Shown here: positions 1-64,000 of the stretch, piece by piece
How positions within the stretch are numbered: position 1 is the first letter of the stretch
How the letters are laid out: each line of letters opens with the position of its first letter
Assembly: GCA_963777445.1 (NCBI GenBank)
Contig: CAVZQR010000017.1
Location: forward strand, 197,226 to 261,225
DNA length: 64,000 bases
Source of the DNA: Candidatus Dormiibacterota bacterium
GTDB lineage: Bacteria > Chloroflexota > Dormibacteria > Aeolococcales > Aeolococcaceae
Reading direction: 5' to 3'
The notes under the pieces: model-generated
What the model saw: the letters and a program-made list of their open reading frames with translations, nothing else
What the model was told of the DNA's origin: nothing
Databases searched by the model: none
Position numbers and translations under genes: made by a program

Positions 1-607
1 GGCAGCGCGAGTGATCTTGCGCGTGACGAAGGTCTCACCGCGCCGGGGGCTCTCATGATTGAACAGCACCCCGTTCACTGCGTACATGCCGTATGCCTCG
101 CGGTAGTTGACCGTCGCCCAATACCCAAAGAGCTTTGCAACCCCATAAGGTGAACGGGGATGGAATGGCGTCCGTTCATTCTGTGGAGCGGGCGCTGCAC
201 CGAACATCTCCGATGAGGAGGCCTGGTAGAAACGCGTGTCAACGCCCGCAGCGCGTATCGCCTCGAGTATTCGGATCGTCCCGGTTCCCGTCACGTCTGC
301 GGTGTACTCGGGCATCTCAAAGCTAACCTTCACGTGAGTTTGCGCGCCAAGGTGATACACCTCGTCCGGAGCCACCTCTCGAACCAGGTTGACCAAGCCC
401 ACCGCATCGGCGAGGTCGCCGTAGTGCAAGAAGAGCCGGCGGTGCGAGGTATGGGGGTCTTCGTAAATGTCGTCGAGCCGCTCGCTGTTGAACGTCGACG
501 CGCGCCGAACGATGCCGTGAACCTCGTAGCCCTTCGAGAGCAGGAGTTCGGCGAGGTACGAGCCGTCTTGGCCGGTAATCCCGGTGATCAGTGCTGTCTT
601 TTGTCAT
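1..607 (-). CDS. gmd: GDP-mannose 4,6-dehydratase (N-terminal ~200 aa; 3' end runs off the window)
   Basis: Reverse translation of 1-603 reads (K)[99 protein letters not shown]...[20 protein letters not shown], the canonical Gmd sequence. The only ATG (605-607, reading MTK) is 1 nt out of frame across a T4/A4 run (599-602). The Gmd frame itself has TGA at 604-606. Confidence 0.9.
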
Positions 608-808
608 AGCCAGAGCGGACGTCTTCCTTCTTCCTGAGGTCGGGCCGTGCGGAGGGTGAGCGCACCAACGCCAAGAGGTCGGATTACCTGAATGTGTCGG
701 CGACACGAGCCCAGGAGGGCCTGCCGATCGGCCAGGTCCCTTGCCCGACGATCTATAGTTGCGCCATATGGGGAGACGTGCCTGCGGCGGGTCGAGACCG
801 GTGACGGC

Positions 809-1759
<951 letters not shown>

Positions 1760-1877
1760 ATTCGCTGTGGCAGCGCCATACACCGGTTCTCTGCGCCCTC
1801 TGACGAACGGGCGTTTATGAAGAACTCCGAGCTGCCCGCCTCGTGTCGAGGCCGCCTGACGACGTTACGATGACACA

Positions 1878-3396
1878 ATGATGGTTGTCAGCCCGCAACG
1901 TGGTGCCGACTCAGCAGCGGCGCCGGCGTCAGCAAAACGGCGGGACACCTCAGCAGGTCGCACGGCGCTTGCCTGGGTGTTGCTGTGTGTGCCGGCCCCG
2001 CTCTTCCTACTTGGCACGGCGGTACCAGGCATTGCGCTCAACACCGCCGAAGTCTGGCTAACTGTGTTGCTAACGGTCTACGCTGGTACGCACCTCGCGG
2101 TGCGGTTCGGCCGTGGCGATCTACGAATCGCCACCACGACCTTCTGGCTATTCGTGTACGTGGCGATGTCTGTCGCCTCGCTCGCCCGAATCTCGACCGG
2201 GCTCCATTCCTACCTAGCTGACGCCGGCACACTCACAGAGGCGGTTGTGATCACCTTAGCTGGGTGCGCCGCCTACGATGTGGCCCAGTTGGCCCACCGC
2301 CTCCTCCCGGCCCGGAAGGCCCCGGTGCCAACGATTCGAGGCATTGACTTCCGGCGCCTTAACGTTGTTGGGGCGCTCGGGATCGTGGCCTCAGCCTACT
2401 ACATCAATACGGTAGGTGTGTCCAGTTTCTTCTCGAGCCGCGGGGACCTCACCACCGGCATCTCGCAGGCCGGCTTCACCGCCAACGGTTCGCAGACCGT
2501 ATCCGCCATCCTTGGATCGTTGGCGGTCGTGCCTCTCCTGATCGCATGGCTCGGATGGACTGCGAGACTGGCCCGCGACGCTGCGTCGCGGCGGTCGCCC
2601 AGTCGCTGGCTCTGGTACCTGACGCTGTCGGCCGTGATGGTCATCGTAAACAACCCGATCAGCACCTCCCGCTACCAATTCTTGACCGTTGCATTCGCGG
2701 CGTTGTTTTGTCTACCCCATCTTGGGAAACGAGGCATGCGGGCGGTCGTCGGCGGAGGCGTGGTGCTGGCAGTAACTATCTTCCCGTACAGCGACTATTT
2801 CCGGGTCCCCGCTGCCGATAGACAACCGCTCCAAGTTTAACTCGATCGCTGTGGAGCTGGCCACGAAAGACTATGACCAGATGACGATGATCGCCAACAG
2901 CGTTTGGTACGCCAATGTATTCGGGCATACCGATGGAAGTCAACTAGTGTCGGACGTCCTATTTTTCGTTCCGCACTCGGTCTGGCCTGGTCGTGCCACG
3001 GACACAGGGGTCCTTATCGGCGAGGCGATGAGTGTCCCGAACTTGAATCTTTCAGCACCGATGTGGGTCGAGTTCTGGCTCGACTTCAGCTGGTTGGGCC
3101 TGATCATCGGGTTTCTGGCGTTCGGTTGGATATCAGCCCGATGGGACGACTTGTTTGTCCACCTTAGACGGCGGCGACGCCTTACGTCTCCGGCGTTACT
3201 CGATCTGGCCCTCCCATTGTTCGCAGGCTACGAGTTCATTCTCTTGCGCGGCTCGATCCTCCAGGCAGTGGGTCGCATGGCCGTAATGCTGATCCTGTTG
3301 CTGGTCGTGCGGGGCCGCCCCCTGGGTCCATGGGAGCCCTCATCGATGCTCGATGCGGCACCGCTAGAACCCGCCCGCTCGGTGGCGGGCGCCTGA
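1878..3396 (+). CDS. wzy: O-antigen/oligosaccharide repeat-unit polymerase (Wzy-like), two ORFs joined by one frame change near 2818
   Basis: Polytopic membrane protein covering ORFs 1878-2840 and 2851-3396. The second part carries the Wzy-family signature ...DYDQMTMIANSVWY...GSQLVSDVLFFVPHSVWPGRATDTG...NLSAPMWVEFWLDFSWLGL. The second frame is already open and protein-like (DNRSKFNSIAVELATKDYD) upstream of 2851. Confidence 0.7.
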
Positions 3397-3425
3397 TTCG
3401 GACGCTCAGGGGCCGCCTAGGCACC

Positions 3426-4511
3426 TTACCCCCTCGCGTCGAAGGACGGAGTTTTCCAGCGGCCGTGCTCGTCGAGCGTATCAGCAGGGTATGAACCCGA
3501 GCTTCCAAGCCTTGCGTGAGCTTCCGTGAGCGACCCCGCAGCAGGTGGTCCCCCGAAGGTCAACCGTCCGGCGGACCTTGGAGGTGGGTACTTCCCGTAG
3601 CTCCCGAGGACCACGATGGACCGGATCGCACAAATCTCGTGCGGCCCAAGTCCGTCGCCGAGATCAGGTTGGCGTAGCTCCTGCCAGCCAATGCGATTTC
3701 GAGATGGATTGCCATTCACAAGGTGGCCACTCGGCATGTTAAATTGGCGGCCCTCCAGCCGCCAATGGAAGGCATCTGCATGCAGCAAATCCAGAATGCG
3801 ATTAAGCTCGCGTGCCGGGTAGTCTACAAGGTCTTCATAGCGCATTCGGAGCATCGGCCCATCCATTTGATGCCCGGCGAGGCTTGCCAGATGGTTCACG
3901 GCGACCCACCCCAACGCGCTACGCACCGGCGTCTTACTGGGAGGTCGCTCCGCTAATCGAACGTTCAAGTGTTTGGTCGTGTCGCTCTCCGATGCCGCGA
4001 CGCCATAGGGGCTGCGAACTAAATGCACCGCGGCCGTGGATGATGCCTGCGCCGTAACGAGAAGATCCACGGCCTTCTTTGAAGTATCAACCAACGTGGC
4101 CGTTCCGGATTGCTCAAGGATCTTGCGGTGCAGAATGCCTAGTATCATTCTGTACTTCAGGTGGTCGCCACCCAAGGGGCCGCGGATAACGCGAGGCATG
4201 TATCGGGTTCGCGCGGAGGCTAACCGGAGTCGCTCGGCTTCCGCGGGTGACTTAAGGCCAGCTGCCCGGAGCACTCCATGCGTGACAGGACTCCAAAAGG
4301 GACATGTGTCGATCGACCTTGTGCACTGACATTGCACACCGGTCTCGAAGGCCGACCACAGGTTAGAGAGTTCTCCAGCAGCGAAGATGTTCGGATGCTG
4401 GTCAAGCATCTGCGCAAGCAGTGTCGTCCCGCTGCGCATTGATCCCGCGACAAAGAGCACTGCGGGTGGAATGACACGGGGCGGCTCGGGCACGAAGGTC
4501 AGTGTAAGCAA
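3426..4511 (-). CDS. PAPS-dependent sulfotransferase family protein
   Basis: 5'-PSB loop VLFVAGSMRSGTTLLAQML and a 3'-PB-like VHLVRSPYGVAAS, plus GHLVNGNPSR near the C-terminus. Length is 361 aa. The last ~60 aa are low-complexity, so the true stop may lie earlier. Confidence 0.75.
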   Translation of the reverse strand: MLTLTFVPEPPRVIPPAVLFVAGSMRSGTTLLAQMLDQHPNIFAAGELSNLWSAFETGVQCQCTRSIDTCPFWSPVTHGVLRAAGLKSPAEAERLRLASARTRYMPRVIRGPLGGDHLKYRMILGILHRKILEQSGTATLVDTSKKAVDLLVTAQASSTAAVHLVRSPYGVAASESDTTKHLNVRLAERPPSKTPVRSALGWVAVNHLASLAGHQMDGPMLRMRYEDLVDYPARELNRILDLLHADAFHWRLEGRQFNMPSGHLVNGNPSRNRIGWQELRQPDLGDGLGPHEICAIRSIVVLGSYGKYPPPRSAGRLTFGGPPAAGSLTEAHARLGSSGSYPADTLDEHGRWKTPSFDARG

Positions 4512-4959
4512 TTACGAAAACTCGGCGCTTCAAAATCGCGGCAACTCGCAACGACGCCATCACCGATCTGTCGCGGCGTGTCGCGCTCGGCGTTGTGCAC
4601 GCCGACGTCGCGCGGGCTCGAGAGATGTGTCTGCTGGTACTGCTGAGTTGTGGAGAAGGCAGATAACGATGTCACCAGCAACGAGGTTGTTAGCGGTGGC
4701 ATGGCGGCACGTCATAAGATGAACCGCTAGGCCAAGACAGCTGGACTCTGACGGTGCTCGTCTTACCCGTGACTCGCCCCGCGCCAAAGCTGCGTTCCTG
4801 GCATCCGCCGGCGATTGAGGGGCCTCCCCGCGACGCAGCAAGAGGGGCCGCGACTCGACTTGTGCTTGCCCGCCTACGTCCCGCGCATAGGTCGGTGCCT
4901 GCCGTTAGTAGCGCGGCCGCGAGAGACTGTCGACCTTTCCTGGACCGCTCACCGATGCC

Positions 4960-5919
4960 GTGCATCAGTCCCGGGCGCGGGCTTGTAGACTAGTCCTTAC
5001 GTATAGGCTCAAATACCATATTCGGCGCAGGGCCAAGGCCATTCTTGTAAGGAGGCCGAAGCCAGGTCAGTACAGACGAACGATCGCCTCGTACGCCGAG
5101 TTGAACGAGCTCGTTCACCAGATTGTGTCGCAAGGTCAGCCTGCTCTAGTCAGCAGGATAGGGGCGACGGAACTCGCGTGCGTGAGGCACTTCATGGAGA
5201 GGCGCCAGGGCAGCAGTAAGCCTGCGTACCCCCACCGAGTTGCGTCGCGGATGAGAATGAACGCCGGGTTCTTTCCTGCAACGGACGACTTCCTCGACTC
5301 GTTTTGCCAGAACTATATACGCGCCGCATCGGAAATTGATGTGCTTGGCGTTTGGCGCAATCAGTTCGAGCAGGTGGTGGCGAATGAAGTTTGTCCCACC
5401 GCGCGTCTGGTGCCGCTCCGGGCGCTAGAACCGTATTTCCATCCCGACCCATGGAGCCGGGCTCTGGCCGGAAAGATCGTGTTGGTCGTACACCCCTTCG
5501 CGGATTCCATCCTCGAAAACTACAGGCGCAACCGTCCCCGCATCTTTGCAGACCAGTCGGTGCTGCCACCATTCGACCTCCGACTGATCCGCGCGGTGCA
5601 GTCCATCGCCGGCCAACGGACTGCCTATTTAACCTGGTTCCAGGCGTTGGATGACATGATGAGCCGCATGGATGCTCATCAGTTCGACGTCTGTATTGTC
5701 GGCGCGGGCGCTTACGGTCTGCCCTTAGCTGCCCACGCGAAGCGTGCTGGGAAGGTTGCCATCCATCTCGGAGGCGCGACGCAGATCCTATTCGGCGTCA
5801 GGGGCCGCAGGTGGGACACCGACGACGTGTCGCACTTCTATAACCAATGGTGGGTGCGTCCAACCTCCGGTGAGACACCTTCCGGCGCCCGCTCCGTGGA
5901 GGACGGTTGTTATTGGTGA
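4960..5919 (+). CDS. Conserved-looking protein of unknown function in the glycan locus (possible GT-D/DUF1792-like transferase)
   Basis: 319-aa ORF with GC3-rich codons. Motifs are SRIGATELACVRHF, VLVVHPFADSI and DVCIVGAGAYGLPLAAHAKRAGKVAIHLGGATQILFG, which resembles the GT-D nucleotide-binding region. Start codon is uncertain. The functional call is weak. Confidence 0.55.
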   Translation: MHQSRARACRLVLTYRLKYHIRRRAKAILVRRPKPGQYRRTIASYAELNELVHQIVSQGQPALVSRIGATELACVRHFMERRQGSSKPAYPHRVASRMRMNAGFFPATDDFLDSFCQNYIRAASEIDVLGVWRNQFEQVVANEVCPTARLVPLRALEPYFHPDPWSRALAGKIVLVVHPFADSILENYRRNRPRIFADQSVLPPFDLRLIRAVQSIAGQRTAYLTWFQALDDMMSRMDAHQFDVCIVGAGAYGLPLAAHAKRAGKVAIHLGGATQILFGVRGRRWDTDDVSHFYNQWWVRPTSGETPSGARSVEDGCYW

Positions 5920-6191
5920 ACGTGAATCGTGTCAGGTGCACGGTCACCTCCGTTTCCTACTCGCGTGAACTTCGTCGCGAGTGCGGTGAGTGATCATCCG
6001 CAAGTGGCGCCAGCGCATCGTTGCACCCCAGGAGTGCCTGACGGCCCTGTGGAGTTGATGGGGCGTGACAACTCGGCGAGGCTGCTCGACGGAGAGTTGC
6101 AACCCCTCCCGTTAGGGAGGCGAGCCTGCGTCGCGCGTAGTGCGCTCCCGCAGGTTACGCGCGCTGCGCAATGCCCGCCAAGCGTCGTGCG

Positions 6192-7439
6192 TCAATCTGC
6201 GTTGCGCATTTCGTGGCGTAAGGTCCACAGCAGATACATGTTGGCAGCGACTGCTGCTCCGAGGAGAGCTAGACTGGCTCCCAATAGACTAAGGGTGGGA
6301 ACCAGCAATCCTGCCAGAACCACTAGCGTAGCAAGCGCGACGATCTCGCCGACCCCAGTTCGGCCGGGGCGCCCAACCCCTTGAAGAAAGACGACGAAGA
6401 TCCGTCGTATACCCATGAAACACCCGGCCAATATGAGCACGCGTGCCGGCGGAACAGCGCCAGCAAAGGCCTCGCCGAAGGCCGCGGGCAGGAGCCATCC
6501 AACAATAGCCTCGCCAACGGCCGTAGATGCAACTGCAAGAGCTCCAGCAAGAAGGAACGCGTGCCTCATGATCGCGTCGCGGGTTTCGCGGTCGGGAGCG
6601 CCGGCCAATCGCGGTAGCGCGATCATTCCGACCCCAGATACGAGAATGCCGGGAAGGTTATCGAACGCGCTCCCGACCGCGTAGAGACCGAGCTCGTAGC
6701 GTGAAAGCAGTAGCCCCACTATGGCCTGATCGATCTGGAGTGTTTCCAAGGGTGCGTTGCCGCCCGCCAATGATGCAAGACCGTACTGGACTAGAGATCG
6801 TGTTGAAACGGCAGTTCGTACGGGAGAGGCGCCAGACGCAGCCGCGAGAAAGATGCCGCCCACCGCACACGCCGTCACGTACGCCGCGGCGTTGATACCG
6901 AGCGCAACGGCTGCCCCCGCATGCCGAACGACGAGCCACAGAACGACAATGCTTACTGCAGTGATCGTCACGAAAACTGGGCGCATCAGGTTCAGCGCTC
7001 GAAAATGGCGCTCCCCCTGCACACACGCAAGTACTAGTTGCGACGTCATCGATGCTGACACGCACACCGCGACCAATGCTGCCTCGACCCATCGCGGTGA
7101 GGAGTTGTCGCTGCGAACGATTAGGATGACCGCGAGAGAGCTTAAGGCACTGGCACCTAGACAGAGGCGCACCCAAGTGGATGCAACCACCCTGAGAATG
7201 TAGCGAGCAGAAACACCTCGGCTCGCCAGCGTGTAGGTGACTGCTGTTGGGAGTCCTGCAGCTCCGAAGAAGCTGCCGAAGGTGGCGATGATGACTAGAA
7301 GCGCGTATTCGCCCCGGCCGCTCACGCCCAACAACCGTGCTGATGCCGGCCCAGACAGAAGCAGCATGCCCTGGGCGAAGATGCTTGTCGCAAGAGATCC
7401 AAGCGATGGGTTACTTAGAATCGACCATCGAATCCTCAA
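6192..7439 (-). CDS. wzx: Polysaccharide/oligosaccharide flippase (Wzx, MOP superfamily)
   Basis: 415-aa multi-TM protein. The N-terminus SLATSIFAQGMLLLSGPASARLLGVSGRGEYALLV is typical of Wzx-type flippases. Located between wzy and glycosyl/acetyl-transferases. Confidence 0.8.
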   Translation of the reverse strand: MRIRWSILSNPSLGSLATSIFAQGMLLLSGPASARLLGVSGRGEYALLVIIATFGSFFGAAGLPTAVTYTLASRGVSARYILRVVASTWVRLCLGASALSSLAVILIVRSDNSSPRWVEAALVAVCVSASMTSQLVLACVQGERHFRALNLMRPVFVTITAVSIVVLWLVVRHAGAAVALGINAAAYVTACAVGGIFLAAASGASPVRTAVSTRSLVQYGLASLAGGNAPLETLQIDQAIVGLLLSRYELGLYAVGSAFDNLPGILVSGVGMIALPRLAGAPDRETRDAIMRHAFLLAGALAVASTAVGEAIVGWLLPAAFGEAFAGAVPPARVLILAGCFMGIRRIFVVFLQGVGRPGRTGVGEIVALATLVVLAGLLVPTLSLLGASLALLGAAVAANMYLLWTLRHEMRNAD

Positions 7440-7704
7440 AGCTCGCGTCCGCCCCTCAGCCGACGCGCGCTCGGGTCGGCGCTGCGGGACTCGACCTTCT
7501 CTCGTTGCTGGTCGTGCGTTGGGGGCACGGTATCTGGGGCGCGACTCTCGTTAGCAGCGGCACCAGAGGGACTTTCTGGCAGTTCATGTCAGTGCGGCCA
7601 CGCTGAGTGCCCGGCGTGATGTCCTGCGGCACGCGCTCCGCGTCAACCCGTTCCGCATTGCTCTGTCATCATTAGCCGGATGAAGGTAGTCGGTCAGCGC
7701 AGGG

Positions 7705-8289
7705 TTGGCGACCATGCCTGAACGCGCACAGACCCCGCCGGTCCGTAATGATCTATTCGACAAGTCGCATTTCGACCGGGGTCGGCCGAAGGCCGTCGAG
7801 GCTGCATGGTATATCACCAAGGTGATCTTCTTCCTTTCTGCATGGCCATGGCCGACGTCACTGAAGATCCGCCTTCTCAGAGCCTTCGGCTGTGAGGTTG
7901 GGGACGGTCTAGTAGTGAAGCCTCGGGTGAACATACACTTTCCCTGGAAACTGAAGATCGGGAACCACTGCTGGATCGGGGAACGGACCGAGATCTTGAA
8001 CCTTGCGAGCGTCACTCTCGGAGACCATTCCACGTTATCGTACGACGTGTTTATTGCCGCCGCCGGACACGATAGTTCGAGCGCGTCGATGGCATACAAA
8101 AACCGCCCTATCAGCATCGGACGCTCCGCGTGGGTCACTACCCGCGCTTTCATCGGCCCCGGAGTGACGGTCGGTGATGGGGCGGTTATCGGGGCCGGGG
8201 CCGTGGTGTTGCTGGACGTCGAGCCCAACAGTGTCATGGTGGGTAATCCTGCCAAGGCCGTTGCCGTTCGCCGAATTACACTCCCGTGA
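7705..8289 (+). CDS. WcaF-like hexapeptide-repeat O-acetyltransferase
   Basis: VKPRVNIHFPWKLKIGNHCWIGERTEILNLASVTLGDHSTLSYDVFIAAAGHD...IGRSAWVTTRAFIGPGVTVGDGAVIGAGAVV...VGNPA aligns residue-for-residue with E. coli WcaF (IRPSVKITYPWKLTLGDYAWVGDDVNLYTLGEITIG...CTGSHD). Confidence 0.85.
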   Translation: MATMPERAQTPPVRNDLFDKSHFDRGRPKAVEAAWYITKVIFFLSAWPWPTSLKIRLLRAFGCEVGDGLVVKPRVNIHFPWKLKIGNHCWIGERTEILNLASVTLGDHSTLSYDVFIAAAGHDSSSASMAYKNRPISIGRSAWVTTRAFIGPGVTVGDGAVIGAGAVVLLDVEPNSVMVGNPAKAVAVRRITLP

Positions 8290-8360
8290 CTACTGACGTG
8301 GCTCAAGCGGTTCGGCGTATATAGGCGCGGGCGGCAGGTCGATCTGCCATCAGGTGGCCG

Positions 8361-9600
8361 GTGACCGCCCCTCGTGACCCCATAGGGAACAAGATGAAGA
8401 ACCTGCTCACGCTGAGGCGTAAGTTCTGCGCCGGTCTTGGCCGGGTCAACGAGGGCGCCATGGACGGCGAGCCGACATCGCCCAGCGGTGGTAGGTTGGA
8501 TGGCGCTCGGCGAGTTGCCCTGGTGGGCCACTTCACGCCGCCGATCCACGGTATGGCCGCCGCGATGGACGCTCTGGCCGCCCTTCTGAACACCCTCGGA
8601 CCGGTCGTTCGCATCCGCACCGTTCCGAAGGGGCATTCGGGCGGGTGCCGATATCACATCACACGGACCTGTCTAGTCTTGCGCGCCGCATCCAGGCTCG
8701 CATCCTTGCGGGCCAAGAGCGACGCTGTGCTGCTCTCCGTCGATGCAGGAAAAGGCATGGTGTACGTCATCGCGTTGACATGGGTCGCGCGCCGACTCAG
8801 ATATCGCGTCGCCCTTCAGCACCATTCATACGCCTACATATCGCGCCGAACCATGCTCGCTGGATTGCTGGTCGACGTCGCTGGCCCACATGCCGAGCAC
8901 CTGCACAGCTGCCAAGTTGCTTGCGACGATTTCCGCCGGGTGTATCCCCGTGCCTTGACAAACCGGGCAGTAAGCGTGGCGTACGCCTTGCAATTGCCCC
9001 CTCGGCGCCACCAGGCTCCGGACCCTATCGCAACTCGCACCTTGCGAGTTGGGCATCTGAGCAATCTCACGCTCGAGAAGGGCCTCGAAAGGGTCATCCA
9101 TCTTGGGCGAGATGCAATCCAACGAGGCATGGTCGAAAAGGTGATTCTGGCAGGGCCTGTGACGGGTAGGGCGGAGCGCCGGCTGATGCTTAGGGCCCTT
9201 TCCGAGCCCGGCTTCGAGTACCGGGGACTGGTCACTGGACAGCCCAAGGAGAACTTCTTCCAGGACATCGACATTTTCGTTTTCCCAACGCGCTACCGAA
9301 ACGAGTTCCTACGGGCTTGTTGTATGGGAAGCAATGCTGCGCGGCGTGCCGGTCATCGTATACAGAGCCGGATGCCTGACACAGGCATTGGTCGGATCGG
9401 ACAGCCTTGTCCTAGAGCCGGGGGGCGATTTCACGAAGGACGCCATGAGACAAATCGAGCGCTGGTCTCAGCATCCCGATGAGTTTACGAGGGCCCGCGC
9501 ATCGGCCGCCGCCTATGCACGCGATGAACGCGCGAAGGCAATTTCGGACGCAGTCCAACTCGGTGGCGAATTGTTTGCTCCGGCTGTACGCCGAGGCTAG
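8361..9600 (+). CDS. Glycosyltransferase family 4, one frame change near 9306
   Basis: RVALVGHFTPPIHGMAAAMDAL (GT-B N-domain), then ...DIDIFVFPTRYRNE | SYGLVVWEAMLRGVPVIVYRAGC (the GT4 EX7E region) after a T->TT frame change that links ORF 8361-9482 to ORF 9334-9600. The start could be M at 8460. Confidence 0.75.
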
Positions 9601-9632
9601 AGGCGTTACGCCCGCTCTTGGGTCGGCGTCGA

Positions 9633-11500
9633 CTAAGGTTTCGTGACCGCCCACTTGCGGTCGACGCTCAGGTCGCTCGTGAACCTGGAGTTGAGACCAC
9701 CGGGTAGCTGCACCTCCACGCTGATCGGCCATGTAAGGGCGTTGATCTGCCGCTCCCATGCGAGCTGGTAGCTCACCGCTCCGTTGGGCACCACGTGCGC
9801 AAAGGGGCCGTCGTACAGAAAGGTCACGGTGGTCGTCTCGCCGACATCGAGAATCAGGTCGTAGGAGACCCACGGGCGGTTGTCCTCTACCCCGAAGTCC
9901 TCCGGGCTCTCCGACTGCGCTGGTGCTCCAGCCTCGCTCACCAGCATATCGTCGAAGTTTGCCGAAGGCGGGAGATACACCCTGATGTAGTCCTCATACA
10001 GCCCGCCGGTGTTGCCAAGAGCGCTGCGTTTGCCGGCGACGGTCTGGGGCGGGTCGTAATAGGTCAGCGTCAACCGATCCTGTACGTCGCCTGCGGATCA
10101 ACGGTCGGCTTGGAGGTCGTAGTGGCGCGTGACGAAGAGATCTCCCTTGGTTCCCGCCAGGTTGGAGTCCGCAACGAGCAGCGCGTCGCCGGTTGGGTGC
10201 TGCGGCAGTACGCCGCCAAGCCCGGCATCGACGACCAGATGCTTCAAGCTGCGCGTCATCGAAGTCGAGCACGATATGCCGCTCCGCCGCGCCCCGCTCG
10301 AGAGCCGTCGCCAGGGCCACCCATTTCTCTCTTGGGGTCTTGAGCGCGGCGTTGACAACGGCATGGCCAAAGGGCGCGAGATATACCTTGCCAGGGTCGC
10401 CCGGGCGCGCCTTGTTGATGATGTAGTTGAGCTCGAGCAACGTGTTGGTCGCGCCGACGACCTGCGGGTATGGCGGCACCTGCACACTCCCGACCACCTG
10501 CAGCACATACGACAGTGCAACCGGGTCAACGTTGATCACGCCATCAACGGACTGACCGGTCGCCCTGCGTGTAGAACTCGGCTGCAAGCGCGGCGGAGGT
10601 CGGGAAATTGGGGGACCAGTTGGAGTCCGAAAGCGACGAGGTTGGTTCCGGTGATCTGCTTCGATGGGTGCCGGAGCGGGAATATCGGTCACGAGCGCAT
10701 CGGAGAACTGCGACATCCATGAAGTTCGAACTCACCAGCTGCCCGTCCTGGAAGACAACGACCCCAACGGCGCCGATGAAGCCGCCACCCCCACGCTCCT
10801 CGCCGGGATTGGTCAGCAGAATGAGGTAGCGATGCGTGCCTGCCCCCACGATGTTCGGCAGTGCTTGGACGATGGTCAAGCCGGCCCGCACGGGGCCGTC
10901 GAGGCGCTGCTGCGCCTGCTGCGCTGCAGCGCGGAGATGATCAATCGGCCCGAAGAGCGAGCCGCTCGGGACTGCGCGACACCGAACTGTCCAGCGCTGT
11001 CGAGATCGGCCAGCGCTCGGCTGATCGCTGCGTGCTCGGTGTTGCCCAGCGACGCGAGCTCCTTGATCACGCCGGAGCCGCCGCTCGCGGCGCCGCTGTG
11101 CAGGTTCTGGAGCAACGGGATGAGGTCGATCGCCAGGTTGGTCCCGTCCTCGCCCGCGTGCCGTAGGTCGCGCACCGCGGCAACCTGCCGATCGAACCAG
11201 GGAAGATGGCCGACCACTCCGGCGATCCACCCGTTGTCGATCGACCGAGGAGCGGCCGCCGAAATCGAGCTTCGCGTCCTCGAGCTGTTTCTTTGCGGCG
11301 GTGAGCTGATCAGACGTGGGATCGAGGCCTGCGGTCCTCAGGATCGCCTCGGCGCTGAGGACGTCCGTGCGGCCCTGCTGGAGCGCGTTGTAGGCGGGGA
11401 GGTAGCGGACGAGGAGCACGACCATCACCGCGGCGACCAGGACGCCGATGCCGCCGCGAGATACCGAGCGTCCAGCGCCTCGACAGCGGCCAGCGCACAC
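9633..11500 (-). pseudogene. DUF4012 domain membrane/surface protein, at least six frame changes plus one in-frame TGA
   Basis: N-terminal TM segment GIGVLVAAVMVVLLV, then DUF4012 hallmarks spread over three frames: THRYLILLTNPGEERGGGGFIGAVGVVVFQDGQL, SDSNWSPNFPTSAA, VDGVINVDPVALSYVLQVVGSVQVP, LVADSNLAGTKGDLFVTRHY, LTLTYYDPPQTVAG. Frame changes lie near 11235, 10960, 10718, 10670, 10560 and 10240. There is an in-frame TGA at 10098-10100. Confidence 0.75.
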
Positions 11501-11567
11501 GCCGCCGCTTCCGCTTGGGGCTCAGGAAGAGTCCCGGGTGGGATGCCCCCCCGCTACCCAAGCCGCC

Positions 11568-12206
11568 TCACGCAGACTGGTTGGCCGCGAGCCTCCCTGG
11601 ATCGAACCGCTTGGTCCGCACCGCATAACCGGTGAAGAGCGCAGCACCCACGCCCATCACACCGACGAGCCAACCACCGCCAGTCGGTGGCAGCGGGCTG
11701 CCGGCAGAGAGGAGCGCCGCCGTGGTGGTCGCGGTCTTCGAGCAGGTGATCCGAATCACGGTGTGATGGCTGGCCTTCTCGCCCTTCTCAGTCGCAGTGA
11801 TGGTTGCCAAACCGCAGTACTTGCCGCTGGCCTGGAATGTGCCAAACGCCTTGTCGTTCTTCCCGATGACGGCGCACGAGTCGGCTCCGGTCCCGACTGA
11901 ACCGGCCTTGGCAGGGCTGACGCTGAAGCACACGTGCTGCCCGGCCAAGTCCTTTCCGCCCTTGACGTGCTGGTCAACAAAGGTCACCCGGCATTGGCCG
12001 TGGTCTTCGGCCACGTGGCCGGGACTGCAGTCCACCCGCTCGTGCTTGTGGGGCTTCGAGGAGGTCTGGGGGGTCGCGGCAACGGCCGTGAGAGCGGTGG
12101 TTCCCTGGGATGCAGCGAACACGTTAACGCTCCCCAGTGACAGTGTGAGAAAGCCTCCGGCCACGATAATGGGGGCCAGGAGGGCGGTACGTGCCGCTCG
12201 CATCAT
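11568..12206 (-). CDS. Sortase-anchored (LPXTG) surface protein with a Cys-rich Ig-like body
   Basis: Signal peptide MMRAARTALLAPIIVAGGFLTLSLGSVNVFA. The C-terminal sorting signal is LPPTG + GGWLVGVMGVGAALFTGYAV + RTKR. The body (CRVTFVDQHV...GQHVCFSVSP...ATITATEKG) looks like a bacterial Ig-like (Big_1-type) domain with six Cys. Confidence 0.75.
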   Translation of the reverse strand: MMRAARTALLAPIIVAGGFLTLSLGSVNVFAASQGTTALTAVAATPQTSSKPHKHERVDCSPGHVAEDHGQCRVTFVDQHVKGGKDLAGQHVCFSVSPAKAGSVGTGADSCAVIGKNDKAFGTFQASGKYCGLATITATEKGEKASHHTVIRITCSKTATTTAALLSAGSPLPPTGGGWLVGVMGVGAALFTGYAVRTKRFDPGRLAANQSA

Positions 12207-12393
12207 CTTGAGTCCCGACCCTCCTGTGAGCCTTCCAGCGGTTAGTCCCGCAGGATAACAGGCGCGTCCACAAATGTGCAATCCGCGCAGACATCTCGGG
12301 GGAAACGAGGGGTCGCGACATCTGCTAGGCTCTCGCCCGCGCGGGCCACGCGGCCGTCATTCTGGACAGCAAACTCGCGAAGAGGGTGGCTCA

Positions 12394-15300
12394 ATGACGC
12401 CGGGGCTGGAAGGGACCAGGATCGCGCGGTGCTCTGTGGGAGCTCTTGGCGTTGCGCTTTTGGCGAGTGGGCTCACGTTCGTCAGCCCAGTGACGGTAGC
12501 GGCAGGCGCCTCGTTGACCTGGGCGGCGCCGGTACGGGTCGATAACCAGCCGCAATTCTCCGGCCCCTTCTATTACAGCGTGTCGTGCCCGAGCACGGGG
12601 TTCTGCGCTGCGGTCTCGGACGGGGGCGACGTGATCACCTCCGCCAACCCAACCGGAGGGGCGTCGGCCTGGACGGTCACTCATATCGATGGGACGAGTC
12701 AGACGCTGTTCGGCGTGTCCTGCACCAATAGCGGTCTCTGCGTCGCCGTCGGCGACGGGGGCGACTTGGTGACCTCCACCGACCCGACTGGTGGCGCGTC
12801 GGCCTGGGCGCTCAACTACGTCGATGTCCACGGCCTTAAGGGCGTGTCCTGCCTGACAAGCGGCCTGTGCGTCGCGGTGGACGACGCCGGGAACGTGGTC
12901 ACCTCCACCAACCCCATGGGCGGAGCGTCGGCCTGGACGCTCGCGAACGTGGACGGCACACATGCTCTGGCCGCCGTGTCCTGCCCCACCGCGACCCTCT
13001 GTGTCGCCACCGACGACGCCGGCAACGTGGTCACCTCCACCAACCCCACTGGCGGTGCGTCGGCCTGGACGGTGTCCAACGTCGACGGCACGAACAAGGT
13101 CACCGGGGTGTCCTGTCCCAGCAGCTCCTTCTGCGTCGCCGTGGACGGCAACGGCAACGTGGTCACCTCCACCAATCCGACCGGTGGAGCGACAGACTGG
13201 ACGCCCGCCAACGTGAATGGCACGAATCTCATCTACGGGATCTCCTGTTTCAGCGCGACCCTCTGCGTTGCGGGTGAGATCAGCGGCCAGATCCTGACGT
13301 CCACCAACCCGACCGGCGGCCCGTCGGCCTGGACAGGGTTCGACGCCAACACCAAGGGCGAATCCGTCATCGGGGTGTCCTGTCCGAGCAGCAGCCTGTG
13401 CGTTGCGGCGGACTTTGTGGGCGATGTGCTCACCTCCACCAACCCCACGGGGGGTAGCGGGTCCTGGACCACGGCAACCGTCAACGGCACCGACCACCTG
13501 GGCACGGTGTCGTGTCCCAGCAGCAGCCTCTGCGTCGCGGGAGATGGCAGCGGCAACGTGGTGACCTCCACCAACCCAACCGGCGGAGCCGGAGCCTGGA
13601 CGGTCACCAATGTGGACGGCTCGCCCAAACTCCTCGGGCTGCAAGGCTTGTCGTGTCCCACGGCCAGTCTCTGCGTCGCAGTTGACGACAACGGCAACGT
13701 GGTCACCTCAACCAACCCAGCCGGGGGTGCATCGGCTTGGACCGTGACCAACGTCGACGGCTCCAATGACATGCGCGCGGTGTCGTGTCCCACAGCCACG
13801 CTTTGCGTCGCCTCGGACAGCCAGGGCAACGTGATCACCTCCACCAACCCGACCGGCGGCGCCGGGGCGTGGACGGTGGCGAACGTGGACGGGTCCAACA
13901 CACTGTGGTCCATCTCGTGTCCCACAACCAGCCTCTGTGTCGCGGTTGACACCACGCAGGGTGGTGACGTCGTGACCTCCACCAACCCCACCGGGGGGGC
14001 GGCAGCATGGACCGTCTCCTCCACCCTGGGCCTCAAGGGCCCAGGTGTTGCCGGCGTTTCCTGTCCCAGCACCACCCTCTGCGTGGGCGTGGCGGCCGAC
14101 TCCGTCGTGACCTCGAGTAATCCCACAGGCGGAGCATCTGCATGGCAGGTTACCCCGAGCGTGGACAACTCCAACGGTGGTATGGACGGCATCTCCTGTC
14201 CGAGCAGTGGGTTCTGCGTCGCCGTCGACACGAGCGGCAACGTGGTCACGTCCAGCAACCCTGCGGGTGGGGCGGCGGCCTGGACGCGGACCAACGTGGA
14301 TGGCTCCACCGGTGATCTGATGGGCGTGTCCTGTCCGAGCACTGGTCTCTGCGTCGCGGTGGACAACATCAGCGGCAACGTGGTCACCGGGAGTGCAGTT
14401 GGTCCACGCGCATTCACCGCCTATGTGACCAACGCCAGTTCCGGCAGCCTGAGCCCGATTGACACATCGACCAATATCGCGGGCACCACAATCCCGGCGG
14501 GCTCCGGCCCATCCGCAATCGCCATCACACCGGACGGCAAGACCGCATACGTGACGAACCCCGCCGGTGACGTCGTCACCCCGGTCGATCTGGCCACCAA
14601 CGCCGCCGGAAGCCCGATCACAGTCGGCACGAGGCCATACGGCGTCGCCATCACGCCCGACGGAAAGACCGCGTACGTCAGCAACGCCACCTCCAACAAT
14701 GTCATTCCCATCAGCATCGCCACCAACACCGCCGGCAGTGCCATCGGGGTTGGCACCACGCCATACGGCATCGCGGTCACGCCCGACGGCAAGACCGCCT
14801 TTGTCGCAAATTACGGGTCGAATACGGTGACTCCGATCACTGTCGCCACCAACACCCCCGGCGGTGCCATCACCGTGGGTCAGGGACCGATCGGCATCGC
14901 AATCACCCCGAACGGCAAGACCGTGTACGTGGCCAATTACAACGCAGATTCGGTGACCCCGATCGACGTTGCGACCGGCCTTGCCGGAGCCGCGATCAAC
15001 GTGGGCGCATATCCCTATGCCATTGCCGTCACTCCGGACGGCGTGACCGCCTACGTCGCCAATCGTGGCGGCGCGAACGTCACCCCGATCAATGTGGCCA
15101 CCGACACCGCGGGCAGCGCCATCACCGTTGGTGCCCAGCCCTTCGCGATCGCGATCACCCCAGACGGCACGACTGCCTATGTTGTCAACGAGCTCTCGGA
15201 CACCGTCACCCCGATTACCGTCGCAACGAATACCCCCGGCACCGCCATCCCGGTGGGCGTGAATCCGTCAGGCATCGCCATCACCCCGGACGAGGCCCCG

Positions 15301-17817
15301 GTGGCAGCGATGTCGGTGACTCCGGCTCAGGCGGGCTCGCCGACCGGATTTGACGCCGCCGCATCGACCGTGGCGTACGGAACCATCACCTCGTACGCCT
15401 GGAACTTCGGCGACACGACCACGACCACGACGGCCACACCGACCACCACGCACACGTACGCGGCCTCCGGCAACTACACCGCGAGCGTCACCGAGACCGA
15501 CTCAACCGGAACGTCGACGGCGCAGGTGTTCACCGGGCAGACGGTGAGCCGCAACGGCGGTCCTGGCGCAACCGCAACCCGGGCGTTCACGGTCCCGGCG
15601 GTGCCGCTTCCGTTGAAATGGGCTGCCCCCGTGCCTGTCGACATCCACCCCACGTACGGGGACCCCAACTTCTTGACTGGCGTGTCCTGCCCCACCGCGA
15701 CCCTCTGCGTCGGGGTTGACCAGTCCAGCAATGTCGTGACGTCCACAAGCCCAACCGGAAGCGCGACGGCCTGGAAGGTGACCAATGTGGACAGTGGCAA
15801 CCTCTCCCTGACCGGGGTCTCCTGTCCCAGCGCGACCCTCTGCGTCGCGACTGACGGTCCCGGCGGCAACGTGCGGGGCAACGTGGTGACCTCCACCAAC
15901 CCAACCGGTGGGGCGTCGGCGTGGAAGGCGGCACAGGTGGATGCCATCAACACCATCCTCAACGGCGTGTCCTGCCCCACCACGACCCTCTGCGTGGCCG
16001 GCGACCAGAACGGCAATGTGCTGACATCCATCAAACCCACCGGTGGAGCGGCCTCCTGGAAGATCACTCACCTTGACGGTACCAACAGCATCACCGGCGT
16101 CTCGTGTCCCAGCGCCACGCTGTGCGTCGCCGTCGACAACGTCGGTGACGTGCTGACCTCCACCAAGCCCACGAGTGGGGCCGCGGGCTGGACGGTGACC
16201 CCCGTGGACAGCCTGAATAGCCTGAGCGGTGTGTCGTGCCCGAGCGCGACACTCTGCGTCCTCGCGGACGGCGCCGGCAACGTCGTGACGTCGGCGAAAC
16301 CCACGGGCGGCGCCATCGCCTGGACGCGGTCGGCCGTGGACCCTGGCAACGCGATGTCAGGCGTGTCGTGTCTGAGCACGGGACTCTGCGTCGCCATTGA
16401 CAGCTCGGGCGACGCGATCACCTCGACCAACCCCACGGGCGGGGTGCCGGCCTGGACGGTGAACCAGGTCGACACCAGGACCCAGACGCTGACGGGCGTG
16501 GTCTGTCACAGCGCAACCCTCTGCGTCGCCGTGGACGGCGCCGGAGACGTGGTCACCTCCACCAACCCAACCGGCGGCGGGGCAGCCTGGAATGTGACCA
16601 ACGTTGACGGTCTCACCGACGTGACCGATGTGTCCTGTGTCACCCCCAGTCTCTGCGTCGCGGTGGACGATGCGGGCAACGTGGTCACCTCCACCAACCC
16701 CACTGGTGGCGTGTCGGCGTGGAAGGTCACCCATGTGGACCTCGGCAGCCCCACCAATCCGTTGACCGGCGTGGCCTGCCCGAGCGCCTCGCTGTGCGTG
16801 GCGACCGATGGTCCCGGCCCCGGGGGTGGCAACGTGGTCACCTCCACGAATCCAACTGGCGGGGCATCGGCCTGGACGGTGAGCAATATCGATGGGACCA
16901 CCCTGCTCACGGGCGTGTCGTGTCCGACCATCAATCTCTGTGTCGCGGTGGACACCCAGGGCAATGTGCTCACCTCGACCAACCCGGCCGGTGGGACGTC
17001 CGCGTGGGTCGCGAGCAACGTGGACGGGTCGGTCCCGCTGAGCGGCGTGTCCTGTCCAAGCGCCGGCCTGTGCGTTGCCGTCGACGCCAACGGTGACGTG
17101 CTCACGTCAACCGACCCGACCGGGTTTGCAACGTGGACGGTCGCCGGCGTCGACGGCGCCGGGCCCCTGGTGGGCGTGACCTGCCCCGGTACCGGTCTCT
17201 GTGTCGCGACCGACGGTGCCGGCGACGTGGTCACATCGACAAACCCGAACGGCGGGGTGGCGGCGTGGAATGTGGCGAACGTCGATGGCACGCAGTCGCT
17301 GATGGGTGCGTCATGCGCCAGCGCGAGCTTCTGCGTCGTCCTGGACCAGGGCGGCAACGTGCTCACCTCCAGCAACCCCACCGGTGGGCCGTCGGCCTGG
17401 ACGACGACCTTCGTCGACGGCGCTCTCGGCTCCTACGGCTTCCCGGAGGGCGTGTCGTGTCCGAGCAGCGCGCTCTGCGTCTTCGGTGATACCCGAGGCA
17501 ACCTGGTGACCGGTACTGGCACGGTGACCAGCAGCATCACCGTCACCGCGCCGTCGACCGGCACGTCCTGGGTGCGTGGAACCTCCCATCCGATCACATG
17601 GTCGTCCGCGGGAAGCCCCGGAGCGCACGTGAAAATCCAGCTTCTCAAGGCCGGGAAGGTCGTGTCGACAATCGTTTCCTCGGTGCTGACGTCGGCCGGC
17701 ACCTTCACGTGGAAGATTCCCGCTGCGCTCGCTCTCGCCACCACGTATCAGATCAAGATCGTGTCGACCACGACCACCTCGATCTTCGGGCTCTCAGGCT
17801 ACTTCTCTGTCACCTGA
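12394..17817 (+). CDS. Giant secreted multi-propeller protein: signal peptide - 14 Cys-x5-Cys blades - 7 YVTN blades - PKD - 14 Cys-x5-Cys blades - C-terminal Ig-like (Kre9/KNH-like) domain
   Basis: Uninterrupted 5.4-kb frame. The start was chosen at ATG 12394 (MTPGLEGTRIARCSVGALGVALLASGLTFVSPVTVAAG) behind GAGGGTGG. Repeat consensus is VSCPSxxLCVAVDxxGNVVTSTNPTGGASAWTVxNVDGxxxLxG. YVTN units read ...ITPDGKTAYV(T/A)N. PKD domain is SYAWNFGD...HTYAASGNYTASVTETD. C-terminus is ITVTAPSTGTSWVRGTSHPITWSS...TYQIKIVS. Confidence 0.9.
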   Translation: MTPGLEGTRIARCSVGALGVALLASGLTFVSPVTVAAGASLTWAAPVRVDNQPQFSGPFYYSVSCPSTGFCAAVSDGGDVITSANPTGGASAWTVTHIDGTSQTLFGVSCTNSGLCVAVGDGGDLVTSTDPTGGASAWALNYVDVHGLKGVSCLTSGLCVAVDDAGNVVTSTNPMGGASAWTLANVDGTHALAAVSCPTATLCVATDDAGNVVTSTNPTGGASAWTVSNVDGTNKVTGVSCPSSSFCVAVDGNGNVVTSTNPTGGATDWTPANVNGTNLIYGISCFSATLCVAGEISGQILTSTNPTGGPSAWTGFDANTKGESVIGVSCPSSSLCVAADFVGDVLTSTNPTGGSGSWTTATVNGTDHLGTVSCPSSSLCVAGDGSGNVVTSTNPTGGAGAWTVTNVDGSPKLLGLQGLSCPTASLCVAVDDNGNVVTSTNPAGGASAWTVTNVDGSNDMRAVSCPTATLCVASDSQGNVITSTNPTGGAGAWTVANVDGSNTLWSISCPTTSLCVAVDTTQGGDVVTSTNPTGGAAAWTVSSTLGLKGPGVAGVSCPSTTLCVGVAADSVVTSSNPTGGASAWQVTPSVDNSNGGMDGISCPSSGFCVAVDTSGNVVTSSNPAGGAAAWTRTNVDGSTGDLMGVSCPSTGLCVAVDNISGNVVTGSAVGPRAFTAYVTNASSGSLSPIDTSTNIAGTTIPAGSGPSAIAITPDGKTAYVTNPAGDVVTPVDLATNAAGSPITVGTRPYGVAITPDGKTAYVSNATSNNVIPISIATNTAGSAIGVGTTPYGIAVTPDGKTAFVANYGSNTVTPITVATNTPGGAITVGQGPIGIAITPNGKTVYVANYNADSVTPIDVATGLAGAAINVGAYPYAIAVTPDGVTAYVANRGGANVTPINVATDTAGSAITVGAQPFAIAITPDGTTAYVVNELSDTVTPITVATNTPGTAIPVGVNPSGIAITPDEAPVAAMSVTPAQAGSPTGFDAAASTVAYGTITSYAWNFGDTTTTTTATPTTTHTYAASGNYTASVTETDSTGTSTAQVFTGQTVSRNGGPGATATRAFTVPAVPLPLKWAAPVPVDIHPTYGDPNFLTGVSCPTATLCVGVDQSSNVVTSTSPTGSATAWKVTNVDSGNLSLTGVSCPSATLCVATDGPGGNVRGNVVTSTNPTGGASAWKAAQVDAINTILNGVSCPTTTLCVAGDQNGNVLTSIKPTGGAASWKITHLDGTNSITGVSCPSATLCVAVDNVGDVLTSTKPTSGAAGWTVTPVDSLNSLSGVSCPSATLCVLADGAGNVVTSAKPTGGAIAWTRSAVDPGNAMSGVSCLSTGLCVAIDSSGDAITSTNPTGGVPAWTVNQVDTRTQTLTGVVCHSATLCVAVDGAGDVVTSTNPTGGGAAWNVTNVDGLTDVTDVSCVTPSLCVAVDDAGNVVTSTNPTGGVSAWKVTHVDLGSPTNPLTGVACPSASLCVATDGPGPGGGNVVTSTNPTGGASAWTVSNIDGTTLLTGVSCPTINLCVAVDTQGNVLTSTNPAGGTSAWVASNVDGSVPLSGVSCPSAGLCVAVDANGDVLTSTDPTGFATWTVAGVDGAGPLVGVTCPGTGLCVATDGAGDVVTSTNPNGGVAAWNVANVDGTQSLMGASCASASFCVVLDQGGNVLTSSNPTGGPSAWTTTFVDGALGSYGFPEGVSCPSSALCVFGDTRGNLVTGTGTVTSSITVTAPSTGTSWVRGTSHPITWSSAGSPGAHVKIQLLKAGKVVSTIVSSVLTSAGTFTWKIPAALALATTYQIKIVSTTTTSIFGLSGYFSVT
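12571..14400 (+). repeat. Coding tandem array 1: 14 units of ~126-141 bp (42-47 aa Cys-x5-Cys blades)
   Basis: I counted 14 consecutive units, each starting (V/I/L)SC and containing TS(T/S)NP(T/A)GG. The core gtggtcacctccaccaaccc recurs many times. The array is preceded by the lead-in LTWAAPVRVD. Confidence 0.85.
14401..15294 (+). repeat. Coding array of 7 YVTN-family beta-propeller units (~43 aa each)
   Basis: Seven repeats of the form xVTPIxVATNTAGxxIxVGxxPxGIAITPDGKTAYVxN. Confidence 0.85.
15295..15606 (+). other. PKD domain segment of the giant protein
   Basis: SPTGFDAAASTVAYGTITSYAWNFGDTTTTTTATPTTTHTYAASGNYTASVTETDSTGTS matches the PKD WxFGDG...HxY...G.Y.V.L.V.D pattern. Confidence 0.75.
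15669..17520 (+). repeat. Coding tandem array 2: second set of 14 Cys-x5-Cys blade units
   Basis: 14 units counted. The array is preceded by LKWAAPVPVD, the same lead-in as array 1, and ends GNLVTGTG (array 1 ends GNVVTGS). This indicates duplication of the whole module. Confidence 0.85.
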
Positions 17818-17849
17818 GCCGGTGGCGGCCGGGGCGGCGGCGGTCCCGG

Positions 17850-18923
17850 TCAGCCTGGACCGGCTCCAACCGCGTCCTCTGCCCGAGGCATCTCGAACCG
17901 GAACAGCGACGCGCCGGTCAGGTTGTAGCGGCGCCGGGCGAAGAGGTAGCAGACCCAGCCGATGACGGTGTTCACGCCCTTGTCGGCCAGGCGCTGGATC
18001 ACCGAGATCGCGGTCGCGATATCGAAGCTGATGCCGAGCAGGACGAGCAGCCCCGCGGTGCTCGCCTCCACGGCGCCGAGGCCTCCCGGCGAGAAGCTCA
18101 GCCACGCCGCCCCCTGGGTCACCGCATAGACAAAGCCGGCGCTCGTCCAGCTCAGCTTGCCGGGGTCGACCGCCTCCGCGACCGCCCAGAGCAGGCTCAC
18201 CGCCATGACCGCCTGGGCAACGCTCAACGGCAGGTATCGATACGTGTCGGGATGCCGGAAGAGCACCCGCGTGTCGCGTTGCAGGTCGTCCACCGCGGGG
18301 CGGATCCGCTTGAGCACCGGAACCCGCCCGATGATGCGGCGCACCCGCGCGTACAGCCGCTCGACGGTGAGGATCGCCACGATCGCGACCACGAAGAGCA
18401 TCGGCACGATCACCGCGATGGCGATGAGATGCATGCCCAGCGCCCGGGGGAGTGCGAGCGCGAAGAGCATGAACACGAACAGCAATTCCTGCACGGTCTC
18501 ACTGGCCACCACGGAGCCGAGATGCACCGACGCCGCTTTGGCCAGGAGCAGCGCTCGGGTCAGCTCGCCGAGCGGCAGCAGCGCCGTCGCCTGCCCGGTC
18601 TCGGTGAGAAACACCGTGTCCAGCAAGGGGAATTTGATGCCGAGCGCGCGGTTGAGCGTCCACCAGCGCACCCCCTGGACGATGTAGAAGCCGACCGCCA
18701 GCGCGACGACAATCGGAATGTAGACGAGGTTGAATCGCTGGAATGCAATCCCGATCTTGTGAGGATCCGCATACACGAGCAGCGCCGCGATCGCCCCGAG
18801 GGCGAGCAGCAGCGGGAGATACGCCAGCCAGCGCCGCCACGAGCGGCGCGCAACATTGGACGCATCCTGATCCTGCCCGGCTCGCGAGCGTGGCTCGTCG
18901 GGACGGGCAGCCTCCGTCACCAC
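17850..18923 (-). CDS. UPF0104 / lysyl-phosphatidylglycerol-synthase-TM-like (flippase-like) membrane protein
   Basis: 357-aa polytopic protein: ...LLLALGAIAALLVYADPHKIGIAFQRFNLVYIPIVVALAVGFYIVQGVRWWTLNRALG...SPGGLGAVEASTAGLL. This is the typical UPF0104 layout. Confidence 0.75.
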   Translation of the reverse strand: MVTEAARPDEPRSRAGQDQDASNVARRSWRRWLAYLPLLLALGAIAALLVYADPHKIGIAFQRFNLVYIPIVVALAVGFYIVQGVRWWTLNRALGIKFPLLDTVFLTETGQATALLPLGELTRALLLAKAASVHLGSVVASETVQELLFVFMLFALALPRALGMHLIAIAVIVPMLFVVAIVAILTVERLYARVRRIIGRVPVLKRIRPAVDDLQRDTRVLFRHPDTYRYLPLSVAQAVMAVSLLWAVAEAVDPGKLSWTSAGFVYAVTQGAAWLSFSPGGLGAVEASTAGLLVLLGISFDIATAISVIQRLADKGVNTVIGWVCYLFARRRYNLTGASLFRFEMPRAEDAVGAGPG

Positions 18924-18953
18924 GCAACCGATGGTATGCGCAGTGGCCGCAAT

Positions 18954-19835
18954 TCAGTCCGGCGGCGAGCCTCCGGGCCAGGGCAGCGCCGCGAAGCCGA
19001 TCGTCCCCGGCCCCGTGTGCGCGCCGAAGATCGGGCTCAGCGCGAGGCTCTCGCAGCGCACCGCGTGCACCGCCTGCTGGAGATGTTCCGCCAGCTCGGC
19101 GGCCTCGTCGGGCGCGTCCGCATGGAAGACCATCAGCCACTGGGGGCCGGGGCCAAGCTCGTCGACGGCGACGCGCTCCAGTTGGCGGATCGCGCCACCG
19201 GCGGTGCGGGTGAGGGCCACCCTGCCGGTGTTCCCGCCCTCGACGAGCCGGAAGACGGGACGGACCCGGAGCGTATTGGAGATGCCCGCAAGCAGCGCCG
19301 GCACCCGCCCGGTGCGGGCCACATAGGTCAGGGTGGCCAGGGCTCCGTAGACGCGGACCTGGTCGCACGCCGCACGGACCGCCGCCGTCCAGGCCTCCGC
19401 GTCGGGCGCCGTCTCGGCGAGGTACGCGGCGCAGCGGGCGATCAGCGAATACCCCGCCACGGCCGTGCCGGTATCGATGACCGTGACCCGGCGCCGGCCC
19501 TCCTCCGCCTCGAGCATCCCGGCGGCGAGGTTCGCCGTCGAGTGCATCGCGCTCCAGCGCTCGGGGATCGTGAGGCAGAGCACGGTCTCGGCATCGCACC
19601 GCCGGAAGGCCTCGAGGTACGCGCCCGGCGATGGCGTCGAGGTCGCGGTCGCCCCGCCGCCGCGGAGGAGCGTGTAGAAGGCCGCGTACGCCTCGGTGTT
19701 CCCGTCATCGACGAACTCGCGGGCTCCGACCGTGATGCGCTGGGGCACCACGGCGACGCCGCGCTCCAGGTCCTCCTGCAGCGCGGCACCGCCGTCGACG
19801 ACGAGCGCTCGATCCCTCAACGTCCTCTCCCGCAC
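18954..19835 (-). CDS. DegV-family fatty-acid-binding protein
   Basis: ALVVDGGAALQEDLERGVAVVPQRITVGAREFVDDG...STPSPGAYLEAF...VLCLTIPERWSAMHSTANLAA...VTVIDTGTAVAGYSLI follows the DegV pattern. The start was taken at GTG 19835; the ORF-track ATG at 19949 would run into plsY. Confidence 0.75.
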   Translation of the reverse strand: MRERTLRDRALVVDGGAALQEDLERGVAVVPQRITVGAREFVDDGNTEAYAAFYTLLRGGGATATSTPSPGAYLEAFRRCDAETVLCLTIPERWSAMHSTANLAAGMLEAEEGRRRVTVIDTGTAVAGYSLIARCAAYLAETAPDAEAWTAAVRAACDQVRVYGALATLTYVARTGRVPALLAGISNTLRVRPVFRLVEGGNTGRVALTRTAGGAIRQLERVAVDELGPGPQWLMVFHADAPDEAAELAEHLQQAVHAVRCESLALSPIFGAHTGPGTIGFAALPWPGGSPPD

Positions 19836-19859
19836 CCAAGCCGCATGATTGGCGGAATC

Positions 19860-20550
19860 ATGATCTCCCCATGGGTTGTGGCGGCCTGGTGCGTGGCCGC
19901 CTACCTCATCGGCGCGCTGCCGGTCGGGCTGGCTGCTGGTGCGCCGCAAGCGCTACGGGCTCGACCTGCGCAACTTCGGCACCGGCAACATCGGCACCAG
20001 CAACGTGTACCGGCACGCGGGCATCGACATCGCGGTGATCGTCGGCCCGCTCCAGTTCGTCCAGGGATTCGCGCCGGTGCTGGCCTCGCGCCTGCTGGGG
20101 CTGCCGCTGAGTGCGAGCATGCTCATCGGGGTCTGCACGGTGGCCGGCAACGGGTGGCCGGTCTATCTGCGCTTCAACGGCGGGCGCGGGGTGGCGGTCG
20201 CCACCGGGGCCGTGGCGGCGCTCTCCGTCGCCGGGCTGATCGCGCTCCTGATGTGCTTCGCCTGGGGCGCGATTCGCGGCCGGATCGCACTCGCGGTGCT
20301 GGTCGGCTTCGTCCTGCTCCCGGCGGTCGCGTTCGCGTTCGGCGGGTCGGAGGGCTGGATCCTCGGCACTGGTTGCCTGGCGATCCTGGCGCTGCTCCTG
20401 CTCCGTCGCCTCGAGGGGCTCCCCCGCGACGCGCGTGTGTACGGCCACTTCTGGCGGCGCGTGTACCAGCGTCTGGTGTTCGACGAGCGCCCGGGCCGGC
20501 CGCTCATGGGCCCGCGCACCGACCACAACGCGGACTCGCTGCCCCGCTGA
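19860..20550 (+). CDS. plsY: Glycerol-3-phosphate acyltransferase PlsY, one frame change near 19928
   Basis: MISPWVVAAWCVAAYLIGALPVG (frame of ATG 19860, alternative ATG 19845) joins after a 1-nt shift to LLVRRKRYGLDLRNFGTGNIGTSNVYRHAG...NGWPVYLRFNGGRGVAVATG, the PlsY signature (ORF 19876-20550). Confidence 0.85.
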
Positions 20551-20566
20551 CGCGTCTCCTCGACCG

Positions 20567-21388
20567 TCAGCGCTGGTAGATCTCGCCGAACGGGTACCAC
20601 CACTCCGGGTTGCGCCGGATCGCCGCCTCCAGCCCGGTCGCGATGCGCTGGGTCACGACGGCGTCTGTGTCTCCTGGTTCGATGACCAACGGCGGGTGCA
20701 CCACCAGCCGGTAGCGTCCGCCGAGCGACAGGCATTCGACCGGCATCACCGGCACCTTCGCCACCCGCGCCAGCCACGCCGCGGCGGTGCTGAACTCCAC
20801 CCTGCCGCCGCAGAAGTCGACGGTCACGGTGTCGCCGCGATCGGGGATGTCGCTGAGGATGGCGGCGAACCTGCCCCGGCGCACCGCGCGGATGAGGCCG
20901 CGCGCCGCGTTCGACGACACCAGCACCTCGAGGTCCTGGCGCCGCCGCGCCCAGGCCGCGATCCTGGTCACCAGGTCCGGACCCACCGGCGCCATCACCG
21001 CCGTGACGCGCAGCCCCGAGGCGAACCCGCACGCTGCGGCGACGTCCCAGCTGCCGAAGTGGGCAAGCGCGAACACTCCCCCACCGTGCTCCTCCAGCGC
21101 CGCGTCGGCATGCCCGAGCCCGTAGGCGCGGAAGTGGCGATGCATCGCCTGCGGCGGTACCCCGTACTGCCAGACGAAATCCACCGAGGTGCGCGCGTAG
21201 TTGCGGAATGAGGCGAGCGCTCGGCGTTGCGCGCCGCGGCGATCGAGCGTCGGGTCGAGCACCCGGTGATTGGCGGCACAGCGCCGGCGGCTCGCGGGTG
21301 AGCCGGCGTAGATGCAGGCGCCGATGACGTCGCCCAGGGCATACCGGCCCGATCCGAGCATCCTCAGGCCGAGGCTTGCCGTCCACAT
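20567..21388 (-). CDS. Lysophospholipid/lipid-A-type acyltransferase (LpxL/HtrB-PatA family)
   Basis: Start MWTASLGLRMLGSG at 21388. HX4D catalytic motif in FALAHFGSWDVAA. ...ILSDIPDRGDTVTVDFCGGRVEFSTAAAWLARVAKVPVMPV is typical of the family. Confidence 0.8.
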   Translation of the reverse strand: MWTASLGLRMLGSGRYALGDVIGACIYAGSPASRRRCAANHRVLDPTLDRRGAQRRALASFRNYARTSVDFVWQYGVPPQAMHRHFRAYGLGHADAALEEHGGGVFALAHFGSWDVAAACGFASGLRVTAVMAPVGPDLVTRIAAWARRRQDLEVLVSSNAARGLIRAVRRGRFAAILSDIPDRGDTVTVDFCGGRVEFSTAAAWLARVAKVPVMPVECLSLGGRYRLVVHPPLVIEPGDTDAVVTQRIATGLEAAIRRNPEWWYPFGEIYQR

Positions 21389-21435
21389 GCCGGCGCGGAG
21401 CGCTCTCGAAGGGGGCTCGAGCACTGCCTCCGGCG

Positions 21436-22443
21436 TCAAAGCACCTTGCGGGCCTGGTCGGGCTGGAGCGCGACGTGGTGCTTGGCGATGATCTCGCGCA
21501 CCGTGCCGCTCTGCGCGCGCATCACCAGGCTGTGGGTCTCCGCCCACCAGTTGTGGTAGCGGACGCCGCGCAGGAGTCCCCCACCGCTGATGCCGGTCAC
21601 CGCCACGGCCACCTCGCGTCCGGGCACGAGCCGTTCCATGCTCAGCGACGCTTCGGGGTCGTACCCGGCCTCGCGCATCGCCGCTGCCTCGTCCTCGTGG
21701 CGCACCCACGGACGGCATTGCAATTCGCCGCCGAGGCAGCGCATCGCGCACGCGGCGACGATCGCCTCGCGCGTCCCGCCCGACCCGATCATCACGTCGA
21801 TGCCGGAGCCGGGCCAGGCGGCCATCATGGCGAGGCCGACGTCGCCGTCACTGACGATGGCAACCCGGGCCCCCAGCGCGCGCAGCCGCTCGAGGAGCGC
21901 CTGGTGGCGCGGCCGGTCGAGCAGGACGACGGTGAGGTCCTGCACCTGCACGTTCATGGCGAAGGCCACCCGGCGGAGGTTGTTCTCCGGGGTGTCACTG
22001 ATGTCGACGGCGCCGCGCGCCTGCGGGCCGACAGCGATCTTGTGCATGTAGGCGACCGGCGGCGGCAGCAGGATGCCCCCCGTCTCAGCGACGCACGCGA
22101 CGCTGAGCGCCTGGCTCAGCCCACCCGCAACCAGGCTGATGCCGTCGACGGGCAGCACCGCGAGGTCGACGCGCTCCCGGCCGGCCCCGATGGTCCGGCC
22201 CGCGACCAGGCGGTTGTTGGAGCCCTCCGGACCGATGACGATCCGGCCCTCGAAGGGCATGGTGGTGAGCGCCTCCTCCATCACCGCCTGGCCGGCCTCG
22301 CGGGTGCCGGCCTTGTCACCGCGTCCGAGCCAGCGTCCCACCGAAAGTGCCGCGGCCTCGGTTGCGCGCAGCAACTCGAGGCCGCGGTTCCGCCCACGGG
22401 TCAACTTCTCGGCGGACGATAGGCCGCGCGCTGCCGTGCTCAT
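21436..22443 (-). CDS. glpX: Class II fructose-1,6-bisphosphatase
   Basis: LELLRATEAAALSVGRWLGRGDK...VLPVDGISLVAGG...YMHKIAVGP...IVSDGDVGLAMMA...IDVMIGSGGTREAIVAACAMRCLGGELQ is the full-length GlpX pattern. Confidence 0.9.
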   Translation of the reverse strand: MSTAARGLSSAEKLTRGRNRGLELLRATEAAALSVGRWLGRGDKAGTREAGQAVMEEALTTMPFEGRIVIGPEGSNNRLVAGRTIGAGRERVDLAVLPVDGISLVAGGLSQALSVACVAETGGILLPPPVAYMHKIAVGPQARGAVDISDTPENNLRRVAFAMNVQVQDLTVVLLDRPRHQALLERLRALGARVAIVSDGDVGLAMMAAWPGSGIDVMIGSGGTREAIVAACAMRCLGGELQCRPWVRHEDEAAAMREAGYDPEASLSMERLVPGREVAVAVTGISGGGLLRGVRYHNWWAETHSLVMRAQSGTVREIIAKHHVALQPDQARKVL

Positions 22444-22461
22444 CGCCAGCAGCGTACCCGG

Positions 22462-25494
<3,033 letters not shown>

Positions 25495-25527
25495 TCACGC
25501 CGACGCACCGATGTTCGAAAGTCAGCG

Positions 25528-26142
25528 TCAGCCGGCTCTCGCCTCGAGGAAGACGACCCGGGTCTCATCGGTCTCGCCCGTTGATCCGGTGAGGACGAGT
25601 CGGGGTTGCGGCTCCCAGGCCCCTTCGGCGAGGCCCATCTCCTTGGCGAACTTGCCGACGGGGTCGAACTCGCCTCCTTCAGCGGCGCCGAAGCGGGCCG
25701 GCACGACGATGCTCGGCTCCACGGCGTTGACGAGCTTGGCGGCGTCGATGGCGCCGAGCGCGTCGCCGCCACCGACGGGGATGACCAGGACGTCGACGTG
25801 GCCGAGACTGTCGATCTCGTCCTCGGTGAGCTGCCGCCGGAGGCGCCCGGCGGCGACCACGCGCACGTCGTCGAGCGCGATCCGCATGACCGTCGTCTCT
25901 CCGGCCGCGAGCCCGAGGATGCCCACACCGCCGATCTCGAACTCACCGGGACCAGCGACCTCCTGGAGCTCTCCCTCGCGCGGGCGCAGCGTTGCGGGAT
26001 CGGTGGCGCCCTCGGTGCGGACGATCAGGCCGACCGTCCCCTTGGCGAGCCCGGGCAGCGCCGTCTGGGGTGGATCGATGACGACCGTGATCTCCTTGCC
26101 GCGAAGCCGGATGCACGAATGGCCGTGATATGTCAGTTCCAT
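25528..26142 (-). CDS. UPF0173-like metal-dependent hydrolase (MBL fold)
   Basis: MELTYHGHSCIRLRGKEITVVIDP... with ...VDVLVIPVGGGDALG. The size (204 aa) and N-terminus are typical of the UPF0173/YtkL family. Confidence 0.7.
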   Translation of the reverse strand: MELTYHGHSCIRLRGKEITVVIDPPQTALPGLAKGTVGLIVRTEGATDPATLRPREGELQEVAGPGEFEIGGVGILGLAAGETTVMRIALDDVRVVAAGRLRRQLTEDEIDSLGHVDVLVIPVGGGDALGAIDAAKLVNAVEPSIVVPARFGAAEGGEFDPVGKFAKEMGLAEGAWEPQPRLVLTGSTGETDETRVVFLEARAG

Positions 26143-26170
26143 GCGAGCCCAGTGTGCCGCCTCGGGGCCA

Positions 26171-27247
26171 TCAGGCGCTCCCGACCGTCAGCTGCACGGT
26201 TTTGGACGCGCCATCCCGATACACGGAGATGGTCACCTGCTCGCCCGGAGCGAGCCCGAGCACGGTCGGGTCGAATGGGTGCGACGCGTCGAGCGGCGTG
26301 CTGCCGACGGCGGTGACCACGTCGCCGGGGAGCAGACCGGCCGCAGCACCCGGGCCGCCCGTGGTGACCGAGAGGATCAGCGCCCCCACCGGCGCCCCGG
26401 CAGCCGCGGCGGTTGCCGGATCGATCACCTGGGACTGGACCCCGAGCGCCGGCACCGGGGCGTTCCCACCACCGTTGGTCGCCGCGGCGGTGAGTGTCGC
26501 CGCCGAGGTCATGGAGAGCGCCACGACGCCCGGCGCCGAGTTCGCCGCATCGACCACGACGCCGATCACGTTGCCGTTACCGTCGAGCAGCGGCGCACCA
26601 TCCTGGCGCGGATCGGGGGTCGCGTCCACGGTGAGCGCGTCGCGCAACGGCGGCTCGGTGTCGGACAGGGTCACCGTGATGCCGACCGAGCGCACCGCCC
26701 CGGTCGAGAGGATGACCGGGGAGAAGGGCGCGTGCGCCACGCGATGGCGAGGTCGCCAACCCGAGGTGCGACCGTGGCAAACGTGAGCGGGGTGAGTCCC
26801 TGCGCCCCGACGGCCTGGAGCAGGACCACGCCGTGGGTCGGATCGGCGCGGACGATCGTGGCCGGATAGCTGTGGCCGTCCGCGGTGGCGATCCGGAGCG
26901 GGGATGCACCCTCGACGGCGTGGACGCTGGTCATCACGAGACCGTTCGCCGAGACCACGAAGCCGTCGACGATGCCCGTCGGTCCGGCGAGGAGCGACGC
27001 CGGGGTGACCGGCTTGGTGAGCACCTCGACAACCGACACCGACTTCGCCTGGGCGATCGATCCGGCCGTCAGCGTGCCGCTGGTGCCCCCGGAGCCTCGG
27101 AATGATGTTCTCCTGGGTGACCCGCTCCACCGGGCCGAAGCGCGCGTAGATCGCCCACGCCGCGAGGCCGCCGCCGATCAGGCCGATCACCGCGCTGAGC
27201 ACGATCACCGCGATGAGCCGCTCGCGCCGCCGCGCGGCCGTGGTCAT
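26171..27247 (-). CDS. HtrA/DegP-like trypsin-fold + PDZ protein with degenerate catalytic triad, two frame changes
   Basis: N-terminal TM LIAVIVLSAVIGLIGGGLAAW. Protease core is GFVVSANGLVMTSVHAVEG (His kept). ADPTHGVVLLQ has Gly where DegP has the catalytic Asp in DPRSDIALIQ. DATPDPRQDGAPLLDGNGNVIGVV has RQDGA in place of GNSGG. PDZ-like C-terminus is GALILSVTTGGPGAAAGLLPGDVVTAVG. Shifts lie near 27088 (C5 run) and 26740. Confidence 0.7.
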   Translation of the reverse strand: MTTAARRRERLIAVIVLSAVIGLIGGGLAAWAIYARFGPVERVTQENIIPRLRGHQRHADGRIDRPGEVGVGCRGAHQAGHPGVAPRRTDGHRRRLRGLGERSRDDQRPRRRGCIPAPDRHRGRPQLSGHDRPRRSDPRRGPAPGRRGAGTHPAHVCHGRTSGWRPRHRVAHAPFSPVILSTGAVRSVGITVTLSDTEPPLRDALTVDATPDPRQDGAPLLDGNGNVIGVVVDAANSAPGVVALSMTSAATLTAAATNGGGNAPVPALGVQSQVIDPATAAAAGAPVGALILSVTTGGPGAAAGLLPGDVVTAVGSTPLDASHPFDPTVLGLAPGEQVTISVYRDGASKTVQLTVGSA

Positions 27248-28182
27248 TCGGTGGGTGCCGCGGCCCGCTGTCTCAGGTAGCGAACGATGCCGGCCGCGTT
27301 GCTGTGCACACCGTTGAGCACCTCGGCCTTCTCGCGAACGCCCTCGGGCAGGGTCGCCGAGTCCAGCGCGAACGCCTCGGCGAGCGCGGCCGCGACGTCA
27401 TCGATGCCCGCGTCCGCAGCATCCTCGATCACGCGTTGCGCGACCTCGACCCAGCTGTGCAGCATCTCCTCGGCCTCAGCAAGCGTGGCCTGTGCGTCGG
27501 CGACCGGACCGTAATGGGTGAGCACCATGTGCTCGGGGCGGAGTTCGGCAAAGCGGCGCAGGCTGTGGGTCGCCTGCTCGAGGTCGAACTCGGGGGGTGG
27601 GGTCGCCGGCCGGAGCACGCCGAGGTCCGGGAGGAGGACGCCGACCGCATCCCCGACGAGCAGGGTGCCTGTCTGTTCGTCAAGGACCGCGTGGTGGTGC
27701 TTGGCGTGCCCCGGGGAGTCGACCAGGACCAGTTCGCGGCCGTTGCCCACGTCCACCCGGAAGCCGTCCGCGGCGGCGATGAGGCGGTCCTCCGGGACGG
27801 CGGTCATCCTGCCGTACAGGTTGTCGAGAAGCGGTCCGTACACCCGCGAGGCGCTGTCGATGAGCCGGGTCGGATCCACCAGGTGACGGGCTCCGCGCTC
27901 GTGCACCACCACGGTTGCCGACGGGAAGTCCCGGGCAAGATCCCCGACCGCTCCGGCGTGATCGAGGTGGATGTGGGTGACGATGATCCAGCGCAGGTCG
28001 AGGGGTCCGAGCCCCAGCGCGTCGAGCGCCGCGTGCACGGCCGGGACGCTGGACTGTGAGCCGGTCTCGACGAGTGCGGGCATCGGGCCGTCGATCAGGA
28101 ATCCGGCGGTGAGCTGGTCCATGCCGCCCAGCAGCGTGTCGAGCTGCCGGATTCCGGGTGCGATGTCAACGGCAGCGATCAT
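27244..28182 (-). CDS. MBL-fold metallo-hydrolase
   Basis: HxHxDH motif in WIIVTHIHLDHAGAVGDL, plus downstream VDSPGHAKHH and LTHYGPV. The stop overlaps the start of the HtrA-like gene by 4 nt. Confidence 0.8.
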   Translation of the reverse strand: MIAAVDIAPGIRQLDTLLGGMDQLTAGFLIDGPMPALVETGSQSSVPAVHAALDALGLGPLDLRWIIVTHIHLDHAGAVGDLARDFPSATVVVHERGARHLVDPTRLIDSASRVYGPLLDNLYGRMTAVPEDRLIAAADGFRVDVGNGRELVLVDSPGHAKHHHAVLDEQTGTLLVGDAVGVLLPDLGVLRPATPPPEFDLEQATHSLRRFAELRPEHMVLTHYGPVADAQATLAEAEEMLHSWVEVAQRVIEDAADAGIDDVAAALAEAFALDSATLPEGVREKAEVLNGVHSNAAGIVRYLRQRAAAPTE

Positions 28183-28202
28183 TGCTCGGGACTGCTCGCA
28201 GG

Positions 28203-31200
28203 CTACGGCGCCGGGGACGGCGACTGTTGGGCGAGCAGCTTCACCAGCGCCTGCAGGTCCGCCTGGACCTTGGCTTCCTCGGCGCCGTAAAGGGTGAAGT
28301 TGCCGGCCGCCAGCGCGGCATTCGCGGCCGCGTTGTCGGCGACGATCTTGTTGTCCAGGGCGATGATCTGCTGCTGGAGCGAGCCGCTCGGGGTCGCGGT
28401 CGGCGTCGGGGTCGTGCCCGGGCTCGGCGACGCGGTGGGCGTGGTCGACGGGGACGGCGAGGGCGTCGGCGTTGCCGTCCCGCCGCCGTTGGTCAACCCC
28501 GGGATCGGCTGGGTGGTGCTGAAGAGCGCCTGTAACGCTGCGCTGAACGACGTGCCCTGCGCGACGCTGTTCTGATCACCGACGATCACCTCCTGCAACT
28601 GCGGGAACGCGGTGCCGCCGTTGGCGGCCGCGGTCACGTAGAGCGGCCGGATGTAGAGGAAGGAATCGTTGTTGAAGGGGAGGATGATCACGTTGCCCAG
28701 CGTGACCTGTGACCCGTTGTGGCTCAGCAGGGTGATCTCCGAGCTGATCTGCGGATTGGTGTTGATGTTGTTGTCGAACTGCAGGGGACCGAGCACGTTG
28801 TCGGCGTTGTTCAGGCGGACCGCGACCAGCTTGGGCTCGCTCGTTCCCGTGTAGTCGCACTGGGCCGCAAGCCACGCGGTCATGTTGTTCGCGGTGGCGC
28901 CGCCGCCGCTGGCTCCCGGAGAGAACGTCTGGAGGAGCACGAACTGCGGGCTGCTGGTGCCGGGCAATGTCACCTCGACGTAGTACGCCGTGGTCGCCTG
29001 GTTGGTCCCGTTGAGGTTCTCCTGGGCGATGTTGAACAGGTCGGCGCCCTGGTAGAACACCGACGGGCTGTGGATGTGCACCACCGCGTAGGCCTGCGCC
29101 TGGTCGTTGAAGAGGTCTTCCGGGTAGCGCAGATGCGACCGCAGGTACGTCGACATCTGGTCGAGCGGCAGCAGCAACCCCGGGTAGATCGCGTTCCAGG
29201 CTGCGGTGATCGGCTCGTTGAGGTCGACCGCGTAGAGCTTGATCGCGCAGGTCTTGGCGTCGATGACGGCCTTGACGGCGTTGCGCATGTACGACGTGCC
29301 GTCGCTCTGCTGATACGCCTCGGGGAAGAGCGACGACTTGACGTACGCGTCAGCGATCCACACCAGGTGCCCGCTGGAGGGATCGACCACGACGTACGGA
29401 TCCGAATCGACGGTCAGAAACGGCGCGAGCGAGGTGATCCGCGACTTGATCTGGCGGTTGACGAGCGCGCGGCTGTTCGCGGTGAGCGAGTTGTTGAGGA
29501 AGAGGTTGAAGCCACCGAAGTCCTGCAGCGACAGCGCCAGCTTGTCGATCGGGTTGGTGATCGGGATGCCGACCTGGGTCGCGTCGGCGTGGACGGTGTT
29601 GTCGCCGCTGCCGGACGGGTAGTTGAACTCCGGCTGGGTCGTCCCGGAGACGACGTTCTGGGTGGTGTCCAGCCCGCAGTAGATGCTCGGATCTGCGGTT
29701 GTCGAATTGTTGAACGAGAGATCGGGAGGGGCTGTGGGACTGACCTGGGTCATCGGCTGTTGCCCGACCAGGACCTGCGGCTTGCCCTCACCGCCCACGG
29801 CGTTGACCGACACGGCGGTGATGCCGTACCCATGGGTGTAGTTCAGCGACGTGTTCACGAACGATGGATTGGGAATGTCCGCCTCGGCGATCTCGCGCGG
29901 TCCGAGCATGACCTCCGTATCGCCGCCGCCCACTGCCGGATATCGATCGACGCTGATCGTGGAGTACGTCTGATAGCTGCGGCTCCGGTCGATCTGGGCG
30001 AGGGTGTCGGGCAGCTGGGTGGGATCCTGGATACGGACGTTCTGGAGCGTCCCGACGTCCTGCCCGAGGTCGGTGAGCGTCGGCGCGTGCGGTGTGCCGA
30101 AGCTGCGGTTCTGGACCTGCGGATTGGATCCGTCGTCCTGGATCGCCCACGCGTACCGGCTGGTGGTGAGGAAGTCACTGATCGTGGGGGTCTGCGCGGT
30201 CTGCTCATTCGGCCCGACGCTGGTGGCCTGGTAGACGGCGGCGGGGATGCCCTGGGCAAGTCCGGCGACCAGCAGCCAGCCGCCGAGCATGGATCCGAAC
30301 GCGATCGCGGTACCGGTTGAGGCGTGCCGCCAGCGCAGCCCGACCAGCACCAGCGTCACCACGGCCAGCACCAGCGCCAGGACCTGGAGGAAGCCGAGCA
30401 CCGGCTGGATCACCGCACGCTGGGTGGCGTCGAGCCCGACGTAGTTCCCGCCCTGGGAGTGCTGGGTGGTGGCGAGGTGGTAGACGCCGAAGTGCGCGCC
30501 GAGCGCGGCGAGCACGAAGACCGCGGCCAGCGCGATCCCGGCGGTGATGACCGCCGCGCGCAGCGCGCCCTCCGGGGTGCGTCCGGGCGGCGGCTCCAGG
30601 GGCAGCGGCAGCTCCTCGGGAGCGTTCATCACCGTGACCGAGATGACCGCCATGGCGATCGCGGCGAGCAGCCCGAGGAGCACAGCCCCCCAGAGCAGGC
30701 CCATGAAATCGTCCACCGCGGGCAGGGTGAAGACAAAGAAGGAGTAGTCCTGGTGAAAGACCGGATCGGTGGCCCCGAACGGCACCGAGTGGAGCCAGAC
30801 CAGGATGTCCTGCCAGTCGCCGGACAGGGTTGACCCACCGGCGATGCCGGCGAGCACCGCGATCACCGCACCGGACCAGAGCGCGATCTTTCGACCGCGC
30901 CGGTCAAGGTTTGCCGCCGAGAAGGCACACCCCACCACGGCCGCGCCGAAGACCACCGCCACGATGGCGAATCCGATGAAGAACAGGATGATGTGGGCGA
31001 TCAGCGGCGTCCAGAAGACGTTGGTGTGGCCGACGCTCTGGTAATAGAGGTAGTCGGCGCGGAGCCCGAGCAGCCATCGAGCCACGACGAGCAGCACGAG
31101 GATCGCCGCGATGACTCCGAAGATGATGATCCGCCGCCGGAGCTGTCCTGGGGGCCGGACGATCCTCGGACGGGAGCGCCGCCGAGCGAAGATCTGCTCG

Positions 31201-31223
31201 GGATCGAAGCCGAAGGCACTCAT
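28203..31223 (-). CDS. UPF0182 family large membrane protein
   Basis: 1,006 aa. N-terminus RRRIIIFGVIAAILVLLVVARWLLGLRADYLYYQSVGHTNVFWT plus seven N-terminal TMs and a large extracytoplasmic domain fit the UPF0182/COG1615 architecture. The C-terminus is a Pro/Thr/Ser-rich linker followed by a coiled coil. Confidence 0.9.
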   Translation of the reverse strand: MSAFGFDPEQIFARRRSRPRIVRPPGQLRRRIIIFGVIAAILVLLVVARWLLGLRADYLYYQSVGHTNVFWTPLIAHIILFFIGFAIVAVVFGAAVVGCAFSAANLDRRGRKIALWSGAVIAVLAGIAGGSTLSGDWQDILVWLHSVPFGATDPVFHQDYSFFVFTLPAVDDFMGLLWGAVLLGLLAAIAMAVISVTVMNAPEELPLPLEPPPGRTPEGALRAAVITAGIALAAVFVLAALGAHFGVYHLATTQHSQGGNYVGLDATQRAVIQPVLGFLQVLALVLAVVTLVLVGLRWRHASTGTAIAFGSMLGGWLLVAGLAQGIPAAVYQATSVGPNEQTAQTPTISDFLTTSRYAWAIQDDGSNPQVQNRSFGTPHAPTLTDLGQDVGTLQNVRIQDPTQLPDTLAQIDRSRSYQTYSTISVDRYPAVGGGDTEVMLGPREIAEADIPNPSFVNTSLNYTHGYGITAVSVNAVGGEGKPQVLVGQQPMTQVSPTAPPDLSFNNSTTADPSIYCGLDTTQNVVSGTTQPEFNYPSGSGDNTVHADATQVGIPITNPIDKLALSLQDFGGFNLFLNNSLTANSRALVNRQIKSRITSLAPFLTVDSDPYVVVDPSSGHLVWIADAYVKSSLFPEAYQQSDGTSYMRNAVKAVIDAKTCAIKLYAVDLNEPITAAWNAIYPGLLLPLDQMSTYLRSHLRYPEDLFNDQAQAYAVVHIHSPSVFYQGADLFNIAQENLNGTNQATTAYYVEVTLPGTSSPQFVLLQTFSPGASGGGATANNMTAWLAAQCDYTGTSEPKLVAVRLNNADNVLGPLQFDNNINTNPQISSEITLLSHNGSQVTLGNVIILPFNNDSFLYIRPLYVTAAANGGTAFPQLQEVIVGDQNSVAQGTSFSAALQALFSTTQPIPGLTNGGGTATPTPSPSPSTTPTASPSPGTTPTPTATPSGSLQQQIIALDNKIVADNAAANAALAAGNFTLYGAEEAKVQADLQALVKLLAQQSPSPAP

Positions 31224-31269
31224 GGACTGAACGAGTGTACGCGCGGGACCTCCCGCGGACGCTTGGGCT

Positions 31270-31563
31270 TCAGCGGCGTTGGAGCAGCAGCCTCACGTCG
31301 AACGGGTCGCGGCGGCGCCGGACCCTGCGTGAAACCTCGGGACGGATCTGCACCATGTAGGGCTCCTGCTGGCGCAGGACCTCCTCGATCGCGTCGGCGA
31401 TGAGCATGCCCGGATGCACCGTCGGCACCCGTTCGCTCAGCGCCTCGGCCATCCGCTCGCTGACCTCGGTGAGGTTGAGCTCGTGCGCCTGCTCGAGCAC
31501 ATCGAGACAGTCGTCGAGCCGCCTGAGCCGAAGCCGGCGATCCTCGCCGTCCATGGAGGTCAT
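31270..31563 (-). CDS. Small hypothetical protein (97 aa)
   Basis: Compact ORF between uvrA and UPF0182 on the same strand. The sequence looks helical (LDDCLDVLEQAHELNLTEVSERMAEALSERV...IADAIEEVLRQQEPYM) with an Arg-rich tail. I recognise no family. Confidence 0.45.
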   Translation of the reverse strand: MTSMDGEDRRLRLRRLDDCLDVLEQAHELNLTEVSERMAEALSERVPTVHPGMLIADAIEEVLRQQEPYMVQIRPEVSRRVRRRRDPFDVRLLLQRR

Positions 31564-31606
31564 CGTTGCGTCACGTTAGCGCACCCGGTGTGATTGCGGT
31601 GTGCGC

Positions 31607-34525
<2,919 letters not shown>

Positions 34526-34649
34526 TGACGCTCTAGCGTACCCAAGTGGCGTCGATGACCAACAGGCGCCTAACGGAGGCCATGGGCCGCACAGCATACC
34601 AAACGCATGTTCGTCTTGCGAGAGGCCCCGTCAGCCGTCGTCGGGTGAG

Positions 34650-34858
34650 TCAGACGGGCAGCGCGCGCCGAGTCTGCCGACGACGCGGCGATTTCGCGAC
34701 AGGCCGGCCCGGCTCGATCCCAAGCGCCGTCGCGAGGCGGGCGTAGGTGTCGATCGTTGGACTCTCCGGCCTCGCTCGATCTTGCTGACCTCCGCTTGGC
34801 CGATTCCCGCCCGCTCCGCCAACTGCTGCGCTGACCGGACGAAGCGAAACCCGAGCCC
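34650..34858 (-). pseudogene. Remnant of an XRE-family HTH gene (no start codon, one frame change)
   Basis: Immediately after the clpC stop the frame reads PGLGFRFVRSAQQLAERAGIGQAEVSKIERG. After a 1-nt shift near 34770 it reads PESPTIDTYARLATALGIEPG...*. This is a recognisable HTH_3 domain lacking its N-terminus and any ATG/GTG/TTG start. Confidence 0.4.
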
Positions 34859-34861
34859 CGG

Positions 34862-37405
34862 TTATTCCGTGGGAGGTGCGCTCGGCGGACCGGCCGCCGC
34901 GCCGGCGACCGCCTCGGCCTTTTCCTTCTTCTCGCGGCGGGGGCCCTTGGGCACGAGGCGCATCTTGACCTCGTCTTCCACCACCTCGACGATCACCGCA
35001 TCACCCGGACCGTGCTTGAGGCGGAGCAACTCCTCGCTCAACGGGTCCTCGATGACGCGCTGGATCACACGCCGCAGTGGACGGGCGCCGTAGATCTTGT
35101 CGAAGCCCTCGGTGACGAGCTTCTCCTTGGCGTCGTCCGAGACGGTGAAGGTCAACTCCTGCGCGGCCAGGTGCATCGCGACCTTGGCGAGCAGCAGATC
35201 GACGATCTGGCGCATCTGCGGATGGTCCAGGCGCTGGAAGACGACCACGGCGTCCACACGGTTGAGGAACTCTGGACGGAACTGCTTCTTGAGCTCGTCC
35301 ATGATGCTGTCGCGCATCTTGCCGTGCTCCGACGACGACGCCCGCTCATCCGGAACCGCCGGCTGGAAGCCGAGCGACATGTTGAGCTTCAAGCCGTGGA
35401 CGCCCAGGTTGCTGGTCATGATGATGATGGTGTTGGCGAAGTTGACCGCCTTGCCCTTGGCGTCGCTCAGGCGACCGTCCTCGAGGATCTGCAACAGCAT
35501 GTTGAAGACCTCGGGGTGCGCCTTCTCGATCTCGTCGAAGAGAACGACCGAGTACGGGCGCCGGCGCACGGCCTCGGTGAGCTGGCCACCCTCGTCGTAC
35601 CCGACGTAGCCGGGCGGCGACCCGACCAGCCGCGCGGTCGAGTGGCGCTCCATGAACTCGCTCATGTCGAGCCTGATGATCGCGTCCTCGTTGTCGAAGA
35701 GGAACGCTGCCAGCGCACGCGAGAGCTCGGTCTTGCCGACGCCGGTTGGGCCGAGGAACATGAACGAGCCGATCGGCCGCTTGGCGTCCTTGAGGCCTGC
35801 GCGCGCGCGGCGCACGGCCTGCGAGATGACCTTCACCGCGTCGTCCTGTCCGATGAGACGCTTGTGGATCTCCTCCTCCATCCGGAGCAGGCGCGAGGTC
35901 TCCTCTTCCACGAGGCGCGAGACCGGGACACCGGTCCACGACGAGATGATCTCCGCGATGTGCTCCTCGGTCACGTCCGGGACGGTCGCGCCGAGCTCGT
36001 CACGCCACTTGGTCTCCTGCGAGACGTACTTGTCCTTGAGCTTCTTTTCCTTGTCGCGGAAGTTGGCCGCGGTCTCGTAGTCCTGCGCCGCGATCGCCTC
36101 TTCCTTCTGGGTCTGCAGCTCACGGATCTCACGCTGCATCGCCCGAAGCTCTTCGGGAGTGGTGGTGAGCTTCATGCGCACGCGCGCGCTCGCCTCATCG
36201 ATGAGGTCGATCGCCTTGTCCGGCAGCGAGCGGTCGCTGACGTAGCGCACCGACAACTCGGCGGCGGCCTTGAGCGCTTCGTCGGTGATCGTCACGCGAT
36301 GATGCTTCTCGTACAGCGGACGGATGCCGTGCAGGATCTCGATGGTCTCTGCGAGCGACGGCTCGTCGACGAACACCGGCTGGAAGCGCCGCTCGAGCGC
36401 CGCGTCCTTCTCGATGTACTTGCGATACTCATTGAGCGTTGTCGCGCCGATGCACTGAATCTCGCCGCGCGCAAGCGCGGGCTTGAGGATGTTCGCGGCA
36501 TCGATTGCGCCCTCGGCGGCGCCGGCGCCGACCAGCGTGTGCAACTCGTCGATGAAGAGGATCACCTCACGCGACGCGCGAATCTCGTCGAGGATCTTCT
36601 TCAAGCGTTCCTCGAACTCGCCGCGGTACTTGGTGCCCGCGACCAGCGCACCCATGTCGAGCGTGAGCACGCGCTTGCCCATCAGCGATTCGGGGATGTT
36701 GCCCAGGATGATCTGCTGTGCGAGCCCCTCGGCGATGGCGGTCTTGCCGACACCGGGCTCACCGATGAGCGCCGGGTTGTTCTTGGTGCGCCGGCTCAGG
36801 ATCTGCACGACCCGCTCGATCTCCATCGCACGTCCGATCACGGGGTCGAGCGAGTTCTTGATGGCGAGGTCGGTCAGGTCGCGGCAGAACTGGTCGAGCA
36901 GCGGCGTCTTGGAAGGCTTCTTCTGCGCTTCCTTCAACTCCTCGTCGATGCCCAACTCGTGGAGCAACTTGTCGATCTCGCCGCGAACCTTCTCGAGGTT
37001 GGCGCCGAGGTCCTCGAGGACGTGCGCGGCGATGCCCTCACCCTCGATGAGCAGCCCGAGCAGGAGATGTTCGGTGCCGACATAGTTGTTGCCCATGCGG
37101 CGCGCTTCTTCGAAGGAGATCTCGATGACCTTCTTGACGCGCGACGTCGGGATGATCTGCTGAATGATGATCCGCTCGTTGCGACCGAGCACCAACTCAA
37201 TCGTGCTGCGAACCTTGTTGATCTCGACGCCGAGATTGTTGAGGACCTTGGCGGCAAGACCCTCGCCTTCACGGAGCAAACCAAGCAGCAGGTGCTCTGT
37301 GCCGATGTACGAGTGATGCGAACGCTCAGCCTCCTCTTGCGCAAGCGTGAGCACCTTCTTCGCCCTTTCGGTGAAGCGCTCGAACGGGTACAAAACCGCC
37401 TCCAT
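34862..37405 (-). CDS. clpC: ATP-dependent Clp protease ATP-binding subunit ClpC
   Basis: FERFTERAKKVLTLAQEEAERSHHSYIGTEHLLLGLL (Clp_N repeats), two AAA+ modules (GEPGVGKTAIAEGLA; FLGPTGVGKTELSRALA) and a UVR-like linker. 847 aa. Confidence 0.95.
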   Translation of the reverse strand: MEAVLYPFERFTERAKKVLTLAQEEAERSHHSYIGTEHLLLGLLREGEGLAAKVLNNLGVEINKVRSTIELVLGRNERIIIQQIIPTSRVKKVIEISFEEARRMGNNYVGTEHLLLGLLIEGEGIAAHVLEDLGANLEKVRGEIDKLLHELGIDEELKEAQKKPSKTPLLDQFCRDLTDLAIKNSLDPVIGRAMEIERVVQILSRRTKNNPALIGEPGVGKTAIAEGLAQQIILGNIPESLMGKRVLTLDMGALVAGTKYRGEFEERLKKILDEIRASREVILFIDELHTLVGAGAAEGAIDAANILKPALARGEIQCIGATTLNEYRKYIEKDAALERRFQPVFVDEPSLAETIEILHGIRPLYEKHHRVTITDEALKAAAELSVRYVSDRSLPDKAIDLIDEASARVRMKLTTTPEELRAMQREIRELQTQKEEAIAAQDYETAANFRDKEKKLKDKYVSQETKWRDELGATVPDVTEEHIAEIISSWTGVPVSRLVEEETSRLLRMEEEIHKRLIGQDDAVKVISQAVRRARAGLKDAKRPIGSFMFLGPTGVGKTELSRALAAFLFDNEDAIIRLDMSEFMERHSTARLVGSPPGYVGYDEGGQLTEAVRRRPYSVVLFDEIEKAHPEVFNMLLQILEDGRLSDAKGKAVNFANTIIIMTSNLGVHGLKLNMSLGFQPAVPDERASSSEHGKMRDSIMDELKKQFRPEFLNRVDAVVVFQRLDHPQMRQIVDLLLAKVAMHLAAQELTFTVSDDAKEKLVTEGFDKIYGARPLRRVIQRVIEDPLSEELLRLKHGPGDAVIVEVVEDEVKMRLVPKGPRREKKEKAEAVAGAAAGPPSAPPTE

Positions 37406-37468
37406 TGCCCTTCCGGCCCCCCCGTGGATGGAAAGGGTCAGACGCCGGGCACTGCTCTAACGTCCCCC

Positions 37469-37499
37469 ATTATGCCCGGGTCGGTCGACAGCTAAGCAA
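37469..37499 (-). promoter_or_regulatory. Candidate sigma-70-type promoter upstream of clpC (weak call)
   Basis: On the minus strand there is TTGCTT (37499-37494), a 19-nt spacer, then CATAAT (37474-37469), about 64 nt upstream of the clpC ATG. The spacer is longer than optimal. Confidence 0.2.
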
Positions 37500-37584
37500 C
37501 TTTGTAAACACGGGCTGGTAGCTCCGTCGAAACGGCCCCGTCGCTGCGCACAACAGTCAAGGTCGCGAGCTTGGTACCCGCGCC

Positions 37585-39054
37585 CTACGCCTCCGGCTCG
37601 GTCGCCTCCGCGTCAGGGGTTTCGCCGGGCGCGTCGTCAGGCGCCTCCGCGTCGACGTCTGCAGCAGCGCCGGCGGGTTCCTCCGCATCGTCGGCGCCAG
37701 TGGCAGCCGCGGCCTCCTCGACCTCGGCCTCGAGCTCCGACTCACCGTTGCCCGCTTCATCTGCGGGGGTGTCTGCATCAGCCGGCGCGTTGCCGCCGTC
37801 ATCCGGCGCGCTGCCGTCGACGCTCGCGGGCGCGGTGCCCTCAACCCCGGCATCGGTGAGTGCCGCGGCCATCGGGGATGGGCCGTCGGCGGCATCACTG
37901 TCATCGTCGTCATCCTCTGGATAGTCATATGACGGTGGTGTGATCTCGTCACCCTCACCGGTCGGCCCGCCGCCGTGCAGCTGACGCAGGGAGAGGCTGA
38001 TGCGGCGGCGGACCTTGTCCGCGCTGAGCACCATGACCTCGACCTCCTCCCCAACCTTGAGGACGTCTTCGGTACGTTCGACGTGATCCCACGACAGCTC
38101 GCTGATGTGGAGCAGGCCCTCGACCCCGTCGGCGATCTGAAGGAATGCCCCGTACTTCTTGGTCTTGGTGACGATGCCGGGCACGGCCTTCCCCGGCGGG
38201 AACTGCTGCTCGATGGTGTCCCAGGGGTCCTGTGACATCTGGCGCAGCGAGAGGCTGATGCGCGACAGCTCGGGGTCGAGCTTGATGACCTTCACCGAAA
38301 GGTCGTCACCCACGGTCAGCACATCGCTCACATTGTTGATGCGATCCCAGGACAGCTCGCTGATGTGGATGAGGCCGTCGGCGCCACCGAGGTTCACGAA
38401 CGCACCGTAGGAGGTGACGCCGCTCACCTTGCCGGTGATGACGTCGCCGACCTTGAGCTTCTCGAACAGCTCCTCACGCTGGCGCGCGCGGTCCTCATCC
38501 TGGGCCGCGCGCTGCGACACGATGAGCCGGTTGCGCTTGCGGTTGACCTCGAGGATCTTGACCGGGATCTTGGTGCCGACCAGCTCCATGAGGTTGCCGC
38601 TGAACTGACGTGCCACCTGGCTGCTGGGCAGGAATCCGCGCAGACCCATGATGTTGACGATGAGCCCGCCCTTGTTCTGCTCGCGCACCTCGGCGTCGAG
38701 GATCTCGCCCTCGGACTCCTTCTCCGCGACGGCCTGCCAGATGCCTTCCGCCCGCGCCTTGCGCAGGCTCAGGACGACGTTGCCGTGCTCATCCTCGGGC
38801 TGGATGATGTAGACCTTGACCTGGTCACCGGAGTTGAGGGTGACCGGCTGCTCGCCGCGTGCGGACAGCTCGCGGTTGGAGATGATCCCCTCGCTCTTCG
38901 CGCCGATGTCGACGAGGACCTCGTCGGGATCGACGCGGACGACGACACCGTCCACGATGTCACCGTGGGCCAGGGCCCTGATCGAATTCTGGTCCTCCCG
39001 CAGGAGGTCCTCCATGGTGAGCGTCTCTGGCTCCTGGGCCGTCGTCGGGGTCAA
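37585..39054 (-). CDS. rpsA: 30S ribosomal protein S1 with long acidic C-terminal tail
   Basis: Four S1 domains (GDIVDGVVVRVDPDEVLVDIGAKSEGIISNREL; ...GEILDAEVREQNKGGLIVNIMGLRGFLPSS; ...GDVITGKVSGVTSYGAFVNLGGADGLIHISEL; ...GKAVPGIVTKTKKYGAFLQIADGVEGLLHISEL). TTG start at 39054 behind AAGGAG. An alternative ATG lies 13 codons downstream. Confidence 0.9.
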   Translation of the reverse strand: MTPTTAQEPETLTMEDLLREDQNSIRALAHGDIVDGVVVRVDPDEVLVDIGAKSEGIISNRELSARGEQPVTLNSGDQVKVYIIQPEDEHGNVVLSLRKARAEGIWQAVAEKESEGEILDAEVREQNKGGLIVNIMGLRGFLPSSQVARQFSGNLMELVGTKIPVKILEVNRKRNRLIVSQRAAQDEDRARQREELFEKLKVGDVITGKVSGVTSYGAFVNLGGADGLIHISELSWDRINNVSDVLTVGDDLSVKVIKLDPELSRISLSLRQMSQDPWDTIEQQFPPGKAVPGIVTKTKKYGAFLQIADGVEGLLHISELSWDHVERTEDVLKVGEEVEVMVLSADKVRRRISLSLRQLHGGGPTGEGDEITPPSYDYPEDDDDDSDAADGPSPMAAALTDAGVEGTAPASVDGSAPDDGGNAPADADTPADEAGNGESELEAEVEEAAAATGADDAEEPAGAAADVDAEAPDDAPGETPDAEATEPEA

Positions 39055-39304
39055 TGCTCTCCTTTGCTCGTACCTCCTGCCTTCAGAACAATCCGTCTCG
39101 CCGGTCAGGGATGCGGGCTTTCGCCTTCAAATGATCGTGTTTGGGGCGTGAATGGCGCGTTTGCGCCGATGCCATCACGATCTCGCCGAGTGTATCACCC
39201 GAGGCAGATCGAACCCTTTCGCCGATTCGTTGCACACCGTTGGCGTCGCCGCGACAGCGCCATCAGCGAGGCGTCGCAGCCGCCGTGCGACGCTGCGCCA
39301 CGCA

Positions 39305-39520
39305 ATGCGAGTGACCATCACCTGCGAGGAATGCGGCGAGCGCCACCGTCTCGAACGGCGTGTGACCGAGCCGGGTCCCATCTGGATCGTGTGCCACAAC
39401 TGCGAGCTCCCGCTGCAAGCGGTGCTCGACGGTGTGACATCCCCGACCACGGCTCCTGCAGCCCAGCCCTCCCGGACCCCGTCCGCGTGGGCGGGCGTCG
39501 TCGACTTCCGCGCCGTCTGA
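39305..39520 (+). CDS. Small zinc-ribbon-like protein (71 aa), hypothetical
   Basis: MRVTITCEECGERHRLERRVTEPGPIWIVCHNCELPLQAVLDG has two CxxC pairs. Third codon positions are strongly G/C-biased, like the surrounding genes. The upstream part of ORF 39152-39520 looks non-coding. Confidence 0.45.
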   Translation: MRVTITCEECGERHRLERRVTEPGPIWIVCHNCELPLQAVLDGVTSPTTAPAAQPSRTPSAWAGVVDFRAV

Positions 39521-39625
39521 GCGACGTCGCTCCTCCGGGAGCCCCGTCGCCGGCAGCTCGAGGAGGGGGCGGAGGGGACCGATCGGGGTGGTCCTGATGA
39601 CGGGACCTGAGCTACGCTAGCCGTC

Positions 39626-39937
39626 ATGGCGACCACCTCCGCGCCGACGCCCACCAAGGCTCCGGCTCCGGCCAAAGCACCGGGACGCCAGGAGCGCGAC
39701 CAGCGTGAGTTCGGTTGGAACGTGATGGTCTGGAACGATCCGATCACCCTGATGTCATACGTCGTGCTCGTGCTGCGCAAGCTCTTCGGCTACGACCATG
39801 CGACGGCGACCCGCCTGATGCTGCAGGTGCACAACGATGGCCGAGCCGTGGTTGCCACCCAGCCGCGGGAGCAGGCGGAGGTGTCGGTCGCCCAGCTGCA
39901 CTCGTTCGGGCTCCAGGCGACCCTGGGCCGTCCCTGA
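39626..39937 (+). CDS. clpS: ATP-dependent Clp protease adaptor ClpS
   Basis: WNVMVWNDPITLMSYVVLVLRKLFGYDHATATRLMLQVHNDGRAVVATQPREQAEVSVAQLHSFGLQATL is the canonical ClpS core. Confidence 0.9.
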   Translation: MATTSAPTPTKAPAPAKAPGRQERDQREFGWNVMVWNDPITLMSYVVLVLRKLFGYDHATATRLMLQVHNDGRAVVATQPREQAEVSVAQLHSFGLQATLGRP

Positions 39938-39956
39938 GCCGCCGGGGAGCTCGGTA

Positions 39957-40406
39957 ATGGCCCAGGTGCTCCGTCGCCGCGGGCGGATCCAGGTGAAGGT
40001 GGACAAGCGCGAACGTGAGGCGCTGATCGGCATCATCGATTCGCTGAGCCCGAGACTCGCCGCACCCCTGGCCACGGCCCCGCGCGCGTACGACGACGCC
40101 AAGCTCCAGGCCGAGTACGACCGCTGGGTGCGGCCGGACATCGAGAAGGGCCGCGAGGTGGACCTCACCATGGTCCGGGACGCGCTCAGCGGCGGCGAGG
40201 ACACCCTGCCGCTCACCGAGGCACAGACGCTCGCCTGGCTGCGCGCGTTCAACCACCTCCGGGTGGCCGCGGGCGAGATCCTCGGCATCGAGGGCGACGG
40301 CTGGGAGGACACGGCGACCGACGCGACCAAGCAGAAGCCCGAGTACGGGGTCCTCATCGCCCTGGGGTATCTCCAGGAGGAGTTGGTCGCAGCCCTCAAC
40401 TCGTAA
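39957..40406 (+). CDS. DUF2017 domain protein (conserved ClpS neighbour in actinobacteria)
   Basis: Starts at ATG 39957 behind GGGGAG. The sequence is MAQVLRRRGRIQVKVDKREREALIGIIDSL...LTEAQTLAWLRAFNHLRVAAG...YGVLIALGYLQEELVAAL. The position directly after clpS matches the known pairing. Confidence 0.75.
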   Translation: MAQVLRRRGRIQVKVDKREREALIGIIDSLSPRLAAPLATAPRAYDDAKLQAEYDRWVRPDIEKGREVDLTMVRDALSGGEDTLPLTEAQTLAWLRAFNHLRVAAGEILGIEGDGWEDTATDATKQKPEYGVLIALGYLQEELVAALNS

Positions 40407-41140
40407 GGCCGGCGTCGGGTTGATGGTGTCGCTCTCCCAGTGCACCGTCTGGTCGGGGCTCACTCGGAGTGCCTCCAGCCGGCCGTCGGCAAGCAATGCG
40501 GCGATGCACCTTGTACTGCCGGCGACGTAGGTGCTCATCAGGTCGATATCGGTAGCCACGCACCAGGTTCGGTCATCCGGCCACCACAGGCTCGCGCTTT
40601 CGGGCCATCCGCTTCCCGAGAATGCGGTCCCCGCGGCGCTCAGCGGGCCACGAAGCAGTGCCATCTTCCGCTGCGGCATCGCAATCAGCGGCAGCGTCTC
40701 GAGCCGAAAAGGAGCATTGCCGTATCCCTCCCACACGCCGAACCAGCATTCTGAGGGCGTTGTGGTGAAGCCGGCGAGCACGTCGGCGAGGCTCTTGGCG
40801 AGCCGGGGAGGCAGAGACCCTCTGGAGGGCGCGTGGTCCCAGACCCCCGGCTGACCGGCGTTTCGCCCGAACTTCCAGTCGCCCGTGATGGCGACCCACT
40901 CCATGGCCGCGTGGGCGATGCGACCGTTCGCGGCCGCAACCTGCGACCACGCAACGTCGACCGTGCCGCCGCCGGCGGCATCGCTCGACGCCGGGTGGAG
41001 GATTCGCGCGTACCCGTCGAAGGTCACCGGTACCAGTGATCCAACGCCTTTCCGAAGTCGCGCACGTTTTCGACGATCCACTCCGCGCTGCTCACGTCGC
41101 CAATCAGATGCAGGCCGTGGAAATCAAGCGACTCGGCCAT
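40396..41140 (-). CDS. Conserved hypothetical protein, one frame change near 41050; 3' end uncertain
   Basis: MAESLDFHGLHLIGDVSSAEWIVENVRDFGK (ORF 41024-41290 frame) joins GVGSLVPVTFDGYARILHPA...WFGVWEGYG...LWWPDDRTWCVATDIDLMSTYVAGS (ORF 39744-41081 frame). The second frame has no stop until 39744, running antisense through DUF2017 and clpS, so the real end, probably near 40400, is unclear. Confidence 0.5.
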
Positions 41141-41290
41141 CGGCGACAGTATGTGGCGGGGTTCGGCCGCCATCCCTTCCCTTTGATGACTCGGGAGCCT
41201 GATGATCGTGCGCGCGAGGACACAACTGGGGCATAGTGCCCCTGTCGAGAGCCTCACACCCTCGACGTTGGAGACGGAGGGCTTTCCCAC

Positions 41291-41842
41291 GTGACTGGCC
41301 GCAACTACCGCTGGATTTCGCTGATCGCGCTGCCGTTCGCAGCAACCCTCGCCGCCTGCGGGAGCTCAACGCCGGCCTCGTCTGGGGGCCCCGTTGCCAC
41401 GCCTTCCGCAACTGTCGCCGCCGCGACGCCGACCGTGGCGGCTGCAGCCGCCACGTGCCCCAGCGGTTCGAGCGTCGGATCCGCGCTCGGGATGACGCTC
41501 CCGGATGCCACAAATGTTGTCGGTGGCAGCACCGCAACGCTCCCAAGCGGGGCGACCGGCATCGTGTGCGATTACCACGGAACCACGGACAACGTGCTCA
41601 TCACCGCGCTCTACAACATCCCCGCTTCCTACATTTCGCAGTTCAGCAATCATTTCCCCGTGGCGTTCAAGACGGTCTCGGGGGTCGGCGATGTGGCTCG
41701 GTCCTTCTTCCAACCCCTCGGCGCTGGCAAGAACAACGAGGGCTTGGTCGCTGCCAAAGGGACGACGGTCATAGCGATCGTCGCAACGTACACGCCGGCG
41801 ACACTGAGTCAGCTCGAGGCTCTGGTCAACTCGCTGCTGTAG
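41291..41842 (+). CDS. Lipoprotein of unknown function
   Basis: Lipobox in MTGRNYRWISLIALPFAATLAACGSS, an Ala/Thr/Pro linker, then a small globular domain. 183 aa. Confidence 0.7.
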   Translation: MTGRNYRWISLIALPFAATLAACGSSTPASSGGPVATPSATVAAATPTVAAAAATCPSGSSVGSALGMTLPDATNVVGGSTATLPSGATGIVCDYHGTTDNVLITALYNIPASYISQFSNHFPVAFKTVSGVGDVARSFFQPLGAGKNNEGLVAAKGTTVIAIVATYTPATLSQLEALVNSLL

Positions 41843-42455
41843 CGGCAACTCGCGGCGGCGCACCACGCCGCCGTCGCTGTGGGAGCCGGCGCTCCACCGC
41901 GCCGATCACGCCGGCGACCGGCGGCAACCCCGCGAGCAGCCACGTCACCGCTGCGCACACCGCGCCGAGGGCGGCCCCGACGACCACGTCGCTCGCGTAG
42001 TGGACCCCGACATAGACGCAGCCGAATCCCACGACGACCGTCCCCACCACGAACACCAGTCCCACCCGCCGCCATGCCAGCACCCCGATCACACCCGCAA
42101 CCGCTGCGAATGCCGTGAGGCTGGAGGGAAAGGACGTGTTCGGGACATGCGGAAAGAGCGGCGCGAAGTGCAGCGCCACAAACGGCCGCGGCCGGTACGT
42201 CAGCGTCCCGGTTTCACGACACGCCCACTGCGTCAACCCAAGCCCCACGAGCGCCGCAACCCCCGGCCGCAACCGCCGGTCCCAAACCCACATCAGCAAG
42301 AACCCAACCGGACACAAAAGGATGAATCCCGCCGTCACCCAAACCACAACCGGCGTGACCCACGGATGCCCTACAGCAAAGCCGTGCAGCGCCTGTGATG
42401 AACCATCAATAAACGTAGTCATAACAACGCTGAACCCCATGAGGTGCGTGCCCAT
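41826..42455 (-). CDS. PAP2-family phosphatase (membrane)
   Basis: The three PAP2 motifs are recognisable: TYRPRPF, FPSSLTAF (PSGH-like) and CVYVGVHYASDVVVGAALG. Multi-TM. The 3' end overlaps the convergent lipoprotein gene by 17 nt. Confidence 0.8.
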   Translation of the reverse strand: MGTHLMGFSVVMTTFIDGSSQALHGFAVGHPWVTPVVVWVTAGFILLCPVGFLLMWVWDRRLRPGVAALVGLGLTQWACRETGTLTYRPRPFVALHFAPLFPHVPNTSFPSSLTAFAAVAGVIGVLAWRRVGLVFVVGTVVVGFGCVYVGVHYASDVVVGAALGAVCAAVTWLLAGLPPVAGVIGAVERRLPQRRRRGAPPRVAATAAS

Positions 42456-42525
42456 GGCTGTGAAGGAATGCTTGCCGGTCGAGTTCTGCCGTAACGAGGC
42501 CTGACACTAAGCAGCCTGCGGGTGG

Positions 42526-42584
42526 CACCGCGGGGGGCAGCGCCGACGCGCCCAAAAGCGCGGCGGCGAGGGGTCCCCGCGGTG
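42526..42584 (-). terminator. Long GC-rich hairpin downstream of nadC (terminator-like, no U-tract)
   Basis: CACCGCGGGG (42526-42535) pairs perfectly with CCCCGCGGTG (42575-42584). An inner stem CGCCGACGCGC/GCGCGGCGGCG (one mismatch) closes a CCAAAA loop. It lies 27 nt past the nadC stop. Confidence 0.3.
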
Positions 42585-42611
42585 ACAGGACCCGCTAACC
42601 ACTGCGCAGGG

Positions 42612-43478
42612 TCAGTACCGAGTGACCTTCATTGAGAAGTCCAGCGCCACCGCCGAGTGCGTCAACGCCCCAACACTGATGTAATCAGCCCCTGCGAGCG
42701 CGTACGCCCGGGCGTTGGTCACCTGCACGCCACCGCTCACCTCGACGGTTGCACGGCCGCGAATCAGCTGCATCGCCTCGCGGACCTGACCGCAGGAGAA
42801 GTTGTCGAGCAGGATGTGCGACGCCTTGTCGGTGAGCGCCTGCTCCAGCTCCTGGAGGTTGCTCACCTCGACGTGAATCTCCATCTCCGGATAGGCCTTG
42901 CGGGCCGCCCGCAGCGCCGGGGTGATCCCGCCGACGAGCGCGAGATGCGTGTCCTTGATGAGCACCGCGTCGTAGAGCCCCATCCGATGGTTCACGGCAC
43001 CGCCCATGCGGGTCGCGTACTTCTCGATGGCGCGCAGTCCCGGCGTGGTCTTGCGCGTGTCGAGGATCTTCGCCTTGGTGCCGTCGACCGCCTTGACGTA
43101 CTTGGCAGTGATGGTCGCGATGCCGCTGAGGTGCTGGAGGAAGTTGAGCCCAACCCGCTCCGCGGTCATCATGCCCCGAGCCGGGCCGAAGAGGCGCGCC
43201 ACGATCTGATCGGCCTGAACCTTCTCCCCATCCTTGGTCTTGGCATCGAACTGGATGCGCTCATCCACGCGCTGGAACACGCGCTGCGCGATGCTCAAGC
43301 CCGCGATCACGCCATCCTGCTTGCAGACGATCTTGCCCCGACAGGTCATGTCGGCAGGAATCACAGCCTGGGTGGTGACATCGCCAGCTCCGACGTCCTC
43401 GGCGAGCGCGGACTCGATGAGCAGGTCGATGCTCTCCGACGAAAGCGCCTCGGTGATGGGTCTAAAGGTGACGGTCAA
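42612..43478 (-). CDS. nadC: Nicotinate-nucleotide pyrophosphorylase (carboxylating)
   Basis: TTG start at 43478 behind AGGAG. The sequence is ...IDLLIESALAEDVGAGDVTTQAVIP...AERVGLNFLQHLSGIAT...ILDTRKTTPGLRAIEKYATRMGGAVNHRMGLYDAVLIKDTH...LDNF. The start overlaps the nadB stop by 17 nt. Confidence 0.9.
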   Translation of the reverse strand: MTVTFRPITEALSSESIDLLIESALAEDVGAGDVTTQAVIPADMTCRGKIVCKQDGVIAGLSIAQRVFQRVDERIQFDAKTKDGEKVQADQIVARLFGPARGMMTAERVGLNFLQHLSGIATITAKYVKAVDGTKAKILDTRKTTPGLRAIEKYATRMGGAVNHRMGLYDAVLIKDTHLALVGGITPALRAARKAYPEMEIHVEVSNLQELEQALTDKASHILLDNFSCGQVREAMQLIRGRATVEVSGGVQVTNARAYALAGADYISVGALTHSAVALDFSMKVTRY

Positions 43479-45045
43479 AGCGTGCTCCTCTGTCCTTGTG
43501 CATGACGAGATCGCCATGCCATTGATCGCTTGCTTGGGGGAGATCAGAACGGAGGTGGCACCCTCGGCTCTCCTCGCGAGCCAGGGCGGCGGCGCACACC
43601 AGCGTCGCGGTGGATGCAGCTGCGTGCAGTTGCATCGCCGGCAGCGTGGCGGCTCCGGACGTCGCGGCGAGGACGGCCTCGCACTCGCGCGATGCGGCAC
43701 GCAGACCGGACTCGTCACGGACCACGCCTGCTCCGGTCCAGAGCGCATCCCGCAGGGTGTTCCATCCCTCGCGAGGGTCCAGCGTGGATGCCCGTGGCCT
43801 CGACGTCCGCTGCACCGCGCTCGGCTGGCCGGGCGGCGACTCCGCCGCCCATCCGAGGGCCGCGTGGACGGCGCGCTGGGAGAAGACGAGCGACTCGAGC
43901 AGGCTGTTGCTCGCGAGCCGGTTGGCACCGTGCACCCCGCTATGCGCGACCTCACCGCAGGCATAGAGCCCGGGGACGGTGGTTGCGCCGTCGAGGTCGG
44001 TCCGGACCCCGCCGATCATGTAGTGCGCGGCCGGCGACACCGGGATGGGGTCGCGGGTTATATCGAGGCCGTACCGCGCGCAGGTGGCGGCGATGGTTGG
44101 AAAGCGCACCGCCGCGCGGGCGCCGATCTGGGAGCAATCGAGGTAGACACAGGGCTCACCGCTGCGCCCGAGCTCCTCCCAGATGGCGCGCGCGACCACG
44201 TCGCGTCCCGCAAGCTCGCCGCGCGGATCGACGTCGAGCACGAAGCGCCTGCCGTCGCGGTTGACGATCCACGCGCCTTCGCCGCGAACCGCCTCGCTGA
44301 TCAGGAACCTGGGCGCGCCCTCCATTGCGAGCGCGGTTGGATGGAACTGCGCGAACTCCATGCCCGCGACGTCGGCGCCCGCCGCATAGCCGAGGGCGAC
44401 CCCGTCCCCGGTTGCGGACTCAGGGTTCGTGCTGTTCCGCCAGAGGCGGCTCGCACCGCCACTGGCGAGGACGACCGCCGCGGAGGACAGGGTGGTCGAG
44501 TGCGACTCTGCTGGATTCGTCGTGATCGAAACTCCGCAGCCGACGCCCTCGTTGGTGGTGAGAATCCCGGTGACATCAGCGTGTTCGATCACCCGCGCAC
44601 CGCTCGCACGCAGGCGCCGGATCAGTGCCGTCTCCACCTCGAGGCCGGTACCGTCACCGCGCGCATGAAGGATTCGAGGGCGAGAATGCGCCGCCTCCTG
44701 CGCAAGCAACAGCTCGCCGTCCTGCGTGTCGAACGCGACACCCCACTCGATCAACTGGCGAATTCGTGCGGGGCCTTCTTCAACAAGAACGCGTACCGCG
44801 TCGGGATGGCTGAGGCCGCGCCCCGCAGCCATGGTGTCCTCGTAATGCAATTCGGGCGAGTCGTTGTCGCCGACGGCGGCGGCGATCCCTCCCTGCGCGA
44901 AACGGCTGCATCCATCATCGAGCGCCCCTTTGGTGACAACGGCAACCCGCGCACGCGGCGCAGCGCTCAGCGCGGCTGAGAGTCCCGCGATGCCACTCCC
45001 GACGACAACCACGTCGTAATCCGTCGGTGCGGCCCGGTTGATCAT
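43462..45045 (-). CDS. nadB: L-aspartate oxidase
   Basis: MINRAAPTDYDVVVVGSGIAGLSAAL (FAD fold), ...AQGGIAAA..., ...HPTAL...ISEAVRGEGA..., ...GLYACGEVAHSGVHGANRLASNSLLE.... Start at ATG 45045 (ATGA overlap with the preceding small ORF). Confidence 0.9.
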   Translation of the reverse strand: MINRAAPTDYDVVVVGSGIAGLSAALSAAPRARVAVVTKGALDDGCSRFAQGGIAAAVGDNDSPELHYEDTMAAGRGLSHPDAVRVLVEEGPARIRQLIEWGVAFDTQDGELLLAQEAAHSRPRILHARGDGTGLEVETALIRRLRASGARVIEHADVTGILTTNEGVGCGVSITTNPAESHSTTLSSAAVVLASGGASRLWRNSTNPESATGDGVALGYAAGADVAGMEFAQFHPTALAMEGAPRFLISEAVRGEGAWIVNRDGRRFVLDVDPRGELAGRDVVARAIWEELGRSGEPCVYLDCSQIGARAAVRFPTIAATCARYGLDITRDPIPVSPAAHYMIGGVRTDLDGATTVPGLYACGEVAHSGVHGANRLASNSLLESLVFSQRAVHAALGWAAESPPGQPSAVQRTSRPRASTLDPREGWNTLRDALWTGAGVVRDESGLRAASRECEAVLAATSGAATLPAMQLHAAASTATLVCAAALAREESRGCHLRSDLPQASDQWHGDLVMHKDRGARFDRHL

Positions 45046-45203
45046 GCGATCGCCGCCTGCTCGCGAACACCGTTGCCTGCACCGCCACGCGCAATGGTCG
45101 GCGTGAAGAGGCGCAGCTCGCGCTCGTCCATCCCTTCGAAGTCGATCACGGCTCGCGTCACGCTGGCGCGGTGGATTTCCGACTTCATGATGACCCGCTG
45201 CAT
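45042..45203 (-). pseudogene. panD: Truncated aspartate 1-decarboxylase: only the beta-chain-equivalent (first 24 aa) is PanD-like
   Basis: 53-aa ORF not in the track: MQRVIMKSEIHRASVTRAVIDFEG|MDERELRLFTPTIARGGAGNGVREQAAIA*. Residues 1-24 match PanD (MLRTMLKSKIHRATVT.ADL.Y.G). Similarity stops where the self-cleaving Gly24-Ser25 site should be. GGGGAG SD; the stop overlaps the nadB ATG. Confidence 0.5.
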
Positions 45204-45211
45204 GATCTCCC

Positions 45212-46108
45212 CTAGACGCCACCACCAACGGGCGCTGTGTCGACCCCCAGCCGAACGACATCAATCAACCGTGTGCCCCCTATTCTAGCAGCCAGTACGA
45301 TTTGGTTTGTGGGGGCTGCGGTTTCGACCTCTTCAAAGGTGTCCGGCTCTACCACGGCAATGTAGTCGACGTCCAGTCCTTCGTTCTCCAGGCAGGACCG
45401 AACAGTTGTTGCCAGCGCTGACGGATCTCGCTCGCCGGCGTCGAATTGAGCCATCGCCGTGGCCAGGCTCGAGGGAATTGCCAATGCCCGTATACGATCC
45501 GCGGGGCTGAGATACACGTTGCGGCTCGAGATCGCGAGACCGTCGGTGTCGCGAACCGTTGGGCACACAACGATTTGGACGCCGGTGTCGAGGTCGCGGG
45601 CGAGGTGCCGGACCACCGCGCACTGCTGCGCGTCCTTCTGCCCGAAGTAGGCGCGGTCGGGGAGGCCGGCGACGAGCAGCTTGGTGACGATCAGGGCAAC
45701 ACCGTTGAAGTGGCCCGGGCGGCTCGCCCCCTCGAGCCGCTCGCCCAGTGGCCCTGCGATGCCGAGTTGGGTCACGAGCCCGGGCGGGTACATCGCCTCG
45801 ACGCTCGGCACGAAGGCGGCGTGGACTCCGGCAACGCCGAGCATTGCCACGTCCGCATCCATGCTGCGGGGATACCGGCCGAAGTCCTCGCTCGGGCCGA
45901 ACTGAGCCGGATTGACGAAGATGGTCACCACGACCCGGTCGTTCTCCGCGACCGCGCGGTCGATCAGCGCGCGATGGCCGGCGTGCAGGGCACCCATGGT
46001 CGGCACCATGCCGACCGACAGCCCGGCGGCGTGCGCTGTCGCGGACCAGCGCCGGAGCTCTGCTGGGGTGGCGATCAGCTCCGGCGTGTCAGTGGAACGA
46101 ATGGGCAT
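45212..46108 (-). CDS. panC: Pantoate--beta-alanine ligase
   Basis: VGMVPTMGALHAGHRALI...VVTIFVNPAQFGPSEDF..YPR...RPGHFNGVALIVTKL...AYFGQKDAQQ...ISSRNVYL is the canonical PanC sequence. Confidence 0.92.
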   Translation of the reverse strand: MPIRSTDTPELIATPAELRRWSATAHAAGLSVGMVPTMGALHAGHRALIDRAVAENDRVVVTIFVNPAQFGPSEDFGRYPRSMDADVAMLGVAGVHAAFVPSVEAMYPPGLVTQLGIAGPLGERLEGASRPGHFNGVALIVTKLLVAGLPDRAYFGQKDAQQCAVVRHLARDLDTGVQIVVCPTVRDTDGLAISSRNVYLSPADRIRALAIPSSLATAMAQFDAGERDPSALATTVRSCLENEGLDVDYIAVVEPDTFEEVETAAPTNQIVLAARIGGTRLIDVVRLGVDTAPVGGGV

Positions 46109-46892
46109 CGTCGGGAAACCGGCCCTCGCGAACGTCGTCGGCGTACGCGCGCGCGGCCTCGACGATTCGCACGCCCAGGTCGGCGTACGGCTTCACGAAC
46201 TTCGGTGCCGCGCCGCGCAGATGACCGGTGATGCCGAGGAGGTCGTGGATCACCAGCACCTGGGCATCGCAGTCGGGACCGGCGCCGATGCCGATGGTGG
46301 GGATGGCCGTCTCGGCAGTCACCTGCGCGGCGAGATCCCGCGGGATCCCCTCGAGCACGATGGCGAAGGCTCCCGCGTCCTCGAGCGCGTGTGCATCGGC
46401 AAGCAGCCGCTCGCGGTCGCGCGCACTTCTTCCCTGCACCTTCATGCCGCCGAAGGCGTTGACGGATTGCGGGGTGAGTCCCAGGTGACCCATCACCGGA
46501 ATGCCTCGCTGGGTGAGCCGGGCGACGGTCTCGACGACCCACCCACCGCCCTCCAGCTTGACGGCGTGCATCCCCGCTTTGAGGTACTCGACCGCGTTGT
46601 CGATGGCATCCGCGCACGAGCGCTGATAGGCGCCGAACGGGAGATCACCGACGAGCAGCTGGTCGGGGGCGCCCCGAGCCACCGCGCGAGCGTGGTGGAG
46701 CATCTCCGTCATGGTCACGGGGAGGGTGTTCGGGTAGCCGAGGACGTTGTCGGCCAGCGTGTCCCCCACCAGGAGCACCGGGATCTCCGCCTCCGCGAGC
46801 AGCCGGGCGGTCGGGTGGTCGTACGCGGTGAGCATGACGAAACGCCGTCCCTCGGCCTTCCACGCCGCGAGGTCCGTGATCGTGACCCCCAC
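46089..46892 (-). CDS. panB: 3-methyl-2-oxobutanoate hydroxymethyltransferase
   Basis: FVMLTAYDHPTARLLAEAEIPVLLVGDTLADNVLGY..TLPVTM.EMLHHARAV...DLPFGAYQ...AVKLEGG...GIPVMGHLGLTPQS...GIGAG. Overlaps panC by 20 nt. Confidence 0.92.
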   Translation of the reverse strand: MGVTITDLAAWKAEGRRFVMLTAYDHPTARLLAEAEIPVLLVGDTLADNVLGYPNTLPVTMTEMLHHARAVARGAPDQLLVGDLPFGAYQRSCADAIDNAVEYLKAGMHAVKLEGGGWVVETVARLTQRGIPVMGHLGLTPQSVNAFGGMKVQGRSARDRERLLADAHALEDAGAFAIVLEGIPRDLAAQVTAETAIPTIGIGAGPDCDAQVLVIHDLLGITGHLRGAAPKFVKPYADLGVRIVEAARAYADDVREGRFPDDAHSFH

Positions 46893-46894
46893 GG

Positions 46895-47752
46895 TCAGGC
46901 CACCTGGGCGGCGCCGTCGCCCGCTACCGGCTCGGTCGCGAGCAGTGACTCCATGGCGCGGGTCAGGGTCAGGTAGAGCTCCCGCGCGTCGGGATGTGCT
47001 GCCAGCGCGTCAAGGTGCGCCGCGATTGCGTCCTGGTCGCCGCGCGCGACCGGTCCGGTGAGCGCGGCGGCCGGCCCCGCGCGCCGCGCATTGTGCGCGG
47101 CGCCTTCGAGCAGGGCCGCCAGCGCGGCATGGGCCGTGTCGGGGTTCACGCCGGCGCTCTCGAGGAGCCGGGTCGCCTCCGCGAGCAGCGCCAGCGGGGC
47201 GTTGCCGGCGAGCACCGCGGCTGCGTGGTAGAGCGCCGCGGCCCCGGGGTCGATCTCGAGCGGTGTGGCGCGCAGCGCCGCGACCAGCGACAGCAGGCGC
47301 TGCCTGAGCAACCCGGGTGCGTCCACGCGGAAGAACGCACCCTCCAGCAGCGACGCGCTGTCCGGTCCGGCGAGCGCCTGGAGCGGATGGAGGACACCGA
47401 CCTCGGCGCCGCTGACGCGGAGGGACGCGATGATCTCGGGTCCGAACCTCGCTCCGAGGTGGACGACGCCGCGGCCGTGGAGTGCGACACCGGACGCCGC
47501 GATCGATGCCGCCACGGTCGATATCGCGCCATCCGGGACCGCGAGCAGGGTGACGTCGGCGCTGACGACCGCCGCCAGCGGCGTGGCAACCGCGCGCGCC
47601 CCGACGGTCCCGGCCAGCCGCGCCGCCATCTCGCCGCGCCGGCTGGCGACGGCGGCAACGCGATATCCGGCGTCGAACGCTGCGATCGCGAGCGCGGAAC
47701 CAGCCCGGCCCGCGCCGATGATCGCCAGAGTTGGCGTGCCAGCTCCCTCCAC
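46895..47752 (-). CDS. Rossmann-like + DUF2520 oxidoreductase (candidate ketopantoate reductase)
   Basis: GTG 47752 is preceded by AGGAGGA at 7-nt spacing. LAIIGAGRAGSALA dinucleotide fold. C-terminal ...LTGPVARGDQDAIAAHLDAL is typical of DUF2520. It abuts panB (2-nt gap). Confidence 0.75.
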   Translation of the reverse strand: MEGAGTPTLAIIGAGRAGSALAIAAFDAGYRVAAVASRRGEMAARLAGTVGARAVATPLAAVVSADVTLLAVPDGAISTVAASIAASGVALHGRGVVHLGARFGPEIIASLRVSGAEVGVLHPLQALAGPDSASLLEGAFFRVDAPGLLRQRLLSLVAALRATPLEIDPGAAALYHAAAVLAGNAPLALLAEATRLLESAGVNPDTAHAALAALLEGAAHNARRAGPAAALTGPVARGDQDAIAAHLDALAAHPDARELYLTLTRAMESLLATEPVAGDGAAQVA

Positions 47753-47898
47753 GTCTCGGTCCTCCTGGTCGGATCCAAGCGCTGTTCGAGCCAGGTCACC
47801 CCGCCCGTCGCCGGCAGCGGTCCTCGAGGCGCGACGAGCGTCCCCGGGTCGCATGGAGCCGTCGACGGCCGCGGTGGCCGGTCGGCCAGAGTGTACCC

Positions 47899-49855
47899 CT
47901 ACGCTCCGGCGGCTGCCTCAGCCGGGGGAACGAGATCCGGCGGCGCCGGCGGGGCTTCCGGTGGCGGCCCGCTGCCGTTGACCGGGGCGACCCCGTTGTG
48001 CGACTCGGCTTCCTTGATGATCCTCGCCATCTCGGGTGCGTCCATGGTCTCGACCTCGACGAGCCGTGAGGCCAGCGCGCGGAGCACGTGCTCACGCTCT
48101 CGCAGCACCTTCTTGGCTCGCTGGAACGCGTCAGCGACGAGCTGGTGGACCTCCTGGTCGATCTCGGAGGCAATTCCCTCGGAGTAGTTGCGCTGTTCGC
48201 CGAGATCCCTGCCGAGGAACACCATCTCCGGGCGCTCACCGAAGGTCAGCGGGCCCGAGCTTGTCGCTCATCCCCCACTCCGTGACCATCTTGCGAGCGA
48301 GGTTGGTCGCCTTGCGGATGTCGTCCGACGCGCCGGTGGTGATGTTGTCCTCGCCAAGGATCAGGTCCTCGGCGCAGCGGCCCCCGAGGATCTGGGCGAG
48401 CTGGTCGACGAGCTCGGCCTTGCTGACCAGGTAGCGATCCTCGATCGGCAGGCTCATCGTCCAGCCGAGCGCCTGACCGCGGCTGACGATCGTGACCTTG
48501 TGGACCGGGTCGGTGTGTTCGAGGGTCGTGCCGACCAGGGCGTGGCCCATCTCGTGGAAGGCGATGGTCAGCTTCTCCTTGTCGCTGATCATCCGGCTCT
48601 TGCGCTCGGGGCCCGCGATCACGCGCGCGATCAACTCCTCGAGGTCGTTCATGACGATGACCTTGCGATTCCCACGCGCCGCGAGGATCGCGGCCTCGTT
48701 GATGAGGTTCGACAGATCGGCGCCGCTGAATCCCGGGGTCTGCTTGGCGAGCACCTCGAGGTCCACGCCGGGGTCGAGCGGCTTGTTGCGTGAGTGGACC
48801 TCGAGGATGGCGCGGCGCCCGCGGATGTCCGGCCGGTCGAGCATGACGTGACGGTCGAAGCGCCCCGGACGGAGCAGCGCGGGGTCGAGAACGTCGGGCC
48901 GGTTGGTGGCCGCGATGACGATGACGTGCTGGTTGGTCTCGAACCCGTCCATCTCGACAAGGAGCTGGTTGAGCGTCTGCTCGCGCTCGTCATGACCGCC
49001 GCCGAGGCCGGCGCCTCGCTGCCGGCCGACAGCGTCGATCTCGTCAACGAAGACGATGCACGGCGAATTCTTCTTGGCCTGGTCGAAGAGGTCGCGGACG
49101 CGGCTGGCGCCGACGCCGACGAACATCTCAACGAACTCCGAGCCGCTGATGCTGAAGAACGGCACTCCGGCCTCTCCGGCAACCGCCTTGCTGAGCAGGG
49201 TCTTGCCGGTTCCCGGGGGCCCGACCAGGAGCACGCCCTTCGGAATGCGGGCGCCGACCGCCACGAACTTGTCCGGGTACTTGAGGAACTCGACGATCTC
49301 GTTCAGCTCCTGCTTGGCCTCGTCGACGCCGGCGACATCCACGAACGTGATCGCCGGCTTGTCGCCGGCAAGCAGCCGGGCGCGGCTGCGTCCGAAGGAC
49401 ATCGCCTGGTTGTTGCCGCTCTGGGTCTGGCGGAAGATCCACAGCAGGATCAGCGCCATCAGCCCGAAGAGGATCAGGTTGGGAAGGATGACGCTCAGCA
49501 AGAAGTTGCTCCCACCGGCGGAGTCGACCTTGTAGTTGAAGTAGCCGGCATCCTGGAACTCCTTCGAGACGACGTCTGCAGACGACTCTACGGTGGTGTA
49601 TTGGGTCCCGCTCTGGGTCCACCAGACGACGGTCTGCCCGTCGCTCTGAATTTCAGCAGGTTGTGAGGATTTGGTGCTGATCGTGGCTCCGCCGTTCTGG
49701 GAGCCGGCCTTGAAGTTCGCGATCGCCTGGTCGAGGGTTCCCGCCGACGCCGTCTGGGCATTGCTGCTCGGGAAGGTCTTGTACAGGATCGCCGCCAGCA
49801 CGATGACGGCAAGCGCGATGACGATATAGGTGACGCTGCGGCGAGACGTGGGCAC
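47899..49855 (-). CDS. ftsH: ATP-dependent zinc metalloprotease FtsH, one frame change at 48251-48256
   Basis: [28 protein letters not shown] (Walker A), IVFVDEIDA, the SRH region, and HEMGHALVG (HEXXH). ...[10 protein letters not shown] then shifts in a GGGCCC run to [24 protein letters not shown]... (ORF 47899-48225). Confidence 0.92.
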
Positions 49856-49864
49856 GAAATCAGT

Positions 49865-50653
49865 CTACCAGGGGTCTACGATCTCAACCCCGGCGCCGTC
49901 AGCGGGTCCAACCACGACGCCGCCCGAGCTCAACAGTTGGCGCTGGCGTTCGGCCAGCACGACAAGCCTTCGCCGGGCACCGGGGAAGACCGCTTCGAGG
50001 GCGGGAATCACCTCGTGACGAACCCGGCTGCGGAGGAACCGCGGGTCGCGGTTGCTGGGGTCGTCGAGGGTCTCCAGGCCGAGCGCGGCGCAGTATGCGA
50101 GCGTCGCCTCACGCCACACCCGCAGCAACGGGCGCACCAGGCGGCGCTCACGCTCCGCCATGGCGGGAAGGCCGGCCGGTGAGGCGCCGGTGAGCGCGCG
50201 CATGAGGACTGTCTCCGCCTGGTCGTCGGCGGTGTGGCCGAGAGCGATGACCCCGGCGCCGACCCTCGAGGCCTCGGCCCGCAGCGCCGCATGGCGCGCG
50301 GTCCGGGCTCGATCCTGCAGGGAGCCTCCCGCCGCGACCTGTACCGAGAGCGCCCGAAACGGGAGGCCGCGATCACCGGCGAAACGCGCCACCAGCTCTG
50401 CCTCCACCGTCGATCCGGGCCTGATCCCGTGGTCGACGTGCGCGACGAACAGGCGCCATCGTCGGGGTGGGGCGAGACGCGCCAGCGCGTCGAGCAGCGC
50501 GGTGGAGTCCGGGCCTCCGCTGCACGCGATCAGCACGTGCTCGCCGGGGGCGATGACACCGCGCCGATCCGCGGCGGTTGCCACGGCGCGGCGGAGCTTC
50601 GCCACCGCGGCGGTGCGTTCGCGTGGGGTCAGCGCGCCGGAGGCTCCGGGCAT
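49865..50653 (-). CDS. tilS: tRNA(Ile)-lysidine synthase, short form (~245-262 aa)
   Basis: PP-loop HVLIACSGGPDSTALL, ...FVAHVDHGIR..., ...ALGHTADDQAETVLMR.... ATG 50653 shares its A with the terminal A of the upstream tRNA. An alternative GTG lies at 50605. The ORF-track N-terminus (..VVGSNPT.., ..VPGSNPG..) is a translation of the two tRNA genes. Confidence 0.85.
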   Translation of the reverse strand: MPGASGALTPRERTAAVAKLRRAVATAADRRGVIAPGEHVLIACSGGPDSTALLDALARLAPPRRWRLFVAHVDHGIRPGSTVEAELVARFAGDRGLPFRALSVQVAAGGSLQDRARTARHAALRAEASRVGAGVIALGHTADDQAETVLMRALTGASPAGLPAMAERERRLVRPLLRVWREATLAYCAALGLETLDDPSNRDPRFLRSRVRHEVIPALEAVFPGARRRLVVLAERQRQLLSSGGVVVGPADGAGVEIVDPW

Positions 50654-50728
50654 GGTGGCGGTTCCTGGATTCGAACCAGGGACATACCGGGTATGAACCG
50701 GCTGCTCTACCACCTGAGCTAAACCGCC
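50653..50728 (-). tRNA. tRNA with CAU anticodon, elongator type (Met or lysidine-dependent Ile2), CCA encoded
   Basis: GGCGGTT-TA-GCTC-AGGTGGTA-GAGC-A-GCCGG-TTCATAC-CCGGT-ATGTC-CCTGG-TTCGAAT-CCAGG-AACCGCC-A-CCA folds into a full cloverleaf (7/4/5/5 bp stems). G1-C72 is paired and there is no GGG/CCC anticodon stem, so it is not an initiator. Confidence 0.85.
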
Positions 50729-50751
50729 AAGCAATCTGCTGGGGAAAGAAA

Positions 50752-50823
50752 TTGCGGCGGTCGGATTCGAACCGACGACCTTCGGGTTATGAGCCCGACG
50801 AGCTTCCACTGCTCCACGCCGCC
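50752..50823 (-). tRNA. Initiator tRNA-fMet (CAU), CCA not encoded
   Basis: GGCGGCG-TG-GAGC-AGTGGAA-GCTC-G-TCGGG-CTCATAA-CCCGA-AGGTC-GTCGG-TTCGAAT-CCGAC-CGCCGCA-A. It is near-identical to E. coli tRNA-fMet from the D stem to the T loop. Three G-C pairs close the anticodon stem, and position 1 (G) is unpaired with 72 (A). Confidence 0.85.
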
Positions 50824-50870
50824 CTCAGAGGATACCGCACGCGGCATTGCCCTCCCGGCAGCACCCGCGA

Positions 50871-51281
50871 TCAGTGCGGCGTCGGCGTGGGGCTCGGGGA
50901 CGCGGTCGGACCATGACTTGGACTCGGACTGGGCGTCGCGCCCGGTTTGGGCGTGGGTGAGGGAATGGCTGTCGGCGAGGCCAATGGTTTGATCGTCGGG
51001 ATTGGCACGGACACGCCTCCCGTCGACGCGTGCGCCGCGCCCGCAGGAACGATCACGTACAGCTGCTCGCCCGGGAAGACGTAGCCGAGCTGGCGCGCCT
51101 GCTGCTCCAGCCAGGCGACCGTCTGGGCGTCGGCGATCTCGCGTTCCCGATCCGAGATCTGCTGCGTCAGCGCGGCATTCCCCGTGACCAGCCTGCCCAC
51201 CTGAGCATCCAGATGACGGCTTTGCGCGACCTGTCCGTACACGGCGAAGGCGACCAGTCCGCAGATCCCGGCGATGAGCAC
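50871..51281 (-). CDS. FtsB/DivIC-like septum formation initiator
   Basis: TM segment LIAGICGLVAFAVYGQV followed by a coiled coil (LDAQVGRLVTGNAALTQQISDREREIADAQT...WLEQQARQLGYVFPGEQLYVIV) and a Pro/Thr/Ser tail. The frame stays open and protein-like (..RTIRPTPRPTIDSPITLRRIAV) up to about 51440 without a start codon, so the N-terminus may be affected by an indel (ATG at 51447 in another frame). Confidence 0.6.
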   Translation of the reverse strand: MLIAGICGLVAFAVYGQVAQSRHLDAQVGRLVTGNAALTQQISDREREIADAQTVAWLEQQARQLGYVFPGEQLYVIVPAGAAHASTGGVSVPIPTIKPLASPTAIPSPTPKPGATPSPSPSHGPTASPSPTPTPH

Positions 51282-51452
51282 GACTGCAATCCGGCGCAGC
51301 GTGATTGGGCTGTCGATGGTTGGACGTGGAGTGGGACGGATGGTGCGGCCCTCGTGCGGCGCAGGGTGAGACGAGTGGTGTGACGGCGCGCCGGGTGCCG
51401 CGATAGGATGCGGCCCAGGGCCCGATTTGACAAGGGACCAAGGGCATACTGG

Positions 51453-52268
51453 TCAGGACGAGGTCGCCTCCCAGCGGGCCTGCCAGCCCGCGTCGTCGAG
51501 GTCGTGCAGGTCGACGCCGTCCAGGCGAGCACGCGCCTCCAGCGCCCGGAATCGCGTCGCGAACCCCATGGCACGGCCGCGCAGCGCCTCCTCGGGATTG
51601 ACCCGCAGGCGTCGCGCCAGCGCGACGACCGCGAAGAGCAGGTTGCCGATCGCGACCTCGGGGTCGCCCGCTTCCGCCGCCCAGTCCTCGCCGCGCTCCG
51701 CCTCCGCCAGGCCGCCGGCGATCTCCTCGACCCCTGCGAGCGCCGCCCTCACCCCGTCGAGCGCGACCGGAACGGTCGGGGTCTCGTCGAAACCGATGCG
51801 CGCGGGGCGCTTCTGGACTCCCTGAGCGTGGGCGAGCGCAGGCAGCGCCGCCGGCACTCCGTCGAGGAGTGACAGCCGCTCGCGCTTCTCCGCGGTCTTG
51901 AGCTTCTCCCAGTTGACGACCACGCTCGCGGGACCGTCCACGGCAACGTCGCCGAACACGTGGGGATGCCGGTGAATCATCTTCGCGCGCACATCGTCGG
52001 CGACGTCGCCGATGTCGAAGCCGCCGTCCGCCTCCATCGCGATCGCGCTGTGCATGAGCACCTGGAGCAGCAGGTCACCGAGTTCCTCACGGAGCGTCCC
52101 CGGCTCGACGTTGTCGATGGCCTCGAGCACCTCATAGGTCTCCTCGAGGAGGTACGGGCGGAGGCTCCGATGCGTCTGCTCGCGATCCCAGGGGCATCCA
52201 CCCGGTGCGCGCAGACGCTCCACCACCTCGTTGAGCGCTCGGAGCGAGTCGACCGCCTGGTCACGCAT
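51453..52268 (-). CDS. mazG: Nucleoside triphosphate pyrophosphohydrolase MazG (tandem MazG domains)
   Basis: LRAPGGCPWDREQTHRSLRPYLLEETYEVLEAID...ELGDLLLQV...IHRHPHVF. The second domain has EVAIGNLLFAVVALARRLRVNPEEAL. The ATG overlaps the mfd stop by 8 nt. Confidence 0.85.
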   Translation of the reverse strand: MRDQAVDSLRALNEVVERLRAPGGCPWDREQTHRSLRPYLLEETYEVLEAIDNVEPGTLREELGDLLLQVLMHSAIAMEADGGFDIGDVADDVRAKMIHRHPHVFGDVAVDGPASVVVNWEKLKTAEKRERLSLLDGVPAALPALAHAQGVQKRPARIGFDETPTVPVALDGVRAALAGVEEIAGGLAEAERGEDWAAEAGDPEVAIGNLLFAVVALARRLRVNPEEALRGRAMGFATRFRALEARARLDGVDLHDLDDAGWQARWEATSS

Positions 52269-55200
52269 GGGCGTTCTGCGCGGCAACCGGTTCGCGCTGG
52301 CGAGCGCGGGCAAGGCGGCCCAGCTCGCGCAGCACCGGAGTGAGCGTGGTCTGCCAGGCGTCTCCCAGGTGCAACTGGGACGGCGTGGCGGTGATCGCGC
52401 GGAACTGCGCCGCCACGCTCTGGAGGTCGAGCCCGTGGTCCAGGGTGAGGCGGATGACCACGCCGCGACCGCTCTCGGTGTCGACGCCGAGCGCACCCGC
52501 GGCGGCGGCGAGCAGGCGGATGCGCAGCGAGTCGATCAGCGCCGAGGTCGGCGCGGGCATCGGGCCGAATCGATCGACGAGTCCGCGTGCACGCTGTTCC
52601 AGCTCGGACTCGCTGACGCATGCGGCGAGCTCCTGGTAGCAGCGCAGGCGCAGACGCTCGTCGGACACGTAGTCGGCGGGGAGGAACGCGGCAACCGGGA
52701 GCGTGACGGTGACCTGGGCCGGCGATTCCAGCACAGGCCTGCCCTGCAGCGACGTCACCGCGTCGGCGAGCAGATGGTTGTACAGCTCGAGCCCCACTGC
52801 GGCGATCTCCCCGTGCTGCTCCTCGCCCAGCAGGTTGCCGGCGCCGCGGATCTCGAGGTCGCGCATCGCGAGCTTGAATCCCGCGCCGAGGTCCTGCAGA
52901 TCGCCGATCACGTCGAGGCGCTTGTCGGCCTTTTCGGTGAGCGACCTCGCCGGCGGATACATCATGTAGGCGTAGGCACGTTGCCCGGCACGTCCCACGC
53001 GTCCGCGCAGCTGATAGAGCTGGGCGAGACCCAGCCGGTGCGCATCATCGATGACGATGGTATTCGCGTTCGGAATATCGAGACCGGATTCGATGATGGT
53101 GGTGCACAACAGCACATCGATCTCGCCGTCGCCGAAGCGGCGCATCACCGAGGCGAGCATGCCCTCGGGCATCTGCCCGTGTGCGACCTCGATGCGGGCT
53201 TCCGGGACGAGCGCACGGAGCCGCTCGGCGATGGCCTCGATGCCCGCAACCCGGTTGTGCAGAAAGAAACATTGACCGCCGCGCGCCAGCTCACGGGTGA
53301 TCACCTCGCGGATGAGCGAGTCCTCGCGCGCCGTGACGTACGTCTTGATGGGCTGGCGTTCCTCGGGGGGCGTCTGAATGACCGAGAGATCGCGGATGCC
53401 CGCGAGCGACATGTGCAGCGTGCGCGGAATCGGCGTCGCCGAGAGCGACAGCACATCCACCGCGACGCGCAGCTCCTTGAACCGCTCCTTCTGGAGCACG
53501 CCGAAACGCTGCTCCTCGTCGATGACGACAAGTCCGAGGTTCTTGAATTCGACGTCCTTCTGGAGGAGGCGATGGGTCCCGACCACGATGTCGACAGCTC
53601 CGCTGCGCAGCCCCGCAAGCGTGCGCGCGATGTCCTCGTCGTTCACAAATCTCGACAGCTGGCGCACCGTGATCGGGAAGGCCGCGAGCCGCTCCGTGAA
53701 CGTGATGAAGTGCTGCTGGCAGAGCACCGTCGTCGGCACGAGCATCGCGACCTGACGGCCCTCGATGGCGGCCTTGAACGCGGCCCTGATCGCCAGCTCG
53801 GTCTTGCCGAATCCGACGTCGCCGCACACCACGCGATCCATCGGGCGGGAGGCCTCCATGTCGCGCTTGATCTCCTCGAGCACGAGCACCTGGTCGGGCG
53901 TTTCCTGATATGGGAACGAGCCCTCCAGCTCCTGTTGCCAGGCGCCGTCGGGTGCATATGCGTGGCCCTGCGCATGCTCGCGGCGCGAGTAGAGGCCGAG
54001 CAGCTCGCGAGCCACCTCCTCGGTGCGCTCCTTGACCCTGCGTCGCACCCGCTCCCATTCGCCGCTGCCGAGGCGTGACAGCTTGGGATGCAACTCGGCG
54101 CCGCCCACATAGCGGTCGACGCGGTCGAGATGCTGTGTCGGCACGAAGAGCCGGTCGCCTTCCGCGTACTCCAGGAGCATGTACTCGTGCACCGCGCCGC
54201 CGTCATCGGTAACCGCGCGCATCTCGACGAACCGGGAGATTCCGTGATCGCGATGCACCACCAGGTCCCCGGGAGCGAACTGGAGCACGAAGGCCTCGCG
54301 CGCGGCATTGCCGCTGGCGGCACGGCGTGCGCCGCGCGCCGACGTCGACACCGCACGGCGCGATCCCCTGGCGAGCACCGAGCGACGCCGCTTGACGGCA
54401 CCGAAGAGCTCGGCATCGGTGTACACGTGCACCGACCCGTCGGCGATGGCGAATCCCTGGGTGAGGTCGGCCGATGCGACCAGGATCGCGCTTGCCGGCA
54501 GCGGCGTCGACGCTGCCGAGAAGTCCGGCGCATCCACCGTGTCAGCTCCCTGCTCGGCGGCGAGCTCCTCGACGCGGTGCTGCTGCCGCGAGACCACGAG
54601 CACACTTCCGCGTTCGTCGCGCTCGTGAATCGCCTCGCGAACGAAGGCATCGAAGCGGCCCACATAGCTCTCCACGCCGCGCCATCCGAGGTCGGCCACC
54701 GGCACCACCCCGGTCGCTGCTTCGCGCACCAGATCGAAGCACGGAGACCGATCCAGGGTCTTGAACAGGACCTCGACGTCGACCAGGCCGGCCGCCGCCC
54801 CGGGCGGGAGCTCGCCCCTCGTCTCCTCCTGCACCCGGAGGTCCTCGATCTCGGCAGCATGCCGCTCGGCGGCGGCGATGAGGCGCTCGCGCCCCCCGTC
54901 GAGCAGGACGATGGGATTGTCGAGGTGGTCGAGGAGTGTCGAAGGACGCTCGTCGCCGAGGTACGGGAAGAACAGGTCGAGACCCTCTTCATAGACGCCC
55001 AAGGCCAGCAACTCGCAATCGCTCTCCCACTGCTCGCGGACGTCGTCGCGCAGACGGGCCGCGTCGAGAGCCGCAACCGAGGCAAGGGCGCGGCTCACCG
55101 ACTCGCGGCTGAGGTCGAGCTCACGGGCCGGCCACACCTGAGCCGTTTCGAGCTTGGCGATCAACTCCTGGGTGGCCGGATCGAAGGCGCGAAGGTCCTC

Positions 55201-55827
55201 GACATCGTCGCCGAACCATTCGGCGCGCCAGGGACGGGCCCGGTCGACCCCGAACACGTCCACGATGCCGCCGCGAACCGCGAAGTCGCCGGGGACGGAG
55301 ACGGCGCTTTCGCGCCGGTACCCGAGTTCCACGAGACGCGCCACGAGGGTGTCACGGGGAAGGCGCACGCCACGTTTGACCTCGGTGAGTCCCGCCTCGA
55401 CCACCTTCCGAGACAACGTCGGCCGCAGCAGGCCGCGCGGTGAGGCCACCACCATCAGGGGCTCGGCGCGCGCATGGAGCCGCATCAAGGTCGCGAGCCG
55501 CGCCCGGGTCACCTCCTCGGACGGGGGCACCCGGTCGAACGGCGGGGTATCGCCCGCCGGGAAGATCGCCGCTCCGTTGCCGCCGTCCCACACGAGCGAG
55601 TCCGCGTAGACGCGCTCGGACTCGGCCGCGACGACCAGGACCGTCCGGGAGGTCGTCTCGCGCAGCCACCATGCGATCAGGCCGACCGCCCCGGAGGGGA
55701 CTCCTGCCACGACGCCGCCACGGGCGTCACCGAGCCAGGAGAGTTCGGGCACCTGATCGAGGCGTTCCCGGAGCGTCAGGGACGCCACCGCGGTCGGGGT
55801 GAGGCGGGGGTCAGTCCGTGCCGGCAC
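52261..55827 (-). CDS. mfd: Transcription-repair coupling factor
   Basis: 1,188 aa. UvrB-homology N-terminus, RNAP-interaction region (GDLVVHRDHGISRFVEM), superfamily-2 helicase motifs (VCGDVGFGKTELAIRAAF; VVIDEEQRFGV; SATPIPRTL; QLRGRVGR) and a TRG motif. Confidence 0.95.
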   Translation of the reverse strand: MPARTDPRLTPTAVASLTLRERLDQVPELSWLGDARGGVVAGVPSGAVGLIAWWLRETTSRTVLVVAAESERVYADSLVWDGGNGAAIFPAGDTPPFDRVPPSEEVTRARLATLMRLHARAEPLMVVASPRGLLRPTLSRKVVEAGLTEVKRGVRLPRDTLVARLVELGYRRESAVSVPGDFAVRGGIVDVFGVDRARPWRAEWFGDDVEDLRAFDPATQELIAKLETAQVWPARELDLSRESVSRALASVAALDAARLRDDVREQWESDCELLALGVYEEGLDLFFPYLGDERPSTLLDHLDNPIVLLDGGRERLIAAAERHAAEIEDLRVQEETRGELPPGAAAGLVDVEVLFKTLDRSPCFDLVREAATGVVPVADLGWRGVESYVGRFDAFVREAIHERDERGSVLVVSRQQHRVEELAAEQGADTVDAPDFSAASTPLPASAILVASADLTQGFAIADGSVHVYTDAELFGAVKRRRSVLARGSRRAVSTSARGARRAASGNAAREAFVLQFAPGDLVVHRDHGISRFVEMRAVTDDGGAVHEYMLLEYAEGDRLFVPTQHLDRVDRYVGGAELHPKLSRLGSGEWERVRRRVKERTEEVARELLGLYSRREHAQGHAYAPDGAWQQELEGSFPYQETPDQVLVLEEIKRDMEASRPMDRVVCGDVGFGKTELAIRAAFKAAIEGRQVAMLVPTTVLCQQHFITFTERLAAFPITVRQLSRFVNDEDIARTLAGLRSGAVDIVVGTHRLLQKDVEFKNLGLVVIDEEQRFGVLQKERFKELRVAVDVLSLSATPIPRTLHMSLAGIRDLSVIQTPPEERQPIKTYVTAREDSLIREVITRELARGGQCFFLHNRVAGIEAIAERLRALVPEARIEVAHGQMPEGMLASVMRRFGDGEIDVLLCTTIIESGLDIPNANTIVIDDAHRLGLAQLYQLRGRVGRAGQRAYAYMMYPPARSLTEKADKRLDVIGDLQDLGAGFKLAMRDLEIRGAGNLLGEEQHGEIAAVGLELYNHLLADAVTSLQGRPVLESPAQVTVTLPVAAFLPADYVSDERLRLRCYQELAACVSESELEQRARGLVDRFGPMPAPTSALIDSLRIRLLAAAAGALGVDTESGRGVVIRLTLDHGLDLQSVAAQFRAITATPSQLHLGDAWQTTLTPVLRELGRLARARQREPVAAQNAHA

Positions 55828-56386
55828 GGTTCCAGAAGTTCATTGCCGCGGCGACGCCGTCGCGCATGATGGCGACCGCCATCTCCGCGGCACGCGTGAT
55901 CGCCGCGTCCGCCTTGGCCCGCTCCTCCGGAAGGAACGGGTCGAGCACGTGCTCGATCAGGTCATTGCTGTCGCCGTCCCGTCCAATCCCGATGCGGATG
56001 CGGGGAAACGCGTCAGTGCGCCAGGAATCGACGAGCGACTGCACTCCACGATGGCCGGCCGCACTGCCGCCGAGCTTGATCTTCACGCGTCCAAGCGGGA
56101 AATCCGCCTCGTCGTGAATGACGATGACGTCACCCGGCGTCGCGCCGTGCTTGCTGCTGAGCTGCGCCGCCGCTCTGCCACTGAGATTCATGTAGGTGTG
56201 CGGTCGAGCGGTGAGGACGTCATAGCCGTCGATGGTTCCCTCTCGAACGCGCGATACCCCCTCACGCCGCTCGCGGCCGAACTTGCCGCGGCGCTCGAGC
56301 TCGTCAAGGCACATCCACCCGACATTGTGCCGGGTGCGCGCATATTCGCCTCCCGGGTTGCCCAGGCCGATGATCAACTGGGTCAC
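55811..56386 (-). CDS. pth: Peptidyl-tRNA hydrolase
   Basis: LIIGLGNPGGEYARTRHNVGW...TYMNLSG...VIHDEADFPLGRVKIKLGGSAAGHRGVQS is the canonical Pth sequence. Overlaps mfd by 17 nt. Confidence 0.92.
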   Translation of the reverse strand: MTQLIIGLGNPGGEYARTRHNVGWMCLDELERRGKFGRERREGVSRVREGTIDGYDVLTARPHTYMNLSGRAAAQLSSKHGATPGDVIVIHDEADFPLGRVKIKLGGSAAGHRGVQSLVDSWRTDAFPRIRIGIGRDGDSNDLIEHVLDPFLPEERAKADAAITRAAEMAVAIMRDGVAAAMNFWNRAGTD

Positions 56387-56388
56387 GA

Positions 56389-56838
56389 CTACCCGGTGAG
56401 CGCGCTGGTCTGGAGGTCGGGGACGTCGGCGCCGGGCAGCAGCATCCGGGTCGCGGCGGTCATCACGGCGGCCGGCTCGGGCAGAGCGTGGTCGTGCCCC
56501 AGGCAGTGGAGCAATCCGTGCACGGCGAGCAGGCGGAGCTCCGCGACGCCGTCGGGCGCCTGGCCGATCGCCCGCTCCACCGAGATGGCCACGTCCCCGA
56601 CACGGGCGCGCTCGCCGGCCGGAAACGCGAGGACATCGGTCGGTGCGTCGACCCCGAGAAAGCGGTCGTTGAGATCCCGCAGCTCCGCGTCATTGGTCAG
56701 ACGCAGACACAGGCCGGCACGGACCGGCACGCCGAGGCGATCTCCGCAGGCGCGAAGCAGCGTGTCGAGGTGGGCGTCCGCGGCAGCACGACGCTGCCGC
56801 GGGCTGAGGCATTGATCGCGGATGACGCTCACCCGCAC
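56389..56838 (-). CDS. ybeY: rRNA maturation endoribonuclease YbeY
   Basis: ...TDVLAFP... and the zinc motif AVHGLLHCLGHDH (HxxxHxxxxxH). GTG start at 56838, just after the rpsU stop. Confidence 0.85.
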   Translation of the reverse strand: MRVSVIRDQCLSPRQRRAAADAHLDTLLRACGDRLGVPVRAGLCLRLTNDAELRDLNDRFLGVDAPTDVLAFPAGERARVGDVAISVERAIGQAPDGVAELRLLAVHGLLHCLGHDHALPEPAAVMTAATRMLLPGADVPDLQTSALTG

Positions 56839-56851
56839 GGGCGCAGCTGCG

Positions 56852-57034
56852 TCAGGTGCTCTTGACGCGACGCTTCCGCGCTGCAAGCAGCTTTCGCTTG
56901 CGGCGCACGGACGGCTTCTCGTAATGCTCGCGTCTGCGAACCTCGGAGAGGATGCCGTTCTGCTTGATCTTCTTGTTGAACCGTCGTAGCGCGCTCTCAA
57001 AGGTCTCGCCTTCGCGGACCTTCACTTCCGACAC
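56852..57034 (-). CDS. rpsU: 30S ribosomal protein S21
   Basis: (V)[61 protein letters not shown] at 57046-57052 favours the GTG at 57034. The ORF-track ATG at 57070 would place the SD inside the gene. Confidence 0.85.
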
Positions 57035-57161
57035 GGTCGGAATCACCTCCTTTCGACTGGGACCGCGCATCAGGAGCGCGGACCTTGAATTCTACCTTGA
57101 CTCCTCATCACCGAGGAGCGCGACAGCCTGCTGTCGCCCACCCGGCCCAGAATCGACCCCG

Positions 57162-60032
57162 ATGACCGAACTCGCGCTGTCGGAGACACCCGCCGCCGCA
57201 CTCGACGATGAGCAGCGCGTCGCGGTCGAGCATGGAGACGGGCCATGCCTCGTGATCGCCGGGCCGGGGAGCGGCAAGACGCGGATCATCGTGGAGCGCT
57301 TCCACAGACTTTCCGCGCTGGGCGCCGGGAGGCAGCTGGTGCTCACCTACACCCGCAAGGCGGCGGACGAGATGCGAGCCCGCGTGGAGCGGGCGCACGG
57401 GTCATTCGGTGACGACGCCCCGCTCACCAACTACCACTCATTCGGCCTCCGGGTCGTGCGCGAGTGGGGCTGGCTGCTCGGGATCTCCCCGGTGCTCCGC
57501 ATCGCCGATGCCGCCGAGCGCTGGTTGCACGTGGAAGCTGTCCTCGACGAGTTGCGCCCCCCACTGCTCTGGAACCCGTTGCGGCCGCACGACCTCATGG
57601 ACCCGCTCCTCGACGTCATCGGGACGGCAAAGCAGGAGTTGGTGACGCCCGACGCCTACGCCGCATGGGCGGTGGCGCGTCTCCAGGGGTGCGACGACCC
57701 TGCCGAGCGGGTGGTGCTGGAACGCCACCAGGACGTCGCCCGCGTGTATGCACGGCTCGACGAGCGCTACCGGCGCGCCGGCGTGTTCGACTTCGACGAC
57801 TGCATTCTCTACGCGGAGCGGCTGATCCGCGAGCAACCCGCGGTGCGCGGCGCAGTTGCGGATCGCATCACCCACGTGATGGTGGACGAGTACCAGGACA
57901 CCAACTACGCGCAGGCGAAGCTGGTCGAAACGCTCGTCGCCGGGCATCGCAACCTCTTCGTCGTCGCGGACGACGACCAGTCGATCTACAAGTTCCGCGG
58001 TGCCAGCCGCGCCAACCTCGACCGCTTCACCCGCGAGTACCCCGAGCATCGCCAGCTCGTGCTCACCCACAACTACCGGAGCACCGACCAGATCGTTGCC
58101 GCGTCGCGCGCCGTCATCGCGGTCGCCAGCCCTGCCACGCGCATCGACAAGCAGTTGATCGCGGATCGCGGACCGGGCGCCGCCGTGGAGGTGTGGCGCG
58201 CCCCCGAGGAGCGCAGCGAGGCGATGGCGGTGGCACGCGAATGCGCCCGCCTCATCGCCGCAGGCACGCGGCCCGCCGACATCGCGTGGCTCTTCCGTCA
58301 GCACGTCGACATGCAGCCCGCGATGCGCGCGCTGCGTCAGTGCGGCGTGCCCTACCAGGTTGCCGGGGGGCGCGGATTCTTCCAGGAGCGCGAGATCAAG
58401 GACGCGCTCGCGCTGCTCGCCGCCATCGAGGATCCCGATGATTCGCAGGCGGTGCTGCGCTGTCTCACCCTCCCCGGCTGGGGCGTCACCACCAACGGCC
58501 GTGTCGCGCTCGTACGTGCGGCACACCATCACGACGTGCCCCTGGTCGCGCTCATCGTCGATGCCGGCGTCGAGGACCTCGACGGCACCGACCTGACGGC
58601 GGCGCAGCAATGCGTTCGGGATATTCACGAGCTCCACGCCGCATCGCTCCGCGAGGACGTCCGTGACCTGTTCCAGCTGGCACTCGAGGCGAGCGGATTC
58701 CTCGGCATCATCGACGAGCAGTCCGGCGTCGCGAGGCTGCAGATGGGCGCAAATCTCAACAAGCTCGGTGAGCTGCTGGAGACCTTCGCCGACTGGAGTG
58801 ACGACCGGCGGGTCAGCACCGCGCTCCGCTATCTCGGCGTGCTCCGGGACAGCCACGAGGGCGGCGAGCTCCCCAGCATCGAGGCGATCGAGGATGGTGT
58901 CGTGCTGCTCACCGCGCATGGCTCAAAGGGACTGGAGTGGCCCATCGTGTTTCTTTCACGTTGCACCGAGCGCCGCTGGCAGGGACGCACCAAGTCGTCG
59001 TCCGACCTGCAGCTCCCGGATGATCTCGTCCCTGAGCCGCCGCCGCCCGGCGACGTCGCCGTCGACGAGGAACGCCGCCTCTTTTACGTGGCGTCGACGC
59101 GCGCCCGAGACCGCCTCGTGTACACGTGGGCGCGGTCGTATCCACAGCCGTCGAGCGAGGAATCGTGCACGCCATTTCTCACGATGGCGATGTCGCTGCG
59201 CGGCGGCTCGGTGCTGTCGAGGGAGATGCCCGCGGACAGCACGGTCGCCCTGCGGGCTCCGCGCCCCACAGGCCCTCCCGTCCTCCAGCGCCTCTCGATC
59301 GCGGTGTCCGACCTCGGGGTCTTCAGGAGTTGCCCGCGCCGCTACAACTACCTGCGACGCTGGCACCTGCCGGTCCGGCCTGATGCACGGAGCTGGTACG
59401 GAACGTTGATTCACGAGGTGTTGCGCTCGGCGGCAACACGGCGGATGGCCGGTGAGGCCGTCAGCGCCGACATGATCGCATCGATGTGGGAGGCCGCCTG
59501 GGATCAGTCGCGCGGCCCGAAGGGACGCCATGCCGAGTTGCGGGCGCACGGCGAGGAGCAGCTGCGACGCTATCTCGAATCACCCGGCTGGACCGACACG
59601 ACCATCGACCAGGTCGAGGAGCCGGTGACGATCAGCCTCGACCACGCGGACGCCGCGGGCCGCTTCGACCGCGTCGACACGCGGGCAGACGGCATTCCGA
59701 CAGTCGTCGACTACAAGACCGGCCGTCCGAAGGATGAGGGGGCATTGCGTTCGGACCTGCAGCTGCGTGCCTATGCGGTCGGTCTCGCGCAGCGCGAGCA
59801 GGCCGATGAGGTCGCAGTCGAGTTCCACTACCTGCAGGGCTCGGTCACGCGCGTCATCGCCGACAAGGGATTCCTGCGCAAGGCGCACGGCCATCTCTCG
59901 GCCACGGCACGCGAACTCGCGCTGGCGTCCAGCACCGGGTCGTTCCCGCCGAAGCCATCGCGCTGGCAGTGTCAGCGTTGCGATTTCCGGACGGTGTGCG
60001 ACGAGGGACGAGCGGCCACGACCGCTGAATAG
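57162..60032 (+). CDS. UvrD/PcrA-type SF1 helicase fused to a C-terminal PD-(D/E)XK (Cas4/AddB-like) nuclease with a four-Cys Fe-S motif
   Basis: Helicase motifs are AGPGSGKT, VMVDEYQDTN, VVADDDQSIYKFRGA, THNYRS, LLTAHGSKGLEW and YVASTRARDRL. Nuclease motifs are GRFDRVD, VVDYKTG and QLRAYA. The Cys ligands are FRSCPRRY ... WQCQRCDFRTVC. Confidence 0.85.
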   Translation: MTELALSETPAAALDDEQRVAVEHGDGPCLVIAGPGSGKTRIIVERFHRLSALGAGRQLVLTYTRKAADEMRARVERAHGSFGDDAPLTNYHSFGLRVVREWGWLLGISPVLRIADAAERWLHVEAVLDELRPPLLWNPLRPHDLMDPLLDVIGTAKQELVTPDAYAAWAVARLQGCDDPAERVVLERHQDVARVYARLDERYRRAGVFDFDDCILYAERLIREQPAVRGAVADRITHVMVDEYQDTNYAQAKLVETLVAGHRNLFVVADDDQSIYKFRGASRANLDRFTREYPEHRQLVLTHNYRSTDQIVAASRAVIAVASPATRIDKQLIADRGPGAAVEVWRAPEERSEAMAVARECARLIAAGTRPADIAWLFRQHVDMQPAMRALRQCGVPYQVAGGRGFFQEREIKDALALLAAIEDPDDSQAVLRCLTLPGWGVTTNGRVALVRAAHHHDVPLVALIVDAGVEDLDGTDLTAAQQCVRDIHELHAASLREDVRDLFQLALEASGFLGIIDEQSGVARLQMGANLNKLGELLETFADWSDDRRVSTALRYLGVLRDSHEGGELPSIEAIEDGVVLLTAHGSKGLEWPIVFLSRCTERRWQGRTKSSSDLQLPDDLVPEPPPPGDVAVDEERRLFYVASTRARDRLVYTWARSYPQPSSEESCTPFLTMAMSLRGGSVLSREMPADSTVALRAPRPTGPPVLQRLSIAVSDLGVFRSCPRRYNYLRRWHLPVRPDARSWYGTLIHEVLRSAATRRMAGEAVSADMIASMWEAAWDQSRGPKGRHAELRAHGEEQLRRYLESPGWTDTTIDQVEEPVTISLDHADAAGRFDRVDTRADGIPTVVDYKTGRPKDEGALRSDLQLRAYAVGLAQREQADEVAVEFHYLQGSVTRVIADKGFLRKAHGHLSATARELALASSTGSFPPKPSRWQCQRCDFRTVCDEGRAATTAE

Positions 60033-60137
60033 CCCGCCCGTCGCCGGCGGTCCCCACGTCATCAACTCCGTGGAGAACCGTCTGATACTGGAACGCCCGC
60101 CGCGGACCCGGCACGGCACCGGGTCCATGATCAATCC

Positions 60138-62476
60138 ATGAAGGCCAAGACAATCGGCGTCGGCCTCATGGCCGCCCTGTGCCTCGGCGTCATCGGGGTC
60201 GTCGCAGTCCTGGGAATTCAAGGCGCCTACAGCGCCAACCTGACGTCGGAACGATCGAAGCTCACCGCCACGGCCCAGGTCACTGCCGCGTTCGTTGCCA
60301 GGGAGATGGCGAGCGTCGTGGAGCTCGAGCAGTTGACTGTCAAGGCCCCCGGCTTCGTGGCCGCGCTGGGAACCGGCGAGGCCGGCCACTACCGGCTTGG
60401 CGTCATCCAGGTGGCGCTCGATCAGCTCGCTGACCCTCGAGCCGGACTTCCAATTTGCATCCATCGCGGATGCGGACGGGACCGTACGGGCGATCTCGCC
60501 GAAGGATCCATCGCTCATCGGCGAGAACTTCGCCTACCGCGACTGGTACGTCGGCATCATGCGAACTGGGACGCCGTATGTCTCCAATGCCTATGTCTCA
60601 GCGGTGGCGTGGAGCACCACTCCTCGTCGGGGTCGCGGCCCCCATCTACGGTGTCCATCCGGCCGGGCAGCGCGGGGCCCTGGTCGGGATCCTGCTCGTC
60701 GGCTACAAGATCGGCAGCGTTCAGGCCTTCACCAGTCACCTCTCCTCGTTGCAGCAGATTGGGCTCCAGCTGGCGGATCAGCAGGGCACCCTGATGACCA
60801 CACAGGCGGTCGCCGGAGGCTCCGTCGTCGGCACCGAAGGCCCAGCCCTGCTGGCCGCTCTCAACGGACGATCGGTCACGTCGATCTCCTCGGACACACT
60901 GTCCGCGGGAGCTCCGGTGGTGGGCATCGGCTGGGCGCTCAGCGTGAGCACGCCACTTTCGGCGACGCCTGCCGGGGCCGGGAGTGGGGAGGTCACCATC
61001 GTTGCCATCGGCCTGCTCGTGGCCCTCGGTCTCGGTGGCTGCGCAATCGTCGTCGTCACGGGACGGCTCGAACGCGCCTATTCGCGCCGTGAGGCTGCCG
61101 AGAACAAGCTGCGCGCGGTGCAGGAGTCGCTGACCGACGGCATCATCGTCTACGACGCCGCCGGCCGTCTCGCATCGATGAACCCGGCAACCCAGCATCT
61201 CTTCGACCTCGAGCCGGGTGATGAGACCGGCGCCTCCTTTGCGTCGAGATGCGAGCTGATCCGAGAGGACGGTGCGGCAGTCCCGATCGAGCAAAGCCCC
61301 GTCATCGCTCTGCAAAACACCGCTGCGCCCTACGGCGCCCCGACGCTGGGAATCCGCGGTCGGACGAGCCAAACGGTGAGGTGGCTGTCCTTCTCGACCT
61401 CGCCGATCGCCGACGCGCACGCGCGGATCAATGGGTTCGTCTCCAGCGTGCGAGACATCACGGAGCGACTCGAGATGATCCGGGCGCTGCGCATCGTCAG
61501 TGCGGCCTCGGCCGAGATGGGTGCAACACTCGACCGCGCCCGCGTGATCGCGGCTCTGACCGAGGCCGCATCTGACCTGTGCTCGGCGACCGGGGAGCCG
61601 CACCGGCGCGCTCAGCTGTTTCTCGTGGATGGCCTCACGATGGTCAGTGCGGGTGCTCACGACCCGGAGCAGGTCATCCTCATTGATGGCCTCAGCTACG
61701 AGATTGCCGATCATCCCTATGTGCACCAGGTGATCGCGACCCGCGAGGCGACCATGGCTCACCTCGATTACAGCGCCTTCGGCCCGTCGGTGGCCCCAGC
61801 CATGAAGCTTGCGGGTGTCACGAACTGTGTCTGGGTTCCGATGGTCAAGGACGGCGAGGTCTTCGCGATCCTTGCGGTTGCGGGACGCCAGAATGGCCTG
61901 GTGCGCCTCTCGACCCTTGAGCATCTCAAGGCGGTGGCGGCAATGGGGGTCCTCGCCCTCGCCAACGTTGCCTTGCACGACACGCTCGGCAACCTCGCCG
62001 GAACTGATCCGTTGACCGGGACGGCAAATCGTCGCGCTCTGAACGCCCGCATCATGCAGCTCCCGCGTTTGCCGTTCGCATTCGTGGCGATCGACGTCGA
62101 CGGACTCAAGCCCGTCAACGACACTCACGGCCACGCCGCCGGCGACGAACTTCTCGCGGCGGTCGCGGCGCGGATGCAGGCCGAGCTGCGGAGTGCGGAT
62201 GTGCTCGCGCGAACGGGCGGCGACGAATTCGTCGTGTTGATGGTGGGTTCCGATGCGACAGGGGCTGCCGAGCTCGCCACCCGTCTCAAGGAGTCGGTGT
62301 CCAGGCTCGTACTCCCATGGGGGAGCCCGAGCATCAGCGTCGGCTCAGCGGCCGGAGCAGTTGGCGCCGAACCGACCCTGGTCGCCGAGAAGGCGGACGG
62401 GGCGCTCTACGCCGCGAAGCAACTTCGGCACCGGTCCACGGCACTCAGCGTCCCGATCACCTCCGGGTCGCGATAG
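60138..62476 (+). CDS. Membrane sensor diguanylate cyclase (TM - Cache-like - TM - PAS - GAF - GGDEF), two frame changes
   Basis: TM1 is GVGLMAALCLGVIGVVAVLGI. The periplasmic part has FQFASIADADGTVRAISPKDPSLIGENFAYRDWY (Cache-like). TM2 is VTIVAIGLLVALGLGGCAIVVV. PAS is LTDGIIVYDAAGRLASMNPA...VSSVRDITER, followed by a GAF-like segment. The GGDEF domain has DPLTGTANRR...DVDGLKPVNDTHGHAAGDELL...ARTGGDEFVVL. Shifts near 60420 and 60608 link ORFs 60138-, 60397- and 60455-62476. Confidence 0.8.
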
Positions 62477-62500
62477 CTCCGGCGCGACGGCGCTTCTGAG

Positions 62501-62797
62501 TCAGGCGTCGACCGATCCGATGACCGGGCCGATCCGCCGCTCCGGTCCCCCGTCAAGCAACGGGGCCACGTTCGCACCCATCCACGTATTGCCCAGCTCG
62601 GTCGCCATGCGGTCCAGGACTTCGGCAGCGTCGGCGAAGATCACCAGGACGACTTGATCGTCCGCAACCTGGACCACTCGGAAGCCCTGGAATCCCTCGA
62701 TGGTGCGCATCTGGTCGGCCATTTCGCGCTCGGCCCGCGCGAAGAGTGCTGGGTCCACTGACTCCTTGAAGCGCAGCGTGTTGATGACGGCGTGCAT
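62501..62797 (-). CDS. Small ABM/Dabb-like (ferredoxin-fold) protein
   Basis: 98 aa. MHAVINTLRFKESVDPALFARAEREMADQMRTIEGFQGFRVVQVADDQVVLVIFADAAE resembles antibiotic-biosynthesis-monooxygenase-type domains. This is a weak family call. Confidence 0.5.
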   Translation of the reverse strand: MHAVINTLRFKESVDPALFARAEREMADQMRTIEGFQGFRVVQVADDQVVLVIFADAAEVLDRMATELGNTWMGANVAPLLDGGPERRIGPVIGSVDA

Positions 62798-62864
62798 GCG
62801 CGCAAGGATAATCGGTGGCGATTCGCCACTGACTCTGCACCCTGGCGCCTGGGAATGATCCGGG

Positions 62865-64000
62865 CTAGCGACGCGCGGTCAGGTCGTCCAGCATCGAGAA
62901 CAGCCGGTCGGCCACGTGCTTGGGGTTGACGCGATACCCGCCGTGCTCGTACTCGTTGGTGATCCAGGGCCGGCAATTGCCGACGAGCGACACCGTCTCG
63001 AGCGCCATGGCGCGCTCCACGTACAGGTCGTCCCAGTACACGGTGCCGACCACCGGGACGGTATTCGCGCGCAGCCGCGCGACGTCATACAGCGCCGGCC
63101 AGCCCTCGTGGTCCGCCAGAACGTTCGCGGCGTCGCGCAGCGGCTGGAGTTCGCGGAGCTCGTCGAGCATCCATGGAAACACGGCCTCGCCCGTGAAATA
63201 CGGTACGGGCTGCGCATCCAGCGCGTAGCGAGGATCGGCGAGTCGCGCGCGCTCCGCAGCCCACCTGGTCGCGGGGCCGCTGGAGTACGCCGCCTCGTGC
63301 AGCACCGTGTAGATGGGATTCGTCGCCGGCGCCATGGTCTCGGCGACATGCGCGTGCACCACACCGCTGAGCATGTGGAGCTGCTCGATGTCATTGTCCG
63401 CTCGCTCGATGATGCCGTGCAGTTCCGCAGCACCGTGCTGGTGGCCGATCGCTGTGCCCAGCATCAGAAAGCGGCGCGCGCTCAGACGCTGACCCTGGCC
63501 GTCGAGGTCTTCGTTCGATTCGAGGTGGTCGACGATCCTGCGCACCCGCGCGGCGTCACCGGGAAAACGCGCGTAGTACTCGGCGTTGCGCGTGGCGACA
63601 TGATTGAAGAGCCGGGTGCAGATCTCTTCGGTCTCGTGCAGGACCGGCGCGAATCCGCCGGTGATGATCACGCCGCGGACGTGCTCCGGCAGCAGCGACA
63701 GATAGGTCAGCGAGCAGAAGCCCCCGAAGCTCTGGCCGAAGACATACCAGTCCGCGTCCTCCCCATAGAGCGTGGCGCGGAATCGATCCGCATCACGCAC
63801 GATCGAGTCCTGACGGAAGTTGCGGAGATAGTCCCCGAGCGTCGCTGGGTCGGAGAACGGCAGCGAACGCGCCTCGAGCGGTGTGCTGAGCCCGGTGCCG
63901 CGCTGGTCGAGGAGCAGCACCCGATAGCGGGTCAGCAGCTGTTCGAGCCACCCACCGCGGTTGTCCGGAAAGCCAATCTCGTGGCCGGGACCGCCCTGGA
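62865..64000 (-). CDS. Alpha/beta hydrolase, prolyl aminopeptidase (S33)-like; 5' end outside the window
   Basis: ...LLLDQRGTGLSTP... (oxyanion region) and the nucleophile elbow FGQSFGGFCSLTY, with a long cap insert, as in proline iminopeptidase-type enzymes. The frame is open to the window edge. Confidence 0.8.
   Translation of the reverse strand, partial: QGGPGHEIGFPDNRGGWLEQLLTRYRVLLLDQRGTGLSTPLEARSLPFSDPATLGDYLRNFRQDSIVRDADRFRATLYGEDADWYVFGQSFGGFCSLTYLSLLPEHVRGVIITGGFAPVLHETEEICTRLFNHVATRNAEYYARFPGDAARVRRIVDHLESNEDLDGQGQRLSARRFLMLGTAIGHQHGAAELHGIIERADNDIEQLHMLSGVVHAHVAETMAPATNPIYTVLHEAAYSSGPATRWAAERARLADPRYALDAQPVPYFTGEAVFPWMLDELRELQPLRDAANVLADHEGWPALYDVARLRANTVPVVGTVYWDDLYVERAMALETVSLVGNCRPWITNEYEHGGYRVNPKHVADRLFSMLDDLTARR

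Follow-up and report, generated by a model that had tools for sequence, protein, structure and literature searches.

Known propeller systems

BamB binds BamA via its D-A loops, and GH74 enzymes have a layout of two propellers. Tryptophan-docking repeats follow the pattern AX[D/N]XXTG[D/E/K]XXW with an invariant glycine and tryptophan, the latter opening strand D (PMC3506653). The Asp-box is a repeat hairpin of the form S-x-D-x-G-x-T-W located between strands 3 and 4 (PMC2716378). A G...W motif in the C-D loop links the tachylectin family with the PQQ family, and the five-bladed tachylectin-2 has its sugar pockets formed by a GW motif of the D-A loop (PMC8023676). Highly repetitive "tachylectin-like" propellers have been reported from Actinobacteria.

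The protein described here is encoded in a 64-kb window, which denotes the whole stretch of DNA that was analysed. Its repeated blades, each with a pair of cysteines, are referred to as Cys blades. On balance, the protein probably acts as a Sec-exported, non-enzymatic and multivalent extracellular binding scaffold built from five propellers.

Gene and domain architecture

The gene for the five-propeller protein is located at 12394-17817 on the forward strand and ends with a stop codon at 17815-17817. Its reading frame spans 12274..17817, and the ATG at 12394 yields a protein of 1,807 aa. Direct reading of the sequence reveals a Shine-Dalgarno-like, purine-rich GAAGAGGGTGG at 12379..12389 (+), 4-14 nt 5' of this ATG. 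GC3 is 0.84. The ORF is real, and the domain order claimed in the initial annotation holds. Exact database look-ups of the protein with two alternative starts, and of GlpX, returned no record.

The chain begins with a Sec-type signal peptide (aa 1 to ~39; 12394..12510, +), recognised by its hydrophobicity and from the family consensus. It comprises a basic n-region, a hydrophobic core at aa 15-33 and a VAA/GA cleavage region. The core is the most hydrophobic 19-mer in the whole protein (mean KD 1.85), with no strong hydrophobic segment outside it, and the consensus of the Cys-blade family likewise begins with a signal peptide. Removal of this peptide leaves a mature protein of ~1,770 residues. 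A lipobox is absent, as C13 in the signal peptide is preceded by Arg. An LPXTG-type motif (L[PA]x[TAS]G) is missing from the whole protein, and its C-terminus carries no anchor signal. No enzyme domain was detected with Pfam and NCBIfam. Judged from these sequence features, the protein is predicted to be Sec-exported and anchor-less, and the earlier description of a secreted protein with neither anchor nor enzyme domain holds.

The signal peptide is followed by 14 Cys units, a seven-bladed YVTN propeller, a PKD domain, another 14 Cys units and an Ig-like domain of the Kre9_KNH type. The units with the spacing C-x5-C number exactly 28, so that the two runs of 14 initially delimited by hand are borne out. 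All 56 cysteines of the mature protein lie in these pairs, while a 57th (C13) belongs to the signal peptide. Module 1 covers aa 63-667 (12580..14394, +) and module 2 covers aa 1097-1709 (15682..17520, +), each with 13 full units and one half unit, as delimited by the cysteine count, AlphaFold2 (AF2) and Foldseek.

Between the modules lies the YVTN-type propeller (aa 668-960; 14395..15273, +), in which TIGR02276 of NCBIfam recognises seven YVTN repeats (134.7 bits, cut-off 27.85) and which is also matched by the Pfam models Lactonase and YNCE. The adjoining PKD domain (aa 961-1050; 15274..15543, +) is detected at aa 967-1046 by PF18911 (52.4 bits, cut-off 27) and PF00801 (38.9 bits, cut-off 23.5). 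Residues 676-1052 match the archaeal S-layer fragment 1l0q with E=6e-55, and this match extends through the PKD domain. The C-terminal Ig-like domain (aa 1720-1806; 17551..17811, +) is assigned by PF10342 (Kre9/KNH-like; 44.9 bits, cut-off 24.6), covering positions 2-94 of the 94 in the profile. The seven YVTN units, the single PKD domain and the terminal Ig-like domain had all been named in the initial annotation. Two further Pfam matches were discarded as noise: Beta-prop_EMC1_N passes as a whole-protein score (39.2, cut-off 34) with no single stretch doing so, indicating a sum over repeats, and sCache_3_2 covers a fragment of 32 positions.

Blade units and module closure

The Cys-unit repeat greatly exceeds what chance would produce, with 28 domains (1622 bits) found by the unit HMM, whose matches within the window are confined to the five-propeller ORF. 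The blades are 40-79% identical to one another, with a mean of ~57%. Units 14 and 28 stop after strand C (GNVVTGS and GNLVTGTG), which makes them half units. The missing second half (SAWTVTNVD) aligns with the lead-in of each module, namely LTWAAPVRVD... (lead-in 1, aa 40-62; 12511..12579, +) and LKWAAPVPVD... (lead-in 2, aa 1071-1096; 15604..15681, +), and the second assignment also draws on the module 2 model. The lead-in is conserved family-wide as LxWxxPxxxD, and short strands are found there in the model of module 1. With the lead-in as the second half of the half unit, each module consists of 14 whole blades with velcro closure. The module ends would thereby meet in one blade, in which the N-terminal lead-in gives strand D to the C-terminal half unit.

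The shared lead-in and closing sequence had been taken as signs of an in-gene duplication of one complete 14-blade module. Both modules do have them, but the lead-in supplies the strand D that the half unit lacks, and velcro closure is common to the family. Since the family consensus as such shows the succession of lead-in, 14 units and closure, the duplication was abandoned. A cognate-unit test gave no signal, with unit i of module 1 being 56.8% identical to unit i of module 2 and 56.9% identical to the other units. The two modules are 54.5% identical, whereas modules in other proteins are closer (62%, 58.6% and 56.7%). By these comparisons, modules 1 and 2 are old paralogues and not the products of a recent in-gene duplication.

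Insertions and deletions are confined to the B-C and D-A loops, which lie on one face of each propeller. The D-A loop reads VDGxxxLxG and lacks GW. Across relatives, the variable loops are weakly conserved, with a consensus of mostly "x", which would be compatible either with diverse ligands or with the absence of a specific site.

Structure models and the cysteine pair

AF2 models of both modules contain four strands per unit. Module 1 was modelled with a pLDDT of 93.2 and a pTM of 0.83. Module 2 reached a pLDDT of 86 overall, with the propeller part mostly above 90. The Ig-like C-terminal part has low confidence owing to a lack of alignment depth. For both modules, the best PDB matches in Foldseek are tandem 7+7 double propellers, aligned over ~670-720 columns with a TMq of up to 0.67, and those of module 2 include 1nr0, 4nsx and PorZ 5m11. 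The models thus agree with the proposed closure of a Cys module into two rings of seven blades. As the YVTN part matches the 1l0q chain, they support the five seven-bladed propellers that had been predicted for the chain.

The cysteine pair occurs in ~2,158 of 2,188 family blades. Spacings from x2 to x14 are tolerated, and both cysteines are kept while the length of the loop between them varies. The initial annotation suggested one disulfide per blade. The invariance of the pair despite changing loop lengths favours this, whereas the register assigned by DSSP places the two cysteines diagonally and not opposite each other in most modelled blades, and the strand registers are ambiguous. A test of the loss pattern was uninformative, as true blades are virtually never without a cysteine. 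One intra-blade disulfide between the cysteines on strands A and B is plausible, and it would most likely stabilise the blade outside the cell.

Tryptophan docking in the C-D loop

The loop between strands C and D was initially described as a degenerate Asp-box. None of the 28 units fits the Asp-box pattern [ST]x[DN]xGx[TS][WFY], and the description was replaced by the tryptophan-docking spacing of PQQ/BamB blades. The relaxed pattern [ASTG]x[DN]xx[TGS]GxxxW fits 21 of the 26 complete blades, compared with 0.47 expected from shuffled sequences. No blade fits the strict PQQ/BamB consensus, as position 6 is G and position 8 is A. In the model, strand D begins with the loop tryptophan. The Pfam models BNR, Sortilin-Vps10 and PSII_BNR yielded no match, neither at E<=1 for the protein nor at E<=0.01 among 60 relatives.

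The docking motif is a hallmark of PQQ dehydrogenases and BamB, and it can be read as a sign of an enzyme whose double propellers form a catalytic cleft or a cofactor site, as in PQQ dehydrogenases, GH74 enzymes and lactonases. The two-propeller layout shared with GH74 and the Lactonase match of the YVTN part point in the same direction. Such an activity is nevertheless improbable. The Lactonase match is a generic YVTN signal that is also carried by the non-enzyme 1l0q, and the rings have seven blades, compared with eight in PQQ dehydrogenases and BamB. PDB profile searches returned no enzyme chain, be it of the PQQ, GH74, sialidase or another type. Furthermore, the high mutual identity of the blades leaves little room for blade-specific catalytic residues.

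The Cys-blade family

The Cys-blade family comprises 9,419 clusters at 50% identity (E<=1e-3), 2,107 of them at E<=1e-30, nearly all labelled "hypothetical protein". It occurs in abundant soil lineages (soil Actinomycetota and Dormibacterota). Among 329 retrieved proteins, 111 arrays of 14 units were counted, and the family genes in the fetched loci have 14 units each, with one counted as 15. Going by these counts, the family is strictly 14-bladed.

The unit was initially not recognised as a named repeat, and it does fall outside every named family: Pfam, NCBIfam and the PDB hold no representative that covers it. PDB sequence searches with the whole protein, a module profile, a blade profile and the relative P0006 found nothing for the Cys blades, and a literature search with motif strings yielded no relevant paper. 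The Pfam Tachylectin and PQQ models do not match the five-propeller protein even at E<=1. Among 60 relatives at E<=0.01, Tachylectin (PF14517) is matched in 13 and PQQ_2 in seven. In a separate scan, Tachylectin passed its cut-off of 29.8 in close relatives, with 54.9 bits in P0006, 45.5 in P0045 and 42.5 in P0008, and PQQ_2 reached 32.1 bits in P0066 (cut-off 27.6). An hhalign comparison of the family profile with the single sequence of E. coli BamB gave no significant match (E=0.62), nor did the YncE single-sequence control (E=0.54), and the sole segment aligned to BamB was the docking motif.

Among relatives, several paralogues may be present, some in tandem, and their partner domains vary, comprising PASTA, a ricin-type domain and Ig-like surface modules. 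The combination of Cys blades with YVTN and PKD is rare, with one other case found, P0128, which has two modules in a different domain order. A junction search of the protein database and metagenome contigs returned no ORF joining Cys blades and YVTN; the protein-database matches were all <=1,100 aa, so that long fusions may escape detection in that database. A search of genome contigs with the whole protein gave partial matches of PKD/YVTN patterns and no orthologue. Stand-alone genes for a "YVTN family beta-propeller protein" with PKD are abundant.

Genomic context and sequence quality

The gene is located at a synteny breakpoint of a genome that probably belongs to Dormibacterota, and it is missing from two syntenic relatives with ~90% identical GlpX. 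It is an accessory gene. The placement next to a glycan locus, which was part of the initial annotation, is true within the window, but the context is not conserved among relatives. A conserved operon partner was rejected, as contexts differ between relatives. An arrangement of MacB/FtsX - DUF2600 - Peptidase_S8 is repeated in no more than three contigs, all of one study series. Divergent from the five-propeller gene lies the gene of a sortase-anchored LPPTG protein. No homologue of this neighbour was found beside other family members, and its candidacy as an anchoring partner was dropped for this reason.

The same observations bear on a structural role, in which copies of the protein would assemble into an S-layer-like or sheath lattice and its propellers would serve self-assembly instead of binding foreign ligands. 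This would suit a large secreted protein without an enzyme domain, whose central 377 residues share homology with the surface-layer fragment of Methanosarcina and whose divergent neighbour is anchored by sortase. Such a role is considered unlikely. The absence of the gene from the two relatives is unexpected for a core envelope component, and the non-recurrence of the LPPTG neighbour and the multiple or tandem paralogues with varied partners also speak against it.

Compared with a syntenic relative, conserved housekeeping genes of the window carry at least five frameshifts, and DUF4012 is split. Such error-prone sequence could suggest that the 28-unit array or the three-part fusion arose through repeat mis-assembly or through sequencing errors that joined genes. 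This is extremely improbable. Indel errors break ORFs and do not fuse them, and the 5.4-kb ORF is intact. The units are 67-79% identical in DNA and the longest exact repeat measures 32 nt, so no assembly risk is seen. Both arrays have the 14 units that are standard for the family, complete with lead-in and closure. No stop codon, internal signal peptide or intergenic stretch interrupts the domain junctions, and P0128 independently joins two modules to YVTN and PKD.

Proposed role

The lack of an enzyme domain and the surface-type partner domains of relatives leave the binding or scaffolding role, already proposed in the initial annotation, as the best explanation. Each 14-blade module would form a tandem 7+7 double propeller, with the S-layer-type YVTN propeller and the PKD domain between the two modules and the Ig-like domain at the chain end. 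The tryptophan-docking C-D loop ([S]x[N/D]xxGGxxxW) would glue adjacent blades together. Length variation restricted to one face, in the B-C and D-A loops, together with the precedent of BamB, suggests that this face may be used for binding. The scaffold would be an adhesin or lectin-like protein, probably for glycans or envelope polymers.

A bolder version of this role is conceivable but rather doubtful. It holds that the Cys blades represent a novel class of propeller stabilised by two belts, a girdle of docked tryptophans and a ring of disulfides, and that 28 tachylectin-like pockets make the protein a very multivalent lectin for the (possibly sulfated) glycan of the adjacent acquired locus. 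The disulfide ring might even link neighbouring blades, from the strand-A cysteine of one to the strand-B cysteine of the next. If the lectin reading were true, it would provide a function for a family of >9,000 clusters from Actinomycetota and Dormibacterota of soils.

The Cys-blade type is among the larger protein families without a curated model, structure or function. A definition based on signal peptide, strand-D lead-in, 7+7 blades, cysteine pair and docking loop would make thousands of proteins annotatable and opens a way into the extracellular biology of Dormibacterota, a little-known group. As a natural, strictly 14-bladed and highly repetitive double propeller, it also invites evolutionary comparison with WRAP and tachylectin. 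The five-propeller fusion itself is a curiosity and not a new mechanism.

Comparison with known systems

With the PQQ/BamB family (PF13360), the Cys blades share an 11-residue C-D loop in the same register (D/N at position 3, invariant G at 7, W at 11), a tryptophan opening strand D, a proline in strand A and an extracytoplasmic location. They differ by G instead of T at position 6, A instead of D/E/K at position 8, and the invariant cysteine pair. PQQ/BamB propellers have eight blades, whereas the Cys modules have seven per ring in a strict 14-blade tandem.

Tachylectin-2 and the bacterial tachylectin-like proteins (Pereira & Lupas 2021, 2022) are likewise highly repetitive and secreted, with 44-47 aa per blade, and share a C-D loop in which G...W is conserved and a short helical turn is formed. 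The Pfam Tachylectin model passes in close Cys-blade relatives over almost its full length, while the family profile did not find the 1TL2 chain. Tachylectin-2 has five blades, no cysteine pair and GW in the D-A loop, in contrast to the 7+7 Cys modules without GW. Its tryptophan anchors the short helix, whereas that of the Cys blades comes after the helical turn, at the start of strand D.

Asp-box (BNR) propellers share an S-x-D/N...W loop between strands 3 and 4 and an aromatic residue opening strand 4, and the Asp-box GH74 enzymes also have two seven-bladed propellers. However, the distance from S to W is 10 in Cys blades and 7 in the Asp-box; the Cys-blade loop is three residues longer and has a helical turn in place of the 8:8 hairpin.

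The tandem 7+7 propellers Aip1 (1pgu/1nr0), Utp21 (4nsx), Gemin5 and WRAP (2ymu), as well as PorZ (5m11), have the same 14-blade two-ring fold. With ~10% identity and no WD motif, this is a likeness of fold only, and Pfam WD40 has no match in the five-propeller protein or in 60 relatives. These matches are cytoplasmic or nuclear except for PorZ, a bacterial surface protein with two propellers and a C-terminal beta-sandwich. The Methanosarcina mazei S-layer fragment 1l0q has the same order of propeller and PKD as the homologous central part; here this cassette is flanked on either side by a Cys-blade double propeller. As a distinct, uncurated and very abundant lineage, the Cys blades probably belong to the PQQ/tachylectin side of the propeller superfamily.

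Gene and domain organisation

The five-propeller gene lies on the forward strand in an ORF spanning 12274..17817, in which the ATG at 12394 yields a protein of 1,807 aa and is preceded, 4–14 nt upstream, by the purine-rich sequence GAAGAGGGTGG. The GC content at third codon positions is 0.84 in all domains of the gene, so the frame is clearly coding throughout. A typical (Sec) signal peptide contains the only strongly hydrophobic segment (residues 15–33), and inspection of the whole sequence revealed no lipobox, second hydrophobic segment, LPXTG or other anchor. A regex search returned exactly 28 C-x5-C pairs, 14 at residues 63–667 (module 1) and 14 at residues 1097–1709 (module 2); the pairs account for all cysteines but C13, which lies in the signal peptide. 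A unit-based HMM likewise recovered 28 domains (1622 bits) and matched no other ORF in the window. The region between the arrays contains seven YVTN repeats by the NCBIfam model TIGR02276 (134.7 bits, cut-off 27.85) and a PKD domain by Pfam (residues 967–1046). Residues 676–1052 match PDB 1l0q (E=6e-55), part of a surface-layer protein from Methanosarcina that comprises a YVTN propeller and a PKD domain. The C-terminal Ig-like domain is of the Kre9_KNH type (44.9 bits, Pfam cut-off 24.6). The domain inventory of the initial annotation, namely 14+14 units that each keep two cysteines at C-x5-C, seven YVTN repeats, a PKD and an Ig-like domain, and a signal peptide lacking an anchor, is therefore right. 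Its statement that no enzyme domain is visible agrees with the Pfam and NCBIfam scans, which found none; that the protein is an enzyme is improbable.

Relative to L054, a syntenic metagenome contig, conserved housekeeping genes within 19860–27247 are frameshifted. The Trypsin/PDZ gene (26177–27247) changes frame twice, and PyrG (near 23960), a 394-aa gene (near 23095) and PlsY (near 19926) are shifted as well. Such a pattern is typical of long-read assemblies before polishing and does not look like pseudogene formation; the split of a DUF4012 gene into two overlapping reverse-strand ORFs (9994–10716 and 10544–11500) is probably a further frameshift error. The 5.4-kb five-propeller ORF is intact. 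Its units are only 67–79% identical at the DNA level and its longest exact repeat is 32 nt, which makes collapse or expansion of the array unlikely. The domain junctions contain neither a stop codon nor a spacer or internal signal peptide, so the gene is a genuine domain fusion. Given the intact ORF, the short repeat and the lack of stop codons at the junctions, there is very little chance that the gene is an artefact of assembly.

A large family of cysteine blades

Neither Pfam nor NCBIfam gave anything convincing over the Cys blades, and module and blade profiles found no solved structure in the PDB. The unit thus belongs to no named repeat family, as had been suspected. An exhaustive HMMER search retrieved 9,419 cluster representatives (50% identity) at E<=1e-3 and 2,107 at E<=1e-30, almost all lacking a protein name. 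Named members stem from MAGs of Mycobacteriales, Solirubrobacteraceae, Streptosporangiaceae and other Actinomycetota, and partner domains in relatives include PASTA, ricin-type and Ig-like domains. The locus L051 (3174–9822) carries tandem family genes of 1,053 and 1,134 aa with 14 Cys units each, indicating that the family grows by local gene duplication. Long additional stretches occur in some relatives. P0130 (1,947 aa) carries an N-terminal non-propeller part of ~700 aa ahead of the module and numerous Ig-like repeats behind it, and P0129 (2,062 aa) has degenerate Cys blades with spacings of C-x8 to C-x10.

The last unit of each module (14 and 28) is only half a unit, ending after the third strand (GNVVTGS and GNLVTGTG), and the lead-ins LTWAAPVRVD and LKWAAPVPVD align with the missing second half of the unit (SAWTVTNVD). 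The lead-in therefore provides strand D of the last blade, in a classic propeller velcro closure, and each module comprises 14 whole blades. The shared lead-in and closing sequences described in the initial annotation are thus real, but the lead-in is a displaced strand D. The family consensus consists of a signal peptide, LxWxxPxxxD, 14 units and a closing VSCPxxxLCVAxDxxGxVxxGT. The distribution of array lengths in 329 retrieved proteins has a sharp maximum at 14 units (111 arrays), and the family genes in the fetched loci have 14 units each, with one counted as 15.

Weak Pfam matches are scattered in 60 relatives, to Tachylectin (13), EMC1_N (11), PQQ_2 (7), DUF6242 (6) and Tectonin (5), and the BNR, Sortilin and PSII_BNR models matched none of the 60. 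The loop S-T-N-P-T-G-G-A-S-A-W had been called Asp-box-like. The Asp-box, S-x-D-x-G-x-T-W, lies between strands 3 and 4 (PMC2716378), which is also the location of the Cys-blade loop, but the latter has three additional residues, and the pattern fits none of the units. Assignment of the Cys blade to the Asp-box propellers was therefore rejected. PQQ dehydrogenases and BamB share a tryptophan-docking motif, AX[D/N]XXTG[D/E/K]XXW, with invariant G and W, in which the tryptophan starts strand D (PMC3506653). The Cys-blade loop stands in exactly this register, with N3, G7 and W11 in 21 of the 26 complete blades (0.47 fits expected in shuffles), and the tryptophan is the first residue of strand D in the Cys-blade model. 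Since the blades have G at position 6 and A at position 8, none of them satisfies the strict consensus. Among close relatives, the Pfam model for Tachylectin scores above its own cut-off of 29.8 and nearly over its full length (P0006, 54.9 bits; P0008, 42.5 bits), and PQQ_2 exceeds its cut-off in P0066. Pereira and Lupas grouped the tachylectin and PQQ families via a conserved G...W in loop C-D (PMC8023676) and described highly repetitive tachylectin-like propellers in Actinobacteria (PMC9218822). An hhalign comparison of the family profile with E. coli BamB was not significant (E=0.62; control YncE, E=0.54), its single aligned segment being the docking motif. We read the Cys blade as a separate, uncurated lineage that falls on the PQQ/tachylectin side of the superfamily of propellers and belongs to neither named family.

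Predicted fold and possible cysteine pairing

Structure prediction of module 1 gave a confident AlphaFold2 model (61 sequences) with a mean pLDDT of 93.2, a pTM of 0.83 and four strands per unit. The model of module 2 with the C-terminal domain reached a pLDDT of 85.9, with values mostly >90 over the propellers and a poorly modelled Ig-like part, for which the alignment was too shallow. For both models, the top Foldseek matches in the PDB are tandem 7+7 double propellers (~670–720 aligned columns, TMq up to 0.67, only ~10% identity). These matches support the split of each predicted module into two rings and, together with the confident models, the proposal of five 7-bladed propellers in one chain.

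Both blade cysteines are invariant in family alignments. In 240 relatives, ~2,158 of the 2,188 blades that could be anchored keep the pair, and the listed examples among the other 30 are for the most part falsely anchored outside the blades. Of the blades, 94% have x5 spacing, and values from x2 to x14 occur with both cysteines retained, as would be expected if the pair clamped the A-B hairpin at its base. The even number of cysteines in a secreted protein is likewise consistent with disulfides. The model gives reason for caution. In 9 of its 14 blades, DSSP assigns VSCPS and LCVAVD to strands linked by a two-residue turn, in a register pairing S5-L8, P4-C9 and C3-V10. This register places the two cysteines diagonally and on opposite faces of the sheet. 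In the other five, the stretch from the first cysteine (or the next residue) through L8 lies outside any strand. One putative intra-blade disulfide per blade is thus plausible, and disulfides linking neighbouring blades are possible.

Origin of the modules and of the fusion

The two modules had been explained by duplication of an entire 14-blade module within the gene, for which no evidence was found. Units at the same position i in modules 1 and 2 resemble each other (56.8%) no more than units at different positions do (56.9%), and no cognate-unit signal emerged at any offset. The two modules share 54.5% identity overall, less than module 1 shares with modules of P0006 (62%), P0012 (58.6%) and P0008 (56.5%) and less than module 2 shares with P0006 (56.7%). 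The common ends are a family feature and hence no sign of in-gene duplication. By these comparisons, modules 1 and 2 are old paralogues, united by ancient duplication or by fusion.

The putative building blocks also occur separately. Stand-alone single-module proteins (650–1,100 aa) are common, as are proteins annotated 'YVTN family beta-propeller protein' with a PKD domain (540–700 aa). The two-module relatives P0121 and P0123 carry InlB-B-repeat-like domains between their modules. P0128 is the only retrieved relative joining Cys modules to YVTN and PKD, in the order module-module-YVTN-PKD, and among the best 80 matching metagenome loci the two parts flanking the module-1/YVTN junction never share an ORF.

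Genomic setting

GlpX (21436–22443, reverse strand) is 77–83% identical to named Candidatus Dormibacteraeota/Dormibacteria proteins and 88–93% identical to other metagenome proteins, so the window probably derives from Dormibacterota (candidate phylum AD3) and not from Actinomycetota, to which most named family members belong. GlpX is part of a block comprising UvrA, UPF0182, Lactamase_B, Trypsin/PDZ, PyrG, GlpX, acyltransferases, DegV and LPG_synthase_TM, which the window (17850–31223) shares with two Mb-scale metagenome contigs, L054 (1232–17501) and L056 (1232–18020). Homology ends at 17868, immediately adjacent to the stop codon of the five-propeller gene. After LPG_synthase_TM, L054 carries a 443-aa PQQ_2 propeller and L056 an unknown gene of 413 aa, each followed by Rv1265_N, which marks this slot as variable. 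Judged by this synteny, the five-propeller gene is accessory and lies at the edge of a variable and probably acquired region.

Divergently transcribed from it is a 212-aa LPPTG sortase substrate (11568–12206, reverse strand) with a signal peptide, eight cysteines, and a C-terminal LPPTG followed by a hydrophobic segment and a basic tail; it has no Pfam match, and no homologue adjoins other family members in the fetched loci. Positions 1–10000 have a GC content of 60–62% (66–73% elsewhere) and carry glycan genes, including a sulfotransferase (3426–4511), a GT-D-like glycosyltransferase (4960–5919) and a Wzx-like flippase or polysaccharide transporter (6192–7439). This block is probably an acquired surface-glycan island, whose product is possibly a sulfated glycan. 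The proximity to a glycan locus noted initially holds in the window but does not extend to the relatives, as the neighbourhoods of other family members in the fetched loci differ. In L046 (1–9832), L048 (1–9787) and L050 (1–9616), all from one study series, a MacB/FtsX-type ABC transporter precedes the single-module relatives. L046 and L048 also contain DUF2600, L048 and L050 a Peptidase_S8 gene, and integrase or transposase genes come next. Such an arrangement might reflect a secretion or processing context carried on an island.

Proposed role and known counterparts

Length variation is confined to the B-C and D-A loops, on one propeller face, and BamB contacts BamA via its D-A loops (PMC3506653). 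The anchor-less protein would be exported via Sec, after which disulfides and a tryptophan girdle would lock the blades; four Cys propellers and the YVTN propeller could then present their variable loop faces for multivalent binding. Ligands would likely be glycans or envelope polymers, given the family's tachylectin affinity, its PASTA, ricin-type and Ig-like partners, and the neighbouring glycan genes. Such a locked, multivalent extracellular binding platform is, by a modest preference, the function we infer. A self-assembling envelope or S-layer component is a distinctly less probable reading. The blades form a genuine, very large family that no curated model covers, which makes the finding useful for annotation and for studies of propeller evolution.

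The closest counterparts of the modules are matches in fold. They include the tandem 7+7 double propeller Utp21 (4nsx), Aip1 (1pgu; 1nr0, 'Two Seven-Bladed Beta-Propeller Domains'), the tandem double propeller Gemin5 and the 14-blade propeller WRAP (2ymu). PorZ (5m11), a bacterial surface protein with two propellers and a beta-sandwich, is a further Foldseek match.
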